Part shown: positions 1 through 64,000 of the stretch, piece after piece
Layout: each line of letters begins with the position of its first letter
Position numbering within the stretch: the first letter of the stretch is position 1
NCBI RefSeq assembly: GCF_000004825.1
Contig: NW_008805068.1
Span: 1,925,471-1,989,470 of the forward strand
DNA: 64,000 nt
Reading direction: 5' to 3'
Source: Heterostelium pallidum
Taxonomy: Eukaryota
The notes under the pieces: model-generated
Database searches by the model: none
What the model saw: only the letters and a program-made list of their open reading frames with translations
Told to the model about the DNA's origin: nothing
Made by a program: the position numbers and the translations under genes

Positions 1-1044
1 AAGATGAGGACGCCGGAAGTGATATCGATGAAGAATACCTACAAGAGGAACAACTAAAGTCATTCCTCCAGCCTTTTATTAAACAAATTTTAGAAACCAA
101 AGCTTCACACTCAATATTAAATCTGATTTCAGATTGTATAAAAGAATATATTACAGTAAAAACAATGTTATCAAAAGTAAGTTTATAAGTAAACAAATAG
201 ATATTTAATTAAATATCAATTTAGCTAATTCTTTTTTTTTTTTTTTTAGATTAAAATTATTTGCAAAGAAAATCAATTAGATTATATTTATCAAACACTT
301 GTACAAACATTTATTAAAGTAGATGGAGATGTTAAAATGGTCAATTTCTTGGTTGACTGTGGCGTAGAGGAGTCTGATTTGGAGTTTGTCAAAGACATCG
401 AACTCACTCAGAACAATATGGAAGTTGTAAAGAAGAAGCGTGAGAGAAAGAGAGAGAGTATCAGCAGAGGTCTGAGATCGCCACCCAACAAGTGGACAAA
501 GGAAGAATCACAGAATCTCATTCGTTTGGTTACAGAGAATGGAGACAAACAATGGAAGAAGATTGCTTCGAAGCTGGGCGGCGGAAAAACCGGTGCTCAA
601 TGCGCACAACACTGGAAGCGTGTGCTCAGTCCGGAGATCAAGAAGGGCTCGTGGGACGAAGACGAAGAGCTCCTGCTGTTCCAGTTGGTCGACAAGCACG
701 GTCAGAGCTGGAAGAACGTCGCCATGGAAATTAAGACACGTACTGACATCCAGTGTCGCTACCAATACTTCAAGGCGACCACTTCGCGTCAGACACCGTG
801 GTCCACCACCGAGTTGGAGCTTCTCACCAAAAAGATCGACCAAATCCTATCACACAGCTATGAGGTGACCTCATTCCAGCAGGTCGCCAAACATCTGGCA
901 CGTGCCAAAACCACGAAAATTCCACGTACCGCATTGGAATGCAAAATGAAATGGAACGAAATCTGTTCGTTCTACCAACAACAGAATCGTCATATTCCAC
1001 AACAACAAATCATTCCATTGTACAGATCTGATCAAAATTTTTGA
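1..1044 (+). CDS. Myb/SANT-repeat DNA-binding protein, 3' portion (5' end lies outside the window). Exons 3..176 and 250..1044, intron 177..249.
   Basis: Frame 3 is open from nt 3 to a GTAAGT donor at 177. A T-rich tract ends in ..tttag at 248-249, and the exon resumes at 250 in frame with ORF 337..1044. The translation carries tandem Myb repeats (W..EE...L..LV...G.K.W..IA..L. G.KTGAQCAQHWKRVL ; WDEDEELLLFQLVDKHGQSWKNVA). Stop TGA at 1042-1044. Confidence 0.75.
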
Positions 1045-1563
1045 ATCAAATAAAACAAAAAAAAAAAAAAAAGAAAAACTATCCAATGTTCATGAATTTC
1101 TTACCAGATAAATATATTACATTATTTGTTTACCACTACTTTTTTATTCTATTTCTTCAATAGTTAAAAATAGTAATATTATTGGTATTATTTAATTATT
1201 TTCTAATATATTAATTAGATTTCTTATTTGTATAAAACTTCAATAAATATTTGTAAATTGTTGGAAAACTTAAAGGTGTTGTGTGAAAAAATACAAAGAA
1301 TGAAAATAGACACTACACTTTACAAACATTCAAAAATTCCCGCCTAACTTAACCATTTTTAAACTTATTTATCAAATTTTGATCATTTTTTTTTTTTTTT
1401 TTTTTAGAAACACGTAATTTTTTTTTTTTAAACTTTTTTGTGATCATCAAACCAATCTGGGATTCAGTTTTGGGTGTTTAAAGTTAAATTTGATTTGGTT
1501 TGATGTTTATAAGGTTGTAAATGATTTAATCAATCATTCAATTTTAGTAATATACAAACAACA

Positions 1564-4431
1564 ATGAATAACATTCCAATGTCAATGTCACAATTGAATG
1601 CATCTTCATTGTATAGTCAACATCAACAGCAACAATATCAACAACAATATTACCAACAATCACAACAACAACAGCAACCACAACAACAGTATTACCAACA
1701 ATCACAACAACAAGTATATGGAGATGAATCAACATCTACTACTCCAAATACATCATCTAGATATTACTATAATGTAACACCATCGCCTGCCACACCATTG
1801 TCGGCAGTCGGTAGTCTAGTTATTCCGAGAAGTGTCATCACACCAACTTCACCTTCACCTTCATTGCCACTTCCACAACCACATTCAACAACAACAACAA
1901 CCAACTTTGGTAATAGTAGTTTAGGAAGTGGTGAATCGCCAATGATGATGATCGATCAACAACCTTATCACATGATTGACCCAACAACTTCACAACACCA
2001 CCAACAATATCAATTCCAACAAACAACACAACCATTGAATAAACAATCGACAGCTGCAACCACATCGGTCAGTAACAACCTGGCGTCATTCTCCAAGGAG
2101 CAGGAATGGCAGTACATCTTTAAGAATGCGGTGAGTATGATCGACGAAAGCATCGCCAATCTCGACACTCTGGTCGACCCTACAAAGACACTCGATAGTA
2201 CACCGATCACCGGTTACAACTACTTTGAATCTGCTAATCCCGTGTGGAGTACACTTCTGCTCGAGAAACACATTCAATTCCCACAAGAGATTACACAGCG
2301 ATACCTGACGGCCAACACCAAGACACTGCAAGGCATCTTCCCAGAGATAGGAAAGGCTTGGATCTCCATCGATCAGACACTCTTCCTCTGGGACTATCGC
2401 GACGGTATCAACGGTGGTGAACTCATCACCAATCATCTCTCACAGATTATCACCGCATGCGGTCTAGTCGTACCACGTCGCAACGTCTTCAAAGACACCG
2501 TTAAATATCTACTAGTCGTTTCCACACACGTAGAGATCTTCCTCTTTGCATTATCATTTCAAAACAATGATGAACAAAAAGTTGAATTAATAACAAGTAA
2601 CTATCTATCTATCTATCTAATATTTTAATTACAAATTACTAATCATCATTCTATTATTATTATTGTTATTATTATTTTAGCACCACTTGTTATTCCAACA
2701 GATTCTGTTATTATCAATGATATAGTTGGTACAGATGAAGGTAGAATCTTTGTAGGTGGTCAAGATGGTAATTTATATGAGATTGTTTATAACGATGGTC
2801 AATCATCGTGGTTTAGAACCAGTAAGATCAGTAAGATCAATCATACCACATCGATTTGGAACTCTATCTGGGCAAGTAAGAAAGCAGAGATCATTCAAAT
2901 CCTCTATGACTCTCAAAGAAGAATGATCTTTACTTTGGATAAGAATTCTGTTATCAATGTAAGTAAAGTTTAACAATTTTATTATAAACAATCTAGATTT
3001 AACTAACACAACATTAATATATAAATCTAAATAATAATAATAACAGAGATATTATCTAGGTGCAACAAATAAGAATGCATTGATACATGAACAACCTCTA
3101 ACACCACTTGCAAGATACAACACTGAATCAAGACTATCGATCATCTCTATCAATCTATCATCACAAGTCGACTATCAACTAATTGCAATCTGTTCGAATG
3201 GTGTTCGTTTATATATATCACAAGTAAGTTTAAAATATATTGTTACAATTAGTTTTAGTTTTTAGTTATCGTTATATTTACTTATGTTATGTACGTTATC
3301 TTTTTTTAGAATTCTGGTCATCTTAAATATGCTAGAAAACCACCTATTACAGGTACAGAACCACACTACTCATTCTATTGTAATGGTGTGTATTTCGTTG
3401 CGATTGAATCGAGTGAGTTGATGGATAAACTCATTGGTACCACTCCGTTCTCGAGAAAGATGATCAAACGTTTGTACGAGGCAGACAATCAAGGATTCAT
3501 AACAAGCTCCAATGAAGATCCACTCGAGGAACGACCGAATCAAATCAATATCAAAGGCAGAGTGAACGTCATCAAAGAGGACATTGTCAACGTTGCCACC
3601 GGAACATCATCTACATCGTCGATCGTCTTTTACAAGGAATTCAAATACGAACACGCTACCATCCCAAGAAGATTCCTTTGTCTCAACTCACTAGGTCTTC
3701 ATATCATTACAAAACTACGTTACGTCGATCTATTGCGTAATCTTCTATCACTTGGTAATCTAATTGATATAGATGTAAGTTATCAATGGATCTAATTCTA
3801 ATTCTAATTCTTATCTAATATATATTCTAATCATTGTTTGTTGTTTGTTTGTTTGTTTTTAGACATTCTATAATGAATTTGGTGCAATCTATTCGAATTC
3901 ATTGTGTATTGCGATATGTTGTGAGACACCACAGAGTGCACCGTTGTTGACAGAGCAATTCTACGGTGCTTTGAGTGCACCCAAGTCGGCATCACAGAGA
4001 TTGGTCGATCTTGCGATGACCCAATTTAAAAGACGTGCTGGCAAACCATCATATTTGCAGGCGAAAGCTATCTTCTCACAGGATATGGGTACCAGTGTCA
4101 ATCAATCAGAGATTGTCTATTCGAATGCGCACAACGCTGTCGTTGCCTACATCAGTCGTGTGCTCTCACCGATCTGGTCAGAGGTATTGATCGATGCCAG
4201 CAACTCACACTGTCCATGGTCCGCAATCCAACTGAAAACCATTCAATCGCACCTCGTCAACCTCTTGTTGTTCTTGGAGAACTCGAATCTTGTACAAAAG
4301 AACGAATCTGACATTCCAATCTCAAAGAAACCAATCAATGAACAATCAACTGATGAAGATGCATTAAAGGTAAGTAGTTACAATTAACAAAACAAAATAA
4401 TCATTTAGTTACTAACTTATTATTCTATTCT

Positions 4432-4488
<57 letters not shown>

Positions 4489-6866
4489 TTATACAGAATG
4501 AAAAGAGAAATCTATTGGGTATTAAGAAATTAATTCAAAAGTCATTACAAGTCATCAATTTATTCTTGATTCTCTTACAATTTAACTTTCAACAAATCTT
4601 TGAAGGAATGGAAGGGTATGTTTTATAAAACAATCAACAACAATATAGTTAGCTATTTATTTGTTCATATTATTAATATACTTATTATCATTTACAACTA
4701 ACTATTTAGTTTGAGTCATGACGATAAACAAAAGATGTATCAATTTAAATTTAAAGACTATGTTCAAAATCAAACAGATTTGTCACCATCAAAGAATGTA
4801 CCTTCATTATTGATTGTATCTTGTATGAAGTTATTGAATTCATTGAATATTCAAGTAAGTTGTAAAAAAGTATTTAGTTAACCATTAAAATATAATATAA
4901 TATTAATAATAGTTTTTACTTGTAGATTGATAATGTAACTAGACAATTAGAATATGAATGTCCAGATATATTTAAAAAGACTGATAAACAATTGATTGTT
5001 GCCAAAGACAAGTTGAAGAATGCAATCAGAGATGGAAAGAGTCATTATACCGATCAGCTGGTGAAGGATGCACTTATGATTCTCGATGAGATCTCACCAA
5101 AGTTTGATCTCAATGAGATCATTGGATATCTTGTTGCCATCCAGTACTTTGAGTATATAGTGCCATTGGCATTGACATATGCCTCGAGACTAGATCCCAA
5201 CAACCTCACACAAAACCAAAACAACAAGCAATCGTCCGATCCATCAAAGGCCAACGAAGCAAAGGAGAAAGAAGAACTCAAAAAGAAAGCTCTCTTTGAA
5301 ATCTTCAAGGTCATCGATTTAATTATCAATGATCAAGATGATTTCGCATCAAAGGAATTCATTGATTATGTTAGTATAGATAATATTTGATAATCATTAA
5401 TTATCAATATATATTAATTTGTTTATCTTTTTTTCTTTCTTTCTTTTCTTTTCTTTTTATTTTAGATGATCAATCAAATACTAGCAAGTAATGATAGAAT
5501 CTGTCATGAAATGTTATATAGTTGGTTGTTAACAAATAATTTAGTTGATAAACTATTTGATGTAAGTTTGATTGTGATTTGCTTTTTATTAAAAGATTGA
5601 CCAATATTAATACCTAAACAACTATTATATATTTAGATTAAATCACCATATATTACAGAGTTTTTATATGAAAACGATATTGAACTTTGTTGGAAGCAAT
5701 TGGCAAAGAATTCACAGTTTGAAGATGCCGCCAAGATTTTAATTGAAATTGCAGAAAAGTATGTTGAAATGAAATCAATTTAATATTTATTTAATGACTA
5801 AAATAACTAATCAATAATAATTATTATCATTCAAAAAAAATAGATCAAAATTATTAGATAAAATTAAATGTTATACCAATTGTGCTTTGGTATTAAGTGA
5901 ATTAAAAGAAAATGAAATCTATTTATTTGCAAAGAGACAGCTTGTTGTAAGTTTGAAACAATTATCAAAACTACTTGGTTGATTATAAATACTAATCACC
6001 CGCCCTTTATTATCTTTATTTAGTTTTGTCAAATTCAGAAAAAGATTGTAAATCAGCTTTCTAATCTTTTGGAAAATAACTCTGTCGCTCCAGAACAAAA
6101 GAAGGAAATTAAACAAAGTTTAGATAATTTAAATGATAATATATATGATATTACAACTGTAAGTATTTTTTATAAACATTTCATCAGAAATCATAGTAGT
6201 TTATTAATATATATATCGTTTTGTTGAAAATAATAATTATAGCTGTTTACTGAGTATGCTAGAAAATATTTATTACATGAGGAAATGTTGTATTTGGTTC
6301 ATATTGGTAATCATGATGACCAACAGTTTGTAAAACTGCTCTGGAAGATCATCATTGAGAAGGAAGCACAAGAGCGTTACAGCGATGTCAATCAGCTGGT
6401 GGAGGCGTTGAAGACAAAGATCGTCAATATTGGCTACGATCTCTATCCAAATGATAGTACTTTCCCGTTGCAATCGATCGTCAATATCGCTGAGAAGACA
6501 GTGTTTGTCTATGGCGAACAGACACAGACCTCGGTGGACGACGCACTCTGGCTGATCCGTCCGTTGCACGACCAGGTCAAGATCGACTATTGGACACTGC
6601 TCGATCAGTACCGTGAGATCATCGAGGATCAAAACACATCGATCGAATCGAACGAACCTACATGGCGAACAAACACCGAGCGTGACTATCTCATTTCCAT
6701 CTTTATCACTCTGATCGAGACCATGTTGAAGTTATTCCCACCACAATCTGTTGAGCGACATGTCTTTAACACCAAGAGAATCAACTACACACTCCGACAA
6801 CTAAAAGATAAAGTATCTTCACAATTAAAATCAAGAATTGATAATTTAATAAAAATTCTAAATTAA
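1564..6866 (+). CDS. nup155: Nucleoporin Nup155/Nup170 family (13 exons).
   Basis: N-terminal poly-Q, then motifs matching human NUP155, for example IFPEIGKAWISIDQTLFLWDY versus [21 protein letters not shown]. Other matches are TDEGRIFVGGQDGNLYEIVY, AICSNGVRLYIS, and the C-terminal LLWKIIIEKE versus LWQDIIEKEL. Exons traced with GT/AG: 1564-2596, 2681-2958, 3047-3223, 3310-3774, 3863-4369, 4497-4615, 4710-4854, 4926-5369, 5466-5561, 5661-5758, 5844-5946, 6024-6158, 6243-6866. Phases are consistent throughout. A few acceptors have alternatives within 2-6 nt. Confidence 0.8.
4434..4487. repeat. (AAT)n microsatellite of about 18 units inside a Nup155 intron.
   Basis: Direct reading: ataataataata... 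uninterrupted. Confidence 0.9.
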
Positions 6867-7103
6867 TATACTTTTGAAACAAAAATAATATGTTAGTAAC
6901 GAGTAACATACACAAAGCTTACTTTCAAATAAATAAAAATTGAAAAGACAACATTTTACTTAAGTAAAAATAAAATTATTTTAAAAAAGAAACAGGAGAT
7001 GCACCAGTGTTATTTTACAACTATCAAAGAAATATACTGTCAGCTATTATGGTTGATATTTATTGTTATTTTTTTGGTAATGGAGAACCAAATTGATTAT
7101 TTT

Positions 7104-8172
7104 TTAGATTCTAAGTTCAACAAAGATGGAATCTTGTGATTTATAAGATGGTTTTAGTAGATACAAAGAAATTAAGGAAGTCAACATTAAATGAAAACGT
7201 CCAACGATTTTGTAGAATTCTTCTTCATCCTCTTTGTTTTGAAGAGTTGGAATGAATTTTTGAATTATCAGGTTTTCATGAATAAAATATTGTTCAAAAC
7301 AATTATCCAATTCTTTATCCATGAAATCAAAACATTCTTTATCAGACCAATTGTTTTGTGTTTTCATAAAATAGAAACTATTCATTCTTACATCTTTTTC
7401 TCTAAGTTCCTTTTCATAAGAGAATATATCATTGTAAAGAGCAGCGAATTTTCCTGTATAATCCGATAAACTTTTCCAAAGTGGGTCAAGAAGAATATCA
7501 GGGTTTAATCTTTTCATGGTGAATATTACACCTAAATAAAAACCTGGTTCTATTCCAATATTGTGTCTTCTAATATTATAATATAAATTCATACTCATAT
7601 CACCTTCCAATTTCTAAAAAAAACAAAAAACAAAAACAATATCTATCCATTAGTAAATTGATATATAAAGTTAAACAAATAAAATAAATACCTTCATACA
7701 CTGCCACGGAATTAAATTGTCAAAATAATCAATGAAGGCAATTTCTGAAAAGATTCATCAATGGGTGTTGATCTCCAATTCTGATTTCTAGATTCTGATG
7801 AATATCAAACAAATTTCTTTCAAGAGGTGTTGGATCATCTTCAAGTTTACCCAATTTAAATATATTGATTGCTCTATTGATTATTTTAATTCCATATTCT
7901 GGTTCATTACTATCAATAAGGTCATCAAAAATCTGAGCGAAAATACAGAATTGAGTACCTAGTACAATAGCTTGATTATCGGCTAAAGACCATATGTTTC
8001 TTGCGAAAAATGAGGCTCCTTTAAATGCTGGTCTATATTTTTCACGATTTTCATCATTTATGATTCCAAATTTTTCCATTTTTTCAAATACTATTTCCAT
8101 AGGATCATATGGATTCATTGGTAAACTCCAACCCTTTGGAATTTTATCTATTAGTTTCTGTAATGACAACAT
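7104..8172 (-). CDS. Microbial-type class I terpene synthase. Two exons, 8172-7692 and 7613-7104, with an apparent +1/-1 frame problem at 7745-7751.
   Basis: Minus-strand translation contains the DDxxD motif (AQIFDDLIDSNEPEY) and the NSE/DTE motif (YNDIFSYEKE) at the expected spacing. There is an AT-rich 78-nt intron 7614-7691 (gtattt...ttttag). The upstream ORF (frame A) ends at TGA 7729-7731. The only frame that reaches the GTATTT donor at 7691 (frame B, ..SEIAFIDYFDNLIPWQCMK) opens at 7745. Joining them needs a 1-nt change in the tttt run 7748-7751, or an atypical 105-nt intron. Confidence 0.7.
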
Positions 8173-9189
8173 CTAGAATTCTTATTTATTATTGGTTTGT
8201 TTCTGAACTGAAAAAAATACTTCTATTTATACTCTTTGAATAGTGAAAAATCTTTTTTTATTCTATGGAAATGTTACACAACTCAAAAAGCTGCATCTTC
8301 CTGTAATTGAAAAATGAAATCCAAATTAAAAATTTAAATCTAATGTCAATTATAACAATTTAACAATATTTGAAAAAAAAAAAATTAAATTATTTAGAGC
8401 AAATTAACCTGTTACACCTATTAAAGAATGTAATACTCATTACTATCTCCACCATATTAAATATATCTCAAGGTAATCTTGATCAGGAGTTCCACCTAAG
8501 TGTTTTGAAATTATTAATTAAGAATAAAGTAAAATTATCTCCGAGATAAACTGTTTTTAATAAATATTACTATTATTTAATCATTCAATACAATTCGATC
8601 TGATAATATATTAAGTGGTTTTTTTTTCAAAAAAAACATAAAATATTAAATAGAAGAATCTTCCAATTTTTACTTTTTAAACTTCTTTGTATTAAAAATA
8701 ACACCTTAAGGACATTAATGTCCTTAATTATTATAAATTAATTTTGTCATTCATGAATCTAAGTGGGTGTTTTGATTTAGTTCTATGAAAATTGTCATGC
8801 TTTGGTAATTTTAGTTAATAATTACAAAATTTTTATTTATTTAATTATGTTTAATGAGAAATTAAATACTTAAAGTTATTTATTTAAATATTTTTAATTA
8901 AATCATGCTTCAGTCAGCAATATTTTCAAAATTTTCTATTCAATTGAATTTCAAAATAATCCTATTCATGAATTTTTTTTTTAATATTATGAAATATTTC
9001 ATTTTATAAAATTTTTTTTTATTCTCAAAATGCACACAAAAGCTATGCAAAATTTTTTGGGGGATACACAAATTAGTGCATATAAGTCACAATTCAAAAT
9101 TTTATTTATTTATTATTATTACATCCTGTTGCACTAAAGAATTCAACACTTCTCCCAAAGTTATGGTACATATTAGTTAAATATGCAAT

Positions 9190-10452
9190 AACCTTCCACA
9201 AATTTGTGACTAATTTCCTTTTGATGTGTTAGGCCTTTTTTAAGAACTATAATATCTGATAGTATTCTCCACTTCTTCATTGTAGCGAATACATTCTCGA
9301 TTATTATTCTTACTTTTTTTATTTTGTTATCCTCTTCTTTATCTTAATGTATTTTTCTTTATTAAATCCACCATCTTTATCGCATTTCTTCTGTAGAGTT
9401 ACTAACTCTTTAGAAGGTTTAGAAACATCTTGCCCCTTTTTAAATCTTTTTTCTTTTTTTAAGAATCTACTTACACTCAGACAATACTTTAACAAAGTAT
9501 TGGATCAATTATCGGACTATTGCACAGGTTATTTTCAAGACGTTGTGGATCATAATGAGTTGGAAGAAGGAAGTGTGACAAGTAGATTACTTTTGTATGC
9601 TAAGTTGCATGTCAGGTTACTTCAAATCGAAGAGAGATCAATGGATGGTTTGGGGTGAAATTCATTTGGTTTTGAATCATTTCGGCTACATTTCAGGTAA
9701 TTGGATGTTTGCTTCCTATTGCAACCTTGGCATATTCTATTCGTCTCACCGAGAGTAATCGGGACATTCTGTTCCAAGACGGGATATGATTTCTTGAGGA
9801 AATTAATGGACTCTTCATTGTGACAATGAGCTGCCCGGCAATAAACTATCTTTTCATCGCATATGGACACTAAAACCTTGAGCATTAGAGTGGAGTCTGG
9901 TGATTGACAAACTGCGTTTCCACCTTGAACTATATTTCCGGTTATCACATCTCTATTAAAACACTTTAACCTTGAATTTGCATCGTTGTCTAAGATTTTC
10001 TTTATATTTATCCTGTTCATTTCTTCTTTGTTCAGATCGGATTTTGATTGATTTGATTTGGGTGTTGAAGTTGTAGTTGTGGTTGAGGTTGTTGAAGTTT
10101 TTCGAGTTGCAGCTGGAACTGTTAATTGTTGTGCAAAATATTGATTTTGATTGCTGTTTAATAGTTGTAAGAGGCGAGCTATTTATGTTGATCTTTATCA
10201 CGCAACTGTTGATCTTTATCCTGGATTTGCTTATAACACTCGTCTAGCTTTGACTTAAATTCATTGCTAAAATTTGAAATTACATTTCGAGAATCGTTTA
10301 CACCCCTATTCAAATGATCAATTTCACCGAGTGGTCCATTGATGATCACATAATTAACTTTTCGGAAGAGTACTGATTATTCTTTCTTTAATCAATTTCA
10401 TAGGATCTTCAATGCTTTCAGAAGTATGACTAGGTTCAACTTGTAAGCTCAT
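9190..10452 (-). mobile_element. Degenerate Harbinger/PIF-type DDE transposase remnant (pseudogene with frameshifts and stops).
   Basis: Minus-strand fragments: MSLQVEP... at 10452. A central block ..DEKIVYCRAAHCHNEESINFLKKSYPVLEQNVPITLGETNRI.. resembles DDE_Tnp_4 (..GS.HDSRVF..S.L ... LLGDSGYPL). A C-terminal block IIENVFATMKKWRILSDII matches the conserved ..IE.AFG.LK.RWRIL motif. These blocks lie in different frames, separated by stops. No terminal inverted repeats (TIRs) identified. Confidence 0.5.
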
Positions 10453-11133
10453 TTGTATAATATTTATAAAGGTAAATATAACAAAAAAAAAAGAAAACGC
10501 ATAGAACTTGTCAATTGACTTTATATATCATCTCTCTTCGTGTATTTTCTATCCTGGATGAGAATGTGTAGAAAAGTCATGGATATTTCAGTGAACACTC
10601 ATAGATCAGCCTTTTCATAAATGGATAGTTGATAGAAAATAATCTTAGTGTAATTTTAATTAATTATCTAATAATAAAAATACATCTTGTGAATAGATAA
10701 CAATATGATCTTGATTTGAAATTGAACATTTGCTGACAGGTGATTGTTTTGGCTGTGAAATGGTACGAACGTATTCACCAATTCTTAAGAAATCATTTGA
10801 ATTGCCTTAAAATATAAAATCAAATTTTATATTATAAATTGTTATTGTTTATTTGATTCTCTGTTTCAAAAAATTGAAAGAAACTTAATTATCAGATATC
10901 ATCCTGTAGGGAATAGATATTGACTAGGGACTCCATTGATTAAACTACTTCTTCTATCAAAATTTTATCTCTTTATTTTGTTCTATTAAAATCAAACAAT
11001 ATAAGTTTATCTCTTCAAAATCTTTGAAAAAAAAAAATTTGTGAAATAAACAAAAAATCTTAATCATTCAGTCATTACCTTATTTTCTTTAGCAATTAAT
11101 TATTTGATTAGATCAGATTAGTTTTGCATAAAT

Positions 11134-12665
11134 ATGAATGATAATATAAATAATAATATAGAATTAAATAATGTAAATAGTAATAGTAATACAGATATAA
11201 CAAGTAGTAATGGAACAGAAAGGAAATATAGAATTGCTATGATATCAGATTTCTTTTATCCTAATATGGGAGGTGTAGAAGAACATCTCTATCAGTTATC
11301 ACAATGTCTTATAAAGAGAGGAAATAAAGTTATCATTATAACACACAACTATGGTAATAGATTCGGTGTTAGATATGTAACGAACGGTCTTAAAGTTTAT
11401 TATATACCACAGGCACCATTCTACAATCAATCTTCATTCCCAACACTCTATTTTACATTCCCTCTATTCCGTCAGATTCTATTACGTGAACGTATAGATA
11501 TAGTACATTGTCATCAAGTAAGTAACAAGTTATTGAAAAAATACATGTATAATTTTAATTCTAATATTCATTTTGTTATTGATGTTTTTAATATTAGGCA
11601 TTTTCAACATTAGCACATGAAAGTATATTGCATGCAAGAACAATGGGATATAATACATGTTTTACAGATCATTCATTGTTTGGATTTGCAGATGCATCAT
11701 CGATTCACATGAACAAGTTATTAAAGTTCTCTCTCTCTGATATATCTCATGTTATTTGTGTATCAAATACCAGTAAAGAAAACACTGTATTACGTGCACA
11801 ACTAGATCCTCATCTCGTATCTGTCATACCAAATGCTGTAGATACAACTCAATTTACACCAGATCCTTCCAAGAGAGATCCAAACAAAAGTACTATATTA
11901 AAATCACTAGATTTTACCTCTACTTCTATTAACACTTTAACTTATCAATCATTAAATAATCATATAGTAACTATTGTAATTATGAGTAGACTTGTATATA
12001 GAAAAGGTATAGATTTAATCATAGATATCATTCCGAATATCTGTAAGAAGTTCCCGAATGCTCATTTTGTGATTGGTGGTGACGGTCCGAAGCGTGTCTC
12101 ACTCGAAGAGATGAGAGAGAAGCATCAGCTACACGATCGAGTAGAGCTGCTCGGTAGTGTCAAACACTCGAATGTACGCAATGTGTTGGTGCGTGGCGAC
12201 GTCTTTCTCAATTCCTCACTGACAGAGGCATTCTGTATTGCCATCGTCGAAGCAGCGAGTTGCGGTCTATACGTGGTCAGTACGAAAGTCGGTGGTGTAC
12301 CCGAGGTGTTACCACCACACATGATATCGCTGGCGCAACCGAAATCCGAGGATCTCGAAGAGAAACTCACCAATGCCATTCTGCAGTTGAAACACACACC
12401 GTTGGAGACTCACGAAGAAGTGAAATCGATGTACGATTGGAACGACGTAGCGAAACGAACTGAGGCAGTCTACGAAGTCATCTCAAAGGCACCGAAAGTT
12501 CCGTTCATCGAGAGACTCAGACGTTTCGTTGGATGTGGTCTGTGGGCAGGAAAATTAAATTGTATGGTGGTGGCACTCGACAATCTGCTATGGCGGTGGC
12601 TTGAATGGTATATGCCAAGAGAAGATATAGATGAAGCTTTCGATTATCCCTATCAAGCGGAATAA
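11134..12665 (+). CDS. pigA: Phosphatidylinositol N-acetylglucosaminyltransferase subunit A (PIG-A, GPI anchor biosynthesis step 1). Exons 11134-11517 and 11598-12665.
   Basis: Near-colinear identity to human PIGA: [24 protein letters not shown], then HCHQ|[64 protein letters not shown]. Intron 11518-11597 (gtaagt...attag). Confidence 0.9.
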
Positions 12666-12985
12666 ATAAATAAATGATTTTTCAGTTATAACTTTATGTA
12701 ATTTTGGTTTATTTGAATGATCACTCACTAAATACTCAAAATAGAACAATACAACTATTGATTGTTTTTGAAGCTTTGACTTTAAATTGACCATTTTTAT
12801 TGTTTCACGACAAAATTTTCTTTGAAACCAAGAAAATTTGTGTGATGAACAAACAGCATCGCTTTCAAAAAAATGTGAAGATATTAATTAATTAAAAATA
12901 ATATATATTATTTAAAATCACCACCTTTTTTTTTCAATCATTTATTCATAGTTTATTTTTTATCCAATACAATCAAACAAATAAA

Positions 12986-13657
12986 ATGTCAGAAGTATAT
13001 CAAGAAGAGAGAGAATTAGACAGACTATATTCATTGTTCTGTAGCGCAGATAAGAATCACAGCAATAACTTGGATCTAAATGGTATAGTTTCAAAACTAT
13101 TTAATTGTTTTTAATATATAGAGAGAGAGTTTATTTATTCCTACCTTCATCTATATAGAGTTCATCCAGCTTTACAAAGATAAATTAGGATTCTCTGAAT
13201 CAACCATGAAGAGTATGTTCAACGCCTGTGATGCTGATAAGGTAAGAGTCAGACTTTAGTTATCAAAAAAAAAAAAAAATTGTTTATTAAATGAATTATT
13301 CATATTGTTTATTATATAATATATGATCAGGATGGTAAAATTGATATAAGAGAGTTTGCTTCATTAATCAGTATCTGTGCAAGTGGTAGCTTAGAACAAA
13401 AGTTAGCATTCCTCTTTGCCATTTTCGATGATGATCAAAACGGACAGCTCGATATCGATGAACTCAATAACATTTGTTCGAGCATTATCAACATTGGCAA
13501 ACACGGTGGTAAATCAGACACAGAGATTCACGAATGTATTTCGCAACTTAAACAAGCCGATATCAATGGTGATGGAAAGGTTTCCATCGATGAATGGATC
13601 ATTTTCGGAACAAAGAATCCAATCATTCTTTCTTTACTCAGCGGTGTCCACAAATAA
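12986..13657 (+). CDS. Small EF-hand calcium-binding protein (calcineurin-B/NCS-like fold, about 168 aa). Exons 12986-13082, 13159-13241 and 13331-13657.
   Basis: EF-hand loops DADKDGKIDIREF, DDDQNGQLDIDEL and DINGDGKVSIDEW. Introns with gtatag and gtaaga donors, phases 1 and 0. Stop TAA 13655-13657. Confidence 0.7.
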
Positions 13658-13880
13658 ACAAACAAACAAACAATCAATCATACTATTGTTAGAATTAACA
13701 ATTAGAATTTAATTTAAATCAAAATAAATAAACTAATTATCATTCTTACTATATGTTTTATAATAATAATAATGTATTTATTAATTTTTTACGATCGTAA
13801 CTTTTATTATATTCTCTTGATGGTTTTGGTTTGTTTGTTGGTTTGATTGATTGATTGGTTAATATTAATTATTATTATTA

Positions 13881-15395
13881 TCATATCGATGTTTTAACAA
13901 GAAAAGCTAACATTCTCCACATTTTCAATACGAAATTCTCTGCTTCTTCGTCTATCATCTCTTTCAATTGCGATATAATAGTGTGTGGGTCAGATCTCTG
14001 CTTCATCAGACTTATAATATGTTCGATAAGGATTGTCTCTTCTGCACCAATGATCTCTGTCAACTTCTTATTGACCCAAGGTTTCAGTTTACTCTCAATG
14101 AGCTGCAATTTCTCGATCTCATCCCATTCCATTTTCATATTCAGCAGATCATCCTTATCCAGTGGTATAGTATCGATAATCTTTTGTAATTCTTCTTTTG
14201 ATCTTTGTTTAACTTGTTGTTGTTGTTGCTGTTGTTGTAATTGTTGTTGTTGCTGTTGTTGTTGTTGTGATTGTCTTAATTGTTGTTGTTGTTGTTGTTG
14301 CTGTTGTAATTGTTGTTGTTGTTGTTGCTGTACATTCGATTTCAATAATACTTTAGCATCTATATCGTTGCTGTTGGTATTATCCAATATTTCATTATAA
14401 TCTAAAAGTATCATTTGTTTCTTATTGACAATCTGTTCGGGTTCTTCGACTTCGTTCGTGTTGAATCCAGTGGCGGTCGATAAACGTGTAGCTTTCTTTG
14501 CCGAGAAATCCAATTGAATCTTATTGATGGTTTCCGCTGTCAGTCCAAGACCGCTACCGTTGTTCGACAGTGTCAACTTTCTTCCACCCAATCCAAGGCT
14601 AAAAGGTCCGATTACACCATGCTCACCACCGTTGTTACCGACACCACCAGCACCACTGACACCTGTCGAACTACCGCTACTCTCTTTCTCGCGTTCCAAC
14701 AGTCTCTCTCTCTCCTTTTCCTTTTCTCTTTCTTTCTCCCTCTCTTTCTCTTTGATGTCATCTTCCAACTCCTTCTGTCTTCTCTTGACAGAGTCACGTG
14801 CTCTCAAACGCTTTCTCATGTGTTCGTCGTCACTCGAGTATTCCTCCATCTCTTGCTTTCTGATATAGATTTCATTTCGTTCTCTCTCACGTTCTCTCTC
14901 CTTGTCACGTTCTCTATCCTTCTCGCTTCTCATCTCTCTTGCCTCCCAATCTCTTTCCTTTTCTCTCAGAGCTCTCTCGTTTCTCTCTCTCTTTCTTGTT
15001 TCTCTTTCCTTTTCCTTTTCAATCTCTTTCTCTTTCTCCTTGGCTGCCATCTTTAACTTTTCTTCTTTAGTCATCAATCTTAATTCTAATACTTTATTCT
15101 CTTGTATCTATATTTATAAATGAATGAATGAATATGAATTAGTTATATCTATCTATCTATCTATCTATACTATCTATTTATACATACTTCGGGAGGTGGT
15201 AATGATTTCTCTTTTTGTCTCTTCTTTTCCTCCAACATTACTTTGTTTTCTTTTACCAATTGTTGTATCGATTCTTTTGTAGTATCATCTTTATCTTTTT
15301 CCTCTGTTTGCTGTGTTTCTTTATCTTGTTCATTCTTATTTCTATTTTCAATATATTCATTTAAATACTTTTGTACTTTATCTTCTACCTTTAAC

Positions 15396-15469
<74 letters not shown>

Positions 15470-16246
15470 CATAATATTGTTTTGTTAATAAAAAATATAA
15501 ATATATTATTATGCTCTATCTATCGATCTATCTATCTAAAATAACCTTACCATTAAATTCTTATCATCAATTTGTAATTCATTTAATAATCTTAGAGCTC
15601 TTAATACACCTTCCGGTGAATCGAACTCACAGAATCCAAAACCTTTAAGTTTACCACTGGGATCGGATGCACGGTTCCACTTTACTACCTTTCCACAGAG
15701 ATCGAGTAACTTTCGAATAAAGTCATCTTCAACGGTCTCTGGTATCTTTCCTACATAGACTGTCGGTGTAATGGTTGCAGATGATGCTGTAGTTGTGGAT
15801 GACGATGACGACGACAAGTTTGAAGCATTAGCAGCAATCGATGCCGTTGCAGAAACAACTGGAGGTACAATCTTCATCATTGACGATTGATGATTCATCT
15901 GTTGCTGTTGCTGTTGTTGTTGTTGATGTTGTTGATGCTGCTGTTGTATATGATGTTTATGTGGTGTCATTTGTTTGTTTCCTAGTACTCCGGGTGGTCC
16001 GGGTGGTGTAGGTAACAATGGTGGAATCATCATTGGATGGCCACCGGGGAACCCAGGGAACATTCCGGGTGGTGGTGCCATCATTCCGTGGGGAGGTGGT
16101 GGATAGTTTGGAAAAAGATGTGGAGGTGGTGGAAACATCGGTCCTGGCGGAATACCGACACCTGGTGGTGGTGGATACTGATGTCGATGTGTTCCCGGTG
16201 GTGGAGGATGATGATGATGATATGAAGGTGGTTGATAAGGATTCAT
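13881..16246 (-). CDS. RNA-binding motif protein 25-like splicing factor (RRM + RE/RD/ER-rich region + C-terminal PWI domain). Exons 16246-15551, 15394-15187 and 15100-13881.
   Basis: The RRM (VYVGKIPETVEDDFIRKLLDLCGKVVKWNR...GFGFCEFDSPEGVLRALRLLNELQI) matches human RBM25 (VFVGNISEKASDMLIRQLL..GFGFCEYKEPESTLRALRLLHDLQI). The PWI region (KPWVNKKLTEIIGAEE..DEEAENFVLKMWRMLAF) matches the RBM25 C-terminus. The protein has a Pro/His-rich N-terminus and a poly-Q tract. Introns 15395-15550 and 15101-15186. Confidence 0.75.
14210..14340. repeat. (TTG/CAA)n trinucleotide tract encoding poly-Q in the RBM25-like gene.
   Basis: Direct reading: ttgttgttgctgttg... on the plus strand. Confidence 0.85.
15397..15476. 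repeat. (TAA)n microsatellite of about 26 units inside an RBM25-like intron.
   Basis: Direct reading. Confidence 0.9.
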
Positions 16247-16589
16247 TTTAGATCTACTACTAAATTATATAAATATAACTATATATATAATTATACCTAA
16301 TATATATATTATCTTCACACTCTACTATTGATCTAAAATTAGATATAAAAATAATATTTATATACTTAATAATTAATCGATCAAATCAATCCTTTTTAGA
16401 AATGATCATCAATTTAAAACAAATATTTTGAAAAACTTTTTGAAAAAAAAAAAAATACCAAGGATTTTGATTTGGATTTGGATTTGGATTTGCTGGTAAA
16501 TAAATCTTAATTAAATAATATCTTGTGTGAATATGAAGAAGGAAAATAATAATAATAATTTATATGAAATTAGTTATATTCATTAAAAA
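16247..16589. promoter_or_regulatory. Putative bidirectional promoter region shared by the divergent RBM25-like (-) and repeat-protein (+) genes.
   Basis: A 343-bp AT-rich spacer sits between two divergently oriented start codons. It contains A/T homopolymers. No specific motifs identified. Confidence 0.3.
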
Positions 16590-18392
16590 ATGAAAAGAAA
16601 ACATCAGATTAGTAAAAGTTCAAATGATTATGATGATAATGATGAATTGCTACAACTTGCAGTGACACTTGATTATCATGAAAATGGCGAACAACAACAA
16701 CCACAAACAATTTCTCTCTCGTCAGGCGAATCACTTACGAAAGAACAGCTTCTGTTGAAAGTAATTGATCTGCATCCAGAATATGCTATTGCCTATTACA
16801 AGTTGGCATTGCTTCTTAAAAGAGACTATCGGCGATCATCTATCATTCTTCGATCTGGTCGATCAATGACTGTGCAAAAACTATTCATGAAATCAATAGA
16901 GTGTGACCCAACTCATTCCAATTCATATCATAAACTTGCAAATACTCTTTCAGGTGATGATGATAATGATAAATCAGTCGGACTTGGTGGAAAATCAATG
17001 ACTGTGCAGCAACTATACTTGAAGGCAATAGAATGTGATCCAACAAATTCCCGTTCCTACTATAAACTTGCAATTACACTTTCCGATGGTGAAACAATCA
17101 CACTTAATGATGGACAATCAATGACTGAGCAAAGACTATATTTGAAATCAATCGAATATGATCCGACCAATTCCAATCCATATCATAATCTCGCAACGAT
17201 ACTTTCAGATGGTGAATCAATCACACTTAATGATGGACAATCAATGACTGTGCAACAACTATACTTGAAATCAATAGAATGTGATCCAACAGATTGCAGT
17301 TCGTACATCGACCTTGCCAGTACACTTTCCGATGGTGAATCAATCACGCTTAACAATGGACAATCAATGACAGAACGACAACTTTACTTAAAAGCAATAG
17401 AATGTGATCCAAACGAATCCGATTCATATTATAACCTCGCAAAAGTACTATCTCGAAACGAATCGATCACACTCCATAATGGACAATCAATGACAAAACA
17501 ACAACTATACTTAAAGTCAATAGAATTTAGTCCAAATGATTCCGATTCATATATTAACCTCGCCAAAACACTATCTCGACATGAATCTATCACATTTAAC
17601 GATGGCGAGTCAATAACAAAACAACAATTATTATTGGAGGCAATTGAATGCGACCCAACCAATTCCAAACCATATCATAACATTGCAACGACACTTTTAG
17701 ATGGTGAATCGATCACACTCCATAATGGACAATCGATGACAAAACAACAACTGTACGTAAAGTCAATAGAATGTGAACCAACCAATTCCAAATCATATTA
17801 TAACCTTGCAGCGACACTTTCAAGAGGTGAATCAATAACACTTAATAATGGACAATCAATGACAATTCAGCGACTATATTTAAAGGCAATAGAATGTGAA
17901 CCAACCGATTTCAAACCATATTACAACCTTGCAGCGACACTTTCAAGTGGTAAAACGATCACACTTAACAATGGACAATCAATGACAAATCAACGACTAT
18001 ACTTAAAAGCAATAGAATGTAATCCAACCTACTCCCCATCCTACAATAACCTCGCAACTACACTTACTTTTAAGACATCAATCACTCTGAATAATGGACA
18101 ATCGATGACAGAGCAACAACTATACTTAAAATCAATAGAATACGATCCAGCTGATCCCGATCCATATTTTAACCTTGCAAATACACTATCTCTATACGAA
18201 ACAGTCACACTCCACAATGATGTGAAAATGACAAAACAACAACTATTATTGGAATCACTAAGATTGGATGATACACAAGCATCGGTTTTCAAATCTATTG
18301 GATTAACTCTTTTGAACAACAAACAAACCATTACACTTCCAAATGGTGAACAGATGTCAAGAAGACAACTAATTCAAAAAGCAAGAGAATAA
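16590..18392 (+). CDS. Tandem-repeat protein of 600 aa with about 14 copies of a 40-aa TPR-like unit. No recognisable orthologue.
   Basis: Single intronless ORF. The repeat unit is (SITLNNGQSMTxQQLYLKAIECDPTNSxSYYNLAxTLSxGE)n. The helix-turn-helix pattern ..LYLKAIE.DP.N..SYYNLA..L resembles TPR/Sel1-like half repeats. Confidence 0.65.
   Translation: MKRKHQISKSSNDYDDNDELLQLAVTLDYHENGEQQQPQTISLSSGESLTKEQLLLKVIDLHPEYAIAYYKLALLLKRDYRRSSIILRSGRSMTVQKLFMKSIECDPTHSNSYHKLANTLSGDDDNDKSVGLGGKSMTVQQLYLKAIECDPTNSRSYYKLAITLSDGETITLNDGQSMTEQRLYLKSIEYDPTNSNPYHNLATILSDGESITLNDGQSMTVQQLYLKSIECDPTDCSSYIDLASTLSDGESITLNNGQSMTERQLYLKAIECDPNESDSYYNLAKVLSRNESITLHNGQSMTKQQLYLKSIEFSPNDSDSYINLAKTLSRHESITFNDGESITKQQLLLEAIECDPTNSKPYHNIATTLLDGESITLHNGQSMTKQQLYVKSIECEPTNSKSYYNLAATLSRGESITLNNGQSMTIQRLYLKAIECEPTDFKPYYNLAATLSSGKTITLNNGQSMTNQRLYLKAIECNPTYSPSYNNLATTLTFKTSITLNNGQSMTEQQLYLKSIEYDPADPDPYFNLANTLSLYETVTLHNDVKMTKQQLLLESLRLDDTQASVFKSIGLTLLNNKQTITLPNGEQMSRRQLIQKARE
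16850..18310 (+). repeat. 120-bp-period tandem DNA repeat array of about 12 units (70-90% identity), in coding sequence.
   Basis: The recurring string ggacaatcaatgac(t/a)...caactatacttgaaa(g/t)caatagaatgtgatccaac appears at 17111, 17231, 17351, 17471, 17711, 17831, 17951 and 18071. The spacing is exactly 120 bp. Confidence 0.85.
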
Positions 18393-18539
18393 ATAAAAAA
18401 CTCTTACTATGTATTTACTTTAATTAAAACTAAATGTTGAAACACTTGTAGAGTGTAAATAGAATAAGTTCAAACATGAGCTTTACATAATAAGAGATTT
18501 AAAAATGATATGATAATTACAAATTTATTATTATAATAA

Positions 18540-20989
18540 TTAAAAGATGTCAGATTTCTGAGCACCTTTAGGTTCTTTTTGAAGCGATACTTGATAGAGC
18601 TCAGCCACCGTCGGTGAATTGAGATCTTTGATGAATGTTTGTATGATTGGTACATAGTTTAAGTTGTATTCGGACCATTGGTATTGTTGCACCTCCGATA
18701 TCACCTTGTAAAGTAGTGTATACTTTGAGAAATTGATTAGATTGTTTCCAATGATATTAGGATTACCTTCTTCGATAAATGTTAAATCTGTCAAGTATAC
18801 TCCACTATTATTATTATTATAAATAAATAACAAAATATTAATATTTCTTTTCATTTCATATTTATAATAATAATCAACTTACATATAAGGTACACAGGGT
18901 GGATCAGTGTTATGAAGTAACTCTCTATATGTTTTATAGGAAGATTCACAACTCATTTCTTTCTCTAACGACTCCAATGACTCCAAGTATTTCTTACCAA
19001 CCAGTGCTTTGGTGAATTTCAATCTTAGAAGAGCAGAATTGTTCAAACCACCCAAGAATGCCATTAATGTATTAAAATTCTTTGAGTTCTCTTAGTTTCT
19101 ATTTAGATTTTAAAAGAAGATAATAATAAGTTAGTTAATTATAAATAGATCTAAAGATAGTTGTTATTATTATTATTTACCTCTGCAATCTTTATGATTC
19201 TTTCCATACGTTTAGCACGTGTCTTCACTCTCTCTGGTTCGAGAATGAGTTTTACAACCCAGAGACCAACTTCATTGAATCTATTGATCATCTGAAGAAT
19301 GGTTGGTGATCTACGTGATGCAATGGCAGGTTTGTTCCAAGCTTGATTCAAAAACTCTGTTTGTCTGATAGTACTGTAGAGCATAAAATCAAAGAGTGTC
19401 AGCTGTCTGGCAATCTCTTCGTCGTCAAAGTCGAATATCGATCTAGCATTCTTAATGCCTTTACTCTTGATCTCTGGTTTCTTTCTTGGACTGGATGACA
19501 TCGGTGATCCTGAAACACCAACACTCACACTATTATGACCATTTGGTTTCTTAATCTTCTTACTCGGCGTTGACGATCTAAGATTATTATTACTACTACT
19601 TAAAGATAATGGTGTACCATTACTATTATTAATACTATTATGTAAATTATTACTACTACTATTATTATTATTAATACTATTTGATAAACTATTGCTATTG
19701 TTATTGTTATTGCTATTAATTAGTTGTACAGGTCTTGGTGATGTTAATGTACCGTTCGATCTTGTTCTAGCTAGTTCACCTTTGATTCCGCATGTTCTCT
19801 TGAGGATACATCCACGAATTTGATTACCGAGCTGTGGGAATGCTTGCATCATGTGAGTATCGACAAAGTCAACCATGAGTTTCGTGGTAGAGAATCCAAA
19901 GTCTTCGTAGTGGTGTTCCACCCAGTACTTGATGACGTTGGCAACACGCAGTTGAATCGATTGTTTCTCACGCTCGTCGATATCGGCGTCGTTCGGCACT
20001 CTGAATCGCTCAAAGAGCTTGGCGAGAAGCACGTGCGCAGAGGTATACGAAGAGTAGGTCATAAGCAGTGCTTTCATAAACATGAGATCGTGTGTATTCT
20101 CAGAGGTGAGACGAATGATCAGCTTGTTGAGAGTACCGGCATCGATAGGTGGATAGGGATCATCGGATGACTTTGTCTTTGAATAAACGATATTCATAGG
20201 TGAATCAGGTGGCTCTTCCCAAATATTTACATTGTTTCGCTCATCCAATTGATCACCCAACGCTGCCAACGATGCCAGTGAACTAGTTGAACCAACAGAA
20301 GAACTTGGTGATTCGCTAATCTTTGTGTTATTTTGTTGATTAGTTTGTTGATTATTTTGTTGATTTACTTGTTGTTGTTGATTTGATTGTTGTTGTTGAT
20401 TTGATTGTTGTTGTTGTGATGATGAAGTATGTTGAACTTCAATTACAACACGATCATTTGGTTGAACACCATGTTGTTTCAAAGAGAGTTTGGTATCCAA
20501 GTCGTTCTCGGCGTCACCCAGTCTCTTGATGGTGTAGGCACGTTCTCTTCTGAAACCAAGATGATTAGATAATCTCTTGCAAACATCTTCGATAGGATCG
20601 TTGAAATCTACAAACACTAAATTCTGTTCTCCATCTTTTCCAAATATATACAATCTGTTTGCATTCTCTTTAAATTCGATTTCCTTCTACAAAAATATTT
20701 TTGTATAACATAATGTTAGTTAGTATTGTTATAGATTAACTGCACTGTACTGTATACACTTACATCAAGATCATATGACCAAAGATAACGATTCATATCT
20801 AATATCGTAGTACTATCCTTGAATGTCAAGCAATAGTCTTTTACATTGGCTATTCCTTCGTTGAATACCAACATATTGAACAACGATTGAACGGTTGTGT
20901 ATTGATCAAATTTGAATATAACTTTTCTATCTCCTGGTTTTATAATTACAGTATATTTTCTACATCTTTGTTTAAACTCTAATGTTGTC

Positions 20990-21023
<34 letters not shown>

Positions 21024-23811
21024 TGTTAGTTATCAACTATATACTTTGAATAGTTTGATAAACACTTACTTGATTTTGAAGATGATATGAATCTAAAAGT
21101 TGATCTTCATCCATCCAGAAACCATCGTCGTCATCCTCTGAAGGCGTTAGATAGAATCCACATTTGTTTACACTATCAAGTAGACCTGCTCGTAATCCAG
21201 TCATTTTGATCGCTCTTGACACCGGTGTATTTGGATCGAATGCAAGCTCGAGGTGGTTACGTCTGGAGTTGGCAGTTGTCACCAAGAAACGAAGATGCAA
21301 CGACTTTGATTCGAGAATCAGTGTATCGGTGAGCGAAGATAGGTTTCTAAAGATGAGAACCGACTGACTGTTGATGTGATAAGTAGAGAACAACTCATCT
21401 TCGTCCAGTAGAATCTCTTGTTGTGATGGATCGACGACGCCGCCCGAACGTTGTAAGAAGATACCATACTGTGAGACATCGATCGATGTGTGGAATTTGA
21501 GGTAGAGCTTACGAATGATCGAGCGAATCGAAGTGAATTGCGTTAGCTTCAGGGTGGTGTTGGCTGGGTGTTGATCCTCGGAGAAACAGGGAATGTGAAT
21601 CTTTACGAATTGGATGCTCAAGACAATCGTCTTGAGTTCGAGTGTCTCCATCTCGTGTAGACCGAGCTCGAGCAGTGTCTTCTCCTTGTGCAGTGGGACG
21701 AGCGGATTGTCACGACGGAACAGAGCAAAGCTGTAGTGATGTTCTCCACTCGCTGGCTGTGGTCCGCCATCGGAGATCACATCAGTTGGCTCCCATTCGT
21801 CGTTGCTGGTATGCTTTGCTTTTTGCAGACCTTTGTGATGCACCAGATTAGGAATAACCAGAGAAAGTACCTCATCTACAGTTGAACATGGTGAAAATTT
21901 AAAGATCTTTTCGATTTTAGATTGTTGTTGTTGATGTTGGAGTTGAAGTTGTTGAAGTTGTTGTGACAAAGGTGATGATGACGATGACGATGAGTTTTGA
22001 AGTGGCTGTTGTTGACTAAGAGGTGACGAAGGTGGTGTGTTCTGAGATGAGATTTGTGAAATATTAGGAGTTGATCTCCATAGAAGATTTTTAATTTGTG
22101 TACTTTGTGGACGACTTCTCTCACCGGAAGAGTGAAGTTTAGAAGCCGGAGAACCATTTGAGTTGGTAGTGGTGGTTGTAGTGTTGTTATTATGATTTCC
22201 ACTGTTACTGGAAATGGTTGGTGATGATGGTGCAGATTGAGTTGTATTGTTTATTAAAAATAGCAAGAGTAGTGAGATCTCTGAGGGTATCGATTTCGAT
22301 GGGATAAAACTGTGGTGAGCTTCATCGACGCTTTGTTCCAGTGGCGATACAACTTCGCTACTACTACTCTCGAGGTGGTGATGGTGGTTACTACTACTGC
22401 TGCTGCTGCTGCTAAGTGCAACGTTCAAATCCAACTTTGGAACAGGTGCCAACGTTGTTGGATGAATTGCTGTAGTACTACTACTGTTGAGTTCATTTTC
22501 AAAATGGTTGCCTGTTGAAAACTCACTACTGTTACTGAGATTTTCAAACATTGGTGAATTTGGGGTTTGTGGGTGAATATGATTTTGCTGTACAGGTGGT
22601 GGTGGTGTTTGTTGTTGTTGTTGCTGTTGTTGATAGAGTCTTGGTGGCAATTGTGGTGGTGTTTGTGGTGGTGTCATCGGTAGTGGTTTAGTTCTGAAAT
22701 TCTTGAGATGCACTGAAACTGGCTTGGGTGTAGCTTTTCTTGAGGAAACCGATGGACTGCTGACAGAGTTGGTTTCCTGTGCTAGTGAAGGTGAACTTGG
22801 TGTCAAAATAGGTGATGATGGTTGTTTAAGTGATGAACTTTGTGAAATTGATGTTGATGCCGATGGTGTTGATGATGCCGATGTTGCTGTTGTTGCCGCC
22901 GATGTTACTACGGTTGGTTGTGGTTTGGGTGATGATGGTAGTGCTCTTGTAGGCTTATTACTATTACTACTACTACTATTATTACTATTACTATTAATGT
23001 TATTACTTATAGTGTATACAAGACCAGGTGAATTCGGTACGAAACTAAGTTGATTTGCTGCCAATTGTTTATTTAGTTCTCTCTTCCACTCGCTTATAGA
23101 CATCTTCTCTCGTAGTTCTTGTTCTTCACTATCAACTTTTTCTTGTTGTATGATTTCTTCCTGTGGTAAAGAAATTTCTTTTTCTACAAACTTTGGACTT
23201 TCCTCTTTTACCAATTTTTCATTATCAATCAAAGTTGAATGTTGTTGTTGTTGTTGCTGTTGCTGTTTGGTTTTAATATCGTTTTTCCATTTACTGTTGC
23301 TATTATTATTATTACTATTATTATTATTGCTATTGTTGTTGTTGCCTCTACTGCTGCTGCTATTGTTGTTTGTAGGTTTTTTATTGCTATTGTTATTATT
23401 ATTATTATTATTATTATTGTTATTAATATTGTTGTTGGCTTGACGATGACTATTTTTATAATTCTTATTTTGATTTTGATTTTGATTTGGGTTTGAATGT
23501 TTAATTTGGATGTCTTCAGAAGCGGTAAAGAAAGAAGTAGTTTCCTCAACTAGTTTACTATTTTGTATTTGTTGTTGTTGTTGTTGCTCTTGTTGTTGAG
23601 TTGATACAACAACAGTTGGTGATGCCCCATCCATTTCCTCTTCCTCCTCCTCCTCAGCTTCCTGTTGTTCTTCTTCTTCCTCTTGAGGTTGTTGTTGTTG
23701 TTGTATCTCAATAGTGAAATGTTGTTGTTGCTGTTGGTTTATTTGCAAACCACTGGAAGTAGCAACAGCAAACATATCCAAAGAATAACTATTCGTTTCA
23801 AATTTAGACAT
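18540..23811 (-). CDS. Ras guanine-nucleotide exchange factor (RasGEF), about 1860 aa. Domain order is a Q/N/S-rich N-terminus, then tandem ubiquitin-like/RA-like modules, then the REM domain, then the CDC25 catalytic domain. Five exons.
   Basis: REM region: DAGTLNKLIIRLTSENTHDLMFMKALLMTYSSYTS. Catalytic-domain motifs: EIARQLTLFDFMLYSTI, NFNTLMAFLGG, PYIGVYLTDLTFIEEGNP. Exons on the minus strand: 23811-21070, 20988-20764, 20686-19181, 19088-18883, 18804-18540. All junctions are GT/AG with consistent phases and AT-rich introns. Confidence 0.75.
20991..21022. repeat. (TAA)n microsatellite in a RasGEF intron.
   Basis: Direct reading. Confidence 0.9.
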
Positions 23812-25006
23812 CTGGTGTTGAGGATCGGTAAAAATTTTGTGTGTGTGTGATATGTCTAAAAAAAAATTTTGATTTGATTAGTTTTTTTTATGATTTGTCT
23901 GAGTGATTTGTTTTTATTGTGTGGAGATATGATATTGTGTGTGATAAAATCAAATCAAACAAATAACCTTTTTCGATTTTTACACTTTTCAATATTATAA
24001 TTAAAAATTATTATAAAATGATTTATCTACTTATTTGATTATAACAACTTGGGAGAAATATAAGAATTAACCAATAAAGTGTAAAATAATGATGTGGTAT
24101 TGTCGTTGTGTTTGTTGTATAAATTGGTGTGTGTAATAAATAACAATATTTGTGTTGTGTCTATTTAACTTTATCTACTTATATGTATATTTGTATGTCA
24201 AATATATATTATAAAAATGTGATGTGTTGTTGTTCTATGTTGTTAATCATAAAGGTGATGGTGTAATTTAAAATACATACCCAATCAATGATTGAAAGTT
24301 AACTGGCCACACACAAAATAATAAGGATAGTATTTTAAAAATAAATAAGTATCGCTAACTTTATATGGTTTTAGCTCTTGTTCTGTCACTCACTACTACT
24401 ATATTATTGTAGAATCAAATTTATTATGATTATGTGTTATGTATGATTTGATTGAAACTATTTTTAAAAATAAATAGAAAAAAAAAACTGCTAATTAATT
24501 TACAATCTTATGTTTGTTTGTTGATGATCTTGTCAAGTTGTTGTTGTTTGATGTTGCTGATGATGTTATTGTTATAGCTGGCTAGCTGCTGTTGTTATTG
24601 TTGTTGTTGTTGTTGTTTATATTGATATAAAATATACAAATATGTAATTGAGAGATTATACTAATATATATTTACTAATGTGGAATATATTTGTGACTAT
24701 AAATATAATTGATTGGACTATAGTTTTAAAATAACTTTTAAAATTGTTTTGGTATTACAAGTATTATTTTTACAGGGTTATTATTATGATTTATTTTTGG
24801 ATTGTTTTGACTGTTTGAATGATTTATTTATTTATTTGTTAATCCAAAACAAAACAATTAAGTTTGGTGGATATAACTTTATTTATGATTATCAATTTTT
24901 GGTATGATAAAAGAAAAAACAAAACAAAAAGCTTTTTGATTTTATAACAGTCAAAGAAATATCACGATGATAAAAAAAAAGAGGTTTTTGTTGTTTGTTT
25001 TTTAGT

Positions 25007-25007
<1 letters not shown>

Positions 25008-25036
<29 letters not shown>
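25008..25036. repeat. Poly(A) homopolymer of about 29 nt in the RasGEF upstream intergenic region.
   Basis: Direct reading. Confidence 0.9.
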
Positions 25037-25039
<3 letters not shown>

Positions 25040-25541
25040 GTTATGGTTTGGTTCTGGATCTAGGATGGGCTTTTTACCCCACACATATTTAAATTTAAGG
25101 ATTTGATTGATCGCATTAAAAACTATTATTTTTGGAAGCAAAAAAATTTTTTAAAAAAAAACAAAATGGATGAATCGCAGTGCATAAAAAGAATTGAACT
25201 GAACTGAACTGATTGTATTTGAATGGGCACAATGAGTTGATTGTGTGTAAACCTTTTTATTGTAAAATATTATTTTCACAGTTTCAAATACATCGATGTT
25301 CAAAAATGGTTTTTTTAATTTTATTTTACTTAAAGCTTCAACAACCACCTTGCAGTCTTTGAATTCTTTATCTACTCATATCTCATTATTAATGACTTAT
25401 TTCAAATTGATTATTCCGAAAACATTTGAAATGTTTTGTTGTTTTTATTGCCTTTTTTGGTATAAAAAAAAAAAAAATTAATATGTTATTTTTATTTGTA
25501 TTTTGTTAATTATCTCTCGATTGATAAATGGTGGTTGTTTT

Positions 25542-26731
25542 TTAGTTGACAGCACGTCCAAAGAGTGAGGATGTTTGGTTGAGAATGATATTTTGTTTGA
25601 GAGTTGCCTCTTCAGAGTCAGACTCAGAGTCTGGTACGATATGATCGAATTCCTGTACTTGAGCGGAATGTGAAATGATATAGGACGAGCGGATCAAGCT
25701 GGTGGTGATGTTTGGCTTGGCCATTTCATTCAGTTCGTTCTTGTCGTTGGAGCTAGAGAGTGGCTTGAACAATGCCGGATCGGCAAATGTATTGTACTGA
25801 GTGTTAAGTGCCGCCTTCTCGGAATCTTCGTTATCTTCCTTGTTATCGGCATCGCCTTTGGCGCCGGTGGTGGTGTCAGACATCTCAATGTCATCCTTGA
25901 AATTCTCGTATTTCATCGCGTTTCTCTGGTAGTAAACGACCATGCAGAACATTACCACCTGGAAGATTGGCACCGCTGAGTAGGTGATGAAAGCGAGGTA
26001 GTCGAATGGCAACTGGAAGATCAAGCTGAGAATCGAGAATACACCACCGAGCGTATCGAGACAGATGAAAATCTTACTGATTCCAACTGCCGATTTCGAA
26101 CGATAGATGGTGTAGAGCTGAGGGAAGAATCCCAGTGCCATCAGAGTGGTGGAGACGATACACGCGAATATTCCTACTCTCTTTCTGTTCATGTGTCCCA
26201 TGGCCAAATAGAGGAATCCACCTACCACAACAGACAATATAATCGCAGCAATAAAGATACTTGCTAAACTCATCAATGGTTTCTTCCTTTAAATTGTAAT
26301 AATAAATAATAAAATTAGTTAACTAACTGTTTTTGTTTTTTTTTTTTCAAGAAAAAAGAAATATATATATACTTTTGATAATGCATAATTTGAAAGAGTA
26401 GTGCAAGACAAAAGAATGTGAAAGCAAATATCTGGATGATGAGAGCTATTGTATCTCTTTCAAAGAGTAAATAGGTTCCAAGAAAGATACCACAGATATA
26501 CCATGATAAAAAACAAAGAGGTGATAGATTATCTGCACTCTTTCTTTTATAATTAAGATGAACTATTTATAATTGGTTTGGAGTAGAATTGAATTATTAA
26601 TTAATAACCAATTTGTTTTAGAAAAGGATTAATAGATTGATTTGATTTTACTTACTTTGAGGCACTAATTGAATTGACCATAAAATAGCGCCAGCAATTC
26701 CAAAGAGATTCGAAACAATTTTATTATCCAT
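25542..26731 (-). CDS. PQ-loop repeat transmembrane protein (two PQ-loop motifs). Exons 26731-26656, 26562-26373 and 26286-25542.
   Basis: The first PQ-loop (WSIQLVPQ|IHLNYKRKSADNLSPLCFLSWYICGIFLGTY) spans intron 1. The second is FFPQLYTIYRSKSAVGISKIFICLDTLGG. Hydrophobic helices. Acidic/Ser-rich C-terminal tail. Confidence 0.7.
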
Positions 26732-27361
26732 TGTTCTAAAACTTGGTTATTTGTTTTTGTTTGAATATTACCAAATAAAAAAATACTAACTAATTAACTA
26801 ACTAACTAACTACTTTGCGATTAAAGAAATATAAAATAAACACCGTTCAAATATTCAATCACCTGGTAATACTACAAATACCAATGTCCTATAATGTAAT
26901 GTGTTTTGGGGTGCCAGTCTTTGACTTTAAGTCTTCAGTGTAATGAAGGCTTTGTTAAAAGAAATAAAATAAAATAGTAATTTTAAACAGAAGAAGTTAA
27001 AACTACTTGGTTTAATAATAATAATAAAAAGTATAACTAATGAATGGAATGAATATATAAATATTTATATTTATAAGAATTTAAATGTTAAATAAATGAT
27101 TGAAACTATTTAAAAAAAAAGTAAATGAAATTTCAATAGTTTTTGATAGGGAATGACATAATTTTAATCATCTCCAACTTATGAATGTCAAAAAAAAATT
27201 AAAAAAATTAAAAAAAATAAGAAAAAAAAATAAGTAAAAAAATTAAAAAAATTAAAAAAATCATAAACATGATTTGTGTTTCACCTGGTTTGAATCTGTG
27301 TTTTTATCCTGATTTATCGCCAAAACCATGCAAATGCTATATTAAATATATTTTTATTGAT

Positions 27362-29152
27362 TTAATGATTTGTTGTGTTACCACTATTATTATTATTATT
27401 GTTGTTGTTACTATTACTATTATTACTATTATTACTATTATTATTATGACTATTGATATTGTTACAATTATTATTTTTTTTTAAAATAATAGAACTATTA
27501 TTATTAATATTTTCAATTGTATCACTATTATTATTATTATTATTATTATCACTATTATTTGAATTGGTAATATTCATTTGTTGTTGTTGTTGTTTAGATG
27601 ACAATGATGATGATGATGTTGATGATGATTCATTTTCATCCAAATCCCAATCGATTGTTGGTTTAATTATTGTTGTTGGTGTTGTTGATATTGTTGTTGA
27701 ATTATTATTGGTAGTTGTTTGTTGTTGTTGTTGTTGATGTTGTTTTAATAATAAATTATTCACTGTACTAAAATGTTTGCAACCATAGAAACCTTTGGCG
27801 ACCGAGAATGGTGAGGGATGTGATGCTGTGAGTATGGTATGTCGTTCAGAGTTGATGAGTGTTGCTTTCTGCTGTGCATGCTTGCCCCACAGCAAGAATA
27901 TGATTCCCTGACGCTCTCGGTTCAGTGTGGAGATGGCGACGTCGGTGAATGTCTCCCAGCCGCGATTGCTATGCGATTCGGGCGTGCCTTTGCGCACTGT
28001 CAGACAGGTGTTGAGCAGCAGCACACCTTGACGCGCCCACTTCTCGAGGTTGCCGTGTCCGACCTGTTTGCAAACACCGAGATCACTCTGGAGTTCGGTG
28101 AAGATGTTGTTGATGGCGGCGGGCATCAGTGGCAGTGGACGACGACCGAGCACACCCACCGAGAACGACAGGCCGTTGGCTTGGTCGGTGCCGTGGTATG
28201 GATCCTGACCGAGAATCACAACCTTCACCTGACTCAACTCTGTCAGATTGAACGCATGAAATATGTAGTCCACCTGTGGATAGATAATAATGCCACTCTC
28301 CTTCTCAGACTCCAAGTAGTCAAACAACGACTTCATATAGGGTTTGTCAAACTCCTTGGAGAGATGCGATTGCCATTGAGGTGAGCGCAACGATTCTTTG
28401 ATTTGCTCAGTGTAACTCTTTTCTTTTGCAACAGAGGGTGTGATTTGATTGTATTTGATGCTGCCATCTTTGTTTTGTACTTGATGTCTTTTGTTTGTAA
28501 AACTACCACTATTATATTGACTGTCGATTGTTTGGCTAATTTGTTGTTGTTGCTGCTGTTGATGATGATGATGACTATTATTATGTTGAGAGTGGTGATG
28601 TTGTTGTTGTTGATGTTGTATATTATATAAAGGTTGTTGATTGTGAAAGAATTGATGTAGTTGCTGCTGTTGTTGTTGATGAAGTTGTTGTTGTTGATGT
28701 TGCTGTGTATTATTTATGAAAGGAGATTGTTGAAATAGAAATAGACCATCGTGTGACTTTGATTGTAAAGACGAAGAAGAGGAATCAAATGGATTGCTGT
28801 TATTCTGTATCAAAGGTAATATCTTTACGATCTCTTCTTGTTTTCTTTTCTTGATGCTATCGCTACTGCTTATGTTACTACTACTGATATTATCACTCAT
28901 ATTGTAGTCTGTATCGATGTATTGCTGTTGTTTATATTGATTCAAATTATTAAAAGAGTAAGAATTTAATGATTGTTGTTGTTGTTGTTGCTGATGCTGC
29001 TGCTGTTGATTATATTGTGAATTTTGTACAAAAGTATTGAAACTATGATTGTTGTTATTATTATTGTTGTTGTTCAGATTGAAATAAATAGATTGTTGTA
29101 GTTGCTGAGGTGTAGATGCAGGTGTTGTCGACGATGGTTGAAAAATGACCAT
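27362..29152 (-). CDS. ung: Uracil-DNA glycosylase (family 1 UNG) with long Q/N/H-rich N- and C-terminal low-complexity extensions. Single exon.
   Basis: Canonical motifs VVILGQDPYHG..QANGLSFSV, LLLNTCLTVRKG and HPSPFS (water-activating loop, 4-Pro loop). The conserved core is about 220 aa, roughly 27840-28400. Confidence 0.85.
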   Translation of the reverse strand: MVIFQPSSTTPASTPQQLQQSIYFNLNNNNNNNNNHSFNTFVQNSQYNQQQQHQQQQQQQSLNSYSFNNLNQYKQQQYIDTDYNMSDNISSSNISSSDSIKKRKQEEIVKILPLIQNNSNPFDSSSSSLQSKSHDGLFLFQQSPFINNTQQHQQQQLHQQQQQQLHQFFHNQQPLYNIQHQQQQHHHSQHNNSHHHHQQQQQQQISQTIDSQYNSGSFTNKRHQVQNKDGSIKYNQITPSVAKEKSYTEQIKESLRSPQWQSHLSKEFDKPYMKSLFDYLESEKESGIIIYPQVDYIFHAFNLTELSQVKVVILGQDPYHGTDQANGLSFSVGVLGRRPLPLMPAAINNIFTELQSDLGVCKQVGHGNLEKWARQGVLLLNTCLTVRKGTPESHSNRGWETFTDVAISTLNRERQGIIFLLWGKHAQQKATLINSERHTILTASHPSPFSVAKGFYGCKHFSTVNNLLLKQHQQQQQQTTTNNNSTTISTTPTTIIKPTIDWDLDENESSSTSSSSLSSKQQQQQMNITNSNNSDNNNNNNNSDTIENINNNSSIILKKNNNCNNINSHNNNSNNSNNSNSNNNNNNNNSGNTTNH

Positions 29153-29752
29153 GACTAGTTTTAGCTTTATATAATATACAAACTATACTATGTCTATTTG
29201 GTCAATGTATATAATATCTATGTATTATATATATATATATATATATATTGATTTATATTTATATTGTATATATTAGGATATCATAAATTTGTAAGTGTTT
29301 ATATATATATATGTATGTATGTTAATGTTTATATGTTTTGTTTAACTTTTCAAATAATTGAAATAAAAATAAAATAAAATTAAAAACAAAAAAAAAGAAA
29401 TTGAATTTTATTTATTATTTTAAAAAATCGGATGGATGAGGATGTTGGGGTTTTTAATACCAAGAATTTAAAGTTAGTTTAAGTCTCACTGTTGTTTTTA
29501 TCTTCTGACTAGATATGATTCATTAATCAACAACAAACAAACAAGAAATCAATTAAAAGATTGAGGAAATATACATATTAAAAAAACAGGGTTAAATTTA
29601 AAATATACAAAATTGAATTGAATAAAACAACATTATAATATAATGATGGATGTTCATTCAATTTGATTGTGTTTTTTTATGTTAATTTACAGTATACTAT
29701 CTATTATTATTATCTATTCTTGTTATTTGTTATTGTTGTCGTTGTTGAACGA

Positions 29753-31440
29753 TCAAGAATCAGATTCTTCAATTGACCAACATGTCTTTTTAATGAGAAT
29801 GGAGGTCATCACCAGGAGAGTATCGTCTTTGATGAAACCATTGCTTTCGAGAACCGATGCTCTGATTGCTTTTCTATCACCCCAGCCCTGACCACCTTTG
29901 ATTGGAAACGTCGTTCTAAAGTCTTTCTTGACCGACAGTGTCTGATCGCGCTGATTGAAAAACTTTAAATAATACTCGAGTGTCAGACTCTTGCCCTTCG
30001 GTATCTGATTGGTATCCAAAAACAAATAGATACTGATGTAACCCTTGCTATCGTTAGAGTCACCGTCCGTATAGAATCCAATGAACCACTGGAATCCACC
30101 GATCGTAAACTTTTCCGATTGTATATAACCTTTCTTCTTTAAAATACTATAGTTCTTTACACACCATTCAACTTTCTTACTTGAATCACCTATTATTATT
30201 ATTATTATAATAACAAATATCAGGTACCATCATTAGTTAGTTAGTAAAGTAATGTCAATCTGTCGCAATACTGTAATAATAACATAACAACAAACATACT
30301 TTTCTCATTCATTGATTTCTCCAATTGTTTTATCTTGTCATCTTTATCTTTAAGTAACAATGAAAACTCTTTCTTTAAATTGGTAATTGTATCGGTGTAA
30401 TGTGATTTCATCAACAAAAGATGATGTGACAATGATTTCTCTATATGTGATTCAAGATCTTTTCTATCAAACTAATAGTAAAAGATAACAAAGTTGTTGT
30501 TTATTAATATATATATTAAAATGTATGTAAATAATAACATTGTGATATGGTGTAAGTACTTACAGTTGCATTACAACCAGATTCAAAGAATGGACATTGA
30601 ATATGGTAGTTTGGACACAAGTTCAGTTTATGTTTTTCAAATTCTTTCTTTATCATCGGTGCATTACATCTATCACATTCTATTTTAATCATATCACATT
30701 CATTTAAATGATTCTTAATTTAATTTAAATAGAATAAAACAAAACATTAATGTTTTGTTGTTTGTTTGTTTGTTTGTTTTTACCTGTTTATAGATATTAT
30801 TAGTAATAAACACTTACGGTTATCTCGTTATGCGTGAAATCAGCGTTACAATGTTGACATTGTACAGGTCGATATGGACATTCTTCATAGTGAGCATCCA
30901 TCAATCTTCTTCGTATGACACCACACTCCTTACTAAATTTACAATACTCAAAGCTGTGCTCACATATATTCTCGTGTTTGGCAGAGTTCTCCAACGATAT
31001 AATCTCATTGCAACCCTGTTCATCTACAATCCATCCAACTGATTTCTGATATTTAAAATGATATTTACAAAATACCTATAATATTATAGTGATTATCAAA
31101 TTAATAATTGATAATAACAATAATATAAGTAATCATCTTATTATTATTATTATTATTATTAATAACATACACTTAAAGTTCTAAGATGTCTCTCTACAAA
31201 TAAAGATCTTGATAGTTTCTCAACGTTCAATGAACATCTACACTCTGGACACTCTTGTATCTTCTTTAGAGACTGTAGAATGCAATCCATACAAAAGAGA
31301 TGACCATTCTTACACTGTCTAGGTTTATTTATAATCTGTAGACAAATGCCGCATTGTAGTTCCTTTATTATCTCTTGATCTACAATGACCACTTCAATAG
31401 GTACTGTATTCTCTAATTCTGTATATTGAAATCTATCCAT
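29753..31440 (-). CDS. TRAF-like protein with RING finger, TRAF-type zinc fingers, coiled coil and C-terminal MATH domain. Exons 31440-31171, 31075-30818, 30713-30564, 30471-30300 and 30189-29753.
   Basis: RING: CGICLQIINKPRQCKNGHLFCMDCI..CPECR. TRAF zinc fingers: HENICEHSFEYC..CPYRPVQCQHC and CPNYHIQCPFFESGC. MATH: VEWCVKNYSILKKKGYIQSEKFTIGGFQWFIGFYTDG...YISIYLFL. All introns are GT/AG. Confidence 0.7.
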
Positions 31441-32240
31441 GGTCTTCAAAAGAACTCTACTACTATTAAACTACAACTATTATACAAAAATAAAATGGGC
31501 AAATTAAAAAAATTAAAAATTAAAATAAATATTTGTTATTATTATAATTATAATTCGATTTAATCTATTAACTATTTAATATGATTCCACTATCTATTCT
31601 ATTCTATTACAATGAATTTAAATTATAAACAACAAACTATTTTTTTATATTAAATTTTTAATTAAAAATTTTCAACAGACAGTTTTTTTTTAAAAAAAAA
31701 ATAACAAGATTTTTTAAATTGAAATAATCTTTATAAATCTTATAAAATTAATTAAAGTCTAATGAAAATGACAAAGATGGATAATCATAAACATACTTCA
31801 ATGTCGAATATTGAAGCATTATAAGAACTGAAATCACCAAGTTCGAATGTTAATATTATAAAAATTACCAGAACATTGAAACACTGTGAACACTCGGAGA
31901 AGATCATTAATAGGAAAGTTATAAAGAGTTTCACCTGTGATCAATTCTACCTGAGTAAAGTTACTTTGAAAGAAAGTTGTCAAAGTAGTTGGTGATTGTG
32001 ATGAATCTACTCTACCTGCGGTACAACTTAAAAATGAATCAATAACAATGTAAATGATAGAAGTTGTATTATTGTTGTTGTTTAGAAAAGAAAGACCAGG
32101 TAAAGGTTAACTGAAAAAACATATCATCGCTTTGAAGTATTTTTCTTTTTTATATTTTGGAGATTTCAGAATGACGATCTGTTTTCACAACTATCCACAC
32201 TACAAAAAATCAAAACTCGTTTGCATTTTTATGTAAAAAC

Positions 32241-32454
32241 GAAATATCTTTAAAGTTTGATATCTAGATAGTTATCTCATTAAAAGAACATTTTTTGTTT
32301 GTTTTTGGTGGGTCAATTTGGGTAAAAACAGAATTTTTTTGTTCAATATTTTTTTGATGTGAGGTGCTGGTTTGTTTTGAAATCATGATTTTACTCCTAA
32401 AAACATTGTTCCTTTGTTGGAGATAACTATCTAGATCTTTAAGTTTGATATTTC
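32241..32454. repeat. Composite inverted plus direct repeat pair flanking about 140 bp, lying about 80 bp upstream of the membrane-protein ATG. Looks like a small foldback element (MITE-like).
   Basis: 32241-32278 reads gaaatatctttaaagtttgatatctagatagttatctc. The reverse complement of 32420-32454 reads gaaatatcaaacttaaagatctagatagttatctc. They share an inverted core tctagatagttatctc/gagataactatctaga and a direct segment atctttaa(a)gtttgatat. Confidence 0.5.
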
Positions 32455-32531
32455 TTTTTTAAAATTCTTATTTGATTGTGATCTGCAAAATATTATCATT
32501 TGATATTTTTTTCAAAATAAAAATAAAAATA

Positions 32532-35500
32532 ATGACAATTAAAAAGATTATTATTTACTTATTAATGTTGATTCTTGTTAAACAATGTGAAGGTATGTAA
32601 TATATTTAAGAAAATTGAAATTTACAGAGTATTTAAATTTAATAATAATATATTTCACAATTTTTTAGGACAGGCAAGACTTACAGATGTAACAGTAGAT
32701 AAGGTGAATACCAACTCTGTTCAGATGTCATATGGTTGTTTTGATGCGGTTAACCCCAGGTACAGTTTTACTTATCCAAATGGAACCCCAGTTACTGTTG
32801 ATCCCTCATGTATAACCTCAACTACTTGTCTTATTGTGGGATTAGTGCCAGCTACTCAATATTCTATTGATGTTTGTTGTTATGACGATGGTTCATATTG
32901 TCAATTCGGTATACTGAGAATTCCGTTTGTTACTTACGCCGAGATATCGTTACCACAGATTACATTCAATTCTATTTTAAAAAATGGAGTGAATATGTCA
33001 ATTTTTACTCCGGGTGGCATTCCTGATCCTCCTACAACCTACAAAATATATGCCAATGGAACTGCTCTCTCAGTTTTAAACTCTTATTCTTCCTTTGTAG
33101 TTAATACTCTACAACCATCGACTGGATATTTTATTGAAGTTCAAGCATTAAATGATAACGACCAAAGGAAATCTAGTTTTTATGCAGTTACATATGGCAA
33201 TCCAGAAGTTGCAATTTCTTTATTAAATTCTACTCTGAACTCAATGGCTGTGTCATATTTATCAACAGGAGCTATTGTTGGAATGTTAACTAATTATACT
33301 GTAAAGTATAATAATATTGGTGTTCCTGGATGTATAAATATATATAATACTCAATGTATTATAAGTAATTTATCTTATAAAACAAATTATTCAATCAACG
33401 TAATATCTTACAATCAAATTAATTTTGCAAGTGGAGTCCAAACATTTTCAACTCAAGCTTACCCTGCAATCTCAAACTTAACATTATCATTAGTCAACAA
33501 AACAACTACAACCATTACCGTACAATATGATTCATTGAATGGATTTCCGGGTCAAACATTATATTTCGTTGATGTTCATGGTGTTCTTAAGTGTCCAAGT
33601 TCAAAAGATAAAATATGTTTTGCAAGAAATTTACAACCTGGATTTCTCTATAATTTCCTTGTAAATGCATCAAATGACGGAAATAGTATTTCTGTTAATG
33701 ACAACTTTTCAACTTTTTATCAAATATCAGGTCTATATTTTGCTTCAAATCAAAGTACAACCTCAAAAATCTTAATTGTTTATAATTCATTTTCTGGAAT
33801 TCCAGGTGAATCATATTATACTACCAAAGTTAATGTAGGTTAATAACTCTAAAGCATAAACCAAATTGTTTTGTTAATCCTCTTTTTTTCAAAATAGGGA
33901 ACACCATATCCAGTATGCCTAAATGTAAAAACTATTTCTTGTGAAATTATGAATCTTCAAAGTGCTACTAAATATAAGATAGAAGTTTTTGCAACCAATG
34001 ATGGAACTACAATATCAATTTCAAAAGATATTTATACTTTGAACGGAGTTATTATATCTGATATCAATGCAACAGTAATCACAACAAAAACAATGTCTCT
34101 TTCATTTGGATCATATTTTGGGGTTATTGGTCTATCGAAATTTACAGTCACTATCAACAATACAGTAATTCCAAGTTGCTCTCAGATTTCAACAATAACT
34201 TGTGATTTAGCAAATTTAACACCTGGAACTGCATATGAAATCAAAGTATCAGTTTTAAATGATGGAACATCAAATGAGATGACAAAAATATTCAATACAT
34301 ATTCAATAGTTTCAATCCCAATCATTACAGTTCATCAACAATTAAATCAAACTCTATTGATTAAATATTCAACAAGTGGAGGTGTTCCTGGAAATTCACT
34401 TTATACAACATCAATCAATGGTTCAGATATTTCTGGTTGTGTTAAAAATAGTTCGCTTCAATGTCTATTCAATCCTTATCAATTAGGATATATATATTCA
34501 ATAACAGTGCTGGTTGAGAATGATGGATATAGTCATAAATCGTTTTTCGATTTAAAAATTTATGATTGTGAGTTTCTTTATTAATAATAAGTAGAATGTT
34601 TCATTATTAACTTTTTATATAATAGATCCAACAGCAGTTAATATTATAAATATTGTTCCAACATCCAGAAATATTTCAATTGAATGGACAGAGAGTCAAG
34701 AAGGTGTTCCTAACAAGTCAATATATCAAGCATCGCTTTCAAATGGAGATGGAGTTAATTTCCATGTATTTTGTAATAATATAACGAATATATTGAAATG
34801 TAGTTTCCCAAATCTCATTCAAAACACAACATATTCATTGAGAGTATCTGTTTTGAATACTAATTTCGATGCAGTTAACACAACAATTAAAGTTAAAACA
34901 TTAAATGGTATGTATAATTTAATTAAATATTTCTTTTTTCCAATCTAATTAATTTATTTATATTTAATAAAGATGGAAATGAATATTGTAGCAAATCAGG
35001 AAGCATGGAATGTAATGGTAATGGTATTTGTTCAAATGGGAATTGTAATTGTTTAACAGGATGGATTGGTCAATATTGTGAGATACCAAATAATTTAGAT
35101 AATAATAATCCACCTATCATACTTCCAAATCCAATATCACCAGGAGTGATTATCGAAGAGAAAGGAATCACTTATTCATTTTCAATTAGCGAAATCAAAG
35201 AAATCGATTCAACTTTATCAACAATTAAAAGGTTGAATATTTCATCTTTACAATGGAATTTAACAAAGAGTAATGATAGAAATATAAGTACTTCAATCAA
35301 TTTAATGGTAACAGAGAGATCATGGCATTATTCAGTTTCAATTGAAAATCAATATTTCCAATCAATCAACATATCATTCTACCAATATTTATCATTACCA
35401 GGAGTTACACAAAATGATTATTATGAATATCAATATGCAGGTAAAACCTATTCAATCAAACTTGGATCATTCAAATATACTTTAAATATTTCAGAATGGG

Positions 35501-35994
35501 ATTTCCAATCAAGATTGAATACTTTGGAGGTATCAAGTATGATTACAACACCAATCGGTGGAAGTTGTAATCCTCAAATGAATATATCTCTCATTAATTC
35601 CGGTGATATCAATTTATTTGACATTGGAGATGGAAATGGTAATTCTGTTTTTGGAAGATTGATCAACATAGTATTATTGGATGATATTCCGAGATCAATT
35701 TCACACCGAACAATTGAAAACATTGCCAATCAAAGTGTATCAATTGTTTCCATGATTCCGTATTTCGAATCAACTCTGTTTGTCGATCCTGATTTCTCAA
35801 ATTTAATCACTGTCAATGGTAAAGTATCTTGCCCTTCTAGTAAAGATAACAAATGGAAGATCATTGTAGGTGTTGTTGTCGGAGGTACTGTTGGTATAGC
35901 CTTAATTGCTGGTTCTTCATATTATTTTTATAAAAAGAAAATAATGCAAAAAGAAAACAAAAAATTGCAAAACAAATTAAATAATATGAAATAA
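32532..35994 (+). CDS. Secreted type I membrane glycoprotein. Domain order is a signal peptide, then at least 7 FN3/Ig-like beta-sandwich repeats, then an EGF-like module, then an extracellular stalk, then a TM helix, then a short basic tail. Five exons.
   Basis: Signal peptide MTIKKIIIYLLMLILVKQCEG. The repeat modules recur with ..Y.I.V.A.NDG(T/N).. and N-x-S/T sequons. EGF: CNGNGICSNGNCNCLTGWIGQYCE. TM: IIVGVVVGGTVGIALIAGSSYYF then KKKIMQKENKK. Exons 32532-32592, 32669-33834, 33898-34567, 34626-34907, 34973-35994. Confidence 0.65.
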
Positions 35995-36489
35995 AAAAAT
36001 AAAATTAATATTCTTTTTTATTTTATTGCAACAACAACATTAAGGATCCTGTAAATAATAATATTTAAAATAGACTATTCTTATTATTGTGCAAAAAATA
36101 CTTTCAAAATTATTGAAAATATCAAGGTAAAAAAGAGATTTTGAAGGATACAAAGATAGAGAGGATTGATAGATGAAAACCTGTTGGACATAACTATTAT
36201 CTTCAAAAGTATATGGGAACTATCGTTGAGTCAAGTTATTGGTCAACAATGAATATTCACCAATGGTTAAATGAGTACTCGATATATCACTCTAGACATA
36301 GTAGGTTTTTATGTTGATATAATATTGTCCTAGAGCATTATACATACATTTCATTTCATTGAGACAGATGTTAGAACTTAAAGTTATGTGAGATCAAAGA
36401 TAGTTAGTTGCTTCGATAGAATGTTGTTAAAGTAACAGCTCTTCTTTTTTTTTAATATTATAAATTATATTTGTTTTTATTATTATTTT

Positions 36490-36882
36490 TTAGAATACAT
36501 AACCGAATTCTTTGGTTTGTGGAATTGATTGGATCTCGTGGAGTACTGCGTAGATACGACGTGAGGTCTTGAGTCCACCGGTTGAAAAGAGAGTGAGTGC
36601 CTCTTCACGAAGACGTGGTGCGTGTACCTTTACGTAGGTATCGAGGGTCTCTTGAGAGACAACAAAGTATTGCATGACGTACTCTTCAGTGGCTGGGTCA
36701 CTTGGTTGAGTCAACTTGTGAATGACACCCTTCTTGAACAATGTACCATTTTCCAACGAAACAATCTCACTGACATGCTTCTGAATGTATGTATCCCATT
36801 TCTCTGCAATCTCTTTATTTACAACTGCTGTAACTTCATAAATAATTTGATTAACAGTTGGTGTTGAGTTGGTAGTTGCCAT
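36490..36882 (-). CDS. Small conserved protein of about 130 aa, bacterial-type DUF4286-like. Assignment is tentative.
   Basis: ORF from ATG at 36882: MATTNSTPTVNQIIYEVTAVVNKEIAEKWDTYIQKHVSEIVSL...YVMQYFVVSQETLDTYVKVHAPRLREEALTLF. The pattern YEVTA..E....W..W...H and ..Q....S.E.L..Y.....A..LR.E resembles DUF4286. No introns. Confidence 0.45.
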   Translation of the reverse strand: MATTNSTPTVNQIIYEVTAVVNKEIAEKWDTYIQKHVSEIVSLENGTLFKKGVIHKLTQPSDPATEEYVMQYFVVSQETLDTYVKVHAPRLREEALTLFSTGGLKTSRRIYAVLHEIQSIPQTKEFGYVF

Positions 36883-37202
36883 TATATTATTATTATTATT
36901 CTTATTCTTATTTTTAATTAATTCAAAGTTAAGATCACACACCCAATTGCAATCATTTTAAAATAATCAAAATTGAATAAATTTAATTTAACATTTTTAA
37001 AATAAAAATAAAAATAAAATAAAATAAATGGTGTGGGTCAAAACAATCTGTCCAAATCAAAAGGAACTTTCAAGTTCAAAAAAGATATTTTTGGACAAAA
37101 AAAAAAAAAATCTAAAATGAGTGAAAAAAGATTAGTTTAGTTTTTAAATGTTTAACGTTAAGGATATCCTTTACTTTATTTGTTTGTTTGTTTGTTTTAA
37201 AT

Positions 37203-39028
37203 TTATTTAACACCCATCATTCTGAATGTATAGATTCCAAATGGTGGAGTTTGACCTGGTGTAAGTGTTGGCAGCTTAATGTTTATACCTTGACCATTGC
37301 TGTTCATGTTCCAACTGACCAAGATCGAGTTATTGTTTGGTCCGATCAATTCGATGGTGGCCGATGTCGATGCAACCGGTGCCTTTAGCTCGAGAACTCC
37401 AGAGTCTGGCCATACAAACGATATAGCATAGACGTAGCCGGTTTGAGTGTTGGTGGTGTACCAGATCAACTCGTCGGCAGTGTCGTTCTGTGCACGCCAG
37501 AAAGTACTATCGTAGATCGCTTCACCGTTGACACCCAACCACTCACCAATCTCAATGAGACGCTCCTGCATAACGATGGGAATGACACCATCGGCAGTTG
37601 GTCCGACATCCAACAAGAAATTACCGCCACAACTAACAGTGGAAACCATTGCTTGAAGAAGAGCAGTTGTAGATTGATACTCTTGTAATGGTTCGTTTTC
37701 ATTGTATCCCCATGAAGTTCCTAAAAATTATTAATAGAAATAAATGTAAATAAGTATTTAACAATTGTAATAATATTATAGACAATACTAACCGATGGTA
37801 TAACAGTTTTCCCATTTATGACCAATTAACTTTCCTGGATTGAATCTATCGTATGGTGTCCAGTAACCACCGTTCTTTGATCTACAATCGCTTCCCCAAC
37901 GATCGTTTGTAACGACTGTATTCTTTACTGAACTGTTGGTGTACAGCCATGAGAGGAACAATGTCGAATCCCAATAGGCTGAGGTTTGTTCCCAATCTCC
38001 ATCAGACCAAACTATAGTAGTTGTAAACTAAAAGTTAGTATAATTATTTATTTTGTACAAAATCAACACAGAAATACATACTTAAATCTGGTTCATATTT
38101 ATTAACAATATCTACCAATTGTGGGAATAATACTTCACTAACGTACTCTTTTTGAGTTGGTGGATTACCAGTTGATTTATCTTGTAAATATGTTGGATTA
38201 AACCATTCTAAAAATAAAAAAATAAAAAAGATAATTAATATTTATTAATAATAATATTTAATAATAATAATAGTTTACCGAATAAAGAATGATATAATCC
38301 CATATGTAAACCAGCATATTTAACAGCAGCAGTCAAATCACCAACCAAATCTCTGTGTGGACCAACATCAACACTATTCCAAGACCATGATTGCTCCGAT
38401 TTCCAATTGGTGAAGCCTTCATGATGCTTACTAGTGAAAACTACATACTTTGCACCCGATGCTTTGAAAATAGCAGCCCATTGTTGTGGGTCAAACAAAT
38501 CAGCTTTAAACATTGGTGCAAATTGCTAAATGGTTAATTAATATATTAATATTTATATTTTTTTATAATAATAATTTAATATACATACTTGATAGGTGAA
38601 ATCTGGACCGAATGTCTTGTTATGATAAGCTTGAGTTGCTCCTCCGTCGGTATCCTTTGGATAGGTCAACGAATACCAATACCATTCTGCAGATGGGAAT
38701 ACTGATGTAGCAAAAGCAGGTACACTGTATACACCCCTATTTATTTAATATTAAAAAATTATTAGAATCATCTCTTTTATATCTTTTATAAGATTTAACT
38801 TACCAATGAATAAATATACCAAATTTAGATTGATCATACTAATTATAAAATTGATAAACAAAAAAATGTAAGTACAAAAATAACTTTTTTCCAAAACTGT
38901 TTTTTTTGCAAACTTACCCAACTTGGTAATGGTCTACTATTTACACTTGGCCAATTTGGTTGATAGGTTTGCGAATTACATATGACAAAAATTGTTACAA
39001 AAAATAGAAGAATTTGTAAATTCCTCAT
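37203..39028 (-). CDS. alfA: Alpha-L-fucosidase (GH29) with signal peptide. Seven exons.
   Basis: Colinear with human FUCA1. Matches include RPLPSW|[12 protein letters not shown]|[52 protein letters not shown]|[27 protein letters not shown] and [14 protein letters not shown]. Exons on the minus strand: 39028-38918, 38838-38804, 38736-38589, 38525-38279, 38207-38082, 38011-37793, 37720-37203. Phases check out. Confidence 0.85.
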
Positions 39029-39934
39029 GATTGATTATATATATATTTATTTAAATGTAAAGATAAAAAAAAAAAGATATAGATAATCGGATAGATAAAA
39101 AAGAAAGAATTTTTTTAATAAAAATAAAAAGTTTGTTAATCTAAATAAAACTAACTCTAACTTTTGTATCAATTTATTTTGAATTGTCTGATAGGGAACT
39201 TGATTGATTAAATAATTCAATTCAATTCAAATTAAATTGATACAAAAGATTAAGATTAGTATGTGTGTGTGTGTTTGTTTTTATTTCATTATTTGACTAC
39301 ATGATTCAATACAATTGCTAAATAATCCTTTAACACATATACTACTAATAGTATTTTGATCGTTTGATTGGTGTGGGTAATTTAAATAAAAATTGCAAAA
39401 ACAACACATATATTAAAAAAAGTAATAAAAATTTGAAACCATCTCATATTTTATCTGCCCATTTTTAATAAAAATAAACTAATTTCAGATTGAGACTTAC
39501 GTTTTTTTTTTTAGAAAAAAAAGTAAACATTACTTTTATTTGATTTGATAATGATTGTAAAAGTCTGTATTCCAATTAAATTCATTCTTTAACTTATGAA
39601 TTATTTGTGGTAGAAATGGCTACCTTTGGTCATTTCTTTATTTTGATTGGTCAGAACTGATCATCACCAACAATGATGTGATTTTTCAATAAAAGGAAAT
39701 AAACTTGTACAAGTTTATTAATTTAGTTTAAGTTTTATAAAATTCTTTAAAAAGTTTATTAATTTAGTTTAAGTTTGTTTGCCAATAAAATGAAAGGATT
39801 AATTGGTTAATTCTTTTCCTTACCATTTTCAAAGTAATAAAGATTGAAAAACATTTTTTTTTGATAGAATATATAAAAATAAATCAATTTTATTACTACA
39901 AATTACATGTTAACATTGAAATTCGAATATCTTT

Positions 39935-42900
39935 TTAAATATTTGGTATCAACTTTGATAAAGTAGATAAGAATAGGGGAACTAGTTTGTTGTGTAATCG
40001 TTTTTGATTATTTGATTTAAAACAGAGTGTCATGAGGAGTGTTTTCTCATTGATCAAGATCTCCAGTAGAAACAACGGACCATTTTCAATCTCTTGAGCA
40101 TAGTAATACAATTTGGTTACACCTGCAACACTACCGAATGCCAAACACATAATTCCTTTGCTAGTCAGTAGTTTCTCCATTTCATTTGTATCTATTAGTT
40201 TCTCTAATTGTATATCGAATCTATGACTATATACATATAGTTATATAAAGAATATCATTAATATTTACAACTAATAATAAATAATAAACATAATTAACTG
40301 TTTGTTGTAATTTTTTAAATTTACTTACCCTTCTTCAAAGTTTAACCAATTCTCTTGGAAATCCTCTGGTTGTATCTCTGTTTGTGATTCCAATGTAAAG
40401 TTATCAACTATTTGTTGTGATGATGTTTCGAATTCAAGTAAAAGATCTGGTGTTTGTGATTGCTGTGGTTGTTGTGATTGATGTTTCATTGTTGGTGATG
40501 ATGGAATTGAAGTCGATAGTGGTGATAATATAAGTGCTACAGATGTTGGTGGTTTGATATAAGAAGATGATGGTTTACCATAGATAATAGATAGAGTATT
40601 GAATTCATCGAATATCTTATCCTAATTATAATTTAAACAAAAGATTAGACAATAATAATAATATTATTATTAAAGAATTGCTATAACTTACTCTATATTC
40701 TAAAATTTCATCTTCTACAAATATACTGCTTTCATTCTTGTCGATCTTGGTATTGATTATCTTTGTTGCTTTGTCAATATCGTATAATAAAAGTCTGTAG
40801 TAGTAAAGACATTGATCTCTTAGTGCTGGATCGCAATCTATCGATGAGCAAGCTTTGAACAGTCTGAGTAGAATAGGATAGATCTCACCACTTGTTTTTT
40901 GATTGGCAAAGAGACGAGTACAAGTAGTAAGTAGCTGTATCTTTACATTGGTGGCGAGTGATGATTTGAATTTGTTGGGTGTCGTTGAATGATCATCCAA
41001 GAATTTCTCTATAATATATACAATGTTGGTATTACCATCACCACTATTGATGTTACCATGATAACGACTATCATCTTGATACTCTGCAAGCATCCAAAGC
41101 AACGATTCAATAGCATCGGAATCGTTTAGAACCAAAAGCTTGTCGGTAACAAGCGGTAATACCTTGGCAGCCGACTCTGGATAGACACGAAGATAGTCTT
41201 TCAAAGCAACCACACAAAAAGCAACAACCGTATCCAACCGATCGGAATAAAGAAACTCTAACAACACATCCAATACACTCTCTGACTTTTCCTCCAACGA
41301 ACAACCAATTGATACAATTGTATCTATAACTTCTTTTAAGAATGATATATCATTATTATTATTATTACTATTATCTACTATTGTAGAAGAATCATTATTA
41401 TTATTATTACTACTATTATTATTATTGTTATTGCTATTATAATTATAAGTATATACATATTCACTCAATTCAGAGAGAATATCATTTACAGTGGTATGAT
41501 TTACGAGATCTTTTAGTATTTTAACTTTCAACGATTTGATGTAGAGTGGATCTTTGTTTAGACAATAGAAGTAACGATAGTCTGGTTGAAACAATGTCGG
41601 TGCTCTACTGATGATCAAGTAGATATGTGATAGCACTGCATAGCTGATTTCATAAGAGTCAAACGTACTGCATTCCATCAATGTAATCAAAGGATCTTTC
41701 AATCTACCAAACACTTGTTCATGTATATTACTATCATTCTCTGTTATCTTTAAGAACAGCTTTACAATCGATAATACCAATGAACTATTTGAATATTTTA
41801 ACTTGTCATCAAAGAAGTTCTACAACATTTATTCAAAAGCAAAGACAACAACATTAGTAAATATATTCGATATTTTAATATTAGTTAAAACACCATGTTT
41901 ACTTACAAGAAAATCATATATTTCATCTTCATTAATAAGATTATAACGTTGAATTGTATTTACTATTGCGGTCTGACCCCATTCGTTTGCCTCTTTGAAC
42001 TTTGCCATTAGATGTCTTGTGACCTGTTGTGATACCTGCCAGTTTGGACGAATCTCATCGAGTGTGTATAGAGTATTGACTATTACCTGTGGGTCTTGAT
42101 CCATTATCATACCATAGACCTTTGGTATCAAATCGCCAAAAGTAGAGTCTCTCTGGTCTTCGGGTGTCACATGATACAGCTTCGCAAGACCGATCAAACC
42201 AGTCTTTCTAACATATGCAGAGGGATCACCAAGTGATTTCATAACACATTTAAATGAATATTCAAATGTTGTTTGTGAACTATAAAGTTAAACGAAATTG
42301 TTGTTTTCATTAGTCAATATTTTTGTTTGTTTGTTTGTTTATTAAATGTTTAACAATATACTTAAACTTACTCAAATGAACATAAACTTCTTAATGCTAA
42401 ACCTCTAACCATTGGATTTGAATCTTGAAAGTCAAGCTTTATTAAAAGTAATAAGTAAATTTAGAATGTAATTGAATAAAGTTAAATAAACATTCAGTAC
42501 TTACACATAATGTATTTATTACTAAGAGTAATAGTGAGTCGTTGTCACCGTGTACTGCATAGTGACATATGTAGAGGTATACTAATTTCTTGATGATTAG
42601 ATCGGTTGTGTTGACAACCATGATGATATCGGGGAACAACGGAGAGACATCGATACCCATTGTCATATAATATATAATACGTTGTAATGAAGATCTTATC
42701 TTCTCTCCATCTCTTTCATTCGATGCATTCTTTAGTAGATATCTTAACTCTGCAATCTCTCCTTTCTTCAAATCTGAAAAGTAATTATTGTTGTTTTGAT
42801 TATTTTGATTGTTTGATTCTGCTGCTGATGCTGATCCTATTTGTCTATTATTATTATTATTAGGAGAAGTATTTGTAGTGGTTCTACCACTTATATCTAT

Positions 42901-42954
42901 TCTTACACCTCCACTATTATCTCTATATGGTTGATAAGGTGTATTGTTTGACAT
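39935..42954 (-). CDS. Adaptor-protein complex beta-type large subunit (divergent beta-adaptin, AP-3/AP-4 beta-like). Six exons.
   Basis: The N-terminus FSDLKKGEIAELRYLLKN..IYYMTMGIDVSPLFPDII..KKLVYLYI matches the beta-adaptin start (KKGEIFELKAELN..MTVGKDVSSLFPDVV..KKLVYLYL). Later matches are DPSAYVRKTGLIGLAKLY, EWGQTAIVNTIQRY and the trunk. Exons 42954-42505, 42436-42372, 42279-41907, 41819-40692, 40621-40329, 40226-39935. The last acceptor could alternatively be 6 nt downstream. Confidence 0.7.
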
Positions 42955-43516
42955 TTACACCTGTTGTTGTTGTTATTGCTGTTATTGTTATTGTACCAAC
43001 AACATAAATATCAAATTTTTTATAAACAAAAAGCACAATTTAACAATTTACTAAATTTATTTCTGTTTTTCAAGAGAATAAATCAGTTCAAATGAATGGT
43101 TATCATTATGAAGAATATTTGTAAAAGTAGTTGCTATGCTATTCTCCAACCAGCAAAGTGACTAATAGAAATATGATAAATCTACATCACCACCAAATAA
43201 GCCACTATTCATGGAGTTACAAAGATAGCCACCTGGATAATCTGATGGAAGGGAATTGATATAAATAGTGAACTAAAATATTAATAACAACAACAACTCA
43301 TATTCATCTATTAAATCAACTAATTATTACATATAAATAATTACATCTAATACTTGTTCTTCTAATTAAATTATACTCTTTATTAATTTTACAATTATAT
43401 TATAATAAACTTATCTTAATTTATATATTCACATTGCTCTGCATAATTATCTCTTCATCTAGAACCTATCAACGTAAGTGTTATATACTCAATATCTCTA
43501 TATATATATATATATA

Positions 43517-43756
43517 TAATACGATAGTAGCACCAATATTAAAATATATTCTTATCGGTAACAAGAGACAACACCTTGGCGGCTGACTCTGAATCATTAA
43601 AAGCAATCATCTTTCATTCGATGCATTCTTTAGTAGATATCTTAACTCTGTAATCTCTCATTTCTTCAAATCTGAAAAGTAATTACTATTGTTTTTAATT
43701 ATTTTTATTGTAGTTCTACCACTAATATATAGGTGTATTGTTTGACACTAACACTG
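43517..43756 (-). pseudogene. Degenerate, internally deleted partial copy of the beta-adaptin 5' coding region, fused to an exon-4 fragment. Lies about 560 bp upstream of the parent gene in the same orientation.
   Basis: 43611-43756 aligns to 42711-42960 (ctttcattcgatgcattctttagtagatatcttaactctg..., ..aggtgtattgtttgaca) with two internal deletions and ATG mutated to GTG. 43551-43600 aligns to 41139-41190 (cttatcggtaacaag..ccttggcggctgactctg versus cttgtcggtaacaag..ccttggcagccgactctg). Confidence 0.7.
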
Positions 43757-43866
43757 TAGATATTCTTATTTTATCAACAATAAATAATAAATAAAATACA
43801 GACAAAATGATATCTAAGAAAGGTTGATCTATTTGAAATGTCTAATTTATTTTATTAACTTTATTT

Positions 43867-43893
<27 letters not shown>

Positions 43894-43897
<4 letters not shown>

Positions 43898-45652
43898 TCT
43901 CCAAGGTTGGCGTGATATTCCTGTTGATCTGGAGAAAAGGTAGAGTTTGCTGGAGGAGTAGTATCCATTGGCTCCGCAGTTGCTGGAGAGGAGTAGTAAT
44001 TATAGTGAGCGTCGGATGCCTGAGTTTGGTATAGTTGAGTGCTATGGATATCATCACAGAAGAACTGAGGATCAAGAACTTGGTTACACTCGTCGAAGAA
44101 GGAGGTTTGAGCATTTAATGTTCTTTGGTTATTTGTTGTTGTGGTTGTTGTTGTGGTTGTTGTTGTGGTTGTTGTTGATGATGTTATTGTATCAGCAGGA
44201 GCTGGGGTTGTTGGTCTGGTTCGGCATTGAGGGCAGTGGATAATCGATTGGTCAGGGACTCCCTCACCAAGAGGGAAACCGTTACCATCATGATAACCGA
44301 GACGGGGTAACTTAAATTTGATATCATGAGTTTGATAGACATATCCAGAGAAGACTGGAATAAAAGAAAATTGTGGCGTTATACCCAACATTTGATCTTG
44401 TTCTATGTTTGTTGAATATCTACATTTCCGACAAGTTATTTTCACTTCCATTGCTGTGCTGTTACTATCTCCCGTCTTGAAACGATCGCCATACGTCTTT
44501 AGAACTACAGTATTTTGTAGAAGAAGACCTAGTAAATGAAGCCTCTTTGAAAGAAGATCGTTCACTCTCTCTAAAAAGTTGTCAAATTCTGCTATTTGTT
44601 TCAAATTCAGAGAGAAATTGGTCGGATTGCATCTTTCCAATTTTCGTTCGAGTCTTTGGAAATACTTTTTCTCTTCTGTATACGGATCTTGAACTCGCTC
44701 TTGGTTTTTCTGTTTCTTTGGTGTAATGTGGTTCAAGAAGTAATGGCAAAATTCACACCATCCCTCCATCTGATGATATTGATTTCGATCTGGTTGGTGA
44801 CAGATGGGTTTAATATATATGACTTTTGGATTCAGTAAATCAATAGTGTTGTTTATGATTCTGTGACCTCCACTGACTATGCTGCCACAAGCAGACTTCT
44901 CCAGTGTTTCAGAATTGATTTCATATGCAGAAATCGTAAAATTAAAGGTGCCGGTGGTAAGCCCTTTGACTAAGGAATGAATCAAGGTGATGGTATGCTG
45001 ACGGGGGCCATTGTATTGAAAATCGAAACTTTCATTGGATATCTTGATACCACAGTCTAAAGCTAAATTACCTCTAATAGCCTTTCCTTCCGGCAAGTCA
45101 CTGACAATGAATAGAAAAGCAACCTTTCCATTGGGGATTAGTTTCAATCCTTGGGTGATCACCTTGAGGGTTGCATTGGAGGGAAACTTGACTACATCAT
45201 TGACAGATTGGAATGTTGTCGGTGTTGTTGGTGTTGTTGGTGTTGTTGGTGTTGTTATTGTTGTTGTTGGTGTTGTTGGTGTTGTCGGTGAAGCTTCAGT
45301 CTTTTGAGATTTGTTGGGCTCAGGTTCTTTGTCTGTTTCTTGCTTTCTCTTACCAGGAGGAAATGGAGGTGTAACTTCAGTCATTTCATTATAATACAAT
45401 TGATTTGAAGTATTGGAGTGATCTTCATTCTGTTGACTTGTTGAAGTGTCATTATTAATATAACACAATTGATTATTATCAAAATTTGAAGTTTGGTTTG
45501 GATCAGGCTGCGATGATTGTGAAGGGGCTACCGGCAAACAGTTAATAGGTTCGGAATTCGAAAGATCGTATTGGTGACCATCACGTTGTTTGAATCTATC
45601 AAATTGAAATTGATTATTAGCATCAGAGGTGGAATCTATTTCATTGATGCTA

Positions 45653-45699
<47 letters not shown>

Positions 45700-45888
45700 A
45701 CCATCAGAGGTGGAATTTATTTCATTGATATTATCATTATTAACACTAATACCAACAAAGGCAGAATCTATTCCATTGTTGTTATCGAGGTGGTTGATAT
45801 CATTATTGACACTATTACCACCATCAACGTCGCTCTGTGGTTGATTCAGGAGTTTTTGAAACTCGAAGGCTTCGTCAATTTGAGACAT
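43894..45888 (-). CDS. Hypothetical protein of about 664 aa with N/T-rich tracts, a Cys/His cluster and two CxxC pairs (zinc-ribbon-like). Function unknown.
   Basis: Long single minus-strand ORF. First ATG at 45888 (MSQIDEAFEF...); the ORF-track start at 45915 is TTG. Cys/His motifs: KPICHQPDRNQYHQMEGWCEFCHYF, ITCRKCRYS and IIHCPQCRTRP. Contains (AAT)n-encoded poly-N and a PTT(TPTT)n repeat. Confidence 0.55.
45652..45697. repeat. (ATT)n microsatellite encoding poly-N in the minus-strand ORF.
   Basis: Direct reading. Confidence 0.9.
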
Positions 45889-46669
45889 AGTCTGATGTGC
45901 CTCGTTCGTTGTCAAAAGAAAAAAAGGTTTTAAAAATATATATATATTAAAATCTATATCTATATAATTATTTATTTATATTAAAGAAATAAATTATGTA
46001 TGATAAGCAATGTGAAGAATTGAACATATCTATTAATATTAAGAAAAAACTTAAAATTATCGATTTTTTGATGGGGGTTGTGCTACCACTCACCAAAAAT
46101 GATAAATGGATCATCAAATGGATTTTTTTTATTTTTTAACAAGCAAAGTTTTTTTCCATTTCCGAGTCGGCACGATAAAACAGCCTTTAGTCACCTGTTT
46201 TCTTTGATTAGTTATAAAATTGAATTTATTTAAAATTGAAAATGGGTTTTTGGATAGATATTTGTTGAAATTTGGATTGATTTTGAAATGATACTTACAC
46301 CCAATCAGATATTTCTCTGATTTTAGAGATTTTTGACGATTTGAAAAAGCTCAAAACTTTTTAATGCTTGTTCAAGTTCAATATTTAAAGTCTCGATGAA
46401 ACATAACCAATAGGAAGCAGAATTAATACCTTTGAATGGTGCTATCAAATTCATACCTCGTTCATAATTATACTAACTTTTTTCATATGAAACTTTTTTC
46501 TAATATTAACATAATATTTATAATAATATAATTGATTTTTTTTTATTTTTTTTTTGCTTTTTAATGATTAATTTTAAACTAGTTTGTAAGATATTAGATA
46601 TTCGAATGACTCGAGTATCGGATAAATAGAAAACGGGTTGGGTGAGAACGGTCCACGATGAATATAATC

Positions 46670-46890
46670 TCCAAATTAAACTATCATGGTATCTTTATAA
46701 ATAAAATAAGTTATACATACAGGTGATTGAGAATAAAGTATGTGTAGAGAATATTGATGAGTATATTGTTTATATCATAGATATCTTCTACCACCATGAA
46801 ATCATCCAGAGTTCAAGTGTCTGAATAATATTCTAAAGTTCCTTTCTAATATTTATATCTTTATCTGATTGATATAGTTTCTAATAAAAA
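46670..46890 (-). pseudogene. Degenerate partial copy of P4-ATPase fragments (intron 5/exon 5 junction region plus the exon 3 5' end). Lies about 400 bp downstream of the parent gene.
   Basis: 46741-46790 (gtgtagagaatattgatgagtatattgtttatatcatagatatct) matches 47990-48040 (gtatagagaatgttgatgaggatattgttgatttcatcgatgtag). 46690-46730 (tttataaataaaataagttatacatacaggtgatt) matches 47868-47912. 46854-46888 (tctttatctgattgatatagtttctaataa) matches 50631-50660 (tctttatctgattgataacgtttctaataa). Confidence 0.6.
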
Positions 46891-47256
46891 ATAATAAAAA
46901 AAATATCAAATCTACTGATCGATTACTCTAACTACCTAATCTTAAATATCCTTCTCTAGAATAATTGATATCTAGGTATTACAAGTTTAAATGATGACTA
47001 TAAAGACTAGTTGTTTTGAAAGTTTGTAAACTATTATATCAATTGGTAATCAACTAAATTTTTAATTAAAAATTCAATTTTTTAACAAATAACCTAAAAG
47101 TTAAAGTTTTTTTAGATATTTTACAAAGTTGTATTGGGTGTCTATGAAAACTTATTTGTTGAAAAAAGTCAATCAAGAGTTCTACTCATATGATACAGGT
47201 AATGATGTGGGTGTAAATGATCATCAAATCACCTTTTATATTTTATTTATTTATTT

Positions 47257-50200
47257 TAATTGTTTCTTTTTTTCTTTTCTCATTAATTCTTGAGCGATAT
47301 GAAGTGGTTGTGGTAGATAGTTTCTCTTTACACTGTTGCAATTAATACAGAAAAATAGAACAATAGTTGTTAGTGGGTTGTTTGATAGATATTTAAAAAG
47401 ATTCGAAAAATCATGATTAACTTACAAAATAGTGAAATATACTGGTAAAAGACAAATAACTACGGTAACAATCACCGCTAAATAGAAAGCTGGCTGTGTG
47501 AGAAGGTTTACGAAAACCATATAGTAGTAGAGGTTACCAAACATCGATGCGAGGAAACTGTATGCTATTTGGAAGACAAAAAAGAATGCAATCGAGACCC
47601 AAGTAGCCCAGTGTTGAACACGATTCCAAGAGTTGACAGTCAATATCAACATCAGTTGAATCATCAATGTCAAAGCAAACAAAGATGCTGCCGCCTGTGA
47701 CCACAATCCACCTATCTTTCCATTGGATCCTGTCGGTCCATCATCGAAAACACTGGACATCACATAATATATTACAACGGAGCAATAGATTCCATGTAAT
47801 ATCCATGTTGAAAATATTTTCCAATTAAACTATTTTAAATTAATATTATTGTTATTTAAGAAATTCTTTATAAATAAAATAAACTATATTTAACTATACA
47901 TACATTATCACCTTTTTGAGTTTCTTTAAATAGAATTGGATATTTCTTTAAGAATTTCGGGTGGATATCTCTGTCGGTGACTGCATAAACAATGATTGGG
48001 AATGAAGTATAGAGAATGTTGATGAGGATATTGTTGATTTCATCGATGTAGGTCTGTCCTGAGAATTGTGTGTCAATGTTGAACCAGAGTTGCAGTAAAA
48101 CGGTGGCTATATTCTTCCAGAAGGAGAAACAAAGCAGTGTTGACAGACGTTTGAAGTTATAACGACCGTGCACCAGAAGTAGACGTTCGAGGAAGCAGAA
48201 CTGTGAGATTGCATAGTCCGATGCGAGTACTGCTTGTCTACCTTCGAATCCACTGATACCGATACCGACATGAGCAATCTGTATCATACTGACATCGTTT
48301 GCACCGTCACCAATAGCGAGAGTAACACTGCTAGTTCTATCCTTGACGATACGTACTACCTCACTCTTTTGGAACGGTGTAACACGGCAACATACAACGG
48401 AATTGACATTTTTAGACAGCCGGTAGAATGCATCCTCCACCTCTTTATCCTGGAACATAAACACCATTGTTGGACCATCGATAACAATAGCGTTTTTCTT
48501 CTCAACATTGCTGTTCTCATCGGCACCAACGCCAACACTTTCCAATTCCTGGAGATATTGGTTAATTTTAGCAAGAAGTAGATCCTTGTTGTTTTCATTA
48601 AGAATCATGAGGTCTTTGGAATCCAGTAGATTACAAGATATTCCAATGTTGATGGCAGTCTCTTGTTTGTCACCGGTCAACATCCAAATCTTGATTCCAG
48701 CTTTCGAGAGTGTTTTAATTGTCTCTGGAACGTGTTCTTGTAGTCTATCTTCAATTCCAACGACACCAAGGAAATGCCAACTCTTCTCAATCTCCAGAGA
48801 TACCTCTGAGATTCTTTGACTACGATTGTTAAGTAAGAGATTGGCTTCTTTCATTCGTTGTGACCATGGACCGTACTCCTCAGCGGTAACAATTCTCTTG
48901 GCAACGCAAAGAGTTCTCAAACCCTGACAGGAGAACGAGTGGAGATTATCTTGATTCAGCTTCACCATTGGCATGCTGGAATCGGGTGCCAACTGCGATA
49001 GAATAGCAGAGTCGGCACCTTTGCAATAGAGAATGATATCATCGGTATTATAGTTCTTTACAATAACAGACATTCTCTTTCTATCACTTGAAAACTCTAG
49101 AACATTCAACAACTTGTACTCTCTTTCCTCACCCAATACACTGATACCCAAATGAGCAGGTGTTCTAGTATGAAATTTAACACCTGCACTTGAAGCTTCC
49201 TTTACCAATGCAATTTCATCTGGTGAAGATGATGAATATTTAACTAATAACAATACTATTAATATCTATTTCTTATCTGACTTTTAATATTATTAGTTTA
49301 TACATACTTTTACCTTGATCATCAACAGATTCTGGAATTACAGTATGGCAAATAGCAAGACCTAAAAAGAAATCTAAACTATCTGGATCATTTAAATCAA
49401 TCTTTGGAACTATTGTTTGTTCATTTGAACTAACTGGTGCTTTTGATTTTGAAAGATCTGTCATTCCAATTGAATTACTACTCATCTATAATTTAAATAT
49501 TATTGAAATATATAAAGTTAGTTAGTCAATGAATATATATTCAACTTTTATACATATAATAAATATTACATACAAGTTTATCATTACCAAAATCTTCTTC
49601 TTCTTCATTTTTGAAACTTGTTGAAATTAAATTTGTATTAATATGATCATGATTTGTTGTTGGTTTTGAAGAAGTGGAACTAATTTCTAATGATTGATGA
49701 TCTCCTTCGCTTGGTCCGTAGATTACACCATTGACACTGCAACGTTTGAATTCCATTTGATTTCTGGTAAGTGTTCCTGTCTTGTCAGAGAAGATATACT
49801 CAACTTGACCTAACTCTTCGTTGAGATTGGATGTTCTGGCTTTTGCAAATGTCTTTGTTTCCTCGTGATACATATGCTTGTCTTTGTTGATCGATACCAA
49901 CTGGAGTACACGTGCCAACTCCAAAGAAACATACAACGAGAATGGAGCGATAGTTGCAAACAGTACAACATACGTAAAGAATCCTTTGAGTGTCTCCAGC
50001 GAGTAGTTGGTACTGAGATCCAGATACCACTGACCGGCACCTCTCTCCTTCTGATAATAAGTGAAACCAAGCAGTGAACATAGCAAACATAAGATAAACT
50101 CAATGGTGAATGCGAATATCAAGATGTAATTTACGGTGGAATCCATTCTGCTACGCTTCGACGGTGTCTCCTTGGTGTTCAACATGTATTTGGTTTGATG

Positions 50201-51282
50201 GCCGGTGTATGTCACCACGCCATAGATCACCTTGGTATTCATGAGAACGGTTCCACGAATTAGCAATTGATCGAGACTCAAGGAATAAGGTTGGTTATTG
50301 ATGGACATCCGACCGTTGAACGAAGTCAGACTGACTGAGGGTGCTTCATACTCTAGGATTGCACGGAAATTTGAGAAATCTACAGAGTTTTGCAAGTGGT
50401 TGGTCTCCATGAGTGATTGTTTTGACTTTAGACTGGTTTCACCATCGAGATTCGAAGTCTCTATGAAGCACATGCCTGGCGACATCTCACCGCTACTCGA
50501 AAGCAGCACTAAATCCGCTGGGAATTGCTCGGCATTTCTAACGACCACAATATCTCCAACCATCAAATTCATCCATAGCTCTTGTGTTTCAACACCTTTT
50601 CTAATGACATTTGCTTTTCTATTATTTATTTCTTTATCTGATTGATAACGTTTCTAATAACAATCAAATATAATAGTTAGATTCAATTCAATTCCAATAT
50701 TTATTTTGTATTCAGAATCAAATCAATTGATTGTGATTGATTGATTGATTGATTGATGAACTATACTTACGAAATCTTCATAGGCTTCTTTAGCAGCATT
50801 GATACCAATTACCAAGACCAAACCAAATATACTTCCACCAGGTTTATTTGGTGATACATCTGTAAATGAAATGATAACTATAAAGAGGAAATAGAAATTG
50901 GCTATTCTGGTAAACTATGTTTTTTGAGATATATAAATTGGTTAATTGTCAATTTAATAATAAAAAAAATGATCACTTTGCGAATTAAAATTTTTGGCCA
51001 CTTAAAAACTTTAAGTTTTTATATATCTCGATGGTCGATGCATTACAATGATCAGGTTATAGGGTGCATATTGGTGTGTGTTTGTGTGTGTTGTGTAATT
51101 AATGAATGAACACTTACTTGTTGAAAAAGGTTTTTAGGTAAAAAAGTCAATAGAGTATATTTAGAAGTAGCGATATAGTTATTGACATAAGGGCTCTTGG
51201 TTGGTGGTTGTTCTTCATCGATGATAACTCTTCTTTCTCTAGTATCAGGCTTTTTACTGAATAACTTTTTAATTTTATCCAT
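47257..51282 (-). CDS. Phospholipid-transporting P4-type ATPase (flippase). Seven exons.
   Basis: N-terminus TSKYTLLTFLPKNLFQQ|FTRIANFYFL. Also DKTGTLTRNQMEF, TGDKQETAINIG and GDGANDVSMIQ.AHVGIGISG. Exons on the minus strand: 51282-51118, 50914-50771, 50653-49574, 49485-49314, 49243-47904, 47829-47426, 47332-47257. Phases are consistent. The exon-5 donor GTATGT at 47903 was chosen over GTGATA at 47911 to preserve frame. Confidence 0.8.
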
Positions 51283-52734
51283 ATTTAACCAAAAACTAGC
51301 TTATAGTACTGTTGTTGTTGTTTTAGTATACTATTTTTGTTTTTGTACTATATAAAAAGTGCTATTACTAATCTGTCTGTGTCTGTGTTGTGATAATAAT
51401 ATTAAAATACTGTTACAAAAAAGAAAATTACAATAATAATAATACAATATAAATTAAAATACATATAAAATAGATTTATGATTTTGTTTGACAACGTAGG
51501 TGTGTCAAAACTACTTGACTCTGATTGATTTACAGACTGAGACAAACAAGACAACTAAACTCCTATCCTATCAAGTTCCATCATTAACAACAACAAAGGA
51601 GTGTTTATTCCTCTTTTGCAAATGGTCATCTGAGGTATTCAACGTAATCTCAAATACTAAATCTCTTGAAAATGAACACCATTGGTATTTTCCTATGAAC
51701 GTTTAAAAAGTATTTGCATTCTATAATCATCATCAACTGTGTGTGTTTGGTGGTGGTGGTTTGTTTCGATAATTATAAATAAATAATTTGATTGAGAGGT
51801 GTTGTTTGTTTTTTTTGTTTTCATTTTTCGTTGTTCCTTTACTTAAAAAACACTCATACACCACCCATACAAAACAAACTCTTTTTTTCACCTGAGTACT
51901 TGATCAGAGGTTTGGTTGAGAATTTCATCTCGATTGTTGGGTGATTATATTTTTACCATATATATATTGTGAAAATATAAAAATAAATCTCAATTCCAAA
52001 AAAAAAAAAAAAATTCAAAAAAAAACATGTCAAAATCCCTCTTATGATTTATCAAAATAGATAGTTTTTTTTTAGAATTTTAAAAATAAATATTTTAATT
52101 TACCATCAAAAACTGTTTGCTTTTTGGTGGACAACACAGTTTATTTATAATTCTACACAATGGTTTTCTCCTTTCTTATTGATTCTTTTTTTTTTTTTTT
52201 TGCTTTCTGATTTCGGACACGCACGGTTTTTTAGCAAATCAACAAAACAGATATTTTTAGTTTCATCGACCAATCACATACTTATTTTCGTTGTTAACAA
52301 TCACTCGCATTATCATAATTAAAAATATTTATTACCAAAAGAATAGTTTCAAAATAATTGTCATTGCCTCAGATTGGTAATTGTTTTACATCATTATCAT
52401 CTAGTTTGTTTAGCTATTACATGTACTCTATTTCAACAAGTAATTTACACATCATAGCATATTCATATGAAATCATCTTTGAAAAACATTGTTTAAAGAT
52501 ACATAGTCTTTCTTTTTTTTTTTTATTGTTAATAGTTAATAGTAATAATACCTTTATCACTATTGTAATCAACTGATTTGTGTTATTTTTCTTTGTTGTG
52601 TTTAATATAGAGTTTTCGCAATGCTCCAATGGTATTACAACAAAGATGAAGGGGGAATAGGGTTGTTAATCAATCAATCAATTGATTGACTAGTTGATTG
52701 TTTAAATGATTAGATGATTAAAGAATATAGTTGA

Positions 52735-53621
52735 TTATTTGATTTTCTTCATTTCGTAAATGAAATAACCAAAGAATTCACCGATTGTAGTAACTTTGAT
52801 TTCATCCCAGTTCTCACGTGTTATATATTGACGACGGAAATGAGGCTGGCCAAATGAAATATAGATAAAGACACCACCGACCTTCAATATACGAACTACT
52901 TCATCTACTTCTTGCTTTACGTCCGACAAAACATTCTCTGCTGGACTCCACACATCTGCACCACTAAAAAACGTATCCATAGTGGCCTTATCCAAAACTA
53001 CATCGAACGATTCATTTTCAAATGCTTTCATATCTCTAATATCCATTTCTAACCCTGTATACGATGTATTAATAATAAATAACCATGTTCTTTTATATCA
53101 ATCTAAAAACAAACAATCTATCTTTCTATCTATATCCTATTTACATTTCATATTAACTTTATCTTTTGATTTCTCAGACATTGATTTAATTACATTGGAA
53201 GAGTAATCTACATTTGTTATGTGATGATAGCCGTCGTCGTACATGTCATCGCCAAGTGTACTGTTTCCACATCCCAACATCAGAATCGACATATTCTTGT
53301 CGGGAATGACTTTACTGAAGTAAGGCTGTAGATCCTTGTATGTTTTTAACCAATCATATGTAGTATCAGACTCTCTGATGATTGATTTGATCAAATAGTC
53401 AATAAATATTAATATTTATAAAATAAACAAAAAAAAGAGAGAAAGAAAGCTTAAAAGCTAGATAGATTTTAGAGAAAAAGCTATTATAATATTTATTTAT
53501 AAAGATCTTTTTTTCGTTATGTTGTGAGATGTATATTCAAATATTACTTTTGGTAACGCTCCTCCCAATATTCATGTGTTCTATATACTCGTACATCTTT
53601 TGGTACGTCTTTAGATGACAT
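52735..53621 (-). CDS. Class I SAM-dependent methyltransferase of the EEF1AKMT4/ECE2-MT type. Exons 53621-53548, 53374-53145 and 53054-52735.
   Basis: YWEERYQK|ESDTTYDW..ILMLGCGNSTLGDDMYDDGYHHITNVDYS (motif I). Then ..K|WLEMDIRDMKAFENESFDVVLDKATMDT and GGVFIYISFGQPHFR, matching the human ECE2 MT domain ([47 protein letters not shown]..PHFR). Confidence 0.7.
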
Positions 53622-55101
53622 CTTTTCTTATAATCCTTAATGAATACAATAATACAAACAAATAGTAAATAAAAAATAATCAAACTAGTTGTTTTTTTTT
53701 TTAAAACGAAAGGTCGTGTCCTTCCAAATCTTTTGATAACTTTTTTATTTTATTTTGGTGGTTTGATATTTGGTTGATGGCGAACACTCAACTCAAGTCT
53801 AGGTGGTTTTTTTTTCAATGATTCTTCTCATTTAAAAATTTAGTTAACTTTAAAATGTCAATTAAGATTATATTAAACTAGGTTCTTTATTTACTCTTTT
53901 TTATTTGTTTTGTTTTTAAATATCTAAAATATCTTTATAACATAGTTATAAATATCAAATTCGAGTTTACAAAAAAAAAAAAAAAAAAAATTAAATAATG
54001 AGCGATTATCATCATTGTCATCAACATGGATGATGACACTTACAATCATTGTTTTTTTTTTCATCATCACAAGTGAGTGGACTTGTTTGACACCAAAGTA
54101 CAAATCAGTCAAAACAACAAGAGGAATTGAAGTGTAGAAATAATCCGTTCGTTTTTGAAAGAATCTCTATAGAAACACCCTCTAAATTTTACGATCAATC
54201 GAATTTATTGGGTAGAGAATCAGCTGATTTTGTTTTGTTTTTTTTTTTTGGTTCTTGATTATTTACTTAATCGATAAAGGAGGTGAAAGTGTGTGTGGGG
54301 TAAATGAAATTGCTGAAAAATTCGTTTCATTGTTTTTGGTTAAATACCTGATTGATTTGATTTTAAATGAGTTGCATGCACATGTGAGTTGTGCAACAAC
54401 ACCTGACTCTACTCTAAAAGAACAACAACAAGAGTGTTGTTTGTTTTTATTATTTTCTTCTCACTTGACTTTTATCCCAAATTGAATAAAATTTGTTTAT
54501 AGATGAATAAGCAACAACCATAAAAAGAACAACCATAATCGCATCAATCAACCTAATCATTCCTTTAACAAACAAAAACACACACACACATATATATATA
54601 TATAAAAATACAAACAAACAGATTATAATAATAAGATCTGATTTTACATATTGTCTTTTTTTTTTTTATTTTAATAGTTGTGTTTAAACAAACATTTACT
54701 TTTAAGTTCAAGTTCAGTTCATCACTACTTTACTCGCAATAATATTTATAATCACTCAAAATATATATATTGATTTAGTATAAATATATATTTATACACT
54801 ATTTGTTATCTATTTATTTTGTTTAATAATTGTATGTCTCACCATCTTACATTCGTTTATTCATTGGATAGTCGTTTTTTATTAAAGGAAGTTGAAGATA
54901 CCTAACATTTATTTATATTTACTATAGTATTTATTACAATAGTTCTATTCTATTATATTATATTGTATACGATTCTTATATTATCTTTTTCATTCTTCAT
55001 TCTTCATTCTTCTTTTAATTATTATTTCTAATTCTCTCTTTTTTTTTTATTTATTTTTTCTTATAATATAAAAATTAATATAACAATATAACAAAACTAA
55101 T

Positions 55102-55818
55102 ATGATGATGAACAAGATTAAAGCTGCATTGTGTTTCACGGGTGGAAAAGATTGTACACTGGCGTTACACCGTGTCAGCACCAAGTATAATGTGGCGATG
55201 CTCGTGACGTTTGCGCCACGCTCAGCACAGCCGTTCCGTGCACATCCGCTGCATCTCATACAGCTGCAAGCCGAAGCACTCGATATTCCGCATCGTGTAC
55301 TTCTTGTCGACGGTCCCGACTATCTGGGCAGCTACCGCAAGCTGATCCGACAGCTTCGCGAGGAGTGCGGCATCGAAGCGCTCGTCACCGGTGACATCCT
55401 CGACGTTTGCAACAACTTTATGGGTCGCGCCGTCGAGACGACCGGAGTGGAACTGGTGCGACCACTCTTCCAGCAGCCACGCCAAGAGATTCTCGACGAC
55501 TGCTGGAGTCTGGGATTCGATATTCTCATAACATGCGTCAACAACTCCAAGTTTGACACTGGATTCGACGCGTCACGACTCATGGTCGGACACCGACTGA
55601 CCAACGAACTACTGAATCAGGTGCGCGACTACAACACCAAACAAAAATCGATTGGCGAAGTCGATTTGGCCGGTGAATTTGGTGAATTCCACACAATGAT
55701 CATCGACTCACCACTCTTTAGACAGAAAATATCTTACGAAGCTGAACCCGTTGTAGACGGCGACTTTACATATTTAAATTTTAAAAGTACAATGTTATTA
55801 GATAAATACGATTGTTAA
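55102..55818 (+). CDS. Stand-alone PP-loop ATPase domain protein (ATP_bind_4 / MJ0570-like, i.e. the N-terminal domain of diphthine-ammonia ligase Dph6). Intronless and GC-rich.
   Basis: KAALCFTGGKDCTLALHRV (SGGKDS-type PP-loop) and the HLIQLQAEALDIPH..GDILDV pattern. The 238-aa ORF covers only the ATPase domain, without the YjgF/RidA modules of canonical eukaryotic Dph6. GC is about 55-58% by eye, against under 20% in the flanking intergenic DNA. Confidence 0.7.
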   Translation: MMMNKIKAALCFTGGKDCTLALHRVSTKYNVAMLVTFAPRSAQPFRAHPLHLIQLQAEALDIPHRVLLVDGPDYLGSYRKLIRQLREECGIEALVTGDILDVCNNFMGRAVETTGVELVRPLFQQPRQEILDDCWSLGFDILITCVNNSKFDTGFDASRLMVGHRLTNELLNQVRDYNTKQKSIGEVDLAGEFGEFHTMIIDSPLFRQKISYEAEPVVDGDFTYLNFKSTMLLDKYDC

Positions 55819-56165
55819 AAAAAATAAAAATAAAATAAAATTAAATAAATATAATATAATATAAAATATTTTATTTTATTTTTAAAGATTTAAATAAAAT
55901 AAAAAATAATATAATAAAACGAAAAAAGATATAAAAATGAAAAAATAATATCTATAAAAATATATTTTTAAATAATTTAATTTGTCAAATTAATTTGCAT
56001 TCTGACCATCCAATTATAGTAAATAAATTGATTGCGTTTAATTCCAGAACTGAAATTTATGCACTGGAATGAGCACGCTATGAACATTTTTTTTTACAAT
56101 TTTGGAAATTTAATTAATTTTTTTTGTTTTTTTGATGTGGAACATTCTAAACCATCATTATAAAA

Positions 56166-57350
56166 ATGAATAAAATTTGTACCCAGAGATTTATCAACAG
56201 TTTAATAATAAATAATAAAAATAGTTATCTAATAAATTCTATAACTAGAAATCAAAACAATTTAAATTGTTTAAATAATATTAGTTTCAATCATAAGAAA
56301 TACTTTTCGACAACAGCAACAGTAAACAAAATGGCAACCACAGATAGCAAATTCATTACTATTCCAGCGACACACATTCAATTCCGTCGTCCAGAGTCTG
56401 CCTTTAGAAACACCATTTCAAAGGACGGTCCTTTCACCCCAGAGGCAGGTAGATACCACTTGTATATCTCATCGGCATGTCCATGGTCCGATAGAACCGC
56501 ATTGGTTAGAAAGTTAAAGGGTTTGGAAGATGTCATTGGACTCTCCGTCACCGATTGGTTCCTTGGTAGTGAAGGTTGGCATTTCTCAGAGCGTCAGGAC
56601 TGCATTCCAGACAACATCAACCACTTCACCCACGTGAAACAACTCTACCTTGCAACCGACCCACAATACGCTGGTCGTATTACCGTTCCAGTTCTCTGGG
56701 ACAAGAAAACCTCGCAGGTCGTCAACAACGAATCTTCAGAGATCATTCGTATGTTCAACAGCCAATTCCAAGACGTCTGCAAGAATCCACAATTGGATCT
56801 CTGTCCAAGTGATCTCGTCAAGGAAATTGACGAACTCAACAGCTATGTCTATGATAACGTCAACAACGGTGTCTACAAATGTGGATTTGCACCATCCCAA
56901 GAAGCCTGTAAGTAAAATACATATATCTACATTAATTAATTGTTTAAATTTTTATTAATTAATTTTCCATATTTTATAGATGATATGAACTTTAAGAATT
57001 TATTCGAAGCATTGGACAAACTTGAAGAAAGACTATCAAAGTCTAGATATCTTGTTGGTAATAGATTTTCAGAGGCAGATATCCGTTTGTTTGTTACATT
57101 GATTAGATTCGATCCAGTGTACTTTGGACACTTCAAGTGTAACAAACGTCAAATCAAAGACTACCCAGCATTGTGTGGATATGTCTGTGATATCTATCAG
57201 ATGCCACCAGTAAAATCAACCGTTAACATCTTCCATATCAAACACCACTACTACGAGTCTCACAGACAAATCAACCCAACCGGTATCGTACCAGACGGAC
57301 CACTTTTGGATTACTTAGAGCAACCACACACTGAACGTGCCAAACTCTAA
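56166..57350 (+). CDS. Xi-class glutathione transferase / glutathionyl-hydroquinone reductase (ECM4/YqjG-like) with an N-terminal presequence-like extension. Exons 56166-56907 and 56980-57350.
   Basis: Catalytic CPWS ([32 protein letters not shown]), then ITVPVLWDK, then [45 protein letters not shown]. The N-terminal 55 aa are N/K/S-rich, possibly a mitochondrial targeting presequence. Intron 56908-56979. Confidence 0.8.
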
Positions 57351-58957
57351 AAAACTAATCATCAATCATTAATCATTAATCAATTGAGAAGTTAAAACTC
57401 AAGATATGATAATTAAATTCTAATTAATTAATCTAATCTAAAATATTTAAATTTTTTTTTTTGTGTTTTTTTTTTAGCAAAAGTTTTTTTTTTTTTTATT
57501 TTGTTTTTTTTTTTGGGATGAAACCACAAGATTTGAGATTTTGGGTGGTCCTCACCCCATTTATTTTTTTTAGATTAATCTATTTTTTCTATTTTTTTTT
57601 TTTTTCACTCTATCCACTAAAACACACTAAAACGATCAAAATCTAATCACATATATTATAACCCAATTTTGTAACATACTTTATTGTAATAACACAAAAT
57701 TCAACTTAACTGTTTAGTTCAAAATTTAAATATTTAAATCGGATTGTATTAAAAGTAGTTAGTAGCAATCAATCAATCTTAATTAAATCATTTGTCAGTA
57801 AGTACCAACAATCAAATTTGTTAAAAAATGACACAAAATAGAGTAATATCAAATAAATAAATAAACTTATTGAAGTTTATAGCAATTCAATAATACTATA
57901 TAATATGTATACATATTTTTAATTAATTAATAAATTTAGAATAAATGTAAATAGTATGGTAATTTTATATTTAGATTGTACAATTTTTATTTTTTTATTT
58001 TTTTGTATCTGAAAATAATTATATATATTTCCCAATAACAAATACCAATCAAATGTAGAATTAAGATAGATCAATTAAAAATCAGTTCATCAATTATAAT
58101 TTAAATATTATATTATATTATTATTAGATGATTTCGAAAATAAAGTCAAGTTTGATCACACTCTATCGCTCTCACCTCCCACACACACCATCTTGAATAA
58201 TAGTGAAATTGGTTATTAAATTAATGAATTTGATATTTATTGTTGATCTAATAGGTAATAGTAGAATAAGTAACTAACTAACTGCATTTTACCAATCTTT
58301 TAGCATAGTAGTGCATTCATATATAATAGCATTGTATTTTTATCGATCAACACCAGAATTTAGTAAAATCAAATCAAACAGAGTAAAACAAACATCAAAA
58401 TAGATAGAGAATAGTGGAAATAACAACACATCTTATCTTCATCATCTTTAACATCATCTTCGATATCAATTTCAAATTCCCCCACCCAAACAGAAAAGTA
58501 ATCAAAGATATTCTTACAAACATCCTTATTATCTAGCCACCCAACAACATTTATCATCAACACCAAAATCAACAATTCCAACATCATCATTAATCAACCA
58601 CCAACCTTAATCATCAACAGAAAATAGTATATATATAACAATCAAAACAAACACAATATTTTTTTATATAACATATACAAAAAAAGACAAGTAAGAAAGT
58701 GTGTTATTAGTGTATTTGTGTGTGTAAGTGAAATAGTGTGTGTTAGATTTACTTTACTGAAAACAGTGTGAGGGTGCGTGTTTGTTATTGATCAATAACA
58801 AAAGTGAGAGAATTAATAACAATAGTAGGAGTAGTAGTAGGTGAATAATAATTTTAGTTGATTGGAAAATAGTGGCAGCAAAGAGAATTATTGATTTGGT
58901 AATATAAATAAATTTGGTTGGTGTTATCAATATCAATAAAATAATAATAATAAAAAT

Positions 58958-59893
58958 ATGGCGTTAAGAAAGAAAAGACTACTTCCACATCAAAGAAGGA
59001 AGAAACAAAACATTAGAGACAATCACCAATCCTTGATTGAAAATCAACAACTACAAGCTAAAATGAGACTAAAGAAGAAACAACAACAAAAGATACAACA
59101 ACAACAACAGCAAAAGGAAGACGATGAAATAGGAATGTTTGGTGTAGAATTAAGTAAGCTAATGGAGTTACAAGGAGAGGATTCTGGCGATGTTCCAATG
59201 TTGTTGACTGTGGTGTTGGACAAGATCGTCGAGTTGGAAGGATTGGAAACAGAGGGAATCTTTAGAATCAATGGGAATATGCGTGAGGTGGACGCGATTG
59301 CATCGGAGGGATTCGATCCGGACGATGAGGACAGCCAGCGTTACAGTGTCCACACATGGGCATCGCTGCTGAAGAAGTGGATACGCGAACTACCGACACC
59401 TCTCATTCCCCGACAGCTCTACAAGCGATTCACAGAGTGCGAGTCGCCACTCGAGATGAAGCTGCTACTCGACGAGGTGGAGTGTCCGACGACGCTGGCG
59501 GTGATCGATACACTCGGAATGTTCTTTGGTCGCTTGCTGCAGCCGGACAGTGTCGCCAAGACCAAGATGGACATTGACAACATCGCCAAAGTCTTGACAC
59601 CAACACTGTTCCCACTGGCCACCGGCAACAACTCAAAACTCGATTTACTCAGTGTAATGAATCAACAAAAGAATGAAACCAACGCGATCACACTGCTATT
59701 AATGTACTATAAAGAAAAACAATCAGAAGAACAACAACTTCAACAACAACAACAACAACAGCACCAACAAGAACTAGAAAGTCAACTACACATCCCAGTA
59801 TCAAGTATTCAACTTGATCAACAATCAAACAAACAAGATGATTTATTTGTAAATAATTATGAACAAACTACAACTGCAATAGATTCTATTTAA
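58958..59893 (+). CDS. RhoGAP domain protein (311 aa) with basic/Q-rich N-terminus and Q-rich C-terminus.
   Basis: Arginine-finger block LETEGIFRINGN and LLKKWIRELPTPLIP. Single exon. Confidence 0.75.
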   Translation: MALRKKRLLPHQRRKKQNIRDNHQSLIENQQLQAKMRLKKKQQQKIQQQQQQKEDDEIGMFGVELSKLMELQGEDSGDVPMLLTVVLDKIVELEGLETEGIFRINGNMREVDAIASEGFDPDDEDSQRYSVHTWASLLKKWIRELPTPLIPRQLYKRFTECESPLEMKLLLDEVECPTTLAVIDTLGMFFGRLLQPDSVAKTKMDIDNIAKVLTPTLFPLATGNNSKLDLLSVMNQQKNETNAITLLLMYYKEKQSEEQQLQQQQQQQHQQELESQLHIPVSSIQLDQQSNKQDDLFVNNYEQTTTAIDSI

Positions 59894-59918
59894 ATTGATA
59901 TATATAAAATCAATATCC

Positions 59919-59920
<2 letters not shown>

Positions 59921-59951
<31 letters not shown>
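59921..59951. repeat. (AAT)n microsatellite in the RhoGAP 3' flank.
   Basis: Direct reading. Confidence 0.9.
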
Positions 59952-59953
<2 letters not shown>

Positions 59954-60047
59954 GCATATTTTACATAATATATTATTTTATATTTACAAATTACTTTACT
60001 TTTATTTATTTGTTGTTATTGTTTGTTTTATCTTATTACCATTATTA

Positions 60048-61537
60048 TTAATATCTAGCAGGTAAATCTGAAGTTGAAATGATTGTCGGTACTCTTCTCT
60101 TTGATCTACTGCTACTTCCTTTCTTTTGTTCTTCTGTAATGTTTGTGTTGGCGTTTGTTGATTGTGTAGTTGAGGTTGTACTTGAAGATAGACTAAGATT
60201 GTTGTTATTGTTGTTGTTATGGATATTGCTCCTCTCTTTAAGAATTTGATATGCTTCTGCTGTTGCGTATGGTTGTTTCGATATGGGATCGATATATTTA
60301 GCTGGTTGACCGGTGATGACACACGTTTGCTTAGGTGATTGGCGACAATCATGACGCGACGGTATCGACGAATGTTTCAAACACTCGGGGAAGTTCGAGT
60401 CATCGGTGAATGTAACCGTTGAAACTATCTTGTTCTTCATCTGGTTGATTTTGCCACTGTTCTTATTCCGGTTGGTATTGACTACGCTGCTCTTGTAGAT
60501 GACTCTCGGTCCTGTGTAAGCCTGCTTCTTTATCTGATGACTCTTCTTCTTCTCCTCTTCACGCTGCATCATGGTGTTCAGTGATTCAATATTGATTTGC
60601 TCCGTTAGCTTCGCTTCCTCCAACAGCTCCTCCTGGGTCAGTTCGTCGTTCTTCTTTCCGGCGAGTGAAGCGGCACGATGTTTCTTGGCAGCGGCCGACC
60701 GTATTGCTTTCTGTTTATTCGCCTCTTGTAGCTGCTCATTACTCTTCTCGAGGAATGCAATAACCGATGTTCTCATCACCTTCTTTACTGGTATGGAGGA
60801 ACCTGTTGTTGTAGTTGTAGTTGTAGTAGTTGTTGTTGAATCTATATCTTCATTGTTGCCAACATTTGTTGTTGCTCTATTCTTTCTCTTCCTACTCAGT
60901 GGTGTAGATGCTTGTTTCTTCTCATTTCTTCCTTGTTCGCTTGCTCTTTCAATTGTCTTTAAGAAACTAGCTTGTTTATCTTCATCTTCTTCGTCTTCTC
61001 CTTGCTCTTCATCATCTTCCTCAACCTCATCTTCTTCATCTTCATCACCATCTTCATCAGCTTGTTTCTGTTTCTTTTTCTTTGTAATTGATTTCACTGC
61101 TTTTGAAGTTGCTCCACCTTTCTTCTTCTTTGAAGGATCAACATATCCTTTTGTTCCTTTCTATATTAAACAACAACAACAGCAACAACAACAATATTAA
61201 TATATATTTTTATTATATTAACACTATTCATTATATTTCATTAATAATAACATACTTTTGGTTGTTTTTTCTCTCTTCTCTTATCGATTTCAATATCATC
61301 TTCATTCTCTGATGATAATTCATCTTCCAATTCATCTGAACTGATATCATCGTCATCTTCAACAGCATCTTCACCTTCCTTTGGTTCCTCTTCTTCATAA
61401 TCAGGATCATCTTGTTCATCTTCATCTTGTGCCGCCAACAAAGGTGCCCAAAACTCTGCATCCGCTTTGATCTCTTCCTCCGTCAGAGGTGTAATTCTTT
61501 TTCCTCTAGTTGATCTCGCTGGTTTATTTAATGACAT
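60048..61537 (-). CDS. vps72: YL1/VPS72 family nuclear protein (SWR1/SRCAP complex subunit). Exons 61537-61256 and 61160-60048.
   Basis: N-terminus MSLNKPARSTRGKRITPL..ADAEFWAPLLA followed by an acidic tract. C-terminal YL1_C motif CVITGQPAKYIDPISKQPYATAEAYQILKE. The first ATG is at 61537, 9 nt inside the ORF-track start (which is TTG). Intron 61161-61255. Confidence 0.75.
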
Positions 61538-61923
61538 ATCTAACAAACTATCTTTATCTAATATATATATATAATCTTCTATAGTTTAGATATATAACTA
61601 TATAAAAAGATATATGCTTGCAAGGTGTTCACACTTTAACAAATCTTTTAATTTTTTTAATTGAATTCATTTCATAAATCTTTTTTTTTTTTTTTTTTTT
61701 TTAAGAAGACTTTAACTAAATTAATCATTTCAAGTTTTATTATCAATCAAGCAATCAATCAATCAAAAGTGTTTTGTATTTATTGATCGATTGAATCAAT
61801 TTGTGTGTGTTACTGTCATTTTTCAGTATTCATTCATTTCATTTACAGCCATTTAGATATTTCTTTTTATATATATATTTTATATTTTTGTATACTTTGA
61901 AAAGTTATTCATTTTGTGTGTGC

Positions 61924-63941
61924 ATGGATTTAGGATTGATTCCACTAGAGGGTCTTGATGACCAAGAGTTACAGATAGTTGCAATCAATAGGATTGCTGC
62001 TCACTTTTCAAATGTAGACAGTCTTGCAACCGTTAGTAATCATAAACAATCATTAATACAACAGAAAAAGACAATAGAAGCTCAAATCAAAAATGAAGTA
62101 AATGTATGTTTATCGATGATGATAAGTAACAATATGTTGATAAGTTGGGAATACTAATAATAGTAATTAATTAATAGGGAGAATTAGATAAATCAAAGAA
62201 AGGTTTGGAAACATTACATAGATCATTCGGTAGAATCGAAAAGATGAGTACTAGCTTTGGATCGACTGTTCAGTTGTGCAAGGAGACTTCAAGTTTGATC
62301 GGGTACTACCCATTGATCAAAAAAGTGAATACCGTGCGTAGCAATCTTATGGCTATCTTGAAGGAGGTAGATCGACTACTGACAATCCCAGAGAAAGCAG
62401 CAGAGATTGAATCGCTGATGGAGAACGACATCAACATTCTCGTGGTACACAAGAAGATCCGTGAGTTGGAGCGACTCCACAAGAACGCTCTGAAGCAATT
62501 CGAGTCGAACTACGAAGAGTTGGAAGCGATCCGTGAGATGTTCTCGTCGGTGCCACTGCTAAGCGATCGTTTCGAATCGAAAATATGGAATATCGTTTCC
62601 AACTCGATCAAGATTGCACAGCAGGCACCGGCAGTGCTCGTCAAAGTCGCACAGATCATCGAGCGTGAGAAACTCTACGAAGAGCAGCTACTGGAGAAGT
62701 TGAAGCAGACTGCTCTGCTCGCGAGCGAGGGAATCGAAGACGACCACCAGAACAACGGTGGCTATGGTGATACGTTTATCAAGGTGCTGCACGAGTCGAT
62801 TGCATCGAGATTCGAACCGCTCTTTCTCACCTGTCACAAAGACCTTGTCGCAACACTCAAAGAGGTCAACGCGATGGTCGACGAGCTCAACGTCATCATG
62901 GATCAAGTATCGGAATGCTACCCGCCAAGCTACGACATGTTCAACTTCTTTGTCAAGCAATATCACAGTAAGTTCTACTCACTATTCGAGTCATTCTCCA
63001 ACCTCATTGAGATCGGTGTGAAAACAAGCAGTCAAGAACCTGCACATATTCTAATGTTAAGTAAGTATTATTGATTACTTTTATATAGATATTTATAATA
63101 CTAATCAATCATATTATTGCAACTAGTTGAATGGGTAATGAAAGAATATCCAATACAATTGGGTAGACTTGGTATACAAGATATGTCACCACCATTGTTA
63201 GATGCACTGGATCCTATTATCAATATCTATAAGATACATATACAAGGTTTGATGAAAGACTGGTGTGACAATATCATTACAAACGACAATCAAACTCGTC
63301 CGGATGTAGTTGAAGGTCAATACTCTACATTCGCACCAGTACATCTCTTTGAAAGTGTAAATACACAGCTAGATGTTGCACATGCAACTAAATGTCAAAA
63401 AGTATGTTTATTATTTACTTGTTACATTTATTAATAATTTACTTACTAACTTACACTTATCTTTTATCGTATCTCTTGTTATTAGTTGGTTGTAGGTGTA
63501 ATGGAAGAGGTAATCAATGCATTGCTATACTTCCAGACCAACTATGTAAAGTTACTACAGGAACGTAATCACGAGATAAAGTTTGAGAATGTAATTGCAA
63601 GTGTTAATAATAATTCGAGATCCTATGATTTCACACAGTCTCTTCAGGATAAGGTGTCGAACATCTTGGATACAGAGTATATGTCTAGTCTCGACTTTGA
63701 TCCGGTACTCGATGGTTTCTTGGGTGTTGCAAGAGTCGGTACAATGTCGTTGGCCAGCGTCATCTTTAGAGATCTCGAAGACACCATCAAGAAGTTCTAC
63801 ACACCTCTTTGGTACACCGAAGATTTGATGCAACCCATTATCAATACACTCGAAGATTACTTTACAAACGATATTCAACGTTATATTCTAGAGAATTACA
63901 TGAAGAGATTATCTTTATTATGTTTAGATACTTTAATTGAA
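61924..63941 (+). CDS. exoc3: Exocyst complex component Sec6/EXOC3, 5' portion (about 615 aa; continues beyond the window end). Exons 61924-62097, 62178-63060, 63127-63401 and 63486-63941+.
   Basis: [37 protein letters not shown] matches human EXOC3 [37 protein letters not shown]. The N-terminal coiled coil and downstream blocks are colinear. The last in-window codons end at a GTATGT donor at 63942, so the in-frame TAG there is probably intronic. Confidence 0.7.
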
Positions 63942-64000
63942 TAGTATGTATAATAATAATAATATCAAAAAAAAACAACAGACAACCAAACAAACAAATA

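Follow-up and report, generated by a model that had tools for sequence, protein, structure and literature searches.

A degraded partial copy of the AP-4 beta gene, probably left by tandem duplication, upstream of its intact parent in Heterostelium album

The window analyzed in this study is a stretch of 64,000 nucleotides (31.8% G+C) from Heterostelium album PN500, the dictyostelid once named Polysphondylium pallidum. The genes and open reading frame around which the observations below are arranged are as follows.

39935 to 42954, minus strand: AP-4 beta gene, parent of the adaptin relic, six exons, product of 866 aa (spliced model matched to EFA80508.1)
42954-42505, 42436-42372, 42279-41907, 41819-40692, 40621-40329 and 40226-39935, minus strand: AP-4 beta exons 1 to 6
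43894 to 45915, minus strand: ORF X, 673 codons, first ATG at 45888 (664 aa), lying between the two relics
47244 to 51282, minus strand: P4-ATPase gene, parent of the sister relic, ATG at 51282 and stop at ~47244 (open reading frames and tblastx)

From end to end, the 866-aa AP-4 beta model is identical (100%) to EFA80508.1, [quoted passage not shown], so the gene that a first-pass annotation of this DNA had called beta-adaptin encodes the AP-4 beta subunit. The parent gene is intact, its reading matching the annotated protein at 100%. Among the 5.8 billion proteins searched, the next-nearest protein is the Acytostelium orthologue at 53% identity, with no closer relative of the H. album protein found. 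The P4-ATPase gene is orthologous by tblastx to an Acytostelium gene with PhoLip_ATPase_N/C Pfam domains and is of the phospholipid-flipping type.

A 940-bp spacer separates the stop codon of ORF X (43894) from the AP-4 beta start. Within it, at 43551-43793, six pieces of the parent gene lie in strict 5′-to-3′ parent order and in parent orientation, ~100 bp past the ORF X stop and ~560 bp before the parent ATG. The first-pass annotation had described an internally deleted "skeleton" copy of the adaptin 5′ coding region about 560 bp upstream of the adaptin ATG in the same orientation, and both the distance and the orientation are correct. The pieces were found by filtered self-comparison, iterative local alignment and large-gap alignment, and were scored against dinucleotide-preserving shuffles. 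They are listed here in parent order, followed by one tract that had earlier been counted among them.

43761 to 43793, minus strand: piece 1, 5′ flank, parent 42983-43017 (score 19.5 against a null of 12.3 ± 2.0; 3/2000 shuffles)
43732 to 43754, minus strand: piece 2, start-codon region, parent 42938-42960 (21/23; 92% as a repeat family)
43710 to 43731, minus strand: piece 3, exon-1 codons ~19-26, parent 42878-42899 (19/22)
43606 to 43711, minus strand: piece 4, the main block, exon-1 codons ~48-82, parent 42709-42812 (92-93%, blastn)
43597 to 43609, minus strand: piece 5, short exon-4 block, parent 41200-41212 (11/13; 39/2000 shuffles)
43551 to 43594, minus strand: piece 6, exon-4 interior, parent 41139-41182 (36/44)
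43506 to 43523, no strand: "piece one" of the first-pass annotation, (TA)n-type low complexity outside the relic, overlapping palindromic TA runs

Piece 4 is one of the very few non-trivial repeats in the filtered self-comparison of the whole window, where blastn recovers it with E values of 1.8e-36 and 2.3e-38 under low-complexity filtering. Elsewhere in the window, a unit of 123 bp (41 codons) is repeated in tandem 9.8 times at 76% identity over 16988-18187, presumably as a repeat-domain coding region, and a 45-bp inverted repeat (82%) has its arms ~140 bp apart at 32234-32278 and 32420-32461. Pieces 2 and 3 of the relic jointly score 25 against a null of 11.2 ± 1.8, and piece 6, which is coding (..SESAAKVLSLVTDK against PESAAKVLPLVTDK), scores 28 against 12.2 ± 1.4; in both cases 0/300 dinucleotide shuffles reach the observed score. 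Parent exon 4 is also the best match of piece 6 within the whole window once low-complexity sequence is set aside. Piece 5, which accounts for the 15 nt separating the exon-1 and exon-4 pieces, is suggestive only as parental exon-4 sequence. Taken as one collinear chain, the relic scores 121 against a null of 28 ± 5.5, with the opposite strand reaching 40. Identity across the four strong blocks is 171/191 (89.5%).

These values bear on the most trivial reading of the locus, that the likeness is due to chance, low complexity or an assembly artefact, which we consider scarcely credible. The genome is AT-rich (32% GC), and one claimed component, "piece one", is indeed of low complexity: its alignment (43506-43523 against 42665-42681) pairs (TA)n/ATAATACG sequence and is reached by 13/300 shuffles in a search space narrowed post hoc, so that its assignment to adaptin is withdrawn. 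The remainder stands against such an explanation, with E values to 1e-38 under low-complexity filtering and 0/300 shuffles, and collapsed or duplicated reads would not yield ~10% divergence together with indels. A blastn comparison of the copy with the adaptin gene, which had been proposed as a check, likewise gives a match beyond low complexity (E to 2e-38 with the filter on). Without "piece one", the only piece out of order and attributable to chance, the supported pieces are all collinear, and the copy is a skeleton of its parent rather than a scrambled "mosaic". The exon-4 fragment reported as the second piece is real (36/44, 0/300 shuffles), but its parental match ends at 41182 and not at 41190.

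On the 5′ side, homology extends ~60 bp beyond the start codon (3/2000 shuffles reach the score of this extension) into sequence that may be 5′ UTR. The flank upstream of the relic (43757-43893) as a whole shows no significant similarity to the parent promoter, 50/300 shuffles reaching its score, and only its proximal 33 bp match. On the 3′ side, comparison of 43000-43550 with the rest of the gene beyond piece 6 returned AT-rich matches at chance level only, and the 560-bp spacer at 42955-43516 showed no homology to the 3′ part of the gene (18/300 shuffles reach its score) or to the flank upstream of the relic (50/300).

Five gaps separate the six pieces. Between the 5′ flank and the start region, 22 bp are gone, namely the (AAC)n tract at parent 42961-42982. 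Pieces 2 and 3 are separated by a 38-bp deletion (parent 42900-42937) and pieces 3 and 4 by one of 65 bp (parent 42813-42877), and these two are the internal deletions that had been recognized within a single third piece. The largest, ~1.5 kb between pieces 4 and 5, takes out what was left of exon 1 together with exons 2-3, introns 1-3 and the initial 600 bp of exon 4, and a net 15 bp are missing between pieces 5 and 6. In total ~1.64 kb are absent through five deletions, and the 243 bp that are left of a 1.88-kb parental span correspond to ~13% kept and ~87% gone. By a rough arithmetic, ~5-8 indel events stand against ~190 substitutions expected over the original 1.9 kb, a ratio of ~0.04. At such a ratio no special process is necessary, and the copy owes its odd look to how large a few of the deletions are.

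The long junction between exon 1 and exon 4 runs from parent 42709-42712, which is 204-207 bp before the end of exon 1, to 41212, so it falls in the interior of both exons and away from splice sites. This is relevant to whether the relic could be a retrocopy, made from an AP-4 beta transcript that was aberrant or partly degraded, that landed beside its source gene. Such an origin would account for the absence of intron sequence from the adaptin relic, which had been noted from the start and which we confirm, and for a relic that starts near the likely 5′ UTR. The junction, however, does not respect splicing, exons 2-3 are missing along with the introns, and the 3′ end of the relic carries AT-rich sequence and a (TA)n run instead of poly(A). 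The window repeat search reported no flanking direct repeats, the position in tandem beside the parent is not that of a retrocopy, and the sister relic described below contains intron sequence. A retrocopy is therefore highly improbable and in our view effectively refuted, in keeping with the earlier statement that this is a decayed tandem duplicate or a template-switch product and not a clean retrocopy.

The relic is disabled in several ways. In place of the parental ATG it has GTG at 43746-43748 in piece 2, as had been reported, and a stop follows eight codons later; about seven stops occur in 68 codons, and every frame contains stops. The lost start is joined by a GGA to TGA change in piece 4 among further replacement changes, by junctions that break the frame, by the five internal deletions, and by the lack of any sequence 3′ of mid exon 4. 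No ORF was found within the relic. The description of an internally deleted, probably non-functional copy of the adaptin 5′ region is supported, the copy being collinear with and adjacent to its parent, ~10% diverged, and devoid of a start codon or open frame. Disabling lesions and significant homology to a functional parent, as expected of a duplicated pseudogene fragment, are both found here.

A fragment without coding capacity could still be retained for another role, and candidates would include sense/antisense or small RNAs targeting AP-4 beta, promoter or insulator activity, and a gene-conversion donor for the 5′ end of the parent. The main block is 93% identical to the parent compared with ~85% elsewhere and contains a 39-bp perfect parental match, and each relic follows closely on a stop codon, a position in which transcription by read-through is conceivable. 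Simulation, on the other hand, gives a perfect run of 39 bp a chance expectation of P = 0.12-0.28, which makes it ordinary, and the difference in identity between the main block and the other pieces is not significant (p = 0.096). Changes in the main block are mostly replacement and nonsense changes. In piece 6, five of the eight differences are synonymous, which is uninformative on selection with n = 8 and a parent lineage that itself adds synonymous changes only. The window repeat searches returned no inverted repeat, inverted partner or foldback/hairpin involving the relic, no Rfam family scored in the window, and no ORF is present in the relic; the window also holds no tRNA gene, and neither of these searches hints at a target site for mobile elements. 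A hairpin small-RNA locus or proto-miRNA born of an inverted duplication was considered and set aside, the adaptin copy being direct and touched by no inverted repeat. On sequence grounds there is no evidence of constraint or gene conversion acting on the relic, which is probably without function, and a retained functional element would seem very unlikely.

A second degraded copy lies 3 kb away, beside the P4-ATPase gene, where the first-pass annotation had already pointed to a similar structure. The structure is real and it contains intron sequence.

46526 to 47169, minus strand: P4-ATPase sister relic, ~75 bp downstream of the stop of its parent and on the parent strand (collinear chain)
46692 to 46715, minus strand: core piece, parent 47865-47888, intron sequence reaching the GTATGT donor
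46724 to 46782, minus strand: core piece, parent 47993-48047 (tiled self-search)
46781 to 46890, minus strand: core piece, parent 50550-50663 (tiled self-search)
47144 to 47169: weaker piece, parent 51106-51131, exon 1/intron 1 junction, 23/26 (1/300 shuffles)
46916 to 46970: weaker piece, parent 50750-50804 (9/300 shuffles)
46564 to 46658: weaker piece, parent 47413-47513, covering another exon/intron junction (3/300 shuffles)

The obvious core of the sister relic is ~200 bp (46692-46890), and weak collinear pieces stretch it across the entire P4-ATPase gene, of which a copy of ~3.9 kb has shrunk to ~650 bp. The chain scores 125 against a null of 33 ± 8 (maximum 57), with the opposite strand at 21. 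Cross-controls were null, the spacer between ORF X and AP-4 beta scoring 25 against the P4-ATPase gene and the spacer between the P4-ATPase gene and ORF X scoring 25 against the adaptin gene. The 5′ end of the sister relic and its counterpart in the parent are 3.96 kb apart, which is the geometry of a simple tandem copy without the promoter and the greater part of exon 1. Because the sister relic holds intron sequence and an exon/intron junction, the P4-ATPase sequence was copied from genomic DNA and not from mRNA. For the adaptin relic, an origin at the DNA level would follow from the match in the 5′ flank and, by analogy, from its sister.

The two relics are not equally diverged, and the sister relic is probably the older. 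Identity in the sister relic is 150/190 (~79%), and its mismatches (40/190) exceed those of the adaptin relic (20/191; Fisher p = 0.005), though unequal substitution rates of the two parents could contribute to this difference. Because the divergence differs, we regard the two relics as separate, ordinary events and the data do not require the recurrent local mechanism that had been suggested from two cases in one window.

The same observations can be set against assembly of the adaptin relic in a single step. In this scenario, a replication end that broke or stalled within the spacer would have been repaired by serial template switching along the nearby adaptin gene, by MMBIR/FoSTeS or as polymerase-theta "filler DNA", copying six stretches that later diverged by ~10%. 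Short abutting parent pieces do account for all 243 bp, with possible microhomology of 0-5 bp blurred by the 10% divergence and an ACAA microhomology at the 42877/42813 junction. Every template is within 2 kb, and a second patchwork is found 3 kb away. Templated-insertion products, however, often hold inverted or shuffled pieces, whereas the supported pieces here are all in parent order and orientation and the lone piece out of order is due to chance. This strict collinearity favors duplication followed by deletion over a scrambled patchwork of template switches. The P4-ATPase relic, moreover, covers the whole 3.9-kb gene with plain tandem-copy spacing, the difference in divergence between the relics (p = 0.005) makes a single complex event unlikely, and ordinary indel rates suffice. 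We therefore assign a low probability to one-step assembly, while noting that progressive deletion and one-step skipping have an identical end product.

Gene order around the two relics adds a further consideration. In Acytostelium subglobosum (DF837589.1, 8939-17936; L001), a diphthine-ammonia ligase gene (minus strand), AP-4 beta (plus strand) and the P4-ATPase gene (plus strand) are all adjacent. Along the minus strand of H. album, on which AP-4 beta and the P4-ATPase gene read in the sense direction as in Acytostelium, the ligase (55102-55818) comes first, followed by a methyltransferase-like gene (52735-53394), the P4-ATPase gene with its relic, ORF X, and the adaptin relic with AP-4 beta. 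AP-4 beta and the P4-ATPase gene are consequently neighbors both in Acytostelium and in H. album (39935-55818), in swapped order and, in H. album, with both relics between them. In the Cavenderia and Tieghemostelium loci compared, the P4-ATPase gene does not adjoin AP-4 beta. Tandem duplication of an AP-4 beta/P4-ATPase block with random loss was tried as an explanation of the swap and rejected: it predicts an AP-4 beta relic upstream of the P4-ATPase gene and a P4-ATPase relic downstream of AP-4 beta, and these comparisons scored 32-35 against a null of 28-39.

The reading frame enclosed by the relics is 2 kb long in a genome whose composition would produce stops about every 13 codons. ORF X has the poly-N, poly-T and PTT runs typical of dictyostelids and several CxxC motifs, and it matches no Pfam family. 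Homologues were found neither by word-indexed search with the full protein or its 334-aa core, nor by an exhaustive phmmer search of 1.84 billion representatives. Its exact sequence is missing from the protein collection, while neighboring H. album genes are present. ORF X looks like an orphan and may be unannotated. It also contains a direct repeat of ~53 bp (45609-45661 and 45691-45742, 88%, 82 bp start to start) in an N-terminal Asn-rich segment, "...INEI(N/D)STSD...". The relics bracket a 2-kb ORF with no homologues exactly where AP-4 beta and the P4-ATPase gene have exchanged positions, and both could be read as scars of one complex replication-based rearrangement, by serial template switching, in which a gene was moved and a lineage-specific ORF X arose or was caught between partial copies of its new neighbors. 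We regard this possibility as quite improbable.

Related dictyostelids had been proposed as a place to look for similar fragments beside the same genes. Adjacent relics were not seen at the Acytostelium, Cavenderia and Tieghemostelium loci examined. In Acytostelium, a candidate pair (12899-12957 and 16136-16192) was dismissed as CTCA-type low complexity, and the repeats of the Tieghemostelium locus are palindromes only, with no relic among them. Cavenderia fasciculata GL883021.1 (L002) contains a 116-bp direct repeat (4336-4451 and 6327-6441, 84%, E 7e-30), with one copy at the 3′ end of, and the other well inside, a gene model whose 945 aa are spread over 5.4 kb. This repeat was rejected as a relic since it resembles the common C-terminal tail of neighboring paralogues, and the repeat probably consists of the alike tails of tandem paralogues fused in one model.

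Taking the evidence together, the adaptin relic is probably a direct, adjacent DNA-level duplicate, an unprocessed pseudogene fragment that was whittled down by neutral deletions. A tandem duplication would have taken in AP-4 beta as far as mid exon 4, together with ~60 bp or more of the adjoining 5′ flank. The upstream copy, truncated or otherwise redundant, would have been dead on arrival and hence free to decay. Five deletions (~22, 38, 65, 1500 and 15 bp) would then have taken ~87% of the 1.88-kb span, while ~10% of the leftover bases changed, the start was lost, nonsense codons arose and junctions broke the frame. The end product would be the 243 bp seen today in a 940-bp spacer that runs from the stop of the upstream ORF to the promoter of the intact gene. 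We infer that the deletions came later than the duplication and did not accompany it. The earlier observation is in this sense mostly confirmed, and its interpretation as a decayed duplicate is supported.

The adaptin relic fits a known kind, the duplicated (unprocessed) pseudogene fragment, and is notable only for how small a remainder is left. Katju and Lynch reportedly described "partial" newborn gene duplicates in C. elegans in 2003, and partial duplicates beside their parents are common among young duplicates of other eukaryotes. Like other unprocessed pseudogene fragments, the relic is a partial, direct, parent-adjacent copy, probably made at the DNA level and dead on arrival, that would then have gathered substitutions and deletions. 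It differs from them in its extreme internal deletion, with ~13% left as a collinear "skeleton" rather than a recognizable truncated gene. It recalls filler DNA and templated insertions (polymerase theta, MMBIR/FoSTeS) in its short stretches that match nearby sequence and abut directly, but its pieces are collinear, co-oriented, old and diverged, and the geometry of its sister is that of a tandem copy of a whole gene. The Dictyostelium tgrBC allorecognition locus also has partial gene fragments next to their parents (PMC12745789). There too, in a dictyostelid, a gene and its neighbors have complete as well as partial duplicates alongside the parents, yet tgrBC is a hypervariable multigene family whose fragments are proposed to recombine back into active genes (PMC12745789), whereas here AP-4 beta and the P4-ATPase gene, the two parents, are housekeeping genes in single copy and show no sign of exchange. 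In animal mitochondrial spacers, relics of tandem duplication and random loss have been described (PMC5122201). They resemble the present case in that degenerate gene remnants sit in spacers where gene order is altered (A-P in Acytostelium and P-X-A here, for AP-4 beta, the P4-ATPase gene and ORF X), but the H. album arrangement, P p′ X a′ A with the relics as p′ and a′, does not fit simple duplication of A-P followed by loss, and the genome is nuclear.

By itself the adaptin relic matters little, being another decayed partial duplicate. Its presence is a caution for annotation, since gene-like fragments can sit in spacers. The P4-ATPase gene, the orphan ORF and AP-4 beta make up a small region that has seen local duplication and a change of gene order. 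Counted across the genome, relics of this sort could yield deletion-size spectra and duplication rates for dictyostelids. With 13-17% of their original length left at 10-20% divergence, the two relics exemplify the speed and thoroughness with which dead duplicates are deleted in a compact, AT-rich dictyostelid genome.
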